Positions 1 through 64,000 are shown, counted from the first letter of the stretch. The stretch: DNA of 64,000 nucleotides from an uncultured Acidobacteriota bacterium (GCA_963806495.1 CAWDYA010000008.1:321114-385113), one strand, 5' to 3'. Made by a program: numbers and translations. The notes: generated from the sequence alone by a model not told the origin.

Positions 1-1270
1 TCCGAAGACCCCGACGTCGTGATCCTCGACGTGAAGATGCCCGAGATGGACGGCCTCGACGTGCTCGAGGCGCTCAAGGGCCAGGGCTCCACCGTTCCGG
101 TGATCGTGGTGTCGGGCCACGGCGACATCGAGACCGCCGTCCGCGCCACCAAGCTGGGCGCCTTCAACTTCATCGAGAAGCCGTTCGGCGAGGAGCGGGT
201 TCTGGTGGACATCAGGAACGCCCTCGAGCAGAGCCGGCTGCGGCGCAAGGCGGCCTCCCTCGAGGTCGAGGTCGAGCAGCAGTTCGAGATGGTCGGCGCC
301 TCGCAGCAGATGCAGGCGCTGCGCGAGCACATCCAGCGCGCCGCGCCGACCCAGGCCACCGTTCTCGTCACCGGCGAGAGCGGCACGGGCAAGGAGCTCG
401 TGGCCCGGGCCATCCACGCCAACAGCGGCCGCAGGGACGCTCCGTTCATCCGCGTCAACTGCGCCGCCATCCCCGACGACCTGATCGAAAGCGAGTTGTT
501 CGGCCACGAGCGCGGCTCGTTCACCGGCGCCACGGGCAAGCAGGTGGGCAAGTTCCTGCAGGCCGACCATGGCACCATCTTCCTCGACGAGATCGGCGAT
601 ATGAGCGCCCGCACACAGGCGAAGGTGCTGCGTGCCCTCGAGACGGGAGAGATCGAGCCGGTCGGGGCCGCCCGGGTGATCGTCGTCGACGTCCGTGTCA
701 TCGCCGCCACCAACCGCGACCTGCCCGCCGAGGATCCGCAAGGGGAGCTTCCGCGAGGATCTCTATTTCCGCCTCAAGGTGATCCCGATCGAGTGTCCTC
801 CCCTTCGCGAGCGCGCCGAGGACATCCCGCTCCTCGTGGAGCACTTCGCCCGGGCGTCGGGCCGGCGCTTCTCCGAGGCCGCCGTGCGCGCCCTGGCGGC
901 CCAGCCCTGGAAAGGCAATGTCCGCGAGCTGAAGAACGCCATCGAGCGTATCCTGATCATGGCGACCGCCTCCCCCGAGGGCGTTATCGACCTGGAGGAC
1001 CTTCCACCCGAGGCGCGGGAGACCTCGCCGTCCGACGCCGGCTCCGGGCCCGCGCGCCTCGCCGGCGCCGCCGGGGGGCCCACCACGCTGAAGGACTTCA
1101 AGGAGGCGGTGGAGAAGGAGTTCATCCTGTCGATGCTCGAGAAGTACGACTGGAACATCTCGCGCACCGCCAAGGAGATCGACACGCCCCGCAGCAACCT
1201 CTACAAGAAGCTCGAGCAGTACGGCATCGGGAAGGACAGGGTCACGGCCGACGAGGCTTCCGAGGAATGA
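1..1270 (+). CDS. sigma54-dependent response regulator (NtrC/Fis family), partial at the window's 5' edge. The reading frame breaks with a 1-nt shift near 733-736.
   Basis: A receiver domain ([19 protein letters not shown]) is followed by a sigma54-interaction AAA+ domain ([21 protein letters not shown]). The protein continues in the +1 frame as [19 protein letters not shown]..., carrying the GAFTA-like motif and a C-terminal Fis-type HTH (ORF 695..1270). The frame jumps at gaggatccgcaagg, consistent with one extra G. Confidence 0.8.
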
Positions 1271-3057
1271 CGATCCCACAGCTCTTCGACCGGGCCGTGG
1301 CGGATCACGTGCTCGCCCGGGCGGTGACCCACTGGTCGCCCCGCTTCGAGAAGCACCTCTCCTCCGAGGAGCTGAGAAAACAAGTGGCGCGATGCGCGGC
1401 CGGTCTGCGCGCGCTCGGGCTGCGCAAGGGCGATCGGGTGCTCATCATCTCGGAGAACCGCCCCGAGTGGGCGATCGCCGACCAGGCGACGCTCTTCGCC
1501 GGCGGGATACTCGTGCCGGTTTACACCAGTCTCACGGTGCCGCAGCTCAGGTACATCCTGGAGAACTCCGGCGCCTGCATCGGCATCGCCTCCACGCAGA
1601 CGCTGATCGACAAGCTGATCGACGCCTCCGCGGGGCTCCCCGCGATGAGGCAGACGATTGTGATCGACGAGTCCGCCGCCGCGCCCGATGCCATGCACCT
1701 CGCCTCGGTCTCGGCGATGGGCGACGATCTGCTGGCCGGCTCGCCCGACGCCTGGCGCGAGCGTGCCGAAACCCTTCGCGACGACGAGGTGGCCACCATC
1801 ATCTACACGTCCGGGACCACCGGGCCGCCCAAAGGGGTGATGCTGACGCATCGCAACCTCACCTCCAACGTCGACGCCCTGTGCCGTGTGCTCGAGTTCG
1901 GCCGGGAGGACGTCTCTCTTTCCTTTCTGCCCCTGTGCCACATCATCCAGCGTATCGGCGACTACTGCTATCTCAGCCGGGGCGTGCGGGTCGTCTATCT
2001 GAAGCTCGAGGACGTCTCCGCGGGTCTCACCGCGATCCGGCCGACCACCTTCCCCGGCGTGCCCCGTGTCTACGAGAAGGCGCGCGAGGCGATCCTCGCG
2101 CGGGGCTCGGCGAGTCCGGCCCCGGTGCGCGCGCTCTTCCGCTGGGCCCTCGAGACAGGGCGGCGGATGGAACGCACCCGTCTCGAGGGCGCCGCCCCCG
2201 GAGCCTGGCTGCGGCTGCGCCACGCCATCGCCGATCGGCTGATCCTCTCGAAGGTACGGCGCGGCCTCGGTGGCCGCATCCGATACCTCGTCAGCGGCGG
2301 CGCGCCGCTCAACCCGGAGATCCTCGAGTTCTTCCTCTCGGTCGGAATCCCGATACTGGAAGGGTACGGGCTGACGGAGACCTCGGTTCTGACCATCAAC
2401 ACGCTGACGAGCATCCGGCCCGGCACCGTGGGGGCGCCGCTTCCGGGCGTCGAGCTGCGTCTGCTTGGCGACGGGGAGGTCCTGGCCCGCGGTGACGGAG
2501 TGGGCCGCGGGTACTATCTCGACGTGAAGAAAACCGAGGAGTCGTTCGTGGACGGCTGGTTCGCCACGGGGGACCTCGGCCGGCTGGACGAGCGCGGGCA
2601 CCTGGTCATCACGGGGCGCAAGAAGGAGATCCTGGTCACATCGGGCGGCAAGAAGGTCTCTCCCGCCGGCATCGAGCAGACGCTCCTGTCCAGCCCGCTG
2701 GTGTCCCAGGCGGTGGTGGTCGGCGACGGCCGCAAGTACGTCAGCGCGCTGCTGGTGCCCGACCGTGCGCAGCTTCTGGCAGCGTGCCGCGCGCGGGGGA
2801 TCGCGGGGGGCGGCAACAGCGACTGGGCCTCCTTCCTGCAGCGCGATGAGGTACGTGAGATGTTCCAGCGGATCGTCAGCGACAGCAATCGTCCCCTGTC
2901 GCGGTTCGAGCAGATCAAGAAGTTCGTTCTGCTGCCGTCCGAGCTGACACAGGAGGGAGGCGAGCTGACTCCCACGCTCAAGATCAAGCGCCGGGTCGTC
3001 GAGGAGAAGCATCGCGGCCTCATCGACGCCCTGTACGACGAGACCGGGAGGAATTGA
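1267..3057 (+). CDS. long-chain fatty-acid--CoA ligase (AMP-binding adenylate-forming enzyme, FadD-like)
   Basis: It contains the AMP-binding signature [17 protein letters not shown] and, further along, GWFATGDLG...ITGRKKEI. The ATG at 1267 overlaps the regulator's stop codon (ATGA). The gene is the second half of the 1012-aa track ORF. Confidence 0.9.
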
Positions 3058-3060
3058 GCG

Positions 3061-4368
3061 ATGCCCGCCGGCCGCACCGATCCCCTCATCGTCGCCGGCG
3101 CCCGCACGCCGTTCGCCAAGGCGGGCACGAAACTGCGCCGGGTCACCGCGGTCGAGCTGGGCATCGCAGCGGTGCGCGAGGCGGTGGCGCGCTCGGGGTT
3201 CCTCCCCGGCGAGGTGGACGCCGTCATCATGGGTAACATCGCCTCGCCGGCCGACGCCGCCAACATCGCGCGCGTGATCTCGGTGGGGGCCGGCGTCCCC
3301 GACCGCGTGCCGGCGCACTCGGTCAACAGGAACTGCGCGTCCGGGATCGAAGCGATCGCCGAGGCCGCCCTGCTCGTGGGCACCGGGCGGGCCCGTGTGG
3401 TCGTGGCGGGCGGTGTGGAGTCGATGTCCGGCATCCCGCTGTTCTTCAGCGACGAGTTCAAGGAGATCATGTTCGCCGCGATGCGCGCGCGATCGCTGCC
3501 CGCGAAGATCGCGGCCTACGCCCGTATCCGCCCCCGGCACTTCAAGCCGATTCCCGGACTCATGATCGGTCTGACCGACCCGCTGTGCGGGCTGAACATG
3601 GGGCAGACCGCCGAGGTGCTCGCCGCCGAGTTCCACGTCACCCGCGAGGAGCAGGATCGCTTCGCGCTCGAGAGCCACCGACGGGCGACCGCGGCCGCCG
3701 CGCGGCACCGCGAGGAGATGACCCCGATCTTCCTGCCGCCGGATCGATCGAAGGCGCTTCACGAAGACATCGGGCCGCGCCCGGCGCAGACGATCGAGGC
3801 GCTCGCGAAGCTCAGGCCGTTCTTCGACCGGGCCCACGGCACCGTCACCGCGGGTAACGCGTCGCCGATCACCGACGGCGCCGCCGCCCTCGTCGTGGCC
3901 TCCGGCGAGGCGATCGCCGCGCGCGGGGGAGACGCCGCCGGCCCCGGTCCGCTCGCCCGCATTCGATCCTGGGCCGCCGCAGGGCTGTCGCCGCGCCGCA
4001 TGGGGCTCGGCCCCGCGCATGCCGTGCCGAAGGCGCTCGACGAGGCGGGGCTGGTCCTGTCCGACATCGAGCTGATCGAGCTGAACGAAGCGTTCGCCGC
4101 GCAGGTGATCGCCTGTGCGCGGGCCATGGCCTCGGAGCGGTTCGCGCGCGAGGAGCTCGGCCGGCCGGCCGCCGTGGGAGAGCTCCGGCCGGAGATCACG
4201 AACGTCAACGGCGGCGCCATCGCGCTGGGCCATCCGGTGGGCGCTTCGGGCGCCCGCATCGTGCTCACGCTCGCGCTCGAGATGCAGCGACGCGGCGCCG
4301 GGCTCGGCCTGGCGACACTGTGCGTGGGCGGCGGCCAGGGAGCCGCCATGATCCTGGAGCGGACATGA
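3061..4368 (+). CDS. acetyl-CoA C-acyltransferase (thiolase, FadA-like)
   Basis: The 435-aa product carries the thiolase N-terminal active-site region (NRNCASGIEAI) and a C-terminal GGAIALGHPVGASGARI...CVGGGQG. It starts 4 nt after the ligase's stop codon. Confidence 0.9.
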   Translation: MPAGRTDPLIVAGARTPFAKAGTKLRRVTAVELGIAAVREAVARSGFLPGEVDAVIMGNIASPADAANIARVISVGAGVPDRVPAHSVNRNCASGIEAIAEAALLVGTGRARVVVAGGVESMSGIPLFFSDEFKEIMFAAMRARSLPAKIAAYARIRPRHFKPIPGLMIGLTDPLCGLNMGQTAEVLAAEFHVTREEQDRFALESHRRATAAAARHREEMTPIFLPPDRSKALHEDIGPRPAQTIEALAKLRPFFDRAHGTVTAGNASPITDGAAALVVASGEAIAARGGDAAGPGPLARIRSWAAAGLSPRRMGLGPAHAVPKALDEAGLVLSDIELIELNEAFAAQVIACARAMASERFAREELGRPAAVGELRPEITNVNGGAIALGHPVGASGARIVLTLALEMQRRGAGLGLATLCVGGGQGAAMILERT

Positions 4369-6491
4369 TCGAGCTGATCCGCGGCGAGGACGGGATCGCC
4401 GTCCTGCTGTTCGACACACCCGGCGAAAAGGTCAATCTGCTCGACGAGGCATCGGTGGCGCGGCTTGCCACCTTGCTCGACTCGGTGGAGCGCGACGCCT
4501 CGGCCGGCTCGATTCGCGGGCTCGTAATCGCCAGCGCCAAGCCGGCCACCTTCATCGCGGGCGCCGACGTCAAGGCGTTCGTGGAGGTCGCAGCCACCGG
4601 CGACGCCGCGGCCGCCGCCGCAAAGGCGCGCGCCGGGCAGGCTCTGTTCTCCCGGGTCGCGGCGCTGCCGGTGCCGGCCGTCGCGGCGATCAACGGCGCC
4701 TGCCTCGGCGGCGGCCTGGAGCTGGCGCTCGCATGCCGCGCCCGGGTGGCCGGCGACGGGACCGAGGTCACGATCGGACTGCCCGAGGTGAGACTTGGTC
4801 TGATACCGGGATGGGGCGGCACGCAACGGCTCCCCCGGCTGATCGGGCCGACGCGGGCACTGGATCTCATCCTGACCGGCCGCAGCCTCTCGGGCCGTCA
4901 GGCGCTCAGGATGGGCCTCGTGGGACGGGTCGCCCCCCAGGAGGGGATCCGGGACGCCGCCCGCGCCGAGGCGCTGCGGCTCGCCGGTGGCGGTGCCCCG
5001 AGGCGGCCCGCCTTCAGCGCGCTCGACCGGAGCCGTCTCACCCGGGCCCTGCTCTTCAGCATGGCGCGCCGCCGGACCCTGCGTCAGACGCACGGGCACT
5101 ATCCGGCCCCGCTCGCTGCCATCGAGGCGATCCGTTACGGGTTCGAGCGCTCGATCGAGGCCGGCCTGGCGCGCGAGGCGGAGCTGGTCGGCCGTCTGCT
5201 GGTGAGCGACGTGTCGAAGAACCTCGTGCAGATCTTTCTGTCGAGCCGGGCTCCCGCGGGCGGTTCCGGCGGCGACGCGCCGGCGCGCCGTGCCGAATCG
5301 ATCGGTGTCATCGGCGCCGGCACCATGGGGGGCGGGATCGCGGCGGTGGCGGCGCTGTCGGGGATCCCGGTGCGTCTGCGGGACGTCAACGCCGAAGCGC
5401 TCGGGCGCGGGATGGCCCAGGTGGCCCGGCGGGCGAAAGGGTCGGCACGCAAGGGCCGGTTCCCGAGGCACGAGGCGGCCCGGCGGGCGAACCTGGTGGC
5501 ACCCACGATCGACTGGTCCGGCTTCTCGCGGTGCGACCTGATCGTGGAGGCGGTGGTCGAGGATCTCGAGGTGAAGCGCGAGGTGCTGCGCCGCGTCGAG
5601 TCGGTGACACCCGACACGGCGTTGTTCGCCACCAACACGTCGTCGCTCTCCGTCGCCGACATCGCCGCGGCATCCTCCCGGCCCGCCGGCGTCCTCGGGC
5701 TGCACTTCTTCAATCCGGTGGAGAAGATGCCGCTCGTGGAGGTGGTCCGGGGCCCCGCCACCGACCCGGCCGCCGTCGAGGCGGGCGTGCGGCTGGCGCG
5801 AAAGATGGGAAAGACCCCCGTGGTGGTGAGCGACACACCGGGGTTCATCGTCAACCGGATCCTGATGCCCTACCTGGCCGGCGCGATGCGGATCGTGTGC
5901 GACTCGGGGCGCGGCGCCGACGTCGTCCCGGTCGACCGGGCCATGGTGGCGTTCGGCATGCCGATGGGGCCGTTCGCGCTGCTGGACCGGATCGGGCTCG
6001 ACGTCGCCGGCCATGTGGCCGGGGTCCTCTCCGCCGCCTTCCCCGGACGCGAAGACGACGCCGACGGATCGCGTTTGCTGCACGCGATGACACAGGCGGG
6101 ACGGCTCGGCGTCAAGTCGGGCGGCGGATTCTACCGGTACCCGAAGGGATCCGCCACGCCCCGCGGGGTGGCCGCCGACCTCGACGGCCTGCTCGCGGCG
6201 GTGCGGGGCTCGGACCGCACGACCGTGCCCGCCCCCGCCGAGGCCGAGATCGTCGAGAGGCTCACCGACGCGATGATCGACGAGGCCGCGCGTCTTCTCG
6301 AGTCGGGCGCGGTTGAAGGTCCGGCGGTGATCGACATCGCCATGATTTTCGGCGCCGGGTTCCCGCCGTTTCGCGGCGGGCTGCTGCGCCACGCCGATAC
6401 CGTGGGACCGGGGAAGATCGCCGCGAGGATCCGGGAGCGCGGCGGCCACCCGGCGGCGACGCTGTCGTCGAAGGAGCGATTCTACGCATGA
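4365..6491 (+). CDS. fatty-acid oxidation complex alpha subunit-like protein (enoyl-CoA hydratase plus 3-hydroxyacyl-CoA dehydrogenase, FadB/FadJ type)
   Basis: An N-terminal crotonase fold (AINGACLGGGLELALAC) is joined to an NAD-binding 3HCDH domain (IGVIGAGTMGGGIA). Its start codon overlaps the thiolase stop in an ATGA arrangement. Confidence 0.9.
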   Translation: MIELIRGEDGIAVLLFDTPGEKVNLLDEASVARLATLLDSVERDASAGSIRGLVIASAKPATFIAGADVKAFVEVAATGDAAAAAAKARAGQALFSRVAALPVPAVAAINGACLGGGLELALACRARVAGDGTEVTIGLPEVRLGLIPGWGGTQRLPRLIGPTRALDLILTGRSLSGRQALRMGLVGRVAPQEGIRDAARAEALRLAGGGAPRRPAFSALDRSRLTRALLFSMARRRTLRQTHGHYPAPLAAIEAIRYGFERSIEAGLAREAELVGRLLVSDVSKNLVQIFLSSRAPAGGSGGDAPARRAESIGVIGAGTMGGGIAAVAALSGIPVRLRDVNAEALGRGMAQVARRAKGSARKGRFPRHEAARRANLVAPTIDWSGFSRCDLIVEAVVEDLEVKREVLRRVESVTPDTALFATNTSSLSVADIAAASSRPAGVLGLHFFNPVEKMPLVEVVRGPATDPAAVEAGVRLARKMGKTPVVVSDTPGFIVNRILMPYLAGAMRIVCDSGRGADVVPVDRAMVAFGMPMGPFALLDRIGLDVAGHVAGVLSAAFPGREDDADGSRLLHAMTQAGRLGVKSGGGFYRYPKGSATPRGVAADLDGLLAAVRGSDRTTVPAPAEAEIVERLTDAMIDEAARLLESGAVEGPAVIDIAMIFGAGFPPFRGGLLRHADTVGPGKIAARIRERGGHPAATLSSKERFYA

Positions 6492-6928
6492 GGATCCTCT
6501 ACCTGTGCACGGGCAACTCGGCGCGAAGCCAGATGGCCGAGGCGTTCACGCGGGCGCTGCTGCCGTCCTCCGCGCCGGTTGAGGTGTTCAGCGCCGGAAC
6601 ACGGCCGGCCGGGCTCCACCCGGAGACGATCGCGGTGATGCAGGAAGCTGGCGTGGACGTGAGCCAGGCCCGCTCCAAGTCGATCGACGAGGTCCCGTTC
6701 GACTCCATCAATCTCGTCGTCACGTTGTGCGACGATGCGGAGAGGAGCTGCCCGAAGCCGCCCGAGGGGGCACGCCGGCTGCACTGGGGCCTGCGCGACC
6801 CGGCGGCCGTTCCGGGCGATGCGGCCGAGATCCGCGACGCCTTCCGGGCGACGCGCGACGAGGTGCGCACCTGCGTGAAACGGCTCCTGTTCGAGTTGGC
6901 CACCGGCCCGGGAGGGAGATCATCATGA
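6488..6928 (+). CDS. low-molecular-weight phosphotyrosine phosphatase / ArsC-family protein (LMWP fold)
   Basis: The protein opens with MRILYLCTGNSARSQMAEA, which is the CX5R P-loop. A downstream TLCDDAERSCP Cys pair resembles the thioredoxin-coupled ArsC family. Both its start and its stop overlap the neighbouring genes in ATGA arrangements. Confidence 0.75.
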   Translation: MRILYLCTGNSARSQMAEAFTRALLPSSAPVEVFSAGTRPAGLHPETIAVMQEAGVDVSQARSKSIDEVPFDSINLVVTLCDDAERSCPKPPEGARRLHWGLRDPAAVPGDAAEIRDAFRATRDEVRTCVKRLLFELATGPGGRSS

Positions 6929-8625
6929 CATCCGACAAGAGTTCTCCGAAGTCGTTCATGCGCTCGATCTTCGAAGGCACGATCGAGGGCGACATGGTGT
7001 TCCCCTACCCCGAGCTCGACGGCGAGGAGAAGGAGAACGTCGCGATGCTGCTCGACTCGCTGCGCCGGTTCGCCGAGCGTGGCATCGACGCGCGCCGGAT
7101 CGACGAGGACGAGGCGATGCCGAAGGAGGTGCTCTCCGGCATGGCGGAGCTCGGGCTGTTCGGCCTGACGATCCCCGAGGAGTATGGCGGGTTCGGGATG
7201 TCGATGGCGGCGTACGGCCGCGCCATGTCGGAGCTGGCCACCCACTGCGGCTCAGTCGCCGCCACGATCGGCGCCCACCTCGGGATCGGCTGCAAGGGGA
7301 TCGTCCTGTTCGGCGACGAATCGCAGAAGCGCCGCTATCTCCCGCGCTGCGCCAGCGGCGAGACGATCGCCGCCTTCTGCCTCACCGAGCCGTCGTCGGG
7401 CTCGGACGCCGCCAGCATCGCCGCGCGCGCCGTGCACGACCCGGCCACCGGCACCTGGGTGCTCAACGGCACCAAGCAGTGGATCACCAACGGCGGCATC
7501 GCCGACCTGTTCACCGTCTTCGTGCAGACCGAGGACACGAAGAAGGAGCGGGCGATGTCGGCCTTCATCCTCACCCGGGGGATGCGCGGCCTGACGTCCG
7601 GCAAGCCGGAGAAGAAGATGGGGCTGAGGGGCTCGTCCACCACCGACGTGGTGATGGAGAACGTCCGGGTGCCGGACCAGGACCTGCTCGGCGAGCGCGG
7701 CACCGGCTTCAAGATGGCGATGGAGATCCTCAATCAGGGGCGGCTGTCGCTGGCGGCGGCCTGCGTGGGACCGTCCAAGAGCCTGATCGCCCGGTCGGCG
7801 GAGTTCGCGAAGGGGCGGCGCGCCTTCGGCCAGACGGTGGCCGACTTCGAGATGATCAAGTCGAAGTTCGCCCGGATGGTGCTCGACACCTACGCGATGG
7901 AATCGATGGTGGAGGTGACGGCCGGCCTGTCCGCCCGAGGATACGACTACTCGCTCGAGTCGGCGCTGTGCAAGATCCATGCGTCGGAGGCGATGTGGCG
8001 CACCGTCAACCACGCCGTGCAGATCAACGGCGGGTTCGGCTACATGCGCGAATATCCGTTCGAGCGCTCGCTGCGCGATGCGCGGATCAACCCGATCTTC
8101 GAAGGCACCAACGAGATCCTCCGGCTGTTCGTGACGCTCGCGGGGATGCAGGGGCCGGGGCGCACCCTCAAGGAGGTCGGCCGCGCGCTCTCCGAGCCGC
8201 TGGCCGGGCTCGGGGTGCTCACAGACTATGCCGCGCGGCGCCTGAGGCGGGTCATCGGCTCCGAGAAGCTCTCCTTCGCCCACCCGGGGTTGAAGCGCGA
8301 GGCGGATCTCGTCGAGGAGTACGTGGCCTCGTTCGCCTCGACGGTGGAGTCGGCGCTCAAGAAGCACGGCAAGGAAGTTCTGCATCGCGAGTACGTGCAG
8401 GAGCGGCTCGCCGACGCCGCCGTGGACCTGTACGCCATGATCTGCTGCATCTCGCGCGCCACCGGCGCCGGGTCCGAGGAGCAGATCCTGACGACCCGGG
8501 TCTTCTGCGAGGCGGCCTGGCGCCGGATCCGGCGCAACCTCAGGCAGGTCGAGTCCAACAGCGACGCCGACACCACCGCAGTGGCAGGCCTGGCGCTCGA
8601 TTCCGGCGGGTGGCCCTTCGACTGA
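6925..8625 (+). CDS. acyl-CoA dehydrogenase (large, about 566 aa, FadE-like)
   Basis: The sequence shows the acyl-CoA dehydrogenase fold (FCLTEPSSGSDAAS, WITNGGIAD, QINGGFGYMREYPFER). A GGGAGGGAGA ribosome-binding site lies upstream of the ATG at 6925. Confidence 0.9.
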   Translation: MTSDKSSPKSFMRSIFEGTIEGDMVFPYPELDGEEKENVAMLLDSLRRFAERGIDARRIDEDEAMPKEVLSGMAELGLFGLTIPEEYGGFGMSMAAYGRAMSELATHCGSVAATIGAHLGIGCKGIVLFGDESQKRRYLPRCASGETIAAFCLTEPSSGSDAASIAARAVHDPATGTWVLNGTKQWITNGGIADLFTVFVQTEDTKKERAMSAFILTRGMRGLTSGKPEKKMGLRGSSTTDVVMENVRVPDQDLLGERGTGFKMAMEILNQGRLSLAAACVGPSKSLIARSAEFAKGRRAFGQTVADFEMIKSKFARMVLDTYAMESMVEVTAGLSARGYDYSLESALCKIHASEAMWRTVNHAVQINGGFGYMREYPFERSLRDARINPIFEGTNEILRLFVTLAGMQGPGRTLKEVGRALSEPLAGLGVLTDYAARRLRRVIGSEKLSFAHPGLKREADLVEEYVASFASTVESALKKHGKEVLHREYVQERLADAAVDLYAMICCISRATGAGSEEQILTTRVFCEAAWRRIRRNLRQVESNSDADTTAVAGLALDSGGWPFD

Positions 8626-8794
8626 CCCGGCACAGCGCCCGGGCGGCGTGCCCTCTCCGGCACCGTGTTACAATGCCTGAAATGGAAACCTCGAGCGCGC
8701 CCGCGCGTATCTGTGCCACGAGGCGACGCCTGTCTCGCTTCACGCAGCCCTCGGCTGTGGTTCCAGGATCCCGCCCACGGAGGAGCTCACGATC

Positions 8795-11517
8795 ATGCTG
8801 ACCACACGAGCCGCTTTCCGGCCCACCGTCCTCGCAGCCATGCTTTTCCTCGTGCTCGCCGCGGCTTTCCCTGCCCCGGCCCGGAGCGCTCCGGCGGCAT
8901 CAGACACGCCCCCGGAAGTGCAGAAGGCGGTCGAGAAGGTCCTGCAGGCGAAGGTCTCCGAGCCTTCTTTCCGAGAAGGACGACGAAGGCCGGTTCTACA
9001 AGCGGGGCAGCTACTCCAAGCTGTTCCACAAGGTGGACGCGGACACCTATCAGGCCGGCTTCCAGGTCGACACGGCGGGGAAATCCAATCTCACGACGGA
9101 GCGATACCTGCTCACGCTCAAGCAGGATCTGGACGACACCTGGAGCATCACCAACGAGGAGCTGAAGGACACTTACAAGGGGCTTTACAGGAGCGTGTAC
9201 GACAAAGAGCAGTGCTTCGCCTTCGACTCATTCCCGTGGCACCGCGAGGGTCTCGTGGTCAAGGCGACGAACGGAAGCATGTGCAGAGGAATTCGTGACA
9301 AGCCGGCGAGATTCGCCGCTCAACTCGGCCGAATACCTCTCGTATGAGTACATGCCGCCGATAGAGGATGATGAGCCCATGTACAGACCTCTGCAAGAGG
9401 GATTACACGAAGGACCTGGTCTTTCGACCCGAAGTTCGCATACATCCTCTGCGATTCGACGACCTGCGAGCAGTTCCGTTCGACGGCATTCACGGGGCTG
9501 CGGGAGATACCGTACGCGGAGATTGACGCCGATCTTCTCAAGGAGCTCGACAAGCAGGAGAAGGACAGGACGGATGCCCTGAACAAGAACCCCTTCTATG
9601 GCTTCCGCCGGCCCGATCGAGCCGGACAGGCGGCGCTACAGCGTCTACCAAGAGAACCCGGCCTTACCGACAACGGCCTGTGGCTGACCTCGGACAGCTA
9701 CGAAGGTCGCGAGGTCGAGTTCCGCGTGGCCCAGGTCGGCGGCAATCGACGTTCGGCATCCCGCTGTTCGCCTACTACTCGGAGCAGACGCGCGCGAGCG
9801 GCATCTCGCCCGCCGAGCTGGAGCGCCGTCCCGACGCCGAGGGCCGTGACTACGACCTGGACAGCCTGGTCGGCGCGGTCGAGATGGGGTTCGGCGACGG
9901 TGAAACACTCGCCGGCGATATTCACCTACGGCCTCACGACCAAACGCAAGCTCAAGGAGATTCCGTTCGGGATCGCGCGCACGGATCGCTCCACCGACGA
10001 AAAGAAGGAAATCAAGAACCCGACGATGACGATCAACGCTCTCCAGGACGCCACAGGGCAACGACCTGACCTGGGTCCGCACCGGCCCCTACACCGGCCT
10101 CGTGATCCTTCCGGAGGAGGTCCCTGCCGGAACGAAGCTGACGATGCGTCTCGACTTCGAGAACCGCGACAGCATCTACAAGGTGTCGCCCTCCTACTCG
10201 TACGTGGACAGGGGCGGGTGGCTGCCGTTCGTGAGGTTCGGCGACTTCATCGACACCTTCGACATGACCGTCCGCGTGCCCTCGCGCTACACCACGCTCG
10301 GTATCGGACACAAGGTCTCCGAGAAGACCGAGGACGGCGCCAGCGTCACGCACTGGGTGGCCAAGAACCCCGTTTCGTTCCCGACGGTCATCTTCGGGCA
10401 GTACTACGAGGAGAGTGCCGGCTTCAAGGTCAAGAAGAGCGACGGGACCGAAGTCCCGGTCACGATCCACGTCGACAAGGACAGCATGGCCGACTGGGAG
10501 ATCACTCCCAAGGCGCTCAGGAAATTCGCGGACGACGCAGCCAACTCTCTCAATCTCTACAGCAAGATCTTCGGCATCGACTACCCGTACTCCAAGCTGG
10601 ATCTGGTGAACGACCCGGCCCCGGCCTTCTATGGCCAGGCGCCCTCGTCGATCGTCTATCTGGGCAGCCCCACGTTCATGAGCAAGGGGCGGCTCGGCAG
10701 CGCGGGGTTCGGCGGCTCGCGCCTCACGAAGTTCACCGATTCTCTGGTTCCGCACGAGGTGGCGCATCAGTGGTGGGGATCGGTCGTGGCGAACTCCAAC
10801 TTCAGGAATTACTGGTTCGTGGAGAGCCTCGCCGAGTACTCGGCCGCGCTCTTCATCGAGAACGCATACGGGCGTGACGCCTACCAGCAGCACATCGACG
10901 ACTGGCGGCGCGAGATCCTGGCGGCCGACATGCGCGGGCGCGTCCAGGACAACTACACGGTCTGGCAGGGGCCGGGTGGTTTCGCGCCGTTCCGTGCGGC
11001 GATCTACGCCAAGGGGCCGTACGCGTTCCACATCATGCGGTCCACCTGGGGCGACGAGGCGTTCTTCAAGTTCATCAAGAATCGCTCGCCCAGGAGATGG
11101 CAGGCAAGGAGATCGTCACCCGCGACATCCAGCAGGTCGCCGAGAAGACGTTCGGCGCCAACCTCGACTGGTTCTTCAACCAGTGGCTGCGCGGCGTCGG
11201 CCTCCCTGCGTTCACCTTCACCTACAACGTCAGGACCGCCGAGGACGGCAGCATCCTTGTCGAGGGGAACGTCGAGCAGCAGGTCTGCCTCAAGCCGGCG
11301 ACGTCCGTCAAGGAAGTGAATCGACGGCAAGTACTTCACCGGGATCGTGCCGATCACGATCGTCGGCAAGAGCGGCAAGGAATACCGCAAGCGGCTGATC
11401 ATCGAGGGGAAGACCACGCCGTTCAAGTTCGCCATCCCCGAGAAGCCCAAGGACATCATCTTCAACCGTGACGGCGACGAGCTCGCCTACGACGTCGTCG
11501 TGCGCACGGCGTCCTAG
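8795..11517 (+). pseudogene. M1-family aminopeptidase N-like gene (secreted), disrupted by at least nine frameshifts
   Basis: A GGAGGA RBS and a signal peptide (MLTTRAAFRPTVLAAMLFLVLAAAFPAPA) open the gene. The coding sense then continues across all three forward frames (ORFs 8795-, 9033-, 9295-, 9680-, 9726-, 10102-, 11097-). The zinc-binding motif HEVAHQWWG...E and a C-terminal ...DGDELAYDVVVRTAS are present. GC content here is lower than in the flanks. Confidence 0.7.
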
Positions 11518-11532
11518 CCGCCGCGGCCCACG

Positions 11533-12981
11533 ATGCCAGACTACGAGCCGGTCATCGGTCTGGAGGTCCACGCACAGCTTCGGACCGAGACCAAGATCTT
11601 CTGCGGCTGCCGGACGCTGTTCGGCAGCCCGCCCAACACCCAGGTGTGCCCCGTCTGCCTCGGGATGCCGGGCGTGCTCCCGGTGCTGAACCGGCGCGCG
11701 GTGGAGCTTGCGCTGCGCGCGGCGCTGGCCACCGGATGCGTCGTCAGGCAGCGATCGATCTTCGCCCGGAAGAACTACTTCTACCCCGACCTGCCCAAGG
11801 GATACCAGATCAGCATGTACGAGCTGCCCCTGGCGGAGAACGGCCGCGTGCCGATCGAGGTGGACGACGGCTCCTGGACGAAGTCGATCGGGCTCACCCG
11901 CATCCACATGGAGGAGGACGCCGGCAAGCTGGTCCACGACGGCGGCGCCGCAGCCGAGGGCGCCTCGCTGGTGGACTTCAACCGCGCGGGTGTTCCGCTC
12001 ATCGAGATCGTCAGCGAGCCGGATATCGCGAGCGCCGAGGAGGCGCACGCCTATCTGACGCGGCTCAAGTCGATCCTCACCTGTATCGAGGTGTGCGATG
12101 GCAACATGGAGGAAGGATCGCTGCGGTGCGACGCCAACGTCTCGGTCCGCCCTGAGGGGAGCACCGGCTACGGCACCAAGGTGGAGATCAAGAACCTCAA
12201 CTCGTTCCGCAACGTGGTCCGGGCGCTGGAGTACGAGATCCGGCGCCAGAGCGACGCGCTCCGACGCGGCGAGCCGGTCCGGCAGGAGACACGCCTGTTC
12301 GACGCCGACCGGGGCGTGACCGAGCCGATGCGCTCCAAGGAGGAGGCCATGGACTACCGGTACTTCCCGGAGCCCGATCTGCCGCCTCTCACCGTCGAAG
12401 AGAGCGTCATCGAGCGGGTGCGCCGCGAGCTTCCGGAGCTGCCGACCGCGCGGCGGGAGCGGTTCATGACAAAGCTCGGGCTGCCCGCCCGCGACGCCGA
12501 CTTCCTCACGCTGGAACGCCCTCTCGCCGAGTTCTTCGAGGAGGTCTCCGACGCCTCGGGCAACCCGAAGGCGGCGGCCAACTGGGTCACGAGCGAGCTG
12601 GCCGGCAGGCTCAACGCGGCGGGACTCGACCTGGCCCGCTCCCCGGTCTCGGCCCGCTCGCTGGCCGCCCTCATCCGCCTGATCGACGACGGCACCATTT
12701 CGGGCAGGATCGCCAAGTCGGTGTTCGACGAGATGTTCGCCAATGGCGGTGATCCTCAGGAGATCATCCGCCGGCAGGGGCTGACGCAGATCACCGACGA
12801 GGAGAGCCTGCGCGCCATCGTGGAGAAGGTGGTGGCGGGCAGCCCGGCACAGGTGGAGCAGTACCGCCAGGGCAAGAAGGCGACGCTCGGCTGGTTCGTC
12901 GGGCAGGTCATGAAGGAGACGGGGGGCAAGGCGAACCCGGGGGTGGTCAACAGGTTGCTGAAGGAAAGGCTTGATGCGTAG
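11533..12981 (+). CDS. gatB: Asp-tRNA(Asn)/Glu-tRNA(Gln) amidotransferase subunit B
   Basis: The N-terminus [26 protein letters not shown]... matches the canonical GatB start, and the 482-aa product has a C-terminal YqeY-like domain. Confidence 0.95.
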
Positions 12982-13201
12982 CTTCCTGTCTCTGCCGGAA
13001 GAGATGATACCCCTGCGGGGACGGGGTCACGCATCGCCCCGGGCGACGCGCGCCCCTGCGCGCTCCCTCGCCGCCGCGCCCGGCGCGGCAGACGGCTCGG
13101 TCCGCGAGCCCCCTCGGGATATCATCTCTCCCGGCTGTTCAAGCCAAACCTCGCCATCCATCGACCGACGAAACCCGATTCACCGATCCTAGCGAGGACA
13201 G

Positions 13202-14092
13202 TTGAACATCCTCCCTGCACTCCTCATGGCCCTGCTCCTCGCCCAGGCCGGGTTCGGGACGGTGGAGGCGCCGCCGTTTCACATCCACTACTCCGTTTCG
13301 CTGGGCGCCGAGGCGCGCGCGCTCGCCGCGGCCGTGCCCGATACCGTCGCGCGTCTGACCGAGGATCTCGACGCCCCGCCGCTTCCGCCGGCGAACCTGT
13401 TCCTTGTGTCCGGCGACGACGCCCCCGCGCCGCTGGGAAGCATCATGCCGGAGTGGGCGGCCGGCATCGCCGTGCCCGGCATGGACACGGTCGTCATCAG
13501 GACCGATCGGGTGGGGCCCTACGGCCAGCGCCAGCTCGAAGGCGTGTTCGCCCACGAGACCGCGCACATGCTCATGGCTCTCGCCGCCGGGCGTGGCGCC
13601 GGGCTGATGCCCTCCTGGTTCAGCGAGGGGGTGGCGGCTAACCTCGCGCGCGACGGCGAGTGGATGGAGTTCATCTATCTCTGGCTGTCGCCGGTGGCCT
13701 CCTCGAGCCGACCGCTCCTGACCCTGGAGGAGTGCTTCGGCTCGATGGGCACCCCCGCCCTGCGGCGCGCCGCCTACTCCGGCTCCTACTCGTTCATCCG
13801 TTTCGCCATGACGCGCCACGGTGCCGGCCTGCCCGCGCGGGTGCTGGCCGGGCTGGCCTCCGGCCTCGGGTTCGAGCGGAGCTGGGCCGCCGCGGCCGGG
13901 AGCACGCTCGACGAGGACGAGGCGGCGTGGTCCGCATCGATCCGCGGCTCCCGCCGCTGGTTCGCCATCCTGACGTCCTCGTTCGCCCTGTGGATGTCCA
14001 TCACCCTGCTGCTGCTCGTGGCATACCGGATCAAGCGCAGCCGCTCCCGCAGGATCCTGGAGGCATGGCACGATGACGATCCGCTGTCCTGA
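13202..14092 (+). CDS. Peptidase_MA-like (HExxH...EGxA) putative zinc metalloprotease with signal peptide and C-terminal transmembrane anchor
   Basis: The gene starts at TTG (or at the in-frame ATG 24 nt downstream). The product carries HETAHML followed by SWFSEGVAANLA, and a C-terminal hydrophobic helix (WFAILTSSFALWMSITLLLLVAY). It lies 18 bp upstream of ftsE on the same strand. Confidence 0.65.
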   Translation: MNILPALLMALLLAQAGFGTVEAPPFHIHYSVSLGAEARALAAAVPDTVARLTEDLDAPPLPPANLFLVSGDDAPAPLGSIMPEWAAGIAVPGMDTVVIRTDRVGPYGQRQLEGVFAHETAHMLMALAAGRGAGLMPSWFSEGVAANLARDGEWMEFIYLWLSPVASSSRPLLTLEECFGSMGTPALRRAAYSGSYSFIRFAMTRHGAGLPARVLAGLASGLGFERSWAAAAGSTLDEDEAAWSASIRGSRRWFAILTSSFALWMSITLLLLVAYRIKRSRSRRILEAWHDDDPLS

Positions 14093-14110
14093 GCCTATAA
14101 TGGCCCCGCG

Positions 14111-14803
14111 ATGATCAGGCTGCATCACGTGGACAAGACCTATCCCGGCGGCAGCGCGGCGCTCGTCGACGTCTCCCTGCACGTCGAGAAGGGGCAGTTC
14201 GCCTTCCTGACCGGCCCCTCCGGGGCGGGCAAGACGACACTGCTGAGGCTGCTGCTGCGGGAGGAGCTGCCCACCGCGGGCAGCATCGTGGTCAACGGCC
14301 GCAATGTCGCCGCCATGCCGTCGCGCGACGTCCCCTATCTGCGCCGGACGATGGGCGTGGTGTTCCAGGACTTCAAGCTGATCCAGTCAAAGACGGTGCT
14401 GGAGAACCTGACCCTGGTCCAGGAGGCGGTGGGTGTGCCCCGCGCCCGGCATCGCTCGCGGGCAGCGAAGGTGCTCAAGCAGGTGTCGCTGCAGCACAAG
14501 CTGAACGCCTACCCTCTTCAGCTCTCCGGCGGCGAGCAGCAACGGGTGGCGATCGCGCGGGCGCTGGTCAACGAGCCGATCATCCTGCTGGCGGACGAGC
14601 CGACAGGCAACCTCGACCCGGATCTCGCCGAGGAGATCATGGGCCTGCTGCGCGAGATCAATGCCCATGGGACCACGGTGGTCGTCGCCACGCACGACCG
14701 CGACATGATCCGCCGTTTCGGGCGCCGGGTGCTGCACCTGGCGGAGGGGCGTCTCGTCGAGTCGTCGGCGCGGGCGGCCGCGATGGGCGGAGGCGAGACA
14801 TGA
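14111..14803 (+). CDS. ftsE: cell-division ABC transporter ATP-binding protein FtsE
   Basis: The product has a Walker A motif (GPSGAGKTT), the ABC signature [15 protein letters not shown] and a Walker B motif ([12 protein letters not shown]). Confidence 0.95.
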
Positions 14804-15705
14804 TCCAGTCGCTGCGCTGCTTCATCCGCGAGGCCCTGATCGGCTTCTACCGGGCGCGGGCGATGAACGTCGTGACGGTCGGCATCATCGCCGCGTCGCT
14901 GGCCATCCTGGGCGGCTTTCTTCTGCTCGTGGAGAACCTGAGGGGTCTCGCCGACGAGTGGAACCGCGTGCAGGTCAACGCGTATCTCAAGGACGACGCG
15001 GTGGAGCAGCAGCCCAGAGAGGTGAGCGCGCTGGTGGACCGGATCCGGGCAAAGCCGTTCGTCCGCGAGGTGAGCTACATATCGCGCGAACAGGCGCTCG
15101 CCATCTTCCGCAGCCGCTTCCCCTCGCTGGCCGAGGCGGCCGGGTCGCTGCACGACAACCCCTTCCCGGCCTCGATAGAGATCTCGGTGCTCGGCGAGGA
15201 CGATCGACGCCGCGAGGGAACCGAGCGGCTGGTGGCGGATCTCAAGGCCTCGCCCCTCGTGGACATGATCCAGGACAACGAGCAGGAGGCGCGCAAGCTG
15301 ATCGCGATTCTGGCGGTCGTCTCCACCGTGGGCCTGGCGGTGGGCGGCGTGCTCGCTTTGGCCTCGGTGTTCATCATCTTCAACGTCATCCGGCTGACCG
15401 TCAACGCCCGGCGTGACGAGATCGCGATCATGCGGCTGGTCGGGGCCACCACCGGCTTCATCCGGGGCCCGTTCCTGGTGGAGGGGATGCTGCAAGGAGG
15501 GCTCGGAGCGCTCGCCGCGATCGCCCTGCTTTACGCGGCCCATCTGGGGCTGGCCGACTACGCCTCCCGATCGGGCAACAGCCTGGCGGGGCTCCTGAGC
15601 GCCCATTTCCTGCCCGCGGCCCGTGCCCTTCAGCTCGCCCTCGGCGGACTGCTCATCGGGCTGACCGGGAGCGCCCTGTCGCTTCGCCGCTTCCTCTCGA
15701 ACTGA
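14800..15705 (+). CDS. ftsX: cell-division permease-like protein FtsX
   Basis: It overlaps the ftsE stop by 4 bp. The topology is FtsX-like: TM1, a periplasmic loop, then three C-terminal transmembrane helices. Confidence 0.9.
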
Positions 15706-15726
15706 CCGATCCGCCTCCCCGCCGCC

Positions 15727-18700
15727 TCAGAACTCGTAGCCGATGTAGAAGTCGGAGTGGAAGCCGTTGTCATGGACCTCGACGAAGGGGCACGTGGCGA
15801 GCGCCGTGGCGAGCTCGCTGGTGGTCGTGGCATTGAACACCGCGTTCGTGCACTGGTTCGTGACCTGCGTCTCCGAGTAGGGCAGACGCTTGGCGAAGTT
15901 CCAGTTGAGCTGGAAGTACCCGAGCCGGAACGAGAAGCCGATGCCGTACGAAGCGCGCAGGTCGCGGAACCGGTCGTTCTCCTTGTCGTACAGCTTGAAG
16001 TCGCGGAACACACCGGTTTCCTTGTCATAGAACCAGCCATCCTGGGTCCAGGCCGTTCCGGCGTCGAAGAAGAGCAGCCCCCGGACCTGACGCAACGAGC
16101 CGAACGGGAACCGCACCTCGTCGACCAGCGGGAACCGCAGCTCCAGGTTCATGTAGGCCGCACGGTCGCCGAGAAACTCACGATAACGGTATCCGCGGAT
16201 CTGGTTGTAGCCGCCGATGCTGAAGAGCTGCGCCCCGTCTCCCTCGCTGATGTCCGCGTTGAGCCGGAACGCGATGAGCGAGCGCCGCGTCAGGTGCTGG
16301 TAGGTCCGGAGGTCAAGGCTGTAGAGATTGTACCGGCCGAGGTCCGAGGAACCGGCCGGGACGACCGTGGTGGAGAAGTTGATCCTCTTGCCGTTCCAGG
16401 CGCCAAAGCTCTTGTACCGGGTGGTGTCGTTGACGAGACTCAACCCGGCGAACGGCGCCGTACCCGCCACGAAGTCGGTATTGAGGAACGCGTACCTGAC
16501 GTTCCGGAGCGGCCGGATCATTCGGATTCGGCCCTTTGAAAGCGAACAGGTTGGTGCCGATCACATCGCGGTTCACGACGCCGACGGTCCCCTCGAACCG
16601 GGAATACGTCGAGAACGGCCAGATCATCCCGCCCCGGCCCATGGTGACCCGGTTCGCCTCCTCCCGCACGTAGCTGCCCGAGCTGGTCGGCAGCACAACG
16701 AAATCCCTGAAGTCCGAGGCCGCGACGAACCACTGCAGCCGCCGCTTCAGGTCGACATAGCCGACGTCGACGTTGGTGAACGACGACACCGCCAGAGTGT
16801 TGACCCATATCCGGTGGTCGCCCAGCAGATCGGAGAACACGATGCGCGCGTCTCCGATGACGGTGCCGTCGCTCGCCACGGCCACGGCTACAGAGGGCGC
16901 CTGCTCGACATGGAACTGCATCTTGTCGTACTTCTTCTTCTCGCTCTCGTCGAGCGTGAGCTGCAGCGGCGGCTTGAACGGAACGATCTCGGTCGGCTCC
17001 TGCAGTCTCTCGGCCGGCTGCACGTCGTTGACGACGTTCTCGAGGTCGACCGTGTAGAGCCGGTACCGGCCGTCCCAGAACGCCGTCGTGACGAGCTTTC
17101 CCTTCCCGTTCTTCTCCGGCAGCTCGCGCGGGCTGAAGCTTCCGCTCATGACGTCGGTATACTGCTTGACCTCACCGGTCTCCAGATCCAGCGAGTAGAT
17201 ATTGAAGATGTCCCGGCTGCCGGCGTCCGAGGCGTAATAGATCCGCTTGCCGTCGCGCGAGAACGCCGGCTGAACGTCGGTGGTCTCGCCGAAGGTGACC
17301 TGGGTCTTCTGCGCGGGGTCGTCGTAGTCCAGCAGGAAGATCTTCTCGTAGGCGTTGATGCGGCGGTTGTACAGGATCGTCTTGCCGTCGGTGGACCACG
17401 AGGGGTTGGCGTCGTAGAAGGTGTCGTTCGTGATGTTGGTGAGGACCTTCGTCTCCAGGTTGTACTCGAAGATGTCCACCTGCCCACGCTTGTTTCCGGC
17501 GAAGGCAATCCGCTTGCCGTCCGGCGAGAAGGCGGGCGACTCGGCCTGATCCACGTCCATCACGTCGTTTCGCACCCGCTTGCCCGTCACCGCGTTGAAG
17601 ATGAGCAGCCGCCGCTTGTTACCCTGGCGCGCGAACACGGCCACCTCGTCGCCGCCCGGCGACCAGCTCAGGTCGTTCCTCCCCCTGAATACCTCGGCGG
17701 TCAGATAGTCGTAGTCGTTCGTCAGCCCCTTGGTGAGGTTGCGGATCATCTCGCCGTCCTTGGCGTTGATGATCACGACGTCGAGGTCCTCCTTCTTGTT
17801 CGTGAGCACCGCGATCAGGTCGCCCGAGGGGGAGAGCGTGGGCGAGAAGGTCCAGATGCCGGGCAGTTTGATCCCGATCTCCTTGCCGGTATCCTCCGGC
17901 TCGTTGCGCTCGAGCAGCACGGGGATGTACTTCTTCTCGAGATACCGGCGGAAACGCCGGTCGAACTCGTCCGCGGTGACGCCGAACGCCTCCTTGATCG
18001 GCTTGGCGATGTTGGAGGTCAGCAGCACCTTGCGGTATTCCGTCAGGAAGGTCCGGATCCCCTCGGAGCCGAACTCCTTGTCGATGAAGTCGAAGGCGGC
18101 GTGCCCGTACCGGTACACGAGAAAGCTCGATCCCTGCACCTTTGTTATGGGCGGGAGCAGGCCGTTGACGACGGCGTCGCGGATGACCATGCGGTCGTAC
18201 GGGCTCTCGTCGTAGGCGAGATACGACGCCAGCCCCTCCATGATCCACCCGGGAGGTTCGCTGTTGATGATCCGCCCGCCCGACTCCCCGTACAGGATGC
18301 TGAACTCGAAGATGTGGACCAGCTCGTGCTTGAGCACCTTGTAGAGCCGGTCAGGCGGCTGGTCGATCGGAAGCACCATCCGTCGCTCGAACGGCTCGGC
18401 GAAGGCGCCGGTCGATTCCGGGATGAAGTTCAGCTCGATGTTCGTCTGCTCGAAGTCGCCGTGGTTCTTGTAATAGATGAGCGGCGTGCGGAACGTGGGC
18501 TCGTGATCGAGCGCCTTGGTGAGCTCCAGGAAGGCGCTCTCGGCATAGGAGACGATCTGGTCGAGGAACTGCTCCTCCTCGGGATAGTAATAGACATCGA
18601 AGTGGGGCGCATGATAGACGTGCCACTCGAAGGTCTGGTAGATGACCTTGTTCTTGCCGAAGTAGCCCCACTGGGCCGAGGCGCTGCCCGGCATGAGAAT

Positions 18701-18745
18701 CACCGCCAGGAGGATCGCGGCCAGGCGGGTCGTCTTGAGCTTCAT
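15727..18745 (-). CDS. large outer-membrane protein: N-terminal Peptidase_MA-like HExxH domain, PD40/TolB-like beta-propeller repeats and a C-terminal Omp85 (bacterial surface antigen) beta-barrel. A frameshift lies near 16520-16560.
   Basis: A signal peptide (MKLKTTRLAAILLAVILMPGSASA) is followed by KHELVHIFEF...WIMEGLASYLA. Several DGKRIAF, DGKTILY and DGKRIYY PD40 repeats follow. The C-terminal segment (ORF 15727..16521) has the Omp85 pattern (GGYNQIRGYRYREF...ELRFPL...LFFDAGTAW) and ends in GYEF. The two track ORFs overlap in different frames across an AAAGGG run. Confidence 0.75.
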
Positions 18746-18752
18746 GCTGGAG

Positions 18753-19430
18753 TCACTCCGTGAACAGATAGCGCATCTCGGTCCTCGTGCGCGGTGTGAT
18801 GATACCCAGGATCGACTCGCTGACGCGATCCATGAGCTGGAACAGGATGCTCAGGTCGTCGTTCGACTTGCCGTCGTACACGGTCTCCTCGGTGAAGTGA
18901 TCCTCGTAGAGGAGCTCGCCGGAGGATCCACGGAAGAAATACAACCCGAGATCCATGGTGAACCCCTCCCTCTCGGCCCACCGCGACTGCCGCAGCCGCT
19001 GTCCGGTGAGCTGGGAGATCACGTCCTGCTCGACGAACCCCGACTGGTCGGTGGACTCGAACCTGAGAGTTCCTCCGACGATCAGATCCGCGTTGAACCT
19101 CTCGCCGAGCCGCTTCCAGTAGGCGGTGTTGCGGATCGCCTCCTCGATCGGCTGCTCCGGCAGAGGCAGCGGATCGACGTCCAGCACCTCGAACGATGTC
19201 TTCTTCTGGAACAGCTCGCGCAGATTGTGGTTCAGCTCGCGATCGAGATCGACGGACGGGTGGTCGTTGGTGCGGAACCCGCCCACCAGGAGACGCTTCA
19301 TCCCCTGCGTGTCGATCTTCTGCGGCGACGGCAGGGCGACCTGGACCTCGACCACGCCGGCGAGGGCCGGCGCCGCGCAGGACAGCATCAGGGCGATCAG
19401 CGGAGCGCATGCCGGGCTAGTCCGCCGCAT
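18753..19430 (-). CDS. hypothetical secreted protein (225 aa)
   Basis: The in-frame ATG is preceded by the signal peptide MRRTSPACAPLIALMLSCAAPALAG. The stop lies 7 bp upstream of the outer-membrane gene's start, which suggests one operon. Confidence 0.55.
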   Translation of the reverse strand: MRRTSPACAPLIALMLSCAAPALAGVVEVQVALPSPQKIDTQGMKRLLVGGFRTNDHPSVDLDRELNHNLRELFQKKTSFEVLDVDPLPLPEQPIEEAIRNTAYWKRLGERFNADLIVGGTLRFESTDQSGFVEQDVISQLTGQRLRQSRWAEREGFTMDLGLYFFRGSSGELLYEDHFTEETVYDGKSNDDLSILFQLMDRVSESILGIITPRTRTEMRYLFTE

Positions 19431-19806
19431 CGCCCACCTTGCGGCTCGACCGCACGAAGCCGAGGAACCGCTCGTAGTTGGCCTTGATCTGGGGATCGCC
19501 GGGCGCCAGCTCCAGCGCCTTCTCGTACGCCTTGCGCGCCTCGTCGAAACGTCCGGTGCTCTCCAGGGCCACCGCCAGGTTGCTCCAGGCGTGCGGGTTG
19601 GAGCCGTCCGCCTTGACCGCCTTGTCGAACCGGAACGCGGCCTCGTTCCAGGCGCCGAGACGGGCCACCTTGACCCCGAACTCCATCTGTTGCTCCGCCT
19701 CGCTCTTGACCACCGCGGGAACCCGGACTGCCGGCACCAGAACAAGGGCCGCCAGCCCGAGAGCGGCGTAAAGGAGCGTGCGGCGCGCGCGTCGTGTCTG
19801 CCTCAT
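19417..19806 (-). CDS. TPR-repeat lipoprotein/periplasmic protein (129 aa)
   Basis: A signal peptide (MRQTRRARRTLLYAALGLAALVL) is followed by TPR-like helices (AWSNLAVALESTGRFDEARKAYEKALELAPGD). The gene overlaps the downstream gene by 14 bp. Confidence 0.7.
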   Translation of the reverse strand: MRQTRRARRTLLYAALGLAALVLVPAVRVPAVVKSEAEQQMEFGVKVARLGAWNEAAFRFDKAVKADGSNPHAWSNLAVALESTGRFDEARKAYEKALELAPGDPQIKANYERFLGFVRSSRKVGDAAD

Positions 19807-19874
19807 CGATCCTCGAGCAAAGGGACGGCTTGCAGGCGATCGAACGGGAGTATAGTGGAGCCGCGCCTCGCCCT

Positions 19875-21098
19875 TCAATCGGCGCCTCCGGGAGTCCCGC
19901 CCGGGTGCATCGAGTATCCCCGCCTCGCGAAAACCCTCACACCTGGTCGTGAGACACGCACCTCGAGCGAACGATAGCCTCCCTTGTCGGGATCGGGCGG
20001 CTCGAACCCCAGGACATAGCGGCTGCCGAGCCCTTCGGCGAGCCGGTCGAACGCCTCCCGCAGGTCCCCCGCGCCCCGGGCGGCCAGCAGCATCCCACCC
20101 GTCTCGGAGGTCATCTCGCGCAGGGCCCGGCCCGCGTCGGAGCCTTCCCGGGCGTCGGCCGCGGGGCCGAAGGCCACGGCGAAGACGGTCACATCCGCTT
20201 CGAGCGCCGCGTCGATGGCGGTACGCAGACGCCCCCGGGCGCCCTCCTCGTCCACCGTGTCCTCGCCGTCGGTGAATACGACCAGCACGCGCGCTCCGGG
20301 CCTTCGCGACAGATGCATCGAGCCGACACGCAGCGCCTCGTTGAGCGCGGTGCGCGTCCCCTCCGCGCCGATCGACGCCGCCGACCGCTCCAGCAGCTTC
20401 CGGTCCAGCGTGAAGTCCTGCTCGAGGAACACCTGGTCGTTGAAGGTCAGCAGCGAGACCGCCGAATAGCCCGGCTGCTGCTCGATGAAGTCGAGCACGG
20501 CCTTGCGGGCCGACCAGAGCTGTCCCTCCATGCTGCGGCTGTTGTCGAGCGCCACGGCGATGGAGGCGGGCAGCGGCTCGCTGGAGAACGAGACGATCGG
20601 CTGGGGCTCTCCTGCCTCGAGGATGGTGAAGTCCTCCTGTGTCAGGCCACGCACCGGCGCCCCGCGCGGCGGCTTGCCCGGCCCGGCGGAGGATCGGTCG
20701 TCCCACACCACCACCGGGACGAGCACCAGGTTCACACCCACCGCCTCGACGTACGGATGGCTGGACGACAGGGTGGACAGCGTGACACGCGCGCCGTCGC
20801 GATCGACGGCCACGATCTCCACCCGGTGGGGTCTCAGGCTCTCGCCGGCGTCGACGATCCACTCGAAGGGGGCGCGGGTGTCGTGCTTCGGCTCCTTCCC
20901 GTCGATCGACAGGCTCATCCAGGCGATCGAGTCGATCGGGCGCCCCTCGGGATCGACCGCCTCCGCCGAGAGCCGGCACTCCCCGGCCACAAAGAGCGGG
21001 CTGGGCGCCGTGATCCGGATGGAGAAGGCCGGCCGGGGGGCGGCCCCGGCGACGGCAGGGCCGAGCGCTGCGAGCAGGAGCAGGATCGGGATCGACAC
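19875..21098 (-). CDS. von Willebrand factor type A (VWA) domain protein, secreted
   Basis: A candidate GTG start leads into VSIPILLLLAALGPAVAGA. The product has the VWA MIDAS pattern DNSRSM...TALNEAL...VVFTDGED. The rest of the long antisense ORF 19417..21162 is non-coding frame. Confidence 0.7.
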   Translation of the reverse strand: MSIPILLLLAALGPAVAGAAPRPAFSIRITAPSPLFVAGECRLSAEAVDPEGRPIDSIAWMSLSIDGKEPKHDTRAPFEWIVDAGESLRPHRVEIVAVDRDGARVTLSTLSSSHPYVEAVGVNLVLVPVVVWDDRSSAGPGKPPRGAPVRGLTQEDFTILEAGEPQPIVSFSSEPLPASIAVALDNSRSMEGQLWSARKAVLDFIEQQPGYSAVSLLTFNDQVFLEQDFTLDRKLLERSAASIGAEGTRTALNEALRVGSMHLSRRPGARVLVVFTDGEDTVDEEGARGRLRTAIDAALEADVTVFAVAFGPAADAREGSDAGRALREMTSETGGMLLAARGAGDLREAFDRLAEGLGSRYVLGFEPPDPDKGGYRSLEVRVSRPGVRVFARRGYSMHPGGTPGGAD

Positions 21099-21185
21099 CG
21101 GGCCAGTATAGTGCCCGTCGCCGCGCCGGGCCGTATAATGATCCCTGATGAGCCGGCACCACCCGCCCCGCAAACAGCCAGCCCG
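21099..21185. promoter_or_regulatory. divergent promoter region between the VWA operon (minus strand) and aroA (plus strand)
   Basis: A TATAAT hexamer sits at 21143-21148 on the plus strand, about 38 nt before the aroA ATG. A TATACT hexamer sits on the minus strand (complement of 21105-21110) ahead of the VWA start. Confidence 0.4.
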
Positions 21186-22460
21186 ATGATCATCACGCCC
21201 CTCGGCCCGGTGGACGGCCGCGTCCAGGCGCCCCCCTCCAAGAGCCTGACGATCCGCGCCCTCGCCGCGGCCGCCCTGGCGCGCGGCCGCTCCGCGCTGA
21301 GGGATCCGCTCTTCTCCGACGACACGTTCCTCATGGCCCGGGCGCTCGACGAGCTGGGGATCACGGCGCAGAAACGCGAGGCCTCGATGCTGGTGGAAGG
21401 GCGTGGCGGGAGGATCCCTGCGCGCGGCGCCGCGCTGGATCTCGGAAACGCCGGCACGCCGCTGCGGCTGCTGACGGCGATCTGCTGTCTGGGACGCGGC
21501 CGCTACCGGATCGACGGCTCTGCGCGGATGCGACAGCGCCCGCTCACCCACCTGATCGAGGCGCTCGACTCAATGGGGGTGCTCATCACGTCCGTGGGCG
21601 GCAACGGCTGCCCGCCGGTGGAGATCCTGGCCGACGGCTACCCCGGGGGGCGCGTGCGGATGGCCGCCAGCGTCTCGAGCCAGTTCGTCTCCGCGCTCCT
21701 CATGGCGGCCCCGCATGGCGCGGCCGACCTGGATCTCGAGGTCGATGGCGAGCCGGTCTCGGCCCCGTACATCGACCTGACCGTCCAGGTGATGGAGGCG
21801 TTCGGGGCCGTGGTGGAGCGCGACGGCTACCGCCGTTTCCGCGTCGCGGCGGGCACCGGGTACGAGGCGCGCGTCTACCCGGTCGAGGGGGACGCCTCCA
21901 GCGCGTCGTACTTCTTCGCCGCGGCGGCGGTGACGGGCGGCCGGGTCATGGTGACGGGGATCCCGACCGGGTCGGCCCAGGGGGATCTCCGGTTCCTGGA
22001 TCTGCTCGAGGCGATGGGATGCCGCGTCGAGCGCACCCCGGACGGCTTCACCGTGGAGGGGGGCGCGTTGAGAGGGATCGACGCCGATCTGGGCAACTGC
22101 CCCGACGTCGCTCCGACGCTGGCCTGCGTGTCGCTGTTCGCCGAGGGTCCCACCACGATGCGCCGGGTGGCCCACCTGCGGGTCAAGGAGACGGATCGGA
22201 TCGAGACCACGGCCGCCTGCGTGCGCGCCCTGGGGGGCACGGCCGAGGCCCGCCCCGATACCCTCACCGTGACGCCGCCCGGGGGAGGCCGTCGCGCGCT
22301 GCATGGCGCCGCCATCGACCCGGCCGGCGATCACCGGATCGCGATGGCGTTCGCGGTCGCCGGCCTGGAGATCGACGGCGTGCGGATCCTCGACCCGGAC
22401 TGCGTGACCAAGTCGTTTCCCGGCTTCTTCGACAGGCTGGGCGACCTGACCGGCGTCTGA
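21186..22460 (+). CDS. aroA: 3-phosphoshikimate 1-carboxyvinyltransferase (EPSP synthase)
   Basis: The 424-aa product carries EPSPS motifs (KSLTIRALAAAALA, LDLGNAGTPLRLLTA, RVKETDRI). Confidence 0.95.
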   Translation: MIITPLGPVDGRVQAPPSKSLTIRALAAAALARGRSALRDPLFSDDTFLMARALDELGITAQKREASMLVEGRGGRIPARGAALDLGNAGTPLRLLTAICCLGRGRYRIDGSARMRQRPLTHLIEALDSMGVLITSVGGNGCPPVEILADGYPGGRVRMAASVSSQFVSALLMAAPHGAADLDLEVDGEPVSAPYIDLTVQVMEAFGAVVERDGYRRFRVAAGTGYEARVYPVEGDASSASYFFAAAAVTGGRVMVTGIPTGSAQGDLRFLDLLEAMGCRVERTPDGFTVEGGALRGIDADLGNCPDVAPTLACVSLFAEGPTTMRRVAHLRVKETDRIETTAACVRALGGTAEARPDTLTVTPPGGGRRALHGAAIDPAGDHRIAMAFAVAGLEIDGVRILDPDCVTKSFPGFFDRLGDLTGV

Positions 22461-22470
22461 CCTCCGGAAG

Positions 22471-22508
22471 AAAAAACCCCCGGGGATCGCTCCCCGGGGG
22501 TGGTTGGT
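22471..22508. terminator. bidirectional rho-independent terminator between the convergent aroA and porin genes
   Basis: A perfect 10-bp GC stem (cccccgggga at 22477-22486 pairing with tccccggggg at 22491-22500) encloses a 4-nt loop. It is preceded by A6 on the plus strand, which reads as T6 after the stem for the minus-strand transcript, and followed by GTGGTTGG on the plus strand. Confidence 0.75.
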
Positions 22509-22530
22509 CAGATGGTGCCGTAGGACCGTC

Positions 22531-24108
22531 TTACCAGCGGGCGCGGACCTGACCCGTCAGACGCATGGCATTGTCGCCACCGGCGCCGGAGGTCGTGCTT
22601 CCGCCGGAACCCGTGTCGCCGTAGTTGCTGACCTGGTTCTCGATGGCGTCGCCCGGCTTGAAGTAGGACAGGGCCACGTCGAAGCCGAAGTTGGACGTCA
22701 TGTTGTAGCCGTACATCAGGTCCAGCTCCTGACCCAGATCGTCGCTGCAGCTCTTGCCCGACGGAGGTGTCTGGCCGTCGAAGCAGGGATAGACGGTGTT
22801 CAGGCTGTAGATCAGGTTCGTCGTCGAGTTCTGCTGGCTGCCCACGCCCAGCGGCGAGTAAACCACGCCCTCCTTCTCGGTCTTGTTGAACTGGTACAGC
22901 GTGGCGCCGAACATGTGCTTGTCGTGAAGGTTCAGGTTGTAGCCGATGCTGTACGCCGTGATGTTCGACTCGGCGAACAGGTCAGCGTAGCCGAGACGGT
23001 TGTGGAAGTCGGTGTACAGGGGCATGTAGGCCTTCATGTCCATGTCGTTCGGGTCCTTGTCACCCGACGCGTAGTTCACGGCGCCCCACACCCGCTGGCT
23101 GGTGCTGCCGTCGTGCCAGTTGTAGCCGAACATCCCCTCGAACACGGTCGCCTTCATGTCATAGTTGTCGGGACAGGGGCTCACGATCGGGCCGCCGATG
23201 TACAGATCGAACGCCGCGGTGAAGCCGGTCGACGTGGATGCGCAGGGCTGCCAGTCACCGAACTGGTAGGCGGCCTCGGCGTTCCAGACGAAGCCGTTGT
23301 CGTCCTTCAGGTCGCGGGCGTACCGCGCGCCGATGGTGTAGTTGGTGGCGCTGGCGCTCTGGTAGAAGCCGCGCTGCTGCATCCCGATCACGTAGTAGGA
23401 GATGTGCTGGTCGTGCTCGGAGCCGATATTCTGCTCGGCGTGCGCGCCGAAGGTCTGATCGTCGGCGTTGTCGAACGGCAGGAGGAACCCGGCGCCCTGG
23501 TTCGACTCGAAGTTCTTCATCCAGAAGCCGTCGATCCGGAAGTTGTCCCAGTCCCAGGTGGCCCGCACGGCATCGTGATGGATGCCGTTGTAGAAATCCA
23601 GGCTGCTGAACTGCAGACCGGTGTCGAAGGCGATCTCCTGACGGCCGAACTTCAGGTCGAGGACGGTGTTGCCGACGTCCTTCGCCTTGACCCAGCCCTG
23701 GTACAGGGCCACGCCGCCGTTGAGGGTCTCGGTGTCGTCACCGAAGAACGGCTGCGTCTCGCCGTACAGCCCGCCACCGGACACGCCGGAGCCCTGGAAC
23801 TCGCCGTACACGTAGATGTCGTTGCCCAGGTCGCCCTTGGCGGCCAGACGCACGCGGTACGGCCAGATGTCGAAGCTGTCGTCCGTGCCGCCGAAGGTGC
23901 TGTTCGTGTACCCCTTCGGGTAAGTGCCGTAGCTGGTCGTGTCGGTGAAGTCGGTCATGTTGTTCCACACCTCGGCGCGGAACCTGACCTCGCCATGGAT
24001 GCTGAACTTCTTGTTGTCGCTCTGGTCGTCCATCATGTCCGCGCGCGCGATGCTGCCGGCGAGGACCAGGGCCGTAAAGCCCAGCAGGACAAAGCCGAAC
24101 TTTCTCAT
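22531..24108 (-). CDS. outer-membrane beta-barrel porin-like protein (525 aa)
   Basis: A GGAGGA RBS precedes the signal peptide MRKFGFVLLGFTALVLAGSIARA. The product is rich in Gly, Tyr, Asn and Asp with alternating amphipathic strands, and ends in the aromatic residues ...RARW. Confidence 0.7.
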   Translation of the reverse strand: MRKFGFVLLGFTALVLAGSIARADMMDDQSDNKKFSIHGEVRFRAEVWNNMTDFTDTTSYGTYPKGYTNSTFGGTDDSFDIWPYRVRLAAKGDLGNDIYVYGEFQGSGVSGGGLYGETQPFFGDDTETLNGGVALYQGWVKAKDVGNTVLDLKFGRQEIAFDTGLQFSSLDFYNGIHHDAVRATWDWDNFRIDGFWMKNFESNQGAGFLLPFDNADDQTFGAHAEQNIGSEHDQHISYYVIGMQQRGFYQSASATNYTIGARYARDLKDDNGFVWNAEAAYQFGDWQPCASTSTGFTAAFDLYIGGPIVSPCPDNYDMKATVFEGMFGYNWHDGSTSQRVWGAVNYASGDKDPNDMDMKAYMPLYTDFHNRLGYADLFAESNITAYSIGYNLNLHDKHMFGATLYQFNKTEKEGVVYSPLGVGSQQNSTTNLIYSLNTVYPCFDGQTPPSGKSCSDDLGQELDLMYGYNMTSNFGFDVALSYFKPGDAIENQVSNYGDTGSGGSTTSGAGGDNAMRLTGQVRARW

Positions 24109-24725
24109 TTCGATTCTTCCTCCGTGGTGTTGCGTTGGTGTGTCTTGCGTGCTTGGCTTGCGTTTCCCGTCAACTGACAACGAATGGCCCCGTCGGGGCC
24201 ACCTCGGATTGGCATCATTCGACTTTCAGCTTTCGTCACGATTACCGGTGCCGCCTGACCCGCGTCCTTCCTCACCTCCTCCACCCGCGTCAGGCCGGAC
24301 CTCCTCACTCACTGCTGCGAACAGATCCGTCTCTATGATTTATCTCCCCCCCGTTTCCGGAGAGAGACGACTGGCCTGTAGATCGACCCCCCGCCAGGTG
24401 GGATGCTCAGTGAAGTTTGGGGAGTTGTCTGATCGTGAGAGCCTTCGCGCTCACCATGCGCGGCCGATAGAACCGGCCCCGAGTCCGGGGGGGTTGACCG
24501 CTGGGTTGGTATCTTATGTTGATGTCCCGTGCGCCGGACGATCCGAGTTGCGAATCCGGCGCGCCCTTCCAGCCGGCGAATTCAACTGGTTGATAACAGA
24601 GTGATTAGCACCTCATGTCGTCAGGGTCATCAGACAAATCGTGGCGTTATACCCTGTGCCCTTCGGTCCTGTCAAGCCAAAACACAACAGGAGCCAAACG
24701 CACGCCGGCTAATCTACCAGTTCGG

Positions 24726-25997
24726 TCATGATCTGGTCAAGGTCAAGGGGAGGAGGGCCAGCAGGAGGATCTGCCGGACCCCGGTGACGAACGGCCCCGT
24801 GTCGGCCGTCTCCTTCGGCGTGTGGGCCCCCTCGCCGGTGGTGACACCGATCGCGATCCCGGGAATCCCCTTTGTTATCGCGGTGTTATGGTCCGCCGTG
24901 CCCCGGGGGGTGAGATGGGTCTCGTCCCAGGAGAGGTACTCCAGGACCCCCGCGGCCGCCTGCACCAGGCGGGAATCCTCGGCTCCCGGGAGGGTCGCCC
25001 CCTCCATCCGGTGCAGCGTCTCCCGCTCGAAGGCCACCCCGATTTGCCGAGCCGCCTCCCGGCACTCCGCCTCGACCTTCCGCTCCAGGTCGGCGAACGA
25101 TCCGGGATCGTTGGAACGCAGGTCGACGGTGAACCAGACGTCGCGCGGCTGCGCGTTCGGCACCTCGCCGCCGCCAACCATGCCGATGTTGAGCCAGCTC
25201 TCCATCGCCTCGGGCGAGCGCCTCATCGGGATGGCGTCGAGCCGCTCGATGGCACGCGCCGCCGCCAGCATCGGGCTCGGCTTCTGGTATGCCGTCAGGG
25301 TGTGCGCCCCCTCCCCCAGGAAGTGCATTTTCAGCCAGAGGATTCCGGTGGCGGCATACGAGACCTGCCCGAGCTGACCGTCCACCGCGATGAAGGCGCC
25401 CAGCTCGTCGCCGTGATCCGCGACGAAACGCCTGGCCCCATGCAGGCCCGTCTCCTCCCTCACGGTCGCCACGATCCAGGTGTCGGCCTCAGGCTGCAGG
25501 TCATGCGACCGCATCAGGTCGACCGCCGCGAGAAGGGCCGCCAGACCCGAGGCGTCGTCGCGCACCCCCGGCCCCTGGAGCCTGCCCCCGGGAAGGCGGT
25601 GCACGCTGAGGTCGGCGCCGACGGGAGCCACGTTGTCCATGTGAGCGGCGATCGCCACCCGGGCGAGCCCGGGATCGTGGCCACGGATCAGACCCAGGAC
25701 ATTGCCCGCATCATCCACGTGGACCTGATCCAGACCCAGCTGCCTCAGCCGGGCCGACATCCACGCGGCCCGTTGCTCCTCGTGCCCCGACGGGGCGGGG
25801 ATCCCGGCGATCCGGATCCAGTCCGCCACGAACCGCTCGCGGTCGGCACCCGCGTCGTCGAGCGCGGCGCGCACCGCGGGAACCCCGGCGAGCACGGCGA
25901 CCGGGCCCGGGCCGGTCGTCACCGCGGCGCCGGCGGCAGGCGACGCCAGGGCCGTGGCCGCCAGCAGACCGGCGACGGTCGTCGTGATCCTCAACAT
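24726..25997 (-). CDS. M20-family metallopeptidase (ArgE/DapE/peptidase T-like), secreted
   Basis: A signal peptide (MLRITTTVAGLLAATALASPAAG) leads into M20 metal-binding motifs (IAAHMDNV, REETGLHGARRF, dimerisation region). The ORF upstream of this ATG is read-through of the inverted repeat. Confidence 0.8.
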   Translation of the reverse strand: MLRITTTVAGLLAATALASPAAGAAVTTGPGPVAVLAGVPAVRAALDDAGADRERFVADWIRIAGIPAPSGHEEQRAAWMSARLRQLGLDQVHVDDAGNVLGLIRGHDPGLARVAIAAHMDNVAPVGADLSVHRLPGGRLQGPGVRDDASGLAALLAAVDLMRSHDLQPEADTWIVATVREETGLHGARRFVADHGDELGAFIAVDGQLGQVSYAATGILWLKMHFLGEGAHTLTAYQKPSPMLAAARAIERLDAIPMRRSPEAMESWLNIGMVGGGEVPNAQPRDVWFTVDLRSNDPGSFADLERKVEAECREAARQIGVAFERETLHRMEGATLPGAEDSRLVQAAAGVLEYLSWDETHLTPRGTADHNTAITKGIPGIAIGVTTGEGAHTPKETADTGPFVTGVRQILLLALLPLTLTRS

Positions 25998-26106
25998 GAT
26001 CGGGTGGCCGGTGCGATACACATCACGACAGGCTACGCCATCGCGGGGAGCGACATCAATCGGCCCGGAGCCGGTGGCCTCGGGGCGCCATTGCCCGTAG
26101 AATGAC

Positions 26107-26262
26107 GGAAAATGCCCCCCACTGGTGTGAAGGTGTGCGGCACGAGCCGCCTCCACCGTGCCGTTCACCCGGGGGAGGTGCCGGCAGGCTGAGAATGACT
26201 GCAACCTGCTGAAATAATTTGACTTGACCGATGTTTCTTCACACGAGTGGGGGGCATTTTCC
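26107..26262. repeat. 26-bp inverted repeat pair (one mismatch) separated by 104 bp, spanning the divergent promoter region
   Basis: The left arm ggaaaatgccccccactGgtgtgaag (26107-26132) matches the reverse complement of cttcacacGagtggggggcattttcc (26237-26262). The spacer contains TTGACTTGACC and an AT-rich stretch (ctgctgaaataatttgac). Confidence 0.6.
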
Positions 26263-26284
26263 GGTGCACTACACGGGCCGCGTG

Positions 26285-27139
26285 ATGATCCTGGCCGTGC
26301 TCGCCGGGCTGCTGCCTCTGGCCGTAGCCGGCGGTGTGTTCATCTATCTCGGCATGACGAGCGACGAGCCGGCGGGCACGATCGCCGGTATCGCGGCCGC
26401 GGCGGGTGCGCTCACCGTGGTGGCCGGCGCGGCCGCGGGGGCGGCCCTCGGCCGCCGCGCCGATCGTGAGCTGCAGGACGAGGCCGGGCGCGCCGAAGCC
26501 CGGGTGGCGGCGGCACACGAGCTGGCGCGAGGAGCCCATCCGGGCGCCGGGCCGGCTCCCGGCGCCGCCTCGATCGGGGATCTCGGACGCCTCGCCCGGG
26601 CCCTCGCCGCCGAGACGCCCTCATCGCCGGGCCCGACGCTGCGGCGCCTCCTGCTTCTCACGGACGAATCCCGTGGCGGGCCCCGGCCCGGTCGCGAAGT
26701 GGACGTGAACGCTGCTGTGCGGATATGCGTCCGGGCCCTCGAGCCGCGCGGCGCCGGCGAGCCGGGGCCGGTGCTGGTGTTCGACCCCGACCCGAACGTG
26801 GGCTTGGCGCCTCTCGATCCGGACATGCTGCACATCGTGCTCGTGGGCCTGATCGAGAACGCGCGCGAGGCCTCGGGACCGGGCGGGCGCGTGGAGATCC
26901 GCACGCAGCTTCTGGGCGACCGGGTGCTGGTGGCGGTGCGTGACGACGGTGAGGGGATCCCCCACGAGCAGCTCGCGAGGATCTGGGAGCCGTTCTACTC
27001 CACCCGGCCGGGCGCCGCCGGGCTGGGGCTGACGATCTGCAAGGCGATCGCCGAGGCCCATGGCGGAGCAATACGCGCGATCAACGTCCTGCCGCACGGG
27101 CTCGAAGTGGGGCTCACGCTGCCGCGGGAGCCCTCCTGA
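26285..27139 (+). CDS. sensor histidine kinase (two N-terminal transmembrane helices, HisKA H-box, HATPase_c), with no adjacent response regulator
   Basis: Transmembrane helices (MILAVLAGLLPLAVAGGVFIYL, IAGIAAAAGALTVVAGAAAGA) precede the H-box VAAAHELARGA and the ATPase N, G1 and G2 boxes (LIENAREAS, DDGEGIP, GAAGLGLTICKAI). The ATG at 26231 is an alternative start that falls inside the inverted repeat. Confidence 0.7.
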   Translation: MILAVLAGLLPLAVAGGVFIYLGMTSDEPAGTIAGIAAAAGALTVVAGAAAGAALGRRADRELQDEAGRAEARVAAAHELARGAHPGAGPAPGAASIGDLGRLARALAAETPSSPGPTLRRLLLLTDESRGGPRPGREVDVNAAVRICVRALEPRGAGEPGPVLVFDPDPNVGLAPLDPDMLHIVLVGLIENAREASGPGGRVEIRTQLLGDRVLVAVRDDGEGIPHEQLARIWEPFYSTRPGAAGLGLTICKAIAEAHGGAIRAINVLPHGLEVGLTLPREPS

Positions 27140-27185
27140 AGGGTTGCCGCGGCCCCCATATGCCGGTAGTGTTCGATCATCGCTC

Positions 27186-30100
27186 ATGCGCCGATCCATC
27201 CTGTGTCTTTGCAGCATCATCGGTCTTCTTTCCGTGATCCCGTCATGGGCGGCTGTCGCCGGCGGCCGGGATCACGAGGTGATGCTGCGTTCGGGTCGCA
27301 TCGCCATCCCGCCGGGGCGCCGGGCGGCTTTCGCCGAGGCTCGTGCCCGGGGTCTTGCGCCGACGTTCCACGCTCTCGTCCGCTTCGACCGGCCCCCTAA
27401 CGTCGCCGTCCGGGCGCGGCTCGCGGCCGCCGGCGTGCGCCTGCTCGCCTATCTGCCACACGACACCTGGCGCGCCTCTCTGCCGTCGGGGCTGGATCCG
27501 GACGACGCGCGTCTGACCGACATGCTCGGGATCGTGATCCCGTCACCGGCTGACAAGATCGACCCGGGTCTCGCCGGGCGGACGGGGCCGGGCCCGGTCG
27601 GCGCGATCGTGGTCTTCCAGGCCGATACGCCCGACACCGGACGTCTCGCCGCGCTTCGACGTCATGGCGGCGATCGCGTGGACGTGCTGCGCTCCCTCCA
27701 CGCCCTCGTGGCGAGGCTGCCGGCCGCAGCCGTCGCCCGGCTCGCCGGGGAGGACTCGGTTGCCTGGATCGAGGAGGCGCCGCCGATGCTCGGCCCGGCA
27801 AACGACGGCGTGAGGGCCGACCTCGGCATCGAGGACCTCTGGACCGATCCGATCCGCGGACTCACAGGCGCCGGTATCGATGTGCTGGTGTTCGACCAGG
27901 GGCGTGTCGACGACACGCACGCCGATCTCGCCGGACGCGTGGTGGTCGGCGACGCCGTGGCGGTGTCGAGCCATTCCACGCACGTGGCCGGCACCGTGGC
28001 CGGCGACGGCACCGCGTCGGGCGGTCAGTACGCCGGCGTGGCACCCGGCGCGGGGCTGATCACCTATGCGCTCGGCTCGTTCAATGCCGGGATATTCCTC
28101 TACTCGAACCCCGGGGATCTCGAGGCGAACTTCTCCGACGCCCTGAACGTGCACGGCGCCGACCTGGCCAATCTCTCGCTGGGCTCGAACCTGAAGCTCA
28201 ACAACTACCCGTGCAGCATCCACGGCGATTACAGTGTGACCGACGCGCTGCTCGACGCGATCGTGGACGGGAGCCTGGGCGCGCCCCTGCCCGTGGTGGT
28301 GGCGGGGGGCAACGAACGGCCGAGCCCCGCATGCGGGCTGACCTACGCCACCACGGCGCCTCCGGCCGGCGCCAAGAACGTCCTGTCGATCGGAGCCCTC
28401 TACTCCGACACCGACGGCATCGCCAGCTTCTCGGCGTGGGGGCCCACCGACGACGGCCGCATCAAGCCCGACCTTGCGGCGCCGGGCTGCCAGGTCTCCG
28501 GCGATCAGACGATCACCTCCACCATCCCGGTCAGCACCTACGGAGGGTACTGCGGCACCTCGCAGGCGGCGCCGTCGGTGACCGGCATCCTCGCCCTGCT
28601 CCTGCAGGACATACGGGAGAGCGGGCTTGCCGATCCCTCGCCCGCGACTCTGCGGGCCCTTCTGTATCACACGGCGCTGGACCTCGGAGCCCCCGGCCCC
28701 GACTACCAGTTCGGCTACGGGAAGCCCCGGCCCCGGCTCGCCCTCGATGCCCTGCGCGCGGGCGCGGTCCGCGTCTCGGCCCTCGCCGACGACCAGACCG
28801 ATGTCATACCCGTCGAGGTGGCGGACCCGAACGGTCCCTTCGTCGCCACCCTGGTGTGGGACGACCCGCCCGCCTCGGCGGGTGCCGCGATGGCGCTGGT
28901 GAACGATCTGGATCTGCGGGTGGTCGATCCGGCAGGTGTCCGGCATTACGTCTGGACGCTCGACCCGAACGACCCGGCGGCGGGCGCCGTGAGAACGCGC
29001 GACGACCACATCAACAACGTCGAGCAGGTCACCGTGGATCCGGCGGGCCTCGCGGGAGTCTGGCGCGTCGAGGTGAGCGGCAGCGATGTGGTCACACCGG
29101 TCCCCCAGGAGTACAGCCTGGTGATCACGGGAGCGGGGCCCGGCGCGCCCGCCGGTGGGTACGTCCTGACCGATCGCCGCGTCTACCGGTGCAACGACAC
29201 GATCGGGGTCGAGGTGAGCGCTCCCGCCCTGGCCGGCACCGGGACCACCGACGTGACCGTGGCCTCCACGAGCGACCCGAACGGGATCGTCGTGCCGCTC
29301 GTCGAGCAGGCGGGCTCGGGCCTGTTCTCCGGGACCGCGACCGCGGGGGGCGCGCTCGCGGTCGCGCACGACGACGAGATCTCGGTGGTCCATCCGGTCT
29401 CGGGCTCCGCGTCGGCCCGCGTCGACTGCGTGGCCCCGATTCTCGACGCAGCGGCGATCACCCTCGTCGACTCCCACACGGCGCAGGTCTCGTGGCTCAC
29501 CGACGAGCCGGCCGACACACGGCTTGAGGGCACCATTCTCACCCACGCGCCCACTGTCACCCATACGGGCGCGCTCACGGGTCTCGAGGCCTGCACCGCC
29601 TACGACGCGTCGATCGCCTCGGCCGACGAGGCGGGCAATCTCGGCACCGCGTCTCCCGTGCCGTTCGTCACCCGCGGCGAGACCGTGCGGTTCCAGGACG
29701 ATTTCGAGACGGGGGCGCCGGGATGGCAGAACCCGCAGAAAGGCGGCGGCAGCAACCCGGTGCAGTGGCTGCTCACCACCGCCGCCTCGGCCAGTCCGAC
29801 CCACTCATGGACCGACTCCGCGGGCGGCAGCTACCGGGACAACACCGAGAACCTGCTGATCTCCCCGCCTATCGATCTGACCGGGGCGCGCCGGGTGCTG
29901 CTGACGTTCTCCCACAAGTACGCTATGGAGGAGGGGTTCGACTACGGCTACATCGACTACTCCCTCGACGGCAGCCACTGGGTCGGGCCGGTGGCCTCCT
30001 TCACGGGGATTACGCCGGGGTTCGTGACGGCCCGGGTGCCGCTGCCCGCCGAGGTCGAGAACCAGCCCCAGGTCCTGCTGCGTTTCCGGATCGACACCGA

Positions 30101-30459
30101 CAACTCCCTGTCGTTCGACGGGTGGTACCTCGACGACGTCGAGGTGGTGTCGCGCGACGACTGCAGCGAGGTGCCGGACCTGACCCTGGAGCGTCGAGCC
30201 GGTGTCGGGCGTGCCGCGGCTCGCCTGGGACCCGGCACCCGGCGCCGCCGAGTACACCATCTTCCGCGGCGACCTTCCGATGGTCGGCCTGTACGGCCCC
30301 TGCATCGCCACCCAGGTCCCGGGCGGCTCCTACGACGACGACACCGGCGACCCGGCCCTCTCCTACTTCTACCTCGTGGCGGGCACGGGCGGTGCGGGCC
30401 AGGGGACGATCGGGTACGACAGCGCCGGCAACGAGCGGCTGCCGGAGACCTGCCCGTAG
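27186..30459 (+). CDS. secreted subtilisin-like serine protease (peptidase S8) with a long C-terminal extension. A frameshift lies near 30184-30200.
   Basis: A signal peptide (MRRSILCLCSIIGLLSVIPSWA) is followed by the catalytic triad context (VLVFDQG, HSTHVAGTVAG, GTSQAAPSVTG). The C-terminal sense continues in frame +1 (ORF 30202..30459: ...LAWDPAPGAAEYTIFRGDL...). The remainder of the 1374-aa track ORF is read-through. Confidence 0.8.
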
Positions 30460-30546
30460 CCCGGGCCGGGGTTGTCTCGGTCGCTCCCGGGACCTACCTT
30501 CTCGCGCATCCTGCAAGGCGTCCTCGTCTCGAGAAGGAGCTCCCCA

Positions 30547-31184
30547 TGAAGCGCATCTCCGCCATCGTCGGCTTCATCGTGCTCGTCGGGATTGTCGGCT
30601 GCTCGCACCGTCCGCCGGTGCAGACGATCATGGTCCCGCCACGGTTCGATCTCACCCCGCACCAGATGATCGGTGTCATGGAGTTCGACTGCGACACGAA
30701 GGGGAAGCTGGCCCCGCTCGCCACGCGGCGGTTCACCGAGATGGCGCGCCGGGACCAGGGGATGCTGCGGATGGTGGATCTGGGCCCATCGCGCAAGGCG
30801 CTCCGAGCGGCCGGTCAGGCGGCCTGGACCCCCGCCTCCTACAAGGCGGTCGGCGCCGCGAACAACGTGCGGACGATCTTCTCCGGCAAGCTGTCGATCT
30901 CCAGCGTCCGGCCCGACATCCGCCTCTCTGGCGCGCTGCGATCGGGCCATGTCTCCGCGCACGTGGATGCCGAGCTGGTCGTGCAGCTCATCGAGACCGG
31001 AACCGGCGCATCGCTCTGGAGCGGCTCGGCCAGGGCCAGCGGCAGCCTCGGGCACATCAGCATGTTCCGGGGCGGTGAGTTCGTGTTCGACGCGGAGGAC
31101 CCCGACCAGGCATACGGTGCGCTCGTGGACTCACTGGTCGAGCAGGTGACGCGGGACTTCCGGGCGACCTGGGTCAGACAGTAG
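30547..31184 (+). CDS. lipoprotein of unknown function (212 aa)
   Basis: An AAGGAG RBS precedes a signal peptide with a lipobox (MKRISAIVGFIVLVGIVGCS). The gene sits directly downstream of the S8 protease. Confidence 0.7.
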
Positions 31185-31197
31185 CCCGCGGGCGAGG

Positions 31198-32274
31198 TCA
31201 GTGGATCAGCCCCTCGTACAACTCCTCGAGGTTGCGGTCCCACATCTCGTTCGGCAGGCCCACCTTCCGGCGGCCGAAGTGGATGCCGGCGATATCACCC
31301 ACCGCGAGGAACTGGATGTCTCCCTGCCGCCACATCCAGGTGCGGAACAGATGCCTGTGGGTCGGCGGGATGTCGCCCGGGTTCATCGGGAGCTGGACGA
31401 TACCGTTCGCGTACCAGACCCCGGCCATCGCGTTCGAGTTCAGGATCAGGATATTGCTCGCAAGCTCCTGCCAGTAGTTGTAGGTCGTGGTGCGGAGCAG
31501 ATTGTCGCTCATCGGCTCGTCCGGGGCCGGCCCCCACATCAGGGTCACGCTGCGCTTCGCGTCCATCGCGAGCGTCAGGTCCTGCCCCTTCTCGCGCGTG
31601 CTGGCGGGCCACCGGGAGGCCGCCATGTCGCTGCCCCCGAAGGCGGTCTGCACCCGGTACAGATCCAGCGGCCGCCAGGTGGCGGGATGCTCGTAGGCGA
31701 TGTCCACGTCGGGGATCTCGTAATGGTCGGTGAGCTCAGGGAAGGTCCCCACTGCCGCCTCCTTGTGACAGCGGACGGTGTGCGCCATGTCGGTGAGCCA
31801 CTGCATCAGCTCGGGCGGGGCGTTGGCCCTCAGGTCCATGTTGAGATCGGCGACGAACAGCCGGCCTGATTCCGGGCAGGACCAGACGATGTAGCGTGTC
31901 TTGAACTCCCCGTGCTGGGTCGTCGTCTCGAACATCACGGCCTCATGGGCCGGCAGCTTGACAGGCTCGGCCTTCAGGGGCCCGTCGAGCGTCAGCCCTT
32001 CCCAGAGACCGGTGACCACCTTTGCGGCATCGGCGGGATCGATCGGGCTCTTATGACCTTCGAGCGGCATCCAGTGCAGGTAGAACATCGGCCAGATCAC
32101 CTGCTCGGCCGAGGCGGTCCCCGAGGTCTCGTCCCCGCTCGTGCCGACCATGACCCACCAGGGCGCGTTGCGCCTGAGGCGTTCGATATCGATCCCCGGA
32201 TGGACGATCGGGGGGACGGCCACTGCGGCCGCGAGCAACGGGGCCGCGATGAGTGCGAGGAACCGTGGGAGCAT
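31198..32274 (-). CDS. hypothetical secreted protein (358 aa)
   Basis: A GGAGGA RBS precedes the signal peptide MLPRFLALIAAPLLAAAVAVPP. The upstream part of the 480-aa track ORF is Arg/Pro/Trp-rich non-coding frame. Confidence 0.6.
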   Translation of the reverse strand: MLPRFLALIAAPLLAAAVAVPPIVHPGIDIERLRRNAPWWVMVGTSGDETSGTASAEQVIWPMFYLHWMPLEGHKSPIDPADAAKVVTGLWEGLTLDGPLKAEPVKLPAHEAVMFETTTQHGEFKTRYIVWSCPESGRLFVADLNMDLRANAPPELMQWLTDMAHTVRCHKEAAVGTFPELTDHYEIPDVDIAYEHPATWRPLDLYRVQTAFGGSDMAASRWPASTREKGQDLTLAMDAKRSVTLMWGPAPDEPMSDNLLRTTTYNYWQELASNILILNSNAMAGVWYANGIVQLPMNPGDIPPTHRHLFRTWMWRQGDIQFLAVGDIAGIHFGRRKVGLPNEMWDRNLEELYEGLIH

Positions 32275-32338
32275 CGGGATTCTCCTCCGAGCGGCAATAT
32301 AGCAGCCGGCGCGGGGTTTCGCAGGCTCCCGGTGTGGA

Positions 32339-33076
32339 TCAGTAGAGATGGCGCCCCCCGTCCACCCGCAGGCACTCGCCCGTGACGAAGTCGGTCTGCA
32401 CCAGGAAAACCACCGCCCGGGCGATCTCCTCGGGGCCGCCCCAGCGCCCCAGGGGGGTGGCGGCGATGACCCGGCGGGCCTCCTCCTCGTCCATTCCGGC
32501 CGGGGGCAGAATGGGGCCGGGCGCGATCGCGTTGACCAGCACGTCCGGCGCCAGCTCGAGCGCCAGGCTCTCGGTGAGCCCCGCCACCGCGGCCTTGGCC
32601 GTGTAGTAGGGGGTGTAGCCTCGGTACCGGGGGCGATCACTGACGGCCAGCCAGTCGCTGAAGTTGACGATCCTCCCCCCGCCTCCCTTCTTCATGTGCG
32701 GCGCGGCCCGGATCGAGAACAGATAGGCGCTACGGGCGTTCGACCCGACCGCCTCGCTCCACGCCTCCGCGTCGAGCTCCTCGAAGGGCACGTTCCGGTA
32801 TGTCGAGGCCATGTTGATCAGGATGTCGAGCCGCCCGAAGTCGCCCGCGGCCTGATCGACCGCCGCCGACACGGCGGCCTCGTCGCGCGCGTCCACCCTG
32901 TAGGTGCCGGCGCGGACGCCGGCCGCGCGAGCGACCCCGGCGGCGGCCTCGGCCGCCTCGCGGGAGCCACGCCATGCCAGCGCCACCCCGCACCCGTGCC
33001 CCGCGAGGGCCCGCGCGACCGCCTCCCCCATGCGCGCGCCGCCCGTGATCAGCGCCACCTTGCCCTCGATCCGCAA
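32339..33076 (-). CDS. SDR-family short-chain dehydrogenase/reductase
   Basis: A TTG start sits 5 nt after a GGGAGG RBS. The Rossmann motif GKVALITGGARMGEAVA, the YxxxK motif (YTAKAAVAGL) and a NAIAPG segment are present. Confidence 0.75.
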   Translation of the reverse strand: MRIEGKVALITGGARMGEAVARALAGHGCGVALAWRGSREAAEAAAGVARAAGVRAGTYRVDARDEAAVSAAVDQAAGDFGRLDILINMASTYRNVPFEELDAEAWSEAVGSNARSAYLFSIRAAPHMKKGGGGRIVNFSDWLAVSDRPRYRGYTPYYTAKAAVAGLTESLALELAPDVLVNAIAPGPILPPAGMDEEEARRVIAATPLGRWGGPEEIARAVVFLVQTDFVTGECLRVDGGRHLY

Positions 33077-33188
33077 AGATGCCTCCCCGTCGTAGCGATT
33101 GATCCTATCATGGGCGGCGACCCCGGCAAGCCGGACCCGGCGCCGCCGCCGGCGCCGCGCGTTGCGGGAAGGGGGAGCGGGTGAGCCG

Positions 33189-33830
33189 ATGAGCAGGGTT
33201 CGCGAGATCTTCGACGAGTGGGCGCGCTCGGGACGTGCCGAAGGAATGGAGCAGGGCCACGGCCCGGCGGCCCGCAAGGCATTCGACCGGCTCCGGATCG
33301 GCGAGCGCAGCCGGTATCTCGACATCGGCTGCGGCAACGGTTACACCGTGCGCTGGGCCGCCGAGGCGGCGCCGCAGGGCCGGTGCGTTGGAATCGACGT
33401 CTCCGAGGAGATGATCGCCCGCGCCCGGAGCCTCTCGGCAACACAGCCCGGCGTCGTCTTCCGCGCGGGCTCCTTCCCGGGCGTGGAGCTGCCGGAGGCA
33501 CCGTTCGACGCCGTCTTCTCGATGGAGGTGTTCTACTACCTGCCCGACCTCGACGCCGCCCTCAAGGCGGTGCACGACCTGCTCGCGCCGGGCGGCCGGT
33601 TCGCCTGCGTGGTGGACTATTACGGCGAGAACACCGCCAGCCATTCCTGGCCGCAGGACCTCGGGGTCGAGATGACGCTGCTGGACTCGCAGGGCTGGGC
33701 CGACGCCTTCCGCCGCTCCGGTCTCGCCGTGGCCGAGCAGACACGCCTCAAGCTGCCGCGGAAGCGCGTCAAGCGTGACAACGCCTGGAAGGCGACGCAC
33801 GGCTCGCTGCTGACCCTCGGAGCACGGTAG
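33189..33830 (+). CDS. class I SAM-dependent methyltransferase
   Basis: The product has motif I (LDIGCGNGYTV) and post-I/II motifs (CVGIDVSEEMI, AVFSMEVFYYLPD). Confidence 0.75.
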   Translation: MSRVREIFDEWARSGRAEGMEQGHGPAARKAFDRLRIGERSRYLDIGCGNGYTVRWAAEAAPQGRCVGIDVSEEMIARARSLSATQPGVVFRAGSFPGVELPEAPFDAVFSMEVFYYLPDLDAALKAVHDLLAPGGRFACVVDYYGENTASHSWPQDLGVEMTLLDSQGWADAFRRSGLAVAEQTRLKLPRKRVKRDNAWKATHGSLLTLGAR

Positions 33831-33837
33831 CCCGGCC

Positions 33838-34719
33838 ATGCTCCCCGCCAGGGTGAGGATCATCGCGGCGGCCGCCCTGTTCTCCACCGGCGGCGCCGCG
33901 ATCAAGGCCTGCTCCCTCACCGCCCTGCAGGTGGCGTGCTTCCGATCCGGCATCGCGGCGCTGACGCTGCTGGCGCTGATGCCCTCCACGCGCAGGCGAT
34001 GGTCCTGGCGCACGCTGGTGGTCGGGGCCGCCTACGCGGCCACCATGATCTTCTTCGTGCAGGCCAACAAGCTGACCACGGCGGCCAGCGCGATCTTCCT
34101 GCAGTCCACCGCGCCGCTGTACCTGCTCCTGCTCGGCCCCTGGCTCCTGCGCGAGCCGGTGAGACGCCGTGACATCGTTTTCATGGCGGCGCTGGGGGCC
34201 GGTCTCGCGCTGTTCTTCGTCGGCGTGGACCCGATGGGGGCAAGCGCCCCCGCGCCGATGGCGGGCAACATCTTCGGGCTGCTGTGCGGCGTGAGCTGGG
34301 CGCTGACCGTCACCGGCCTGCGCTGGGCGGCGCGCGGCGACGGCCCCGGCGGAGGTCCGGACGGGGTCACCACCGCGGCGTTGATGGTCTTCGCCGGCAA
34401 CACTATCGCCTGTCTCGTCTGCCTTCCGGGAGCGCTGCCGCTGTCGGGAGCGACCCTCGCGGACGGCGTCACCGTGCTGTATCTCGGCGTGTTCCAGATC
34501 GCGGTCGCCTACATCCTGCTGACCGGCGGCATGAGGCACGTCCTGGCGCTGGAGGCGTCGTTGCTGCTGCTCGTCGAGCCGGTGCTCAACCCGGTATGGG
34601 CCTGGCTGGTGCAGAGCGAGACACCCGGCCCGTGGACCCTGGCGGGCGGCGGGATCATCCTCGGCGCCACCGCATTGAGGACCTGGAGCGACGCTCGCCG
34701 GGCGCGCGCGCTCGTGTGA
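33838..34719 (+). CDS. EamA/DMT-superfamily transporter
   Basis: The protein has ten transmembrane helices in the two-repeat EamA pattern (AAALFSTGGAAIKA ... LLVEPVLNPVWAWLV). Confidence 0.8.
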   Translation: MLPARVRIIAAAALFSTGGAAIKACSLTALQVACFRSGIAALTLLALMPSTRRRWSWRTLVVGAAYAATMIFFVQANKLTTAASAIFLQSTAPLYLLLLGPWLLREPVRRRDIVFMAALGAGLALFFVGVDPMGASAPAPMAGNIFGLLCGVSWALTVTGLRWAARGDGPGGGPDGVTTAALMVFAGNTIACLVCLPGALPLSGATLADGVTVLYLGVFQIAVAYILLTGGMRHVLALEASLLLLVEPVLNPVWAWLVQSETPGPWTLAGGGIILGATALRTWSDARRARALV

Positions 34720-34756
34720 TAATGCCGCGGTTCCCGCACCGCCTGCCGGGAGAGAC

Positions 34757-37564
34757 ATGAAGACGACCACACGACTCACCGCGCCGATCACGCTTCTCGC
34801 CGCCGGCCTGCTCGCTGCTCTCACGTGGGGCGCGGCCGACGACAATCCGTACGCACCGGATCGCCCCGAGCCGGGCTCGGTGGAGGCGATCGCCGGGTTC
34901 ACCACCGAGCCGAGGTTCTCCAGCCCGCTCGTGGCGTACGTCCCCGACTCGGCCACCGTCCCCTCACCCACGCGGTACCTGGGCCACGTGACGGGCGCGG
35001 CCGGCGAGCTGACCCGCACGGAGAAGATCTACGACTACTTCCGCGAGCTGGACCGGGCCTCGGAGCGGGTGCGCGTCTTCCGGATCGGCACGAGCGAGGA
35101 AGGACGCGAGATCCTGCTGGCGGCGATCGCCGACGAGGAGGGGATCCGGGATCTCGACCGGCTCGAGGCCGCCACCGCGGCGCTCGCCGATCCACGGACC
35201 ACGAGCCCCGCCGAGGCGGAGCGGATCATCGCCACGGCCCGCCCGTTCTACTACTTCAATGCCGGGCTGCACTCGGTGGAGACGGGCCCTCCGGAGATGG
35301 TGATGGAGCTGGCGTATCGTCTCGCTGTGTCCGAGCAGCCGATGATCCGTCGGATACGCCGCAACGTCGTCGTGCTGATCAACCCGGTCTCGGAGCCCGA
35401 CGGGCACGACAAGATGGTCGACTGGTTCTACCGGTACCTCAAGGGGAAGACCGACTACGGGAACCTCCCGGAGATCTCGCCGCCCTACTGGGGCTACTAC
35501 GTCAAGCACGACAACAACCGCGACACCCACCAGCGCGCGCTGGCGCTGACGCGGGCAGTGGCCGGGATGTTCTTCGACTACCACCCCGTGGTGGTGCACG
35601 ATCTGCACGAGTCGATCCCGCTGCTGCACACCTGGAACGGCACCGGCCCCTACAACGCGCATCTGGATCCGATCGTCACGAGCGCGTGGCTCGAGATGTC
35701 GTTCTACGAGGTCACGTCGATGACCGCCATGGGGATGCCCGGAGTCTGGACCTGGGGGTTCGGAGAGTCGTGGGGGCTGCACTATCTCGACTCGGTCGCC
35801 AGCAACCACAACGGCATCGGACGCGGCTACGAGACGTTCGGCAACCACACCGCCGAGACGGTCGAGCGTACGCTGCGACCGTCCGAGGAGCAGTACGCCG
35901 GCGAGCCGGTGACGGCGAAGGAATGGTACCGACCGTGGCCGCCGGACCGCAAGTTCCGCTGGTCGCTGCGCGACAACACGAACTACATGGAGACCGCCTG
36001 CCTGACGATCCTCGACTGGAGCGCAGGCAACGCCGCCCGGCTCCTGCGCGACTTCTATCGCACCGGGTACAACTCATGGCAGAAGGGGCTGCACGAGAGC
36101 CCCCGCGCCTACGCGATCCCGGAGGATCAGGGGGACCGCCGCCGCGTCGCCCAGATGGTCAACCTCCTCAGGGATCAGCGCATCGAGGTGTCGCGTGCCT
36201 CCAGGCCGTTCACCGTCAAGGAGGGAGCCTTCGATCCGGGGACCTTCATCGTCCGGCTCGACCAGCCCTACCGCAACTACGCGGTGGATCTACTCTCGCC
36301 CCAGCATTACCCGCACGATGCGAAGTTCGAGCCTTATGACGACGTCTCGTGGGCCTTCCCGGTCAACTTCGGTCTCGAGGCGATCCCGATCGACGACGAG
36401 CGGATCGCCACCGTCGCCGTCACACCGGTCGACGCCGAAGTGCAGGTATCGGGTCGCGTCACGGGCCGCGGCCCCGTCTTCCTCCTGAAGGACACCGGCC
36501 AGGAGGCGCTGCTGGCCGCACGGTACCGTCTCGCCCGCTACGATGTCGAGATCGCCGAGGAGTCCTTCGAGACGGGAGGCGTGCGCTACCCGGCCGGCTC
36601 CTGGATCCTCCCGGCGCGGGACGGTCTGTCCGATGCGCTCGCGCGCGTGTCGGGAGAGCTGGGGCTCGATTTCGACGGCGTCCGGGACGCCCCCACCGTG
36701 GCGCGACACCCCGCGCCGCCGCCGCGGATCGCCTTGTGGCACACATGGGCCGACACCGAGACGGTGGGATGGGTGCGGTACGTGCTCGACCAGGAGGAGA
36801 TCCCGTACACCTACATCCGCGACGAGGACATCGTCGCAGGCGGGCTCCATGACCAGTTCGACGTCATCGTCTACGGCGACGTCTCCCTCCCGCTCAAGGA
36901 TCAGATCCACGGTATCGACCCCAGGTTCGGGCCGATGCCGTATCGCCGCACGGCGCAGACCCCGAGTTTCGGCGTTCCCGACGGGTCGGACGACATCACC
37001 GGGGGGATCGGGTGGCGCGGGATGGCCAGCCTGGCCTCGTACCTGGACGCGGGTGGCCTGCTGGTCACGCTGGGCAACGCCTCGGCGCTGCCCCTCGAGG
37101 GTGGCCTCGTCAGAGACGTGAGCCTGTCGGACGCGAGCCCGGCCACACCGGGGGCCGAGATCGCCGTGCGGTTCACCCGCCCGGACCACCCGCTCGCCTA
37201 CGGCTACCCGGATGTCACGTCGGTGTTCCGCGCCGACCTCGCCGTCTACGACGTGGCGCCGCCCGAGAGGCACTGGATGGTGATGCAGTGGGGGACGCGA
37301 GAGGACGAGCCGGACGAGCGGGCCACGACCTCGGGAGACCAGGAGGCCGCGGCGGAATCGATGGTGATCAGCGGCGGCGGTCGCGATCTCGAGGCGCTGG
37401 AAGGACACCCCGCGATCCTCGACGTCCCCGCGGGAGCGAAGGGGCAGGGGCGGCTGCTCGCCTACAACTTCAACCCGATCCACCGGAACCTGAACCGCTC
37501 CGACTACCGGCTCCTCTGGAACGCGATCCTCAACTGGCACGCCCTGCCGCCCGCGCAGCGGTAG
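34757..37564 (+). CDS. secreted M14-family zinc carboxypeptidase-like protein (935 aa)
   Basis: A signal peptide (MKTTTRLTAPITLLAAGLLAALTWGAA) leads into an M14-like region (HSVETGPPEMVMELAYRL, NPVSEPDGHDKMV, VVHDLHES), followed by a long C-terminal extension. Confidence 0.7.
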   Translation: MKTTTRLTAPITLLAAGLLAALTWGAADDNPYAPDRPEPGSVEAIAGFTTEPRFSSPLVAYVPDSATVPSPTRYLGHVTGAAGELTRTEKIYDYFRELDRASERVRVFRIGTSEEGREILLAAIADEEGIRDLDRLEAATAALADPRTTSPAEAERIIATARPFYYFNAGLHSVETGPPEMVMELAYRLAVSEQPMIRRIRRNVVVLINPVSEPDGHDKMVDWFYRYLKGKTDYGNLPEISPPYWGYYVKHDNNRDTHQRALALTRAVAGMFFDYHPVVVHDLHESIPLLHTWNGTGPYNAHLDPIVTSAWLEMSFYEVTSMTAMGMPGVWTWGFGESWGLHYLDSVASNHNGIGRGYETFGNHTAETVERTLRPSEEQYAGEPVTAKEWYRPWPPDRKFRWSLRDNTNYMETACLTILDWSAGNAARLLRDFYRTGYNSWQKGLHESPRAYAIPEDQGDRRRVAQMVNLLRDQRIEVSRASRPFTVKEGAFDPGTFIVRLDQPYRNYAVDLLSPQHYPHDAKFEPYDDVSWAFPVNFGLEAIPIDDERIATVAVTPVDAEVQVSGRVTGRGPVFLLKDTGQEALLAARYRLARYDVEIAEESFETGGVRYPAGSWILPARDGLSDALARVSGELGLDFDGVRDAPTVARHPAPPPRIALWHTWADTETVGWVRYVLDQEEIPYTYIRDEDIVAGGLHDQFDVIVYGDVSLPLKDQIHGIDPRFGPMPYRRTAQTPSFGVPDGSDDITGGIGWRGMASLASYLDAGGLLVTLGNASALPLEGGLVRDVSLSDASPATPGAEIAVRFTRPDHPLAYGYPDVTSVFRADLAVYDVAPPERHWMVMQWGTREDEPDERATTSGDQEAAAESMVISGGGRDLEALEGHPAILDVPAGAKGQGRLLAYNFNPIHRNLNRSDYRLLWNAILNWHALPPAQR

Positions 37565-37571
37565 CGGCCCC

Positions 37572-39110
37572 TCAGCGGGCGATGTGCCCGGGATCGCCGA
37601 GATTCAGGAGACGTTCCGTCCAGAGGTTGGTCAGCCGCTCCTGCGCGTTGTTCTGCCGGAGCCGCTGGTTCAGGAACGACCAGTCCACCCGGTCGGCCGA
37701 CTGGTCCTGGTTGAAGCAGGAGAAGACGATCGTCGCCTCGCCGGTCTCCTGGCAGACATGCCGCTGGAGGCACTGCGCGCAGACCTCCTTCATCATGCAC
37801 TGCATGGGCGAGTTGATGCTGGCGATGGCCGTGTGGCCCGGCTTCAGATAGGGCGCCAGCACGCCGTGACGCGCGCGGGTGACGGCGGCCATCATGACGT
37901 CCGATCCGATCACCACGATCCGGTCGCACTCGGCGAGCGGGATCAACTGCTCGCCCAGATCTCCCGAGGCGTATGCCACCATGGCCTGCACGATGTTGCA
38001 CACGACGGTGCGATCCTGCGGGCGCCTCGCCGGGATCGGCTCCCCCTTGTCCACCGCGTACACCACGACGTCGGTGTTCGCCTCGATCTCCTCACGCTTG
38101 AAGAAGTCGCCCGGCTTCTTGTAGCCGGCGAAGTAGATCACGCGGCAGCCCGCCTCCTTCATCCCCTTGGCGATCGAGAACAGCACCGCGTTGCCGAGCC
38201 CGCCGCCGGCGAGCAGCACCGTCTCTCCCGGCACGATCTCGGTGGGCGCGCCGGTGGGGCCCATCACGATCACCTCTTCGCCGGGCTTCAGCCGGTTGCA
38301 CAGCCGCGAGCTGGAGCCGAGCTCGAGCGCGATGAGCGAGAGCAGGCCCTGGTCGCGGTCGACCCAGGCGCCGGTCAGGGCGAGCGGCTCGATCAGCATC
38401 GGCGTCCCTTCGACCACCTGGGAGGTCGACTCGTAGTTCTGGAGACGATAGAACTGACCCGGATGGAAGTTGCGTGCCGCGCGCGGCGCCCGGACCACCA
38501 CCTCGATGATCGTCGGGGTGAGGCGGTTCACCCGGGTGACGACGCACTTGAGCTCGTCGTCCATGCGGCGCCACAGCCGCGCCAGGCGCTCCTCGCGCTC
38601 GGCCAGCTCACCCTGGCGCGCCGCGGCGATCCGCTCCGTGAACAGCGCGGCGATGTGCGGCGCCCCGTCCTTGGCCGAGGCCATCGCCTTCACCACGTTG
38701 CCCGCATATTTCGGATGGTTGTCGCCGAAGAACGACACGAGTCGGCCTTCGCTGTTGTACGAAGTAAAGAAGCCACCCTGCCCCGGCTCCGACGGCTGCA
38801 GCGCGGGAGCGCCGTCGACGAGCGTGGCGCTGTACGCACGGAAGAACTTGCCGCGATCATCGAGCTCGAAGGTCCCCCGGTGCTCCTTCTCGTAGGTGAC
38901 GTTGGGGCTCGTCCCGGCCGCGACCATGCAGGCTCGAGCCGGCAGGGTCACCGTCCCGCCCCCCTTCTTCTCGAATACCATCGCGCTCAGATGCCCGTGC
39001 TCGTCGGGCACCGCCTCGATCGGCGAAAGACCCTCGGCGAAACCGATCCCCTCCTCGAGGGACTTGATGACCTCCTCGTGGTTGAGCCGGTAGGCGGGCG
39101 AGTCGGCCAT
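37572..39110 (-). CDS. FNR/PyrK-like FAD/NAD(P)-binding electron-transfer domain protein with a C-terminal Cys cluster. It is probably the C-terminal part of a fusion with the upstream GltD-like gene.
   Basis: An oxidoreductase FAD/NAD-binding fold (RVNRLTPTIIEVVV...GQFYRL; VLLAGGGLGNAVLFSIAKGM) is followed by a C-terminal CMMKEVCAQCLQRHVC...FSC cluster. There is no convincing RBS, and the upstream ORF's sense passes into this frame. Confidence 0.7.
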   Translation of the reverse strand: MADSPAYRLNHEEVIKSLEEGIGFAEGLSPIEAVPDEHGHLSAMVFEKKGGGTVTLPARACMVAAGTSPNVTYEKEHRGTFELDDRGKFFRAYSATLVDGAPALQPSEPGQGGFFTSYNSEGRLVSFFGDNHPKYAGNVVKAMASAKDGAPHIAALFTERIAAARQGELAEREERLARLWRRMDDELKCVVTRVNRLTPTIIEVVVRAPRAARNFHPGQFYRLQNYESTSQVVEGTPMLIEPLALTGAWVDRDQGLLSLIALELGSSSRLCNRLKPGEEVIVMGPTGAPTEIVPGETVLLAGGGLGNAVLFSIAKGMKEAGCRVIYFAGYKKPGDFFKREEIEANTDVVVYAVDKGEPIPARRPQDRTVVCNIVQAMVAYASGDLGEQLIPLAECDRIVVIGSDVMMAAVTRARHGVLAPYLKPGHTAIASINSPMQCMMKEVCAQCLQRHVCQETGEATIVFSCFNQDQSADRVDWSFLNQRLRQNNAQERLTNLWTERLLNLGDPGHIAR

Positions 39111-41241
39111 CGTCTTGCGATAGCAGAATCGTCACGCCGCCCCAGCCGGTCACAAGACGCGCGAGTTCGGGCCGCTCGCCCGCGGTGGCGGCACGCTCCC
39201 GCTCGTGGCGCACGGCGCGGCCGTGCTCGAGGAACTCGTCGAGGATCTCCAGCTCCTCGGGGCGGAAGTCGACGCGCACCGCCGCCTCGCCGTGCTTGGC
39301 GGCCAGCGTCTCGTAACGATGCAGGATTTTCTCCACCTGCACCGGGTAGTAGGCCATCAGCTCGGTCGCGGTGTCGATCGCCGTGAGGCCGCCCCCGATA
39401 ACGAGGGCCGGAAGCCGCACCTGGAGATTGGCCAGCGAGTTGCGCTTGAAGGCTCCGGTGAGCTGCAGACCCATGAGGAAGTCGCTGGCCTCGCGGACCC
39501 CCCGCAGCAGGCTGTTCTTCATGTCGATGATGGTGGGCTTGCCCGCCCCCGCGGCGATCGCGACGTGGTCGAAGCCGAGATCCCACGCCTCGTCGACCGT
39601 CAGGGTGCCGCCGAACCGGATGCCGCCGTACAGCCGCACCTTGCGCCTCCGCGCCAGGTTGAGATGCAGCACGGCGAGGAAGTTCTTGTCCCACCGCACC
39701 GTGATGCCGTACTCCGACACCCCGCCGAAGCCGACCAGGGGCCGGCTGTCCAGCCGCCTGTACAGCGACCGGACGTCCTTGACAGGCTTCGGGCACCGCC
39801 CGCCGGCGCCCGTCAGGTCGTCCGGAAGCGGTTCGATCTTGAGTCCGTCGATCCCCACCACGGCGAACCCGTCGTTGGCCAGGTGGTGCGCCAGCGTGTA
39901 GCCGGCCGGGCCGAGCCCCACGACCAGGACGTTGTACCCGTTGTAGGGCAGCGCGTGCGGCCTTCTCACGTTGAGCGGGTTCCAGCGCGTGAGCAGGCTG
40001 TAGATCTCGAAGCCGTACGGCAGGTCGAGGACATCGGTCAGGATCCCGGTCTCGATCTGGGGAATGTTCACCGGGTCCTGTTTCTGGTAGATGCACGCCT
40101 TCATGCAGTCGTTGCAGATCCGGTGGCCGGTGCCCGGCGCCATCGGGTTGTCGATCGCGATCAGCGCGAGCGCGGCCAGCGAGTCGCCGCGGCTCTTCAT
40201 CAGATGGGCCTCGGAGATCTTCTCGTCCAGAGGGCATCCGGTCAGCGGGATCCCGAGCGGATTCGGCTTGTAGCCGCCCTGCGGCAGCGTGAACCCCTTC
40301 GTGCAGGAGTCCTTGTCGCGCTCGTGGCAGAAGATGCAGTAGTGGGCCTCGGCGAGCACCTCGCGAGGCTCCATCCGTGAGTCGGTCAGCGTGAACCCGT
40401 CGCGGCGGCGCCGGTGCTCGACCGGGCCCATCGCCAGACCGGGCAGATCCCGTCGCGGGCGGATCACCTTGACCAGACGCTGGTGATCCACCGGACGCGG
40501 CACACGCAGCGAGGCCCAGCCGTGATACAGCGACGAAGGGCCCCGTTCGGCGTCGCCCAGCAGGGCCGCCGTGTACCGCTCGGCATCGGCGAGCTGCCGC
40601 CTGACGTCCGCGGCCGCCTCCGGATCCGGCGGCACCGCCTTCGCGAGCTCACCCTCGCGATCGAGCAGCGCGCAGACATGCTGCGCGAGAGCCATCTCCG
40701 GATCCATCGCGACCATCAGGCCGGCCAGCTCGCCCGGCCACTCGACCGTGGCGCCGGAGAGCATCGGGTACGGCTCGCGGGCCGTGGGCCCGTAGCGCTT
40801 GGCCACACGGCGCTGAACGAACTCGCGGCGGAACCGCACCACCGGCTCCTCCGCTGCCGCGCGTCCCGCCAGGGCGGTCATCTCGGCCTCGATGCCGAAC
40901 ATCCTGCCCAGGAAACGGCTGAGCCACGGCGCCACCGTTACCAGGGCGTCGGAGCACTCGACGGGGCCCATCGACTCGAATTCCGACCGGTACCGCTTCA
41001 GGGTCTCGAACGCCGCGCGATCGTGGTCCTTCAGGTAGTCGTCGAAGGCCCGTGCCAGATCGGGCAGACGATGAACATCGTGCAGATCGCCGAAACGGAA
41101 ACCCGCGATCCCGAGGTCGAAGTCATGGCCGGCCTCGTCCGGGCCACCGCTTGCGGGCGGTCTTGTGCTGTTGAGCAGAGATTCGGGGTTCAACGGACGT
41201 CTCCAGAAAGAGCCTGAATAATACGATCTCGCGGCCGGCAT
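39110..41241 (-). CDS. glutamate-synthase-small-subunit-like (GltD-like) FAD/NAD(P) 4Fe-4S oxidoreductase with an N-terminal extension of about 300 aa. Its 3' end is frameshifted into the downstream gene.
   Basis: The product carries HYCIFCHERDKDSCTKGF...GCPLDEKI...CNDCMKAC (Fe-S), VLVVGLGPAGYTLAHHLA (FAD) and ALVIGGGLTAIDTATE (NAD). The track ORF (38857..41793) continues as an implausible RG-rich tail beyond about 39110. The ATG sits at 41241. Confidence 0.75.
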
Positions 41242-41272
41242 TGCATCCCCGGCCCCCCGGGCGGGCTGTCGG

Positions 41273-43666
41273 CTAGTAATGCCCGCTGGGGCCGTCCCGT
41301 CCGTCCCGGCCGATCTCCAGCACCAGATAGACCTCGGCGCCGGGCCCCGGGACGAGCGTGAACTCGTTCGTCGACGTCGTGCCCTCGAGGCTGAAGGGGG
41401 GATCCGCGGGGAAGGAGCCCGGGGGCTGTGCCGGCCTGGCGGTGGCGCCGCGGTAGACCGCCCAGCCCGGTTGGCCGGGCAGATCCTGGTGGCAGGGGTC
41501 GGTCGAATCCGGCCAGCCCAGATGGACGTCGCCTGATGGCGTGATCGACACGTCCAGGTCGGAGGGGATCGAGAGGGTGGGACAGGTGAACCTCGCGGTG
41601 AGTGTCGTGTCCGTATCGGGCGAGGTGATGTCGTGCGTCGCCGCACCGCCGTCGGACCACGCCTCGAAGTCGAACGTTCGCCCGGCGGCGGCCTGCGGCG
41701 TCGGAGCCGTGAGCTGCCGGGGCCAGCCGGCCACCGAGTCGATGGCGAGCGGCGAGGGAGCGAGTGTTCCGTCGATCTGAAGCTCGAGGCCAAGCCCGGG
41801 CGGGTCCGCCGCCAGGACGATGTGCGAGACGATCGGCCGAAGCTCCAGGCTGACCTCCCGCGACAGGATCCCCGACGGGCCGAGCGGCACCCCCTTGTCC
41901 GACACCTGCAGCCTCACTTCGTACGCCACGTTCGGGTCGGCCTCGCCCGCCGCCGGAATCGTGAACGCCCCCGATGTGATCCCGATGAGCGGGCCGAGAA
42001 ACGGATGCGTGTGCGTGGCGTGATGGAACACCACCGTCCAGGCGAACGCGGAGGCGGGCAAGGCCCCTTCCTGCGGGTCGGTTCCCAGCCCGGAGAAACC
42101 GATCACGTCGCCGGCGTGGTAGCGGCCCCCGGGAGCGGGTGTCAGGATCGTGGGCGTCGGTGGATCGTTGCCCGAGACGATCCTCAGAGGCGGCGAGCTG
42201 TTCATCGAGTTGGCCTCGCCGCGTCCGTCGTCGACGGTCAGCACCGCCTGATAAGCCCCCGGCCCGTAGATCTCGCTGGTGAACGCCCGGGCCGAGAAAC
42301 GCCCGTCTCCGAGATCCCAGCCGAACGACAGCGGGTCCCCGTCAGGGTCGGCGGAGCCCGCACCGTTGAGGTACACCTCGAGAGGCGCCGACCCGGTGAC
42401 CGGTCCCCCGGCAGCCACGGCCGCGGGCTGGCCGTTCGTGCCTCCCACGTAGCACACGTCGCGCACCTGGGACACGTTGATGGCGGCATACAGAAGACAT
42501 CCGTCCGGCCCCACCGCGAGATCCACCGGCCCGGCGGCGCCGGTGAGGAAGCTCCGCACGTCCGATAGCCCCCCCGAAGCATCGAGCCGCGCGCTCTGGA
42601 TCCAGCCCGCCACGTAGTCGGCGAAGAACCATCGACCCGCGTACTCGGAGGGGAAGGAGACGCCGTCGTAGACCGGGCCGGCGACAATCGCCCCCCCGTT
42701 GGCCGGCGGCGTCGGACCGGTGTGGCTGTAGGCGAAGACCGGGAAGGTCAGCGAACCGGGCGCCGGGGCGGGGCTGCAGTTCGAGGCCGCCACATCCGCC
42801 TCGTAGCAGGGCCACCCATAGTCGGCCCCGGGGATGCCGAAGTCGGCCTCCTCCCATGACGACTCGCCCACGTCACCGATGATGACCGTGCCGCCTCCCG
42901 GCGCCACCGCGAGACGGAACGGATTGCGGAAACCGCGCGCCCAGATCTCCGGCCGCGCTCCCGCCACCCCCAGAAAGGGGTTGTCCGCGGGGATCGAGCC
43001 GTCGGGCTCGATCCGCAGCACCTTCCCCCTCAGGTCCGACAGGCTGCGCGCGGGGTTGGTGTCCACCGGCCCCGCACCGCCGTCTCCCATCGAGACGAGC
43101 AGCCTGCCGTCATCGGCGAAGGCGAGTCCCCCGCCGTTGTGGATCGTGGAGAAGGGGCCGAGCGGCGGACCACTCAGCAGGACGACCTCGCCCGCGAGCT
43201 GCCCGCCCGTCTCGAAGAAGCGTGACACGAGGTTGCGCGAGCCGGCCGACTGACCGCTGACGTAGCAGGCTCCTGCGGAATCGTAGCGGCGTGTGTAGTA
43301 CAGGTAGACGGCGTGGTTGACCGTGAAGGCCGGGTCGAATACCAGGTCGAGAAGGCCTCGCTCCCCCTGCGAGTCGACACAGGAGTGGATGAGAGCGGTG
43401 CTCATCGCGCCCGTGGCGGCGTCCCGCACCCGGACGCGCGCGGTGCCCGAGACGACTCCCGCGCCCTTCTCCGTGATCCAGAGATTCCCGGTGCCGGGCT
43501 CGGCCCTCACCGCCGTCGGGGCCAGCACGCCGGTCACGCTGTCGGCGTCCACGAGCAGGCGGTCGACGAAGCCGGGAGGCGGCGTGGCCGCCGCCAGGGC
43601 CGCCCGGAAGGAAAGCGCCAGGACCAGGGCCCGCGCAACGCACGGACCGAGTCGATCTCTAGGCAT
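41273..43666 (-). CDS. secreted PQQ-dependent sugar dehydrogenase-like (SGDH) beta-propeller protein with a C-terminal PKD/Ig-like region
   Basis: A signal peptide (MPRDRLGPCVARALVLALSFRAALAAA) leads into SGDH-like blocks (NLWITEKGAG, GLLDLVFDPAF, LLVSMGDGG, GFRNPFRLA). The acidic C-terminal region is Pro/Gly/Thr-rich. Confidence 0.7.
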   Translation of the reverse strand: MPRDRLGPCVARALVLALSFRAALAAATPPPGFVDRLLVDADSVTGVLAPTAVRAEPGTGNLWITEKGAGVVSGTARVRVRDAATGAMSTALIHSCVDSQGERGLLDLVFDPAFTVNHAVYLYYTRRYDSAGACYVSGQSAGSRNLVSRFFETGGQLAGEVVLLSGPPLGPFSTIHNGGGLAFADDGRLLVSMGDGGAGPVDTNPARSLSDLRGKVLRIEPDGSIPADNPFLGVAGARPEIWARGFRNPFRLAVAPGGGTVIIGDVGESSWEEADFGIPGADYGWPCYEADVAASNCSPAPAPGSLTFPVFAYSHTGPTPPANGGAIVAGPVYDGVSFPSEYAGRWFFADYVAGWIQSARLDASGGLSDVRSFLTGAAGPVDLAVGPDGCLLYAAINVSQVRDVCYVGGTNGQPAAVAAGGPVTGSAPLEVYLNGAGSADPDGDPLSFGWDLGDGRFSARAFTSEIYGPGAYQAVLTVDDGRGEANSMNSSPPLRIVSGNDPPTPTILTPAPGGRYHAGDVIGFSGLGTDPQEGALPASAFAWTVVFHHATHTHPFLGPLIGITSGAFTIPAAGEADPNVAYEVRLQVSDKGVPLGPSGILSREVSLELRPIVSHIVLAADPPGLGLELQIDGTLAPSPLAIDSVAGWPRQLTAPTPQAAAGRTFDFEAWSDGGAATHDITSPDTDTTLTARFTCPTLSIPSDLDVSITPSGDVHLGWPDSTDPCHQDLPGQPGWAVYRGATARPAQPPGSFPADPPFSLEGTTSTNEFTLVPGPGAEVYLVLEIGRDGRDGPSGHY

Positions 43667-44606
43667 GGTTGCGCAGCATCAGCTCGCCCGGATGCGGCCT
43701 GAGGTAGATCTGCCTCGCCAGATACGTTTCGTTGAAACGCCGGACGTGGTGCGAAAGAAGCGTGATCGGAACGATGAGAGGCACGAGCTCGCGATGGTAG
43801 CTCTCGATCGTGTCGATCATCTCCCGCTTCTCGTCGTCGCTGAGCAGCTTACGGAAGTAGCCCAGCGTGTGGTACAGGACGTTGGTGTTCTTCCGCACGG
43901 TGGCGATCCGGCACAGCCCCTCCATGAGACCCGCGCCGTACTCGGCCAGGACATCCTGTTTCGGGCGGCCTTTCGCGTGCGCCACGACGCGCCCCAGGAG
44001 CGTGTAGTGGGCGGGGCTGTGGGCCATCAGGAGAAGCTTGTGATCGGTATGGAACGCGACGAGACGGCCGGTGCTCCAGGGCCCGCCGGCCAGGTCCTTG
44101 AAGCGGCGATAGCTGAAGACACGCTCGATGAAGTTCTCGCGCAGCACCGGATCGTTGAGACGCCCCTCCTCCTCCACCGGAAGCATGGGCAGCGCCTCTC
44201 TCAGCGCACGCGCGAACAGCCCCGTCCCTTTCCGGACGCCCGGGCCGGAGTCCGCGTAGACCTTCACACGCTCCATCCCGCAGCTCGGCGAGTCCTTCTT
44301 GAGGACATAGCCGCACAGGTCCATGCGGGAGAGCTGCGCCACACGCCTCCGCGCCCAGTCGTTCATCATCGACGTGAGGTCCTCGCGCCCCCGCCGGGTC
44401 ATCAGGCGCGGCGCCTCCACCGTCCCTTCCAGACGCATCGCCTCGCGCGGCACGGGCATCCCCGCCTCGACCTCCGGGCACACAGGCACCCATTCGACGA
44501 ACGGCCCGAGGGTCTCGTTCAGGAAGGCGTCACGCTTGTGCCCGCCGTCGTAACGCACCTCCTCGCCGAGCAGACACGAGCTGATGCCGAGCCGGACCCG
44601 CGTCAT
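43659..44606 (-). CDS. DUF523-DUF1722 fusion protein (YbbK/TudS-like plus YbgA-like)
   Basis: MTRVRLGISSCLLGEEVRYDGGHK...CPEVEAGMPVPRE matches DUF523. The C-terminal half (LVAFHTDHKLLLMAHSPAHY...) matches DUF1722. Its ATG overlaps the photolyase stop in an ATGA arrangement. Confidence 0.8.
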   Translation of the reverse strand: MTRVRLGISSCLLGEEVRYDGGHKRDAFLNETLGPFVEWVPVCPEVEAGMPVPREAMRLEGTVEAPRLMTRRGREDLTSMMNDWARRRVAQLSRMDLCGYVLKKDSPSCGMERVKVYADSGPGVRKGTGLFARALREALPMLPVEEEGRLNDPVLRENFIERVFSYRRFKDLAGGPWSTGRLVAFHTDHKLLLMAHSPAHYTLLGRVVAHAKGRPKQDVLAEYGAGLMEGLCRIATVRKNTNVLYHTLGYFRKLLSDDEKREMIDTIESYHRELVPLIVPITLLSHHVRRFNETYLARQIYLRPHPGELMLRNHA

Positions 44607-46045
44607 CGCCTCACCCCGCCGCCCGCCTCCTCCGCCACGCGGGACTGGTACGCCTCCACGTCGAACTTGCGCGCCATCCCCGCGTGGGTCATGGTGCGCA
44701 CCAGGCCGAACACGGGACGACGCGGCCCCCAGGGCCGATCGTGCTTGGCCCCGATCGCCCACGCGACTCCCGCATAGCCGTTCGGATCCCGGCCATCCAT
44801 CTCGTACCTGTCGTTGAGCTGCACGGCGATGTCGAACGCCTCCTCGGGGCTGCGCGTCCACTCCAGGATCTTCTTGGCCCAGTACATTCTCATATACCCG
44901 TGCATGCGGCCCGTGACCGCCATCTCGGTCTGCGCCGCGTTCCAGAGCCGATCGTGCGTCCCGGCGTTCTCCAGACGGCGCCGCGTGTACAGCCGGGGAC
45001 GCGGATCCTCGGCCCGCTCGCGCAGGGTCGCCTTCGCCCACGCATGGCATCCTTCGAGCGAATCATAACGATGGTTTCGCACGACGTAGTTGACCGCCAG
45101 CTCCCGGCGGACGATCAGCTCCTCGAGAAACGCCTCCTTCGCCTTCCGGGGGGCGCGTGCCTTGCGCACCGCGAGCGCCACGGTGTGGGGCCCGATCTGC
45201 CCGAAGTGCAGATATGCGGAAAGCTCGCTCGTTCCATGCAGATCCGGCCGATTGCGATCGATGTCGTACCGGGCGAGGCGGCGCGCGACGAACGTCCTCA
45301 GCCGCCGATGCGCCTCGGCCGTGCCCCCGCGCAGCCCCGAAACGGGAGACGCGCCCGTGCCGAGCGGAAGGCCCCGCAGCAGGCCCTGAGGCCGCCTGAC
45401 CAGCGGCTCGACATCGATCGAGGCGGGCAGGCGCCGCGGCGGCCAGGGGGTGCGCGCCTTCGGGTTTCCCGGCGCGACGAGATACTCGTCCAGGAGGCGG
45501 TGGATCCGGGGGCGAAGCGTCCGTGCAGCGTACTCCTCCCGCTCGAACAACGCCGAAGGGACGATGACGTCGGCGTCGACCGTCCAGAAGGGCACGGCGA
45601 GCTTCCGCGCGGCGCTGTCGCGCCAGCCCGCCGGCTCCCTCAGCGGATTCTCGTCTCCGATGACGAGGGCGGGCCGGATCTCGGCGCACAGCCTGAGCAG
45701 ATCGTGATCGGGCCACGCGCGCAGCACGAAGGCCGCGCCCCGGGAACGCACCCGCCGCGCGGTCTCTGCGATCCCCTCGGCCAGGAAGGCATAGTGCCTG
45801 GCGTTGGCCCCGGGGTACCCGGGGTGCAGCCCGAAGAACACCGCGACCGGAAGCCCGAGGGCGTTGCCGGCCGCGATCGCCGTGTTCAGCGCCGGATTGT
45901 CGACGCCGCGCTGCGCTCGCTGCATCCAGTACACGACACAGCGGCCGTCCGGGTCGGGATCTCCGGATCGTCGCACACGCACGCGTGTGTCCGCGGCCAG
46001 CTTCTGCAGCCCGCTCATGGCTCCGCTTTGTACATGATGCCCCAT
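44603..46045 (-). CDS. phr: class II CPD deoxyribodipyrimidine photolyase
   Basis: The product carries the class II signature GRMHGYMRMYWAKKILEW along with WPDHDLLRL and FLEELIVRRELA. The likely start is at 46045 or 46018. Confidence 0.85.
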   Translation of the reverse strand: MGHHVQSGAMSGLQKLAADTRVRVRRSGDPDPDGRCVVYWMQRAQRGVDNPALNTAIAAGNALGLPVAVFFGLHPGYPGANARHYAFLAEGIAETARRVRSRGAAFVLRAWPDHDLLRLCAEIRPALVIGDENPLREPAGWRDSAARKLAVPFWTVDADVIVPSALFEREEYAARTLRPRIHRLLDEYLVAPGNPKARTPWPPRRLPASIDVEPLVRRPQGLLRGLPLGTGASPVSGLRGGTAEAHRRLRTFVARRLARYDIDRNRPDLHGTSELSAYLHFGQIGPHTVALAVRKARAPRKAKEAFLEELIVRRELAVNYVVRNHRYDSLEGCHAWAKATLRERAEDPRPRLYTRRRLENAGTHDRLWNAAQTEMAVTGRMHGYMRMYWAKKILEWTRSPEEAFDIAVQLNDRYEMDGRDPNGYAGVAWAIGAKHDRPWGPRRPVFGLVRTMTHAGMARKFDVEAYQSRVAEEAGGGVRR

Positions 46046-46119
46046 GCTAGCATGCGCGCTTCGGCCCGCACCCCTCGCCCGGTAGCGCGCCCGGGGGGCC
46101 TATGTTAGAGTCGAACGCC

Positions 46120-49100
46120 ATGCGGACCCGCAGGATCCCCCCAGCGCTGGCCGTGCTTGCGGCGGTCTCGATCCTCACGGGATCGCTCACCTCCGCGGCT
46201 ATCTTCTGCGTCGACGCGAACAACACGTCGGGAGCCGAGGACGGGTCGCGGGCGCGCCCGTTCAGCGCCATCGCCTCCGCGCTCCTGAGGGCCGCCTCGG
46301 GCGATACCGTCCGGGTCGCCGGGGGGGTCTACGACGAGAACATACTCGTCCCCTCGGGCGTGAAGGTGCTGGGCGGGGGAAACGACGGCCGGCCCGACTG
46401 CGGGGATCCCAACAACCTGCTGGATCCGAACAACCCGTTCGAGCCGGGCGCTCTCCGCACGATCGACGGAGGCAACCGCACCAACGCGGTCACCATCGGC
46501 TCGTCGGATCCGAACACCCGGTTCGAGGGCTTCACCGTCACCCATGGGCTCGGTCTCAGCGGCGGCGGCATCTTTGTTTCGGGCCCCGCAACCGTCATCA
46601 ACAACGTCGTGATGGGGAACACCAGCCGGGGAGGCACCCCCTTCGGCAACTCGATCGGCGCCGGTATCGCCGTCGGCGGCAACGCGCGGATCGAGCACAA
46701 CATGATCCTGTCGAACACGGCGCTCGGCGGCACGGGCGGCGGTATCGCGGTGTTCGCTGGCTCGCCCGTCATCACCCGCAACACGATCGTCGGCAACAAC
46801 GCGCTCTCGACCCCGGACGGCTTCTACGGATACGGCGGCGGCATCTCGGTGATCTACCCCTCGGCGCAGCCCGCCATCACCTCCAACGTCATCCAGGGCA
46901 ACCGCTCGGATCAGGGAGGCGGCGGAATCGACGTGTACCGGTCTCCCGCCATCGTCGCGGGCAACACCATCGACGGGAACACCACCGGCGTGCCGGGGGG
47001 CAAGCTGGGCTACGGCGGCGGCATCGGGATCGTCGGGACGTCGCCTCTTACGACCTCCCGCCCGGCCATCATCAACAACCTGGTTCTGGGCAATCACGCG
47101 GTGTCCGGCGGCGGTGGCGTGGACGTCCTGCAGGCCAATCCGCTGTTCAGCGACAACAACATTTACGGGAACACCCGCGGCAACTTCAACGGCAAGCCGA
47201 ATCCGATCGGCACGGATGGAAACGTCTCGATCGATCCGATGGTCGACCCGAACATGCCAACCATTCCGCCCATGGCGCCGCCGCCGGCCGGATTCGCGCA
47301 CATCGACGCGGGCCATCCCGGGATCTTCTGCATCGACACGAACCCGTCCGACCCGAACTGCCCGGACGCCGCCGGCGACCGCCTCGTCACCTCCCTGCTG
47401 CTCGGCGAGAGCGACATGATGGGATTTCCACGCACCCTCGACGGCAACGGCGACGGTCTGCAAAGACCCGACTTCGGAGCGTACGAGTACACGCCCGGCG
47501 GCACCGGCGATCTCGATGACGACGGGGTGACCGATTCCGTGCCGGACAACTGTCCGGCGGCGTGGAACCCCTCGCAGGCGGACGTCGACGGAGATGGCAT
47601 CGGCGATGTCTGCGACAACTGCCCGTCGATGTACAACCCCGCCAAGGACTGCGATCAGGACTCGACCACGCCGGACGCGCAGTGCGACGCCGACCTGGAT
47701 GCGGTGGGCGACGAGTGCGACGTGGACCTCGACAACGACACGATCCGTGAGGACTACGACGGCGACCCGAACACCGTCAGCCTCTGTGTCGGCGGCGCGA
47801 CTTCATCCTGCGACGACAACTGTGCCGGCACCAGCAACGTGTCCCAGTCCGACGGCGACAAGGACGGCGTGGGCGACGCCTGCGACAACTGCACCACCGT
47901 TCGCAACGGCGACTGCAGCATCGCGGGCCAGCTCTTCTGCGACGCCAACCGCGACGGCAGCCAGGATCCGAACGAGATAGCCGAGGGCAACCAGACGGAT
48001 ACCGACGGCGACCAGTTCGGTGACGCCTGCGACAACTGCCCCGGCATTCCGAACGGCGACTGCACGGCCAGCATCGACTACTGCGACATCAACGGGGACG
48101 GCGTGCTCAGCTCTCAGGAGCAGAGTCTCGGATTCCTGACCGACCGCGACAAGGACGGGATCGGTGACGCCTGCGACCCGGATCTGGATCAGGACGGCAT
48201 CCCGTGCGGGCTCGTTCTGATGGATCCGAACAACCCGGCGAGCCTGGTCGTGGCCGTGGATTGCACCTCCAACCCGTGCACCGGCGGCGACACCATGGGG
48301 TGCTACGACAACTGCCCCATCCTCGCGAACCCGCTGCAGATCGACGCCGATGCCGACGGCGTGGGCGACGCCTGCGACAACTGTCCGCCCCCCACGGCCA
48401 ACCCCCTGTCCGACTGCGACGGCGACCCCAATACTCCGATGGTGCAGTGCGACTTCGACCTCGACGGCAAGGGCGACGAGTGCGACCCGGATGACGACAA
48501 CGACACGATCCCCGACGACTTCGACATGGACCCCAACACCGTCAACCCCTGCACCGGCGGCAACACGATGAACTGCGACGACAACTGTCCCTTCCGGTTC
48601 AACGACACGCAGTCGGACCTCAACGGGAACGGCATCGGTGACGTGTGCGATCCGGATCCCGACGGCGACGACATCTACAACGACTTCGATGCGGACCCGA
48701 ACACCCGGAACATCTGCACTGGGGGTCTGGCCATGGGTTGTGACGACAACTGCCCGCTCGTCTACAACCCGTCGCAGGCGGACACGGACGGCGATCTCGT
48801 GGGCGACCTGTGCGACAACTGCGACGCCATCGGCAACACGTTCCAGACCGACGCCGACGGCGACGGGATCGGCGACCCGTGCGACCCGGATGCGGACAAT
48901 GACGGCATCCTCGAGGACTTCGACGGAGATCCGAACACCCCCACCCCCTGCTCGGGCGGCAACACGATGAACTGCGATGACAACAGCCCGGACATCTACA
49001 ATCCCATGCAGGAGGACGACGACGGCGACGGGATCGGCAACCTCTCCGACAACTGCGTCACCGTCCCCAACCCGACGCAGGCCGACACCGATGGCGACAG

Positions 49101-49803
49101 GATCGGTGACGCCTGCGACGACGACCTTGACGGCGACGGGATCTCAAACACCAAAGACAACTGCCAGGATATCGCCAACGCGCTGCAGGGCGATCTGGAT
49201 CGGGACGGGACAGGCGATCTGTGCGACCCGGACGCCGATGGGGACACCGTCGCCGACTCCGGGGACAACTGCCTCGGCCTGTACAACCCGACGCAGACGG
49301 ACGACGACGGGGACGGCCTCGGTGACGCCTGCGATCTCTGCCTTGGCACGCCGTCCACAGTGAACTCCGACTCCGACGCCGACGGGCTCGGGGACGTGTG
49401 CGACAACTGCCCCCAGGAGCCCAACCCCGGCCAGTCCGACGCCGACGGGGACGGTATAGGCAACGCCTGCGACAGGCCCGAGGTGGCCGTGGCGCCGATC
49501 CGCGGCCCGGCCCAGGCCCGTCTCGGCGGCGCCGCGACGGCCTACCGCATCACGATCCGGAACAAGGGCACCGCCGACGCTCTGGTGAACTGGTCGGTCG
49601 AGCTGCTCGATCCGGCCGGCACGCCGACCCCGGTCCAGTCCATGACGGACGTGCCGATCCCGGCCGGCACCGGAACCTCCTTCCAGGTGACCGTCAGCCT
49701 GCCCGGCGGCGGGTCGAGAGGGATCTGGTCGATCGTGGCCGACGTGTTCGCCACGGGATCGAAGAATCACGACCTGGCGGTGCTGCCCGTCAAGGCGCGC
49801 TAG
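46120..49803 (+). CDS. giant secreted protein: N-terminal right-handed parallel beta-helix (pectate-lyase/NosD-like repeats) followed by about 17 thrombospondin type-3 (TSP3) Ca-binding repeats and a C-terminal Ig-like domain
   Basis: A signal peptide ([27 protein letters not shown]) leads into beta-helix repeats (GGGIFVSG...NNVVMGN...[18 protein letters not shown]). Reiterated D-x-D-x-DG-x-GD-x-CDNCP units follow ([42 protein letters not shown], and so on). An alternative ATG lies at 46102. Confidence 0.8.
47500..49470 (+). repeat. in-frame coding tandem-repeat array (TSP3 units) with recurring GACGCCTGCGACAACTGCCC-type cores
   Basis: Units encoding gaCggCgaCggnatcggNgaCgNctgcgacaactgccc recur at irregular spacing of about 90-130 nt. 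They are coding repeats, not a CRISPR array. Confidence 0.75.
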
Positions 49804-49805
49804 CG

Positions 49806-51185
49806 GTGAGACGGGTCTGGCTTCTCGCCGGCGTGGTGAGCGCGCTCGCGCTGCTCGTCGTCGCCTTCTTCTGGCTGCGCCCCGCCCGGATCAAGCAGGA
49901 CACCAGCTTCCTCGTGATCGTCGTCGATTCGATGCGCGCCGACCATCTCGCTCCCTACGGATACACGCGCGCGACCTCGCCGGTCATCGACGGGCTCGCG
50001 CGCGACGGCATCGTCTTCGAGAATGCGTGGTCCCAGGCGCCCTGGACCCGGCCTTCGGTGGCCTCGATCTTCACCTCCACCTTCATCGCCGTGCATCGCG
50101 TCCTGTACAGCGGCCGCGTGGTGGACGGCGAGAAGCGTACCGACGTGCTGAGCGACAAGTTCGTGACGATTGCCGAAGCGCTCCATGCCGGCGGTTACGC
50201 CACCGGCGGATTCGGCAAGAAGATCCACCTGCGCCCCGGGTTCGGCTTCGGACAGGGGTTCGACGGCTACGACATGAATGCCGGAAACGCCGCGCGGATC
50301 AACAAGGTCACCCTGCGCTGGCTGCGCCACAACGACCCCGATCGTTTCTTCATCTACCTTCACTACAACGACCCGCATTACCCGTACAAGCCCGCGGCCC
50401 GGTGGGCGAAGTTCGGCGCCACCAAGGCACGCGTGCAAATCAACGGCCGCACGAAGAAGGCGTTCCACGACGGCGCCCTGCAGCTCTCGCCCGCCGACAT
50501 CCAGCAGCTCATCGACCTGTACGACGGGGAGATCGCCTACACCGACGATGCGATCGGCGCGCTTCTCCACGCGATAGGGCGGCTCGGGTATCGCAGGCTC
50601 CTCGTGCTGGTGACGGCCGATCACGGCGAGGAGTTTCTCGACCACGGTGACATCACGCACGGTCAGTCTCTCTACAACGAGCTGATTCACGTGCCGTTCA
50701 TCATCGGAGGCACGGGCCTCGAGTCCGGCTCCCGGCATCTCAGGGTGAAGACACCGGTGAGGCTGATCGACATCATGCCGACCTTCCTGCAGATGGCCGG
50801 GCTCCCGGAACCTCCCGGGATCCAGGGAACGAGCCTCGTGCCGCTCATGAGCGGCGAAGCTGCGCCGCCGGGGACACCCCTCGCCTTCAGCCAGCGGCGC
50901 GACGAGGAGGATCCCGGCTTCTCCGACGCGATCACGGACGGACGGTGGAAGCTGATCCGTGACCGGGCGCTGGGCCGGACCATGCTGTTCGACCTGGCGG
51001 CCGACCCCGGGGAGAACCTCCCGGTCGGCGGCGTCAACCAGGATGTCGTGGCGCGTCTGACCGGCGAGATGGATCGCTGGTCGGAGGCCAACACGGCGCT
51101 GTACGATCGCATCCGGCCCGAGGAGACGACTCCCCTCGACCCCGAGACCGAGGAGCGCCTCCGCTCGCTCGGATACATCAACTGA
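49806..51185 (+). CDS. sulfatase (alkaline-phosphatase superfamily, arylsulfatase-like) with an N-terminal transmembrane anchor
   Basis: The GTG start sits 2 nt after the TSP3 gene's stop. A transmembrane helix (VWLLAGVVSALALLVVAFFWL) precedes the catalytic core (VIVVDSMRADHL...PWTRPS; VTADHGEEF). Confidence 0.8.
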   Translation: MRRVWLLAGVVSALALLVVAFFWLRPARIKQDTSFLVIVVDSMRADHLAPYGYTRATSPVIDGLARDGIVFENAWSQAPWTRPSVASIFTSTFIAVHRVLYSGRVVDGEKRTDVLSDKFVTIAEALHAGGYATGGFGKKIHLRPGFGFGQGFDGYDMNAGNAARINKVTLRWLRHNDPDRFFIYLHYNDPHYPYKPAARWAKFGATKARVQINGRTKKAFHDGALQLSPADIQQLIDLYDGEIAYTDDAIGALLHAIGRLGYRRLLVLVTADHGEEFLDHGDITHGQSLYNELIHVPFIIGGTGLESGSRHLRVKTPVRLIDIMPTFLQMAGLPEPPGIQGTSLVPLMSGEAAPPGTPLAFSQRRDEEDPGFSDAITDGRWKLIRDRALGRTMLFDLAADPGENLPVGGVNQDVVARLTGEMDRWSEANTALYDRIRPEETTPLDPETEERLRSLGYIN

Positions 51186-51187
51186 CC

Positions 51188-52310
51188 ATGCGCGTGGTCC
51201 ACGTCAACACGGAAAGAACCTGGCGCGGCGGCGAGAGCCAGGTCTTCAATCTGATGCGCGGGCTGCGCGCGCGCGGCCACGATGTCGAGGCCGTGACGCT
51301 GCCGGGCGGGGTTCTCGGACGGCGCTGTCTCGATGAGGGGTTCGACGTTCTCCCGCTTGCCATGCGCAGCGACGCGGATCTGCTCGCGGCGATGCGGCTC
51401 GCCCGTCATGCCCGCCGGCGTCGGGCGGACATCCTCCACGCGCAGACCGCGCGGGCACACTCCATCGCCCTGCTGGCGCGTCTGCTCGGCGCCCCTGCCA
51501 GACTGATCGTGAGCCGGCGGCTCGACTTCCCGATCCGCCGCAACCCGCCCAACCTGTGGAAGTACCGGAGCCGCGCCGTGGACGGCTACATCGCCGTGGC
51601 CGGCGTGATCCGTGACATCCTCGTGGACGCTGGCGTCGACCCGGCGCGCGTCACGGTGATCAACAGCAGCATCGAGCTCGAGCGGTTCACCGGCGCCGGG
51701 GACCACCGCCTCGAGGTGAGACGGGAGCTCGGTATACCCGACGACGCCCCCCTCGTGGGCAACGTGGCGGCGCTGGCCTGGCACAAGGGTCAGAAGGATC
51801 TGATCGCCGCCATGCGGCCGGTGCTCGACGCGATCCCGGGGGCGTGGCTGGTGATCGTCGGCGGCGGCGAGGAGCGCGAGCCCCTGGAGCGGCTCATCGG
51901 GCAGCTCTCGCTCGGGCAACGTGTCGTGCTCACGGGGACCCGGACCGACGTGCCGCGGCTGCTGACCGCGTTCGACCTGTTCTGCATGCCCTCCTATCTC
52001 GAGGGACTCTGCAATTCGGTGCTCGAGGCGTTCGCCGTGGGTATCCCGGTCGTGGCCACCCGGGCCGGCGGGCTGCCCGAGAATCGTGGAGCACGAAATC
52101 ACGGGGCTGCTCGCGCCCCCGCGCGACCCGGCGGCGCTCGCCGCCGCGATCGTCCGGCTCCTGTCCGATACCGATCTCGCGCGCCGCGTGAGCCAAGCCG
52201 GTGGCCGTCTCGTCCGCGAGCGGTTCGGGGTCGACCGGATGGTCGAATCGACCGAGGCCTGCTACCGGTCGGTGCTGGCGGGCAGCGGGCCGAGCCGTAC
52301 CACCACGTAG
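51188..52310 (+). CDS. GT4-family glycosyltransferase, with a frameshift near 52080-52090
   Basis: MRVVHVNTERTWRGGESQV...ILHAQTARAH gives the N-terminal domain. The C-terminal region (TGTRTDVPRLLTAFDLFCMPSYLEGLCNSVLEAFAVGIPVVATRAGGLPE) continues in the other frame as IVEHEITGLLAPP... (ORF 52086..52310). An extra A in gagaatcgtgg would account for the frame break. Confidence 0.8.
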
Positions 52311-53923
52311 TCGCCGGCCGAGAACAGCACCCGGTCGCGTGGCGGGTCCAGCAACACGAACCCCGCCTCCCGTCCCTTCGCGAACCGGGCCCTGTTCTCC
52401 TCCTCGAACGGTGCGAAGTAATGCCACCCGCCGTCTTCGTATCTGCGGCGATTGACAAGAAAGACGTCCGCTCCGTAGCGGTCGTGCAACCGCTCGACGT
52501 CCTCCCATCGCGTCGCAAAGCAGGCGGCCAGTTCCGCCTCGATCCGCTCGGAGACACGGCGGTAGTACTCGCGATAGTAAGGCAGCGACGTCTCCATCGA
52601 TGCCAGGAAGCTGCGCCTCGCCCGCAGACCGACCCCGTCGGCGTCGAGCGGATGCGCGGCGACGAGCGTGTCCTTCGGCATCGACCGGAGAAACCGGTAC
52701 GCCTCCTCCAGTCCGGCGGGCTCCGGCCGGGACAGATCCGAGGCGATCGACCGGCCGGCCGTCAGGGCGCTTCCCGCCACCACCGCCAGCGCCGCGACCC
52801 CGACGAGGAGCGGCCGGCGCGCCGGCCGCAGCACCACGCTTCGCCCCCATCGTGCCATGATCGCGTCGAGAAGGCGCGGCACGATCGCCGAGAGCCACAT
52901 GAGAAAGAAGACCGGCAGGGCGTACTTCGCGTAACGGTTGGGGTAGTGCAGCGCGAAAAGCGTCAGATGCGCGGTCACGAAGCATCCCAGCGAGGTCAGC
53001 AGCAGGACCCACGCCTCCATCGGCACGGCCTGGCGCCACAGCCATCCCGCGACGAGGATCGCCGCGACCCAGAGGGCGGCCTGCAGGGGTCGGATCTCCA
53101 GCCCCGTGCGGGTGCTCTTGAAGTAGTACCGGATCGGATCCGGCTCGAAGAACCGTGCCCGTCCGCCAGGCCAGTACTGAGGCATCGCCCGGGCCTCGGC
53201 CGCCGTGACGCGCGGGCCGATCTCGGGCGGCGGCGCGGGGGCGTAGGCGTAAAGGAGAACCCCGACGGCCGCCAGACCCAGCAGCCCCATGACCGCCCAG
53301 TGCCGCGGCAGGGCGCGCTCCCGCGCGACCCGCGTGATCAGGACGACAGCGCCGAACACCCCGAGGTTCGCCGCGCAGGGGGGATAGAAGAGTGCGGCCA
53401 CCAGCGACGACAGGCCGAACAGCAGATGCCGCCGCTCCATGAGCGCCCACACGCCGAGCATCAGGATCGGCAGAGCGAACGATCGCGGCAGCCCCCCTTC
53501 CAGGTCGCCCAGCCGTCCCGACAGGATGATGTACGCCGCGCCCACGACGCCGCCGAGCGTCCGGCCCGCGCACCGCACGCCCAGGATCCAGGCGAGGGCG
53601 ACAACGGCGACGGCGAGCAGGAACGGGATCGTCTCGGCCAGGCGCTGCGCATCCACGTACGGCACCAGCAGCCGGTACAGCTCCTGCCAGCCGTACAGCG
53701 CGAACAGAGGCCGGGACATGAAAGCGGCGATCGGGTCGTGCGGGAAGAGCTCGGGATCGGCGAACCGGTAGGTCCACCACACATGCTGGCACAGATCGCC
53801 CTGGTAGAGGTCGGGGCGCAGCAACTGGGGAAGAAACGCGCGTGCCGCCGCTATCGCCCCCAGCGTGCCGATCCACAGCCCCGCCAGCAGGGTCGTCTTC
53901 GTGCTCATCTCGCGCCTGCTCAT
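52262..53923 (-). CDS. polytopic integral membrane protein (about 12 transmembrane helices) with a C-terminal soluble domain, of unknown function in the glycan locus
   Basis: The protein is hydrophobic throughout (LLAVAVVALAWILGV, LPILMLGVWALM, ...) with an acidic soluble C-terminal tail. Its 3' end overlaps the convergent GT4 gene by about 49 bp. Confidence 0.55.
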   Translation of the reverse strand: MSRREMSTKTTLLAGLWIGTLGAIAAARAFLPQLLRPDLYQGDLCQHVWWTYRFADPELFPHDPIAAFMSRPLFALYGWQELYRLLVPYVDAQRLAETIPFLLAVAVVALAWILGVRCAGRTLGGVVGAAYIILSGRLGDLEGGLPRSFALPILMLGVWALMERRHLLFGLSSLVAALFYPPCAANLGVFGAVVLITRVARERALPRHWAVMGLLGLAAVGVLLYAYAPAPPPEIGPRVTAAEARAMPQYWPGGRARFFEPDPIRYYFKSTRTGLEIRPLQAALWVAAILVAGWLWRQAVPMEAWVLLLTSLGCFVTAHLTLFALHYPNRYAKYALPVFFLMWLSAIVPRLLDAIMARWGRSVVLRPARRPLLVGVAALAVVAGSALTAGRSIASDLSRPEPAGLEEAYRFLRSMPKDTLVAAHPLDADGVGLRARRSFLASMETSLPYYREYYRRVSERIEAELAACFATRWEDVERLHDRYGADVFLVNRRRYEDGGWHYFAPFEEENRARFAKGREAGFVLLDPPRDRVLFSAGDYVVVRLGPLPASTDR

Positions 53924-55626
53924 CCCCTGCCGGCTCCGGCCGCCGCCGCACAGATCCGCTGCTCTCCAACCCGCCGGCAGTCGATCGTGCGCAGCGCCGG
54001 GATCGCCTGCTCCAGCCGGTCGAGATCCTCCGGCGTCGCCAGCACGACGGCCTGCGGGCTCTCGCGCAGCAGATCGGCGATCCGGTCCAGCCCGCTGATC
54101 TCCGGTATCGTCTCACGCTGCAGGAACAGGTTGAAGATGCCCGCCCAGTTCTCACGATACATCACGATCGTCCCACCGGGCCCGGCGGCGCGGCGCACCG
54201 TCTCGGCCAGGGGTCCTGCCGACTTGATCGCATCGAACGACGGCGTGGCCACCCACTGCGCCCACCCCAGGACGATCAGTGCCACGGCGGCGCTGCAGGC
54301 GAACGATCGCGCCGGGCGCGCGAGAGCCGCCGCCATCCCCGCGATCCCCAGCACGGCCGCCGCCAGTCCCGGCACCAGGAGCAGGAGAGCCCCCGGCATG
54401 TGGAGGAGCCACGCGAGCGATTCGTGCTGGTCGGGCGCCAGGCCGGAGTACCGCGCGAGCAGCGACGGCCCGTAGGTGAACGGCAGAGCGGCGATCCCCA
54501 CCCCGATCACCGCGAGCAGCAGCGACGCCGCCCCGAGGGGCAGAACCGAACGGAGACGCCCGGCCCCGGCGCGGGTCTCATCGAACAGACGCCTCAGCTC
54601 GAGTGCCACCAGCATCCCGGCCGCCGGGAAGAGCGGCAGTAGATACCGGGTCTTCTTCCCCGACATGAGGCTGAAGAAGACAAACGTGAAAACGAACCAG
54701 ACGAGCGCCAGACGGGAGAGCCGGTTTCGTTTCGCCTCCCGGGCCGCGCCGTACAACGCCGTCGGCAGCAGGACGATCCATGGAAGGAACGACGCGGGGA
54801 AAACGCTGAGGAAGTAGTAGACCGGTTCCCTATGGTGCCACGACTCGTACGCCCTGCCGAGGTTCTGCTTGAACAGGATCACACCGGCGTAGTCGGTCCC
54901 ACCCCGTGCGATCGCCGGCACCAGCCACAACGAGACCACGCCGGCCGCCACGAGGCTGCCCCACGCCGCGTGCCATCCCACCGAGCGTCGCGGCCCATCC
55001 TCGAGAAGGCCGTTCAGGAACAGCACGCCGGCGGGGATCAGCAGACCGATGGGGCCCTTGGTGAGGATTGCCAGCCCCGCGATGACATAGAAGAAGCACC
55101 ACATCACGGGCGAGCCGCTCTCGCGCGCCTTCAGACCGGCGCTGATGCAGGCCACGACAAGGAAGGCCAGGGTCCCATCGATCACGCCCGAGGTCGCGTG
55201 CGCCGCGAACATGGCGGAGGTGGCCAGCACGAGCGCCGCGAGCCAGCCGGTGCGCGCGTCGTCGAGATGCCTGCCCAGGCGGAAGGTGAGGATCAGGGTG
55301 CCGAGCGCGGCCAGCGCCGACACGACTCGAGTGCCCGCGTCGGGAGGAACCCCGGGCAGCTCGCCCGCCAGGATCCCGAGCCAGAAGAACAGGGGCGGCT
55401 TCTCGCCGTACACCTCGCCGTTGAGATGAGGGAGGATGTAATCCCCCCGCGCGACCATCTCGCGCGCCACCTCGGCGTAGCGCGGCTCGTCCGGGCTCCA
55501 GACATCGCGGTTCCAGACCGAGGGGAGATAGAGGCAGACCGCGAGCAGCGCCAGCGCGAGAAAGGGGCGATGAGGCGCGATCAGACGCGTCAGCCCGTAC
55601 CGGCCGCCGCGAGCCGCCTCACTCAT
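53920..55626 (-). CDS. ArnT/PMT-family GT-C glycosyltransferase (GT83/GT39-like, uses a polyprenyl-phosphate-sugar donor)
   Basis: The N-terminal signature WSPDEPRYAEVAREMVARGDYILPHLNGEVYGEKPPLFFW is followed by about 12 transmembrane helices. Confidence 0.85.
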   Translation of the reverse strand: MSEAARGGRYGLTRLIAPHRPFLALALLAVCLYLPSVWNRDVWSPDEPRYAEVAREMVARGDYILPHLNGEVYGEKPPLFFWLGILAGELPGVPPDAGTRVVSALAALGTLILTFRLGRHLDDARTGWLAALVLATSAMFAAHATSGVIDGTLAFLVVACISAGLKARESGSPVMWCFFYVIAGLAILTKGPIGLLIPAGVLFLNGLLEDGPRRSVGWHAAWGSLVAAGVVSLWLVPAIARGGTDYAGVILFKQNLGRAYESWHHREPVYYFLSVFPASFLPWIVLLPTALYGAAREAKRNRLSRLALVWFVFTFVFFSLMSGKKTRYLLPLFPAAGMLVALELRRLFDETRAGAGRLRSVLPLGAASLLLAVIGVGIAALPFTYGPSLLARYSGLAPDQHESLAWLLHMPGALLLLVPGLAAAVLGIAGMAAALARPARSFACSAAVALIVLGWAQWVATPSFDAIKSAGPLAETVRRAAGPGGTIVMYRENWAGIFNLFLQRETIPEISGLDRIADLLRESPQAVVLATPEDLDRLEQAIPALRTIDCRRVGEQRICAAAAGAGRG

Positions 55627-56395
55627 CCCGGCGGGCCCGCGGACGGTGGGTACGCTCCCACAGCCTCGCGTACTTGACGAACACGACCCATGTGTCGATG
55701 CCCGTGATCATCAGCCCCGCCACGCCGTCGAGGAAACCCATCTGCAGGACGTACCGCTTGAGGAAACGGGCCAGCGGACGAAACGCCAGATCCAGCACCG
55801 TGGCGCGGCGCCCCTTCCTGACCAGGTCCTCGGCCCCCCATGCGGTGTAGCGATCGATCTTGCGAAGATAGCTGTCCCACGATCTGAAGGTGATGTGCAG
55901 CAGCGGATGGCGCAGCTCCGATACCGGGCCCGACACCTCGACGTCGGCGTGGACTTCCTTCTCCTGGTAGCGCCCCTTCGTCTTGTCCCAGAGGCGCAGC
56001 ACCCTGTCGCGCGCCCAGCCTCCGTGGTTGATCCGCTGTCCGAGGAAATGGTTGACCCGCCGGATGACGTAGCCGCTCCAATCGGGTCCCCGGGCCAGAA
56101 GATCCCGTATCTCGTCACGCAGCCCGGGCGTCACCCGCTCGTCGGCGTCCACCACCATCACCCAGCGATGGGCCGTCTGCGGAATGGCCCAGTTCTTCTG
56201 CGAGGCCGAGTTGCCGTACTCGCGCTGGATGATCCGGTCGGTATAACGGCGCGCGATCTCGAGAGTGCGGTCGGTCGAGAAGGAGTCGACCACCAGCACC
56301 TCGTCGGCCCACCGGACCGATTCGAGGCACTCCTCGATGTTCACCTCCTCGTTGAAGGTGGGAACGATCACGCTCAGCGGTTCCGGCGATGCCAT
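55619..56395 (-). CDS. GT2-family polyprenyl-phosphate sugar synthase-like glycosyltransferase (ArnC/DPM1-like)
   Basis: The N-terminus LSVIVPTFNEEVNIEECLESV is followed by a DxD region (VMVVDADERV). The gene overlaps the ArnT-like start by 8 bp. Confidence 0.85.
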   Translation of the reverse strand: MASPEPLSVIVPTFNEEVNIEECLESVRWADEVLVVDSFSTDRTLEIARRYTDRIIQREYGNSASQKNWAIPQTAHRWVMVVDADERVTPGLRDEIRDLLARGPDWSGYVIRRVNHFLGQRINHGGWARDRVLRLWDKTKGRYQEKEVHADVEVSGPVSELRHPLLHITFRSWDSYLRKIDRYTAWGAEDLVRKGRRATVLDLAFRPLARFLKRYVLQMGFLDGVAGLMITGIDTWVVFVKYARLWERTHRPRARRDE

Positions 56396-56414
56396 CGCGA
56401 AGACCCCTTTGACG

Positions 56415-57110
56415 CTAGAGCAGCGGGTTGCGTCCCTTGGTGCGCGGCAGGTCCTTCTTGCGGTTGAAGGGCCAGAGCCGGCGGACTCTCTTGAATCGCC
56501 TGTGCATCGCCAGCTCCTCCGGCGACAGCTCGTCGGGAACCAGCAGCACCTTCCATTTCAGCAGGGCGCGCCGCTCGGCGCGTCTCAGACGGGGAAACAC
56601 GACCCGTCTCGCCCAGCTCCCCTCCTCGAACACCTCGGCGGAGGAGAAGTCGATCGGCCAGATCTCCCCGTCATCGGTCACCAGAAAGTTGTCCCGGCTC
56701 CTGAGATCCCCGTGGATGACGCCCCGTTCGTGCACCTGATCGAGCAGCGCCGAGAGCCGCTCGGCGACACGCGGCACCCCTCCCCGGCGATGATGATACT
56801 TCGGCAGCCGCGTCCCGCCAACGTACTGCATGATGATCGCGTTGCGATCCAGGCGGCGGTAGAAGCGCGGGATCCCGGAGACGCCCCCGAGCCGCCGATA
56901 GGCTCTCTCCTCGCGCGACAGCTGCATGGCCCCGATCCACCGGATCGGCGGAATCTTGGACGCGTAGTCCTTGACCGCCACCTCCCCCTCGGCGGCGGAC
57001 ACGAGGAGGATATCGGCCTTGTTCCAGGCTCCCCTCTTGACGAATCCCGTCACGAGAGAGGGAAGACCGGCTCGCGTCAAGTCATGGACGGAAGGGGCGG
57101 CGCCCGGCAT
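56415..57110 (-). CDS. lipopolysaccharide kinase (Kdo/WaaP) family protein (KdkA/InaA-like)
   Basis: The product has the motifs VIHGDLRSRDNFLVTDDGEIWPIDF and a kinase-like fold. Its ATG overlaps the radical SAM gene's stop in an ATGA arrangement. The upstream part of the 561-aa track ORF is antisense read-through. Confidence 0.7.
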   Translation of the reverse strand: MPGAAPSVHDLTRAGLPSLVTGFVKRGAWNKADILLVSAAEGEVAVKDYASKIPPIRWIGAMQLSREERAYRRLGGVSGIPRFYRRLDRNAIIMQYVGGTRLPKYHHRRGGVPRVAERLSALLDQVHERGVIHGDLRSRDNFLVTDDGEIWPIDFSSAEVFEEGSWARRVVFPRLRRAERRALLKWKVLLVPDELSPEELAMHRRFKRVRRLWPFNRKKDLPRTKGRNPLL

Positions 57111-58078
57111 CACGCCTCGATCTCGACCTCCTGATCCACTTTGCAGTCCCGGCACAGGTCGATGGTGTGTATCTGCCCGCCGAGGAAACGGCGGCGGATA
57201 TCGGACGCCCGCTCGCCGTTCCAGACTTCGTGGATGGAGGAGTTGGTGATGTTGCCGAGCACCTGCTTGCGGGAGTAGTCGGTGCAGCACAGCACCATGT
57301 CGCCGTTGAAGTTGATGTATCCCTGCTTGAAGAGCCTCGTGCAGGTCGAGAAGTAGTCCATGTGGCCCGACCAGGAGAACGATTCGGCGTCGGCGATGTT
57401 TCCGCCCCGGTTCTCCAGCGCGGTGTACTTCGATCGGACGCCCCGCTTCTTCCAGTACGCCACCGCCTTCTTCGCGTCGATGACGTCGGTGGAGACCATG
57501 GTGATCCAGACCCGCGGCCACTCGGACCCGCGCCGGCGCTGCTGCTCGAGCAGGTAGTTGATGTTCTCCATCGTGTGCTCGAAGTGCATCGCGCCCCGCA
57601 TCGTCTTCTCGTACGCGTCCTTCTCGATCCCCTGGAAGGAAACATACAGGGCGTGCAGTGCGTCGCCCACGTCGAGCATCTCGTCGACACGCTGTCGGGT
57701 CAGCAGCCCGCCGTTCGTGGTCACCACGACCTTGCTGTCGGGTATCTGCTCGTGGATATAGACGATCTTGCGGAACAGATCCTTGTCGATGAACGGCTCG
57801 TTCATCAGGTAGGGGCTGATCCGGCGCACCCCGTGCTGCTTCGCCTCGGCGATGATCCTCTCGAACAGCTCCGGGGCCATCCGACCCTTGGGCTGGAAGT
57901 CGAATGTCTCCCCGAACGGGCAGAAGATGCAGTCGGCCTGGCATCCGGTGACGGTCTGGATCTGCAGCGTGCGGGGAAAGCGGGGGATCGGCCGGCGGGT
58001 GACACGCTTCCGCATGATGGTGAGCAGGCCGTCGCCCGGCTCGTCGACATAGTATTTGTTGACCTTGACGGATTTCAT
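57110..58078 (-). CDS. radical SAM enzyme with a SPASM-like C-terminal Cys-rich domain
   Basis: The motif CQADCIFC is the CxxxCxxC cluster. A GGE-like region and the C-terminal LCCTDY...CRDCK are present. The product is 322 aa. Confidence 0.85.
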   Translation of the reverse strand: MKSVKVNKYYVDEPGDGLLTIMRKRVTRRPIPRFPRTLQIQTVTGCQADCIFCPFGETFDFQPKGRMAPELFERIIAEAKQHGVRRISPYLMNEPFIDKDLFRKIVYIHEQIPDSKVVVTTNGGLLTRQRVDEMLDVGDALHALYVSFQGIEKDAYEKTMRGAMHFEHTMENINYLLEQQRRRGSEWPRVWITMVSTDVIDAKKAVAYWKKRGVRSKYTALENRGGNIADAESFSWSGHMDYFSTCTRLFKQGYINFNGDMVLCCTDYSRKQVLGNITNSSIHEVWNGERASDIRRRFLGGQIHTIDLCRDCKVDQEVEIEA

Positions 58079-58266
58079 TGTTCTCGGATTTCCCGGCCAC
58101 CCGGGGCGAAAGAGCGGGGACTCGCGATGGTGACCGTCATTATAGAGGGCCCCCGGAGGACCGTCAACACGTTGCCAGTCAACAGGATGCCCGCAAGCTG
58201 CCGCCGCGTCCCCCGTGCCGATCCCGGTGGCCCGCCCTCTCCGACCTGTGATACGTTCAGCCGGCG

Positions 58267-59523
58267 ATGAGATTCCTCTACTACTACCGCATGCCCGTGC
58301 CCGACCCGCGGGCCGACGCCGTGCAGATCGTCAGTACCTGCGCCGGCATCGCGAGCGCCGGGGCCGACGTGACGCTGCACGTCGAGACGCTGGCCTCCAC
58401 GACGGCCGAGTGCCTGGCCTGGTACGGGGCCGAGCCGCCCACCGGCACAGGCGCCGGCTCGCTGAGCATCGAGGCGCTCGGCACCCACTGGTCCTGGCCG
58501 CTTTTCGGCTGGAAGACGAAACGCGCCCTGAACGAAGCCGGGGCAGGCGCGTGCCTGTTCGTGCGCGAGGTGCGCCCCTACGTGCCCGGGCTCATGCGGC
58601 GCGCCCGCGAGGCGGGCCTGAAAATCATCTTCGAGGCGCACAACGTCTCGGCTTCGCTGGTTCGCGAGAAGGAAGCGAAGGCGTCGCGCGGCACCTCCCT
58701 GCCGCTCGTCGGAGACACGCCGGCCGCCGCACCGCCGCCACCCGTCGAGAGTGTCGAACCGGCCGCGCCCGCCGCCCGGCGTCTTCGTGCCAAGGCCGAT
58801 CAACGGGCGGCGCTGGAACGGACGATCGTCGGCGGCGCCGACGGTCTGATCTGCACGCAGAAGGCGACATTCGATGCGCTTCACCCGCTGCTGAGAAAGG
58901 GCGCGCCCGCCACGGTGCTCGGAAACGGCGCCCGGATGCCGCCGGCCCGCCCGGACGTCGACAAGGACATCGACATCCTGTACTGCGGGTCGCTCAAGCA
59001 GTGGAAAGGAGTGGATCTGCTCGTGGCGGCGATGCAGACGCTGTACCCCTACCGCCTCACTATCGTCGGCCCGGGACCGAAGGAGGATGTGGCGCGTCTG
59101 CAGAAGGCCGCGCTCGCGGTCGGTTCGCTCGAGCGCGTGCGGATCCTGCCGCCGGTACGCCCTTCGGAGGTCTGGGACCTGTACGCCCGCGCCCGTGTCG
59201 GTGTGATCCCGCTGCCGGGGCAGGACTACATCGAGGCGCGGGATTTCACCTCGCCACTCAAGCTGTTCGAGATGATGGCCGCGGGGCTGCCGATCGTCGC
59301 CAGCCGGCTGCGCTCGATCGGCGAGTACGTCACCGATGGCCGGGAGGCGTTGCTCGTGCCGGCGGACGACCCGCGAGCGCTGGCGGAAGCCCTGCGCCGG
59401 CTCCTCGAGGACGAGACCCTGAGGGGCGACCTCGCCTCGGCGGCACGCGCGCGCGCCGCCGAGTTCACCTGGGCGAAGCGGGGCCAGAAGATCGTCAGCT
59501 TCGCCGCCGAGCTGATGCGCTGA
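58267..59523 (+). CDS. GT4-family glycosyltransferase
   Basis: The C-terminal GT-B motifs (ILYCGSLKQWKGVDLL; ARVGVIPL...SPLKLFEMMAAGLPIVAS) are present. The gene is divergent from the radical SAM operon. Confidence 0.8.
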   Translation: MRFLYYYRMPVPDPRADAVQIVSTCAGIASAGADVTLHVETLASTTAECLAWYGAEPPTGTGAGSLSIEALGTHWSWPLFGWKTKRALNEAGAGACLFVREVRPYVPGLMRRAREAGLKIIFEAHNVSASLVREKEAKASRGTSLPLVGDTPAAAPPPPVESVEPAAPAARRLRAKADQRAALERTIVGGADGLICTQKATFDALHPLLRKGAPATVLGNGARMPPARPDVDKDIDILYCGSLKQWKGVDLLVAAMQTLYPYRLTIVGPGPKEDVARLQKAALAVGSLERVRILPPVRPSEVWDLYARARVGVIPLPGQDYIEARDFTSPLKLFEMMAAGLPIVASRLRSIGEYVTDGREALLVPADDPRALAEALRRLLEDETLRGDLASAARARAAEFTWAKRGQKIVSFAAELMR

Positions 59524-59535
59524 CGCGGGCGGCCG

Positions 59536-60030
59536 CTACTTCACCCGCGTCCACTCGATCGTCATCACACTCTTCTCTCCCGCCTTCGTGGAGGTCCACT
59601 CCTGGCGAAAGTGATCCTTGTCGATGAACGTCAGGGTGAGGTCGCTCATGTACACGGCCTTGGGGTCGGCAAGGTTCGTGACGTCCTGGAACGCGAACTT
59701 CAGGCTCCGGTCGTCCGCCCCCGGGTCGGCGGCCCGCATCCGGGGCTGGTTGTTGCCGGCACAGTAGTGGGTCAGCATCACCGCGTTGCCATCCGGATGG
59801 TAGACCGTGACCATCCCCTCCACGGACAGCTCCTCCATCAGGGCCGTGCCGTTCGAAACGAGCCTGTAGGTGACCGTGGCGGACGTTCCGTCGGGACCCT
59901 TGCCCTCCCATGTGCCGACCAGCGGCTTGAGCTGCTCGAAGCCGGGGGAGGTGCTCCCTTGCGCGGCCGTCATGGTGACGGATGCCGCGCCGAGAACCAG
60001 TGCGAGCGCCAGCAGGATCGATCTTTTCAT
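59536..60030 (-). CDS. hypothetical secreted protein (164 aa)
   Basis: A GGAGG RBS precedes the signal peptide MKRSILLALALVLGAASVTMTAAQG. Confidence 0.55.
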   Translation of the reverse strand: MKRSILLALALVLGAASVTMTAAQGSTSPGFEQLKPLVGTWEGKGPDGTSATVTYRLVSNGTALMEELSVEGMVTVYHPDGNAVMLTHYCAGNNQPRMRAADPGADDRSLKFAFQDVTNLADPKAVYMSDLTLTFIDKDHFRQEWTSTKAGEKSVMTIEWTRVK

Positions 60031-60102
60031 TCGGTGCCTCCAGCAGGAAACGATGCGGCGACAGAGCCGGTATCGGGATCCCATTACACGAAATGCAGCG
60101 TT

Positions 60103-61885
60103 TCATTCGAAAACGCTGCGCCACCAGTGCTGAAATACCACTATCTGCCACATTTTCCCCGGCAGCGTCGGGTCGGGAGCTCCCCCGTAAAACGCCTCCT
60201 GCAGCCGCCGCAGCGCCTCGGCCGAGAAGATCCCCTGGCGGGCGATCAGGGCGGGATCGAGAGCGGCGCGCGTCATCCCGGAAAGCGAGCCCTTCAGCCA
60301 CCGGCCGATCGGCGTCTGCAGGCCTCGTTTGCGACGATGCACCAGGTCGCGTGGCAGGACCCGCTCGGCCGCCTTCTTGAGGAGGTATTTCGAGGTCGAG
60401 CCGCGCAGCAGCAGACCGACGTCGAGGCGGGCGGCCCACTCGGCGAAAACCCGGTCCACGAACGGCGACCGCGACTCGATCCCGTGCGCCGAGGCCATCT
60501 TGTCGGCCTTCATGAGGAGGTCCTCAGGCAGGCCATGCATTGCGTCGAGCCGCAGGGCCGCGTCGACCGACGCACCGCGCCGCCACTCCACGCCGGCGTC
60601 CGCATAGGTCGCCCCGGCGGCCGTGAGATCCACGGTGCGCGCGAACGCCTCGCTGTAGACGTCGCGACGCTCCTCGCGGGTCCACTTGAGCCGGATCGAT
60701 AGATAGCGCTCCACCGGCGGGCGATCCAGCAGCGTCATGCGGCTGCGATACCTCTGGAACCGAGCGGGGCCGGTCAGGGCGCCCGCGGCGGGCAGCAGGT
60801 GACGCGCGAACCGGGGGAGCTTCTCCAGCCGGTCGAGCGTGGCGAGCCTCCGGAACCAGTGATCACCCGCGAGCAGCGCGTCGGAGCCGTCGCCCGTCAG
60901 GACCACGGGCGCCACGCCGGCCGCCTCGCGCGCGAGGGCCCACGTCGGCAGGCAGGCGGCATCCGCCATCGGCTCGTCGAGCTGAACGATGACGCGGCCG
61001 GCCATGTCGGGATCGACATCGTGCAGCCGGACCGAATGGTGCCGCGCGCCGAACAGCTCCGCCACCCGGCGGGCGTGCGCCGACTCGTCGAGCCGGGCCT
61101 CGGAGAACCCGGCGGAGAAGGTATGGAGGATCTCCCCGGTCGCCTTCAGTCTTCGTGACAGGAGCGCGGCCACCACGCTCGAGTCGAGCCCGCCGCTGAG
61201 CAGACAGGCGACCGGGCCGCCTCGCGGCATCCGCCTGCCGAGCGCCGCGTCGAGCTCGCGCAGCATGTCATCGGGGCCGGCCTCGTCACCCGCACGATCC
61301 GGCAGCCGCCAGTAGCGCACCGGCTGTGGCGGTGACGAGGACTGCGCGTCGAGCGGCAGCTCGACGTAGTGACCGGCCGGCACCTTGTGCACGTGGCTGA
61401 AGATCGTCCAGGGCGCCGGGATGTAGGTGAAGGCGAGATAAGCATCGAGCGCCTCGGGGCGCAGCGACCAATCGGCGATCGTCCCGGCGGCTGTCAGCGC
61501 CTTGATCTCGGAGGCGAAGGCGATGCCTGCGGCGGACACCGTGTAGTAGAGCGGCCGCTCGCCGAGCCGGTCGCGCGCGAGCAGCAGCCGGCCGCGGGCC
61601 GGGTCGAGGAGAGCCACGGCGAACGGACCATCGAGCAGCGAGCAGAATGCGGTCGAGTCCCCGGCGCTCGACGACCAGGCCGCGCGGAGCATCCCGGGAT
61701 CGCGGAAATCGCCGTCGGCCACGAGCCCGACGCCCTCGTCCCCCGCGGTCCGGTCGAGCCATTTCACGTCACCCCGGTGAGCGATCGCGCCCGTCATGAT
61801 CGCCCTTGTCGAGCCGCTGTCGCCGGCCTCCGGTCGAGCGCGATCGCCGCCCGCCGGAAACCCAGCCGCAGATGCCTGCCATCAT
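60103..61885 (-). CDS. asparagine synthetase (glutamine-hydrolysing) family amidotransferase (AsnB-like). A frameshift lies near the 5' end, around 61800-61885.
   Basis: The PP-loop SGGLDSSVVAALL and the AsnB C-terminal domain are present. The track ORF starts at 61797 without the N-terminal glutaminase Cys. An upstream alternative frame encodes MMAGICGWVSGG..., which resembles an AsnB N-terminus. Confidence 0.75.
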
Positions 61886-62048
61886 CCCCCGGGCCCCCTG
61901 ACGGGGGCAGCCGACCGAGCCCGCCGCCGCGGCGGCCCCCCCAAACTACCCGTGTCGAGCAGCGCCGTCCACTGGCCCCGGGCGGCCTCTGGTAATATGT
62001 TTGCCGCGGCGCCGACGACCGGCCGGCTCTGGCGCCGACGAGGTCAGG

Positions 62049-63488
62049 ATGCTCATCCACATGATCGGGATCTGCGGCACCGGCATGGGTTCGCTCGCCG
62101 GCCTGCTGCGCGAGGCGGGCCATCAGGTCCGGGGATCGGACGAGAACGTCTACCCCCCGGTCTCCACGATGCTGCGCGCGCGCGATATCCCGATCCTCGA
62201 GGGATACCGGGCGGAGCACATCACGGCCGATCCCGGACCCGACCTGGTGGTCGTGGGCAACATCGCCAGCCGGACCAATCCCGAGGCGGCGGCCCTGCCC
62301 GGGTCGGGAATCGAGTATCTGAGCATGCCCCAGGCGCTCGCGCGTTTCTTCCTTTCGAGCCGGCATCCGGTGGTGGTGGCCGGCACCCACGGCAAGACGA
62401 CCACGACGGCCTTGATCTCGCGGATGCTGCTCGGCGCGGGCCTCGATCCCTCGTTTCTGGTGGGCGGCGTGCTGAAGGACCTCGACGGATCATACCGGCT
62501 CGGCGGCGGCGAGGCGTTCGTCATCGAGGGGGACGAGTACGAGACAGCCTTCTTCGACAAGGGACCCAAGTTCCTGCACTACATGCCGCGCACGGCGGTG
62601 CTGACCAGCGTGGAGTACGACCACGCGGAGATGTTCCCGTCGCTCGACGCGGTCAAGAGCGCGTTCTCCTCCTTCGTGGATCTCGTCCCGCCGGCCGACG
62701 CCGGCGGCCGGCTGATCGTCTGCGCCGACGACCCTCTCGCGCTGGCGCTGTCGGGCCCTTGTCGCGGGAAGGTCGTCACCTATGGCACGGGCCCTCAGGC
62801 CGAGGTGCGCGGGCGCGTGCTGGAGACGGGCCCGGACGGGATGACGTTCGAGGCCGCCGCCGGGGACGGCGGCACGGCGAGATTCACGGTCGCGCTGACG
62901 GGCGTGCACAACATGCGCAACGCGCTGTCGGCCGTCCTGGTCGGGCGAGCGTTCGGTCTGCCGGACGAGGCGATCCGGAAGGGGCTGGCCACCTTCTCCG
63001 GCGTGCGCCGCCGGCAGGAAGTGCGCGGGGTGCAGGGGGGTGTCACGGTCATCGACGACTTCGCCCACCATCCCACGGCGGTGCGGGAGACGATCGCGGC
63101 CACACGTGCCCGTTTTGCGGGTCGGCCACTCTGGGCCGTGTTCGAGCCGCGCACCAACACCACGCGGCGCGATGTCTTCCAGATCGATTATGCGCGCGCC
63201 TTCGACGGCGCCGACGAAGTGGTGATCGCGCCGGTGGATCACCCGGAGCGGGCGCCCGAGGGGCACAGGTTCAACGTGCATCAGCTCGTGGAGGATCTGC
63301 GTCTGGTGGGGATCTCGGCACGCCATCTCGCGGGCGGGGTCCCCGAGATCGTCTCCTACATCGCCCGCCGCTCCCGGCCCGGCGACGTGGTGCTCATCAT
63401 GAGCAACGGCGGCTTCGGTGGCATCCACGATCGATTGCTGGACGCGCTCGCCGCCCGCGAGCAGGCCGGCGAGAACGCTGCGGGCTGA
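62049..63488 (+). CDS. mpl: UDP-N-acetylmuramate:L-alanyl-gamma-D-glutamyl-meso-diaminopimelate ligase (murein peptide ligase)
   Basis: MLIHMIGICGTGMGSLAGLLREAGHQVRGSDENVYPPVSTML... closely matches the Mpl N-terminus, and the Mur ligase motif AGTHGKTTTTALI is present. Confidence 0.9.
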   Translation: MLIHMIGICGTGMGSLAGLLREAGHQVRGSDENVYPPVSTMLRARDIPILEGYRAEHITADPGPDLVVVGNIASRTNPEAAALPGSGIEYLSMPQALARFFLSSRHPVVVAGTHGKTTTTALISRMLLGAGLDPSFLVGGVLKDLDGSYRLGGGEAFVIEGDEYETAFFDKGPKFLHYMPRTAVLTSVEYDHAEMFPSLDAVKSAFSSFVDLVPPADAGGRLIVCADDPLALALSGPCRGKVVTYGTGPQAEVRGRVLETGPDGMTFEAAAGDGGTARFTVALTGVHNMRNALSAVLVGRAFGLPDEAIRKGLATFSGVRRRQEVRGVQGGVTVIDDFAHHPTAVRETIAATRARFAGRPLWAVFEPRTNTTRRDVFQIDYARAFDGADEVVIAPVDHPERAPEGHRFNVHQLVEDLRLVGISARHLAGGVPEIVSYIARRSRPGDVVLIMSNGGFGGIHDRLLDALAAREQAGENAAG

Positions 63489-63850
63489 GGAAGAGGACCG
63501 CGCCCAGGACCGCTCCGCGGCCCCTGCCGGTCCGAACCCGGGCTGACGGCCACGTAACCGGTGGCCCCGGCCGGACCCTCCAGGCAGACCGACTCACCTG
63601 TAGTGGCTGCGATCGCTGGTTCGCCTCGTCCCGGCCAGGTACGGTTGTGCGCCGGTCTTCCGAGCTCGCTCACCTGCACGCTGACGAACAGAAGCATCAT
63701 GCCGCAGGTCGTCGCCGCCGCAATCAAGGCACTCCTGGCCGTCACGGTCGTCCGCCTTGGGGAGCGCCGGGCAACTCTGACCAGCAAAGGGACCAGAGCG
63801 CCGACACCGACAAGCGCCGCGACCAGCCACATCCACTGCGCCTGGTTCAT
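63356..63850 (-). CDS. possible small membrane protein (extent uncertain; the ORF runs into the mpl 3' end)
   Basis: The N-terminus MNQAQWMWLVAALVGVGALVPLLV...MMLLFVSV has two hydrophobic helices. The tail overlaps mpl by about 130 bp and looks non-coding. Confidence 0.3.
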   Translation of the reverse strand: MNQAQWMWLVAALVGVGALVPLLVRVARRSPRRTTVTARSALIAAATTCGMMLLFVSVQVSELGRPAHNRTWPGRGEPAIAATTGESVCLEGPAGATGYVAVSPGSDRQGPRSGPGRGPLPQPAAFSPACSRAASASSNRSWMPPKPPLLMMSTTSPGRERRAM

Positions 63851-64000
63851 CGCATGCCTCCCGGGGTGTGAAGCAAGCCTGTGCCGCGAATTTCATCGGT
63901 TCTCATCGTACGCCGGAACCTGCGCGGCGTGGAGCCGTTGGCCGCATCAGGTCCGCCAGCGCGCGTCCGCTCGCCTCGATGCTGAACAGCGACTCGGCGA

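Follow-up and report, generated by a model that had tools for sequence, protein, structure and literature searches.

Gene A, the first of two co-directional genes that ORF analysis places at positions 46120-51185 of the window (the whole 64,000-nt stretch of DNA that was analyzed), encodes a secreted protein in which a signal peptide, a right-handed parallel beta-helix, a long array of thrombospondin type-3 (TSP3) calcium-binding repeats, and an Ig-like C-terminal domain follow one another, the order given in an earlier note on this DNA (Table 1). Since gene A heads a cell-envelope/exopolysaccharide glycosylation locus, we take its product for a matrix or surface protein that depends on calcium and acts on, or together with, the glycan made by this locus, with gene B as an optional Thr-type envelope enzyme; we would put the chances of this combined reading at about even. 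For gene A by itself, we infer that a calcium-dependent surface or matrix role is the most plausible function. Both genes belong to known kinds of protein and do not constitute a new kind of system. Most of the earlier note's description stands; what does not are its span, its sulfatase, its concern about assembly, and its claim of rarity.

Table 1 Features of genes A and B and of the adjoining locus, in window positions
Feature	Position	Strand	Basis or remarks
Gene A: secreted beta-helix/TSP3-repeat/Ig-like protein	46120..49803	+	ORF; identical protein P0001 in NCBI/ENA
Sec-type signal peptide, gene A	46120..46200	+	Basic N-terminus, small residues before predicted cut
Right-handed parallel beta-helix domain, gene A	46201..47496	+	~aa 34-465 in 1,233-aa numbering; AlphaFold2, Foldseek
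TSP type-3 calcium-binding repeat array, gene A	47509..49476	+	aa 470-1125; Pfam, motif counts, COMP/TSP matches
Ig/FnIII-like beta-sandwich, gene A C-terminus	49477..49800	+	~108 aa; AlphaFold2, Foldseek
Gene B: alkaline-phosphatase-superfamily enzyme, 459 aa	49806..51185	+	Pfam PF00884 Sulfatase 6.6e-38
N-terminal transmembrane/signal-anchor segment, gene B	49815..49877	+	aa 4-24; hydropathy
Active-site motif W-T81-R-P-S-V85, gene B	50043..50060	+	Position of sulfatase C/S-x-P/A-x-R signature
Gene C: GT4 glycosyltransferase, conserved downstream partner of gene A	51188..52310	+	Pfam Glycos_transf_1, Glyco_transf_4
Polytopic membrane protein, family not recognized	52262..53923	-	At least 7 hydrophobic segments; Pfam, NCBIfam
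ArnT/PMT_2-type GT-C	53920..55626	-	Pfam, NCBIfam
Small GT2	55619..56395	-	Pfam, NCBIfam

The earlier note had assigned the whole span to a giant beta-helix protein, but two genes share it, and the repeat protein is large rather than giant, with 1,227 aa if counted from the ATG at 46120 or 1,233 aa if counted from the database gene call start at 46102. We favor the ATG at 46120 because aligned gene A orthologues begin MRxRR.... The stop codon (TAG, 49801-49803) is followed 2 nt downstream by the GTG start of gene B at 49806, a spacing already noted, and no terminator-like site was found between the two genes. The signal peptide, for which we predict a cut after 27 residues, before IF, is the sole hydrophobic segment in a hydropathy scan of the protein and lacks a lipobox. 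The mature product (~123 kDa, computed pI 4.05) would be a very acidic, modular protein that a Candidatus Polarisedimenticolia bacterium exports by Sec to the cell exterior. Since neither a cell-surface anchor nor a recognizable sorting signal was found in it, this protein could either be held at the surface or be released.

Calcium binding is predicted from the TSP3 array. Over ~650 aa, motif counting gave 16 C-type cores (DxDxDGxGDxCD-type) and 8 N-type motifs, along with two EF-hand-like DxNxDGxxxxxE loops at aa 614 and 662 and four DPNT..C.GG....CDDNC disulfide inserts; the region contains 50 Cys residues and is 23.6% Asp. Against Pfam PF02412 (cut-off 25 bits), the array scored 173.8 bits (E=4.6e-52), and when it was scanned in thirds, 6, 5, and 5 HMM stretches were found, 16 in total as compared with the "about 17" repeats counted earlier. 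The repeats are therefore real, far beyond chance. The solved, calcium-loaded type-3 repeats of COMP and TSP-2 match the array at E=2e-46 and 4e-40, respectively. RTX and Calx-beta had been named in the earlier note as families that might fit better; neither these nor other calcium-repeat HMMs matched gene A, and TSP_3 alone did. In an alignment of 16 orthologues, the Asp, Cys, Gly, and Gln positions of the array are invariant. In the part modeled with AlphaFold2 (aa 960-1125), regular secondary structure is absent at a pLDDT >90, and Foldseek matched this part to the COMP/TSP wire at E=7e-13. By analogy with the solved thrombospondin/COMP repeats, the array is probably a disulfide-stapled calcium "wire" that folds only around bound Ca2+. 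C-type motifs bind two calcium ions and N-type motifs bind one, a rule that predicts ~40 ions for the array. Such a wire may serve as a rigid calcium-dependent spacer or as an interaction surface.

With the type-3 repeats of thrombospondins and COMP (PDB 3FBY, 1YO8, and 1UX6), gene A shares PF02412, the alternation of C-type (…NxxQxDxDxDGxGDxCD) and N-type (CDxDxDxDxI/V) loops, and the conserved Cys pairs. Human thrombospondins reportedly carry 13 type-3 motifs, about half as many as the C-type and N-type motifs of gene A together. The gene A array also has the extra EF-hand-like loops and "DPNT…CDDNC" inserts, and it is flanked by the beta-helix and a small Ig-like domain, whereas HMM searches detected no EGF domains, coiled coil, or C-terminal L-lectin-like TSP_C. 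On account of these absences and the different flanks, we rejected gene A as a thrombospondin. Bacterial TSP3 proteins, including Myxococcus MtsC, OmpA-family proteins with TSP3, Saccharophagus degradans glucanases, and the Omnitrophota dockerin/TSP3 giants, resemble gene A in being secreted and in carrying TSP3 arrays as calcium modules beside adhesive or carbohydrate-active domains. Gene A differs from them in that it is without a MYXO-CTERM tail, OmpA domain, dockerin, or identifiable CAZy catalytic module; the MtsC model NF047638 (NCBIfam) scored 309.7 bits on the gene A repeats only, below its cut-off of 350. Bacterial arrays of this length had been described as uncommon, which is overstated, as at least five unrelated bacterial proteins with 17-24 cores appeared among the 120 matches listed. 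Gene A orthologues are already auto-annotated as "thrombospondin type 3 repeat-containing protein." The repeat DNA had also been called assembly-prone, which we dispute because its copies are 60-80% identical and exact repeats reach 29 nt at most. Tandem Repeats Finder found no array in this DNA, and the gene A protein can be aligned over its full length with orthologues from independent assemblies.

The pectate-lyase-like beta-helix proposed for the N-terminus was borne out by structure prediction. The AlphaFold2 model has three short strands per coil (pLDDT 82.9, pTM 0.86), and all 50 of the 50 Foldseek PDB matches listed are right-handed beta-helix proteins, with pectate lyase Pel9A first and RbmB lyase, PL6 lyases, and tailspikes also among the top matches; the matches are weak, at E about 1e-3, TM 0.3-0.4, and 11-15% sequence identity. 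HMM searches gave a mixed answer: Pfam found nothing above threshold in the window's own gene A beta-helix, whereas its orthologues match PF13229 Beta_helix. NCBIfam returned LIC10774 and NosD only, both weak. The domain ends in a conserved PRxLDG...DxGAxE cap. In its predicted fold, coil geometry, N-terminal cap (G…PF.TI..A…A..GD.V.V..G.Y), and Asn/Gly ladder, it is like pectate-lyase-fold proteins such as PL9 Pel9A (1RU4), RbmB of Vibrio cholerae, PL6 chondroitinase B, and phage tailspike depolymerases. In contrast to these, no lyase or hydrolase HMM matched the domain, and catalytic residues could not be mapped. The resemblance to polysaccharide lyases, hydrolases, and phage depolymerase tailspikes supports a glycan role, in which the beta-helix would be the working head of the protein, most likely binding a polysaccharide and possibly cleaving it.

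If cleavage were its main task, gene A would be a secreted polysaccharide lyase or hydrolase with a catalytic beta-helix, and the TSP3 and Ig-like regions would be a mere calcium-stabilized linker or carrier, as in modular marine glycanases. We regard this as rather unlikely, albeit the strongest of the alternatives. The top structures do include PL9, PL6, and RbmB lyases, a rhamnogalacturonan lyase, the GH136 lacto-N-biosidase LnbX, other glycoside hydrolases, and tailspike depolymerases, and the TRNxIxGNxAL...DGFYGYGGG stretch that is strongly conserved among orthologues could be a functional site. TSP3 modules are found on S. degradans glucanases (PMC2386152), and more generally in giant surface proteins and in secreted enzymes with which bacteria act on polysaccharides (PMC2386152; bioRxiv 10.1101/2023.11.21.568195). 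However, neither a CAZy-type lyase/hydrolase family in Pfam or NCBIfam nor the sequence of a solved structure was matched, the TM-scores are low, and the invariant helix residues in the orthologue alignment are mostly Gly and Asn, at positions of the structural ladder, and charged residues are seldom conserved. Given the missed Pfam thresholds and the Foldseek scores above, binding and catalysis by the beta-helix are not told apart.

The C-terminal domain, which had been called Ig-like, is modeled as a seven-stranded sandwich with a pLDDT of 93.9 to about 95. Its best Foldseek match is the FnIII-like RbmA (rmsd 2.2 Å over 111 columns), followed by MG domains of complement C3, FnIII-like domains of GH3 enzymes, and NPC2; in Pfam, FixG_C, MG2, and NPCBM_assoc were all sub-threshold. 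As RbmA is a biofilm scaffold protein of V. cholerae, this closest match supports a matrix role, and the sandwich may act as a second binding or attachment module.

Glycosyltransferases follow gene B, as had been noted. In Pfam searches these are gene C at 51188, then the PMT_2-type GT-C and the GT2, both encoded on the other strand, and at 58252 a second GT4. Gene C is 85% identical to its orthologue in locus L004, and this alignment shows a frame switch at 52081; an extra A at about this position causes a +1 frameshift that interrupts the gene in the window and leads to a shifted-frame stop at 52308-52310. Its best NCBIfam match, below the cut-off, is a PEP-CTERM/exopolysaccharide glycosyltransferase. 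The envelope-glycan genes at 52262..56395 are convergent with genes A-C. Our searches found ~15 full-length gene A orthologues, those with a source name all from Candidatus Polarisedimenticolia (Acidobacteriota), and these searches turned up the beta-helix/TSP3/Ig-like group only in MAGs and metagenomes of the Polarisedimenticolia type. In 9 of 10 loci, the gene A orthologue has a GT4 downstream of it; between the two are sulfatase-like genes in four, a methyltransferase in four, and nothing in one. PMT_2 and GT2 genes recur beside the GT4 in L004, L005, L001, L006, and L009. Against our reading, synteny inherited within one class, rather than a functional link, could also explain this gene order, the GT4 adjoining gene B is frameshifted in the window, and in the distant orthologue locus L007 the glycan context is absent altogether.

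The same neighborhood could instead mean that gene A is an abundant surface glycoprotein and itself the substrate: the PMT_2-type GT-C would attach O-glycans to it in the periplasm with polyprenyl-phosphate sugar from the small GT2, and the Thr-type enzyme or the methyltransferase would add lineage-specific decoration. A PMT/PMT_2 GT-C with a Dpm1-like GT2 is the classic pairing for glycosylation in the periplasm or a lumen, several loci have this pair together with the repeat gene and GT4, and the variable slot would suit decorating enzymes. On the other hand, the best NCBIfam match of the GT-C is ArnT, the lipid A aminoarabinose transferase (172.9 bits against a cut-off of 567), so that a lipid acceptor is equally indicated, and neither GT-C nor GT2 shares the strand of gene A. 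We hold this explanation to be improbable.

The earlier note had taken gene B for a transmembrane-anchored sulfatase. The anchor stands, as aa 4-24 (Kyte-Doolittle 19-residue mean up to 2.67) form the sole such segment in the protein, and so does the Pfam Sulfatase match (131 bits), to which SGSH_C can be added; NCBIfam matches were all far below cut-offs. In the PDB, gene B is most closely related to formylglycine sulfatases and phosphonate monoester hydrolases (E about 1e-22). However, the C/S-x-P/A-x-R pattern, defined as essential for sulfatases (PMC5066984, PMC12421950), is absent anywhere in gene B. Alignments to 4UPI, 7OZ8, and 4UPL place Thr81 at the formylglycine position and Val85 at that of the Arg. 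The T-R-P-S-V motif is kept in the L005 orthologue and in a paralogue, Thr occupies the formylglycine position in 148 of the 150 closest representatives, Arg at +4 occurs in none of them, and 0 of 261 homologues matched the SulfAtlas catalytic pattern. With both essential residues replaced in gene B and Thr in nearly all close relatives, we rejected it as a formylglycine sulfatase. According to the SulfAtlas authors, Thr variants captured by PF00884 are not to be considered sulfatases (PMC5066984), and judged by its sequence gene B is not to be called one. As a Thr-type alkaline-phosphatase-superfamily enzyme, it may have low-level sulfatase activity. Its retained metal-ligand positions (D41, D272, and H273) are consistent with an active metalloenzyme; K138/H140 and H191 are also kept, Ser42 takes the place of the second Asp/Gln, and Gln aligns with the sulfate-binding Lys of 4UPI.

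These substitutions bear on the earlier proposal of a sulfated-glycan-processing module, in which the membrane-anchored sulfatase would process sulfated glycans bound by a calcium-dependent adhesin. The 2-nt gap without a terminator-like site, the Pfam Sulfatase and SGSH_C matches, and the recurrence of sulfatase-like genes close to the repeat gene at 4 of the 10 loci would fit such a pair. Against it, both essential residues are missing in gene B and effectively all close homologues, the Lys of 4UPI is replaced, and no formylglycine-generating enzyme was identified nearby, the neighboring radical-SAM/SPASM protein not being an anaerobic sulfatase maturase by NCBIfam. Nor is the pairing conserved: direct abutment on the repeat gene was seen in this window only of the 10 loci, the locus of the closest gene A orthologue (59% identity) has no sulfatase-like gene, and four others have the methyltransferase in that slot. 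We consider this pairing highly improbable and, by the motif test, largely refuted.

In the reading we prefer, gene B would be a membrane-tethered metalloenzyme whose catalytic domain faces outward and has Thr as its nucleophile. It would be an optional glycan or envelope decorator, probably a phosphoester hydrolase or transferase, whose slot in other lineages holds a methyltransferase or nothing. By sequence, it shares the alkaline-phosphatase-superfamily fold with type I sulfatases, which depend on formylglycine, and with phosphonate monoester hydrolases (SulfAtlas S1; 4UPI, 3ED4, human ARSA), differing in the substitutions and missing signature described above. With EptA/MCR-1, LtaS, and NPP, it has in common a Thr nucleophile in a T-x-P-S/N context, a membrane-tethered outward-facing catalytic domain, and a location among envelope-glycan genes, with weak HMM matches to EptA (E=2e-11, aa 31-93) and Pfam Phosphodiest (E=4e-5). 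In contrast to EptA and LtaS, it has one transmembrane segment rather than roughly five and scores 42.9 against a cut-off of 561, and over its whole sequence it resembles arylsulfatases and phosphonate monoester hydrolases more than these families. Its Thr clade is very large and uncharacterized (22,669 representatives at E<1e-30), and many members are fused to TPR repeats.

Lastly, the high Asp content of the array, the pI of 4.05, and the ~40 predicted calcium sites would also suit a high-capacity calcium buffer or mineral-nucleating protein that is neither adhesin nor glycan binder, to which we give very little credence, as nothing nearby points to mineralization and the array is flanked in every orthologue by a conserved, confidently folded beta-helix and Ig-like domain, which argue for a binding or enzymatic role.

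The interval 46120-51185, which the earlier note had listed as a giant protein coupled to a sulfatase, comprises two genes. Gene A, which encodes a secreted beta-helix/TSP3/Ig-like protein, opens at 46102 or 46120 and closes with a TAG stop at 49801-49803, and gene B occupies 49806-51185 in a different reading frame, opening with a GTG of its own; the stop and the separate downstream ORF rule out a single giant gene, and the label 'giant' does not hold. A third ORF (gene C, a GT4 glycosyltransferase) starts at 51188. All three lie on the + strand with 2-nt gaps, the first of which had been read correctly, and a terminator scan found no terminator-like site between them. Given these spacings, the shared strand and the scan, the three genes are likely co-transcribed. 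Scans for Rfam families, tRNAs, promoters and terminators, run on the window or the locus, gave nothing relevant. Gene A encodes 1,227 aa from the ATG at 46120 and 1,233 aa in the database gene call (start 46102); since orthologues begin MRxRR..., we consider 46120 the better start. On the + strand, a further ORF of 1,095 codons (51188-54475) begins where GT4 does and continues antisense to the minus-strand genes. Only its first ~298 codons are real, and spurious long ORFs are typical of high-GC DNA (the G+C of the window is ~69%).

Features of the TSP3 locus and of the ten loci compared (L numbers denote other contigs carrying a gene A orthologue; coordinates without an L number are those of the window)
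Feature	Location	Strand	Remarks
TSP3 array of gene A	residues 470-1125	+	Pfam TSP_3, motif counts, COMP/TSP matches
GT4 gene 0.1-3.5 kb after gene A	9 of 10 loci		exception L007, the most distant
Gene B orthologue in slot between gene A and GT4	window, L005, L008, L009
Methyltransf_23-like gene in slot	L001, L003, L006, L010
Empty slot	L004		closest orthologue, 59% identity
Extra sulfatase-like paralogue, 665-682 aa	L005:11488-13491, L008:12968-14965, L009:11857-13905	-	opposite strand; 33-37% identity
Secreted glucose/sorbosone-dehydrogenase-like (GSDH) beta-propeller + PKD protein, 797 aa	41273-43666	-
Polytopic protein, 553 aa	52262-53923	-	no Pfam/NCBIfam match; at least 7 hydrophobic segments
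RIO1/Bud32-like small kinase and radical-SAM/SPASM protein (57110-58078)	56415-58078	-	after GT2 and GT-C
Frameshift (+1) in GT4	~52081 within 51188-52310	+	relative to 85%-identical L004 orthologue
Frameshift in large RP005_N/Pyr_redox_2 gene	~39127 within 37581-41193	-	frame -2 to -3

The N-terminus of gene A is a typical Sec signal peptide, and the protein has no other hydrophobic segment. The following region (aa 1-470 were searched) matched no Beta_helix, NosD, Pectate_lyase or other Pfam family even at E<=10, and NCBIfam gave weak matches only (LIC10774 surface protein, 1.5e-5; NosD, 9e-5). An AlphaFold2 model of residues ~28-465, built with 24 homologues (pLDDT 82.9, pTM 0.86), shows three short strands per turn, the pattern of a parallel beta-helix. 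In a Foldseek search of the PDB, all 50 of the matches listed were right-handed beta-helix proteins, including Pel9A pectate lyase, the Vibrio lyase RbmB, PL6 lyases, rhamnogalacturonan lyase, glycoside hydrolases and phage tailspikes, and these matches were weak (E about 1e-3, TM 0.3-0.4). Three orthologues (P0008, P0015 and P0016) match PF13229 Beta_helix. Taken together, the coil pattern, the weak structural matches and the orthologue hits bear out a pectate-lyase-like assignment at the level of the fold and nothing more specific. At the other end, a model of aa 960-1233 (pLDDT 93.9) folds the last ~108 residues into a seven-stranded, Ig/FnIII-like sandwich, in keeping with the Ig-like domain first proposed. 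In structure it comes closest to FnIII-like domains of RbmA, a biofilm scaffold of V. cholerae (rmsd 2.2 A), and it also matches complement MG domains, GH3 FnIII-like domains and NPC2. Neither the beta-helix nor the C-terminal domain significantly matched any PDB sequence. The protein ends ...LPVKAR with neither a Cys-containing tag nor a hydrophobic helix, and sequence inspection together with Pfam at E<=10 revealed no lipobox, MYXO-CTERM, PEP-CTERM-like helix or T9SS C-terminal domain.

Between these domains lies an array of thrombospondin type-3 repeats, to which Pfam assigns PF02412 far above threshold (173.8 bits against a cut-off of 25, E=4.6e-52). When the array was scanned in thirds, we obtained 6, 5 and 5 TSP_3 stretches, i.e. 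16, and counted as many C-type cores, at aa 492, 527, 582, 631, 679, 746, 782, 837, 892, 915, 970, 993, 1029, 1065, 1088 and 1111, close to the 17 or so first estimated. Over aa 476-1125 the 16 cores are joined by 8 N-type motifs and 50 cysteines, and the array further has two EF-hand-like loops (DxNxDGxxxxxE) and four inserts of the pattern 'DPNT..C.GG....CDDNC'; the calcium-loop positions of DxDxDGxxDxCD and the Cys residues are invariant across 16 orthologues. Repeats of solved structure match it strongly (COMP, E=2e-46; thrombospondin-2, E=4e-40), and the repeat part of the aa 960-1233 model lacks regular secondary structure, a trait of thrombospondin 'wires'; its structural match to COMP/TSP has E=7e-13. 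A better fit to RTX or Calx-beta had been named as grounds for rejecting the assignment. Neither these nor other calcium-repeat families matched array segments even at E<=10, so the TSP_3 reading stands; the sole match to another family was EF-hand_1 (E=2.7). By homology to the calcium-loaded structures 3FBY, 1YO8 and 1UX6, the array would bind Ca2+ and fold in a calcium-dependent manner. In crystals of thrombospondin and COMP, Kvansakul in 2004 and Carlson in 2005 reportedly saw two ions per C-type and one per N-type motif, by which the array may hold ~40 ions.

The repeat DNA had been suspected of being assembly-prone. Its copies are 60-80% identical, Tandem Repeats Finder reported no array in the region, no exact repeat within 47501-49480 exceeds 29 nt, and the alignment with 15 orthologues from independent assemblies (1,104-1,369 aa, 11-18 cores each) spans the whole protein. 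We therefore rejected tandem-repeat or assembly collapse, and at the sequence level the repeat count is not in doubt.

Eukaryotic thrombospondin and COMP combine EGF-like domains, type-3 repeats and a C-terminal L-lectin-like TSP_C domain. Gene A lacks this set: Pfam finds TSP_3 alone, and the C-terminus is the 108-aa sandwich. The best NCBIfam match of the array is the Myxococcus TSP3 and cell-cell cohesion protein MtsC (NF047638), spread over 9 repeat stretches. At 309.7 bits gene A is, however, below the equivalog cut-off of 350, and it lacks the MYXO-CTERM sorting tail. An identical protein is present in NCBI/ENA on a 705-kb contig, and orthologues, annotated 'thrombospondin type 3 repeat-containing protein', are 39-59% identical over their full length. 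All those with a named source are from MAGs of Candidatus Polarisedimenticolia, which is a class of Acidobacteriota; in species-representative genomes we found only one such locus, 47% identical. Long bacterial arrays are unusual, as the earlier note held, but already known, since unrelated bacterial proteins among the matches carry arrays of comparable length or longer (17-24 cores). Published examples of TSP3 modules include Saccharophagus glucanases (PMC2386152) and giant surface proteins of Omnitrophota (bioRxiv 10.1101/2023.11.21.568195); the latter text also cites a crystal structure of TSP3 repeats from a bacterial OmpA.

Gene B (459 aa) has a single hydrophobic segment (aa 4-24), consistent with the N-terminal transmembrane anchor already proposed, and matches Pfam Sulfatase (PF00884) at 131.2 bits against a cut-off of 25 (6.6e-38). 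This profile also picks up non-sulfatases, and the SulfAtlas authors do not accept Thr variants caught by it as sulfatases (PMC5066984); every NCBIfam model scored gene B far below its own cut-off. Among PDB entries, formylglycine sulfatases and phosphonate monoester hydrolases are most closely related to it (about 1e-22). In these alignments Thr81 occupies the formylglycine position and Val85 that of the essential Arg (W-T-R-P-S-V), Gln aligns with an active-site Lys, and Ser replaces the second metal-site Asp/Gln. The C/S-x-P/A-x-R motif occurs nowhere in the protein, updated PS00523, PS00149 and Ca-binding-1 patterns do not match it, and the updated SulfAtlas catalytic pattern is absent from all 261 homologues. 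The gene B motif is retained in both L005 proteins, the orthologue and the paralogue, and among the 150 best of 1.84 billion representatives Thr stands at the nucleophile position in 148 and Arg at +4 in none. In a sulfatase from this clade, loss of Cys or Arg abolishes or cripples activity (PMC12421950). Our literature search found no characterized Thr-type enzyme of the arylsulfatase clade; EfAS, a candidate manganese arylsulfatase, uses Cys61/formylglycine. Judged by its sequence, gene B is not a sulfatase, contrary to the first reading. Within the window, where we searched for a formylglycine maturase, the radical-SAM/SPASM gene is not supported as a sulfatase maturase, its best NCBIfam match being a tungsten-cofactor maturase (72 bits, far below cut-off) and not anSME.

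Gene B keeps D41, D272/H273, K138/H140 and H191, which suggests a working metalloenzyme. NPP, EptA and LtaS are Thr-nucleophile enzymes, and by analogy the most reasonable inference is that gene B would carry out phosphoester chemistry. It shares the Thr nucleophile with phosphoethanolamine transferases and LtaS, whereas their N-terminus is multi-spanning, and it scores 42.9 bits against a cut-off of 561 with the EptA model. The Thr clade inside Pfam Sulfatase numbers 22,669 representatives (50% identity) with E<1e-30, many fused to long TPR arrays; all are automatically annotated as arylsulfatase or sulfatase and none has been characterized. The main value of the locus is corrective: it illustrates plainly how a gene annotated 'sulfatase' can fail a test for the catalytic motif. 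Sulfated-glycan metabolism inferred from such genes in little-known sediment Acidobacteriota is unsafe, and the caveat extends to this clade of >20,000 representatives.

We compared ten distinct loci, each with a gene A orthologue. The proposed coupling to a sulfatase does not hold, since the slot after gene A is variable, with a gene B orthologue in 4 of the 10, and a sulfatase-like gene abuts gene A in the window alone. Glycosyltransferases do follow, as had been noted: an ArnT/PMT_2-type GT-C and a small Dpm1-like GT2 usually go with GT4, and the window has in addition genes for a polytopic membrane protein, a RIO-type kinase, a radical-SAM/SPASM protein, an asparagine synthase and a second GT4. 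The GSDH-PKD and RP005_N/Pyr_redox_2 neighbors upstream are also conserved. The comparison implies that the stable association is between the repeat protein and GT4/envelope-glycan genes, and the slot looks like a site of lineage-specific swapping of glycan-decorating enzymes.

With the beta-helix, TSP3 and Ig-like domain reading thus upheld, the reading we favor for gene A is that of a secreted extracellular protein, rich in disulfides and stiffened by calcium. Extracellularly, its beta-helix would bind, or possibly cut, a polysaccharide, presumably one made by the neighboring glycan locus, and the Ig-like tail may provide a second contact. That gene A is a true lyase or hydrolase, like several of its weak Foldseek matches, is possible though unlikely. 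We consider it rather improbable that it is instead a glycoprotein substrate of the neighboring GT-C. A calcium buffer or mineral nucleator, which the 23.6% Asp of the array region and the pI of 4.05 of the mature protein might bring to mind, is highly improbable, and there is equally slight reason to retain the sulfated-glycan-processing module of the earlier note, given the motif of gene B and the variable slot. As a doubtful extension of the preferred reading, the unit of repeat protein, variable decorating-enzyme slot and GT4 (with GT-C/GT2) might underlie a thrombospondin-like, calcium-wired surface glycoprotein or matrix component of Polarisedimenticolia, whose own or bound glycan would be diversified between lineages through exchange of a Thr-type 'pseudo-sulfatase' phosphoester enzyme for a methyltransferase; if true, this would be a first biological role for the very large Thr clade. 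The locus joins an uncharacterized bacterial TSP3-repeat beta-helix surface protein to a Thr-type 'pseudo-sulfatase', both of known kinds, and is no new kind of system. Gene A adds a well-defined, conserved beta-helix/TSP3/Ig-like architecture to the bacterial calcium-dependent surface proteins, and offers a compact, confidently modeled type-3 'wire' that could be expressed for studies of calcium-dependent folding outside animals.

Two neighboring genes are frameshifted relative to intact orthologues. In GT4 the window reads GAGAATCGT against GAGATCGTC in L004, and the C-terminal 73 residues are read in the next frame, which closes with a TAG at 52308-52310; the shift may be an assembly indel or a real pseudogene. 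The RP005_N/Pyr_redox_2 gene is intact at 1,185-1,213 aa in orthologous loci. Such differences could reflect single-base errors or real pseudogenes, and two within 15 kb hint at indel errors in the 705-kb contig. Neither touches gene A.

The polytopic protein gene lies directly upstream of the PMT_2-type GT-C with a 4-nt overlap, and a 27%-identical relative follows GT4 in L008; the protein probably serves the glycan pathway as a membrane component. The GT2-RIO-radical-SAM order recurs in L005. The beta-propeller/PKD gene is also the upstream neighbor of the TSP3 gene in L001, L004 and L010, and in the window and L004 a photolyase and YbgA-like pair is inserted between the two. The 665-682-aa paralogue, absent from the window, has the motif W-T-T-P-S-H and a long N-terminal extension and is convergent to the TSP3 gene. 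Lastly, in L003 (15838-19801) GT4 is followed by a lanthipeptide cluster instead of GT-C/GT2, with a C39-peptidase ABC exporter, two Lant_leader_dom precursor genes and a LanC-like gene.
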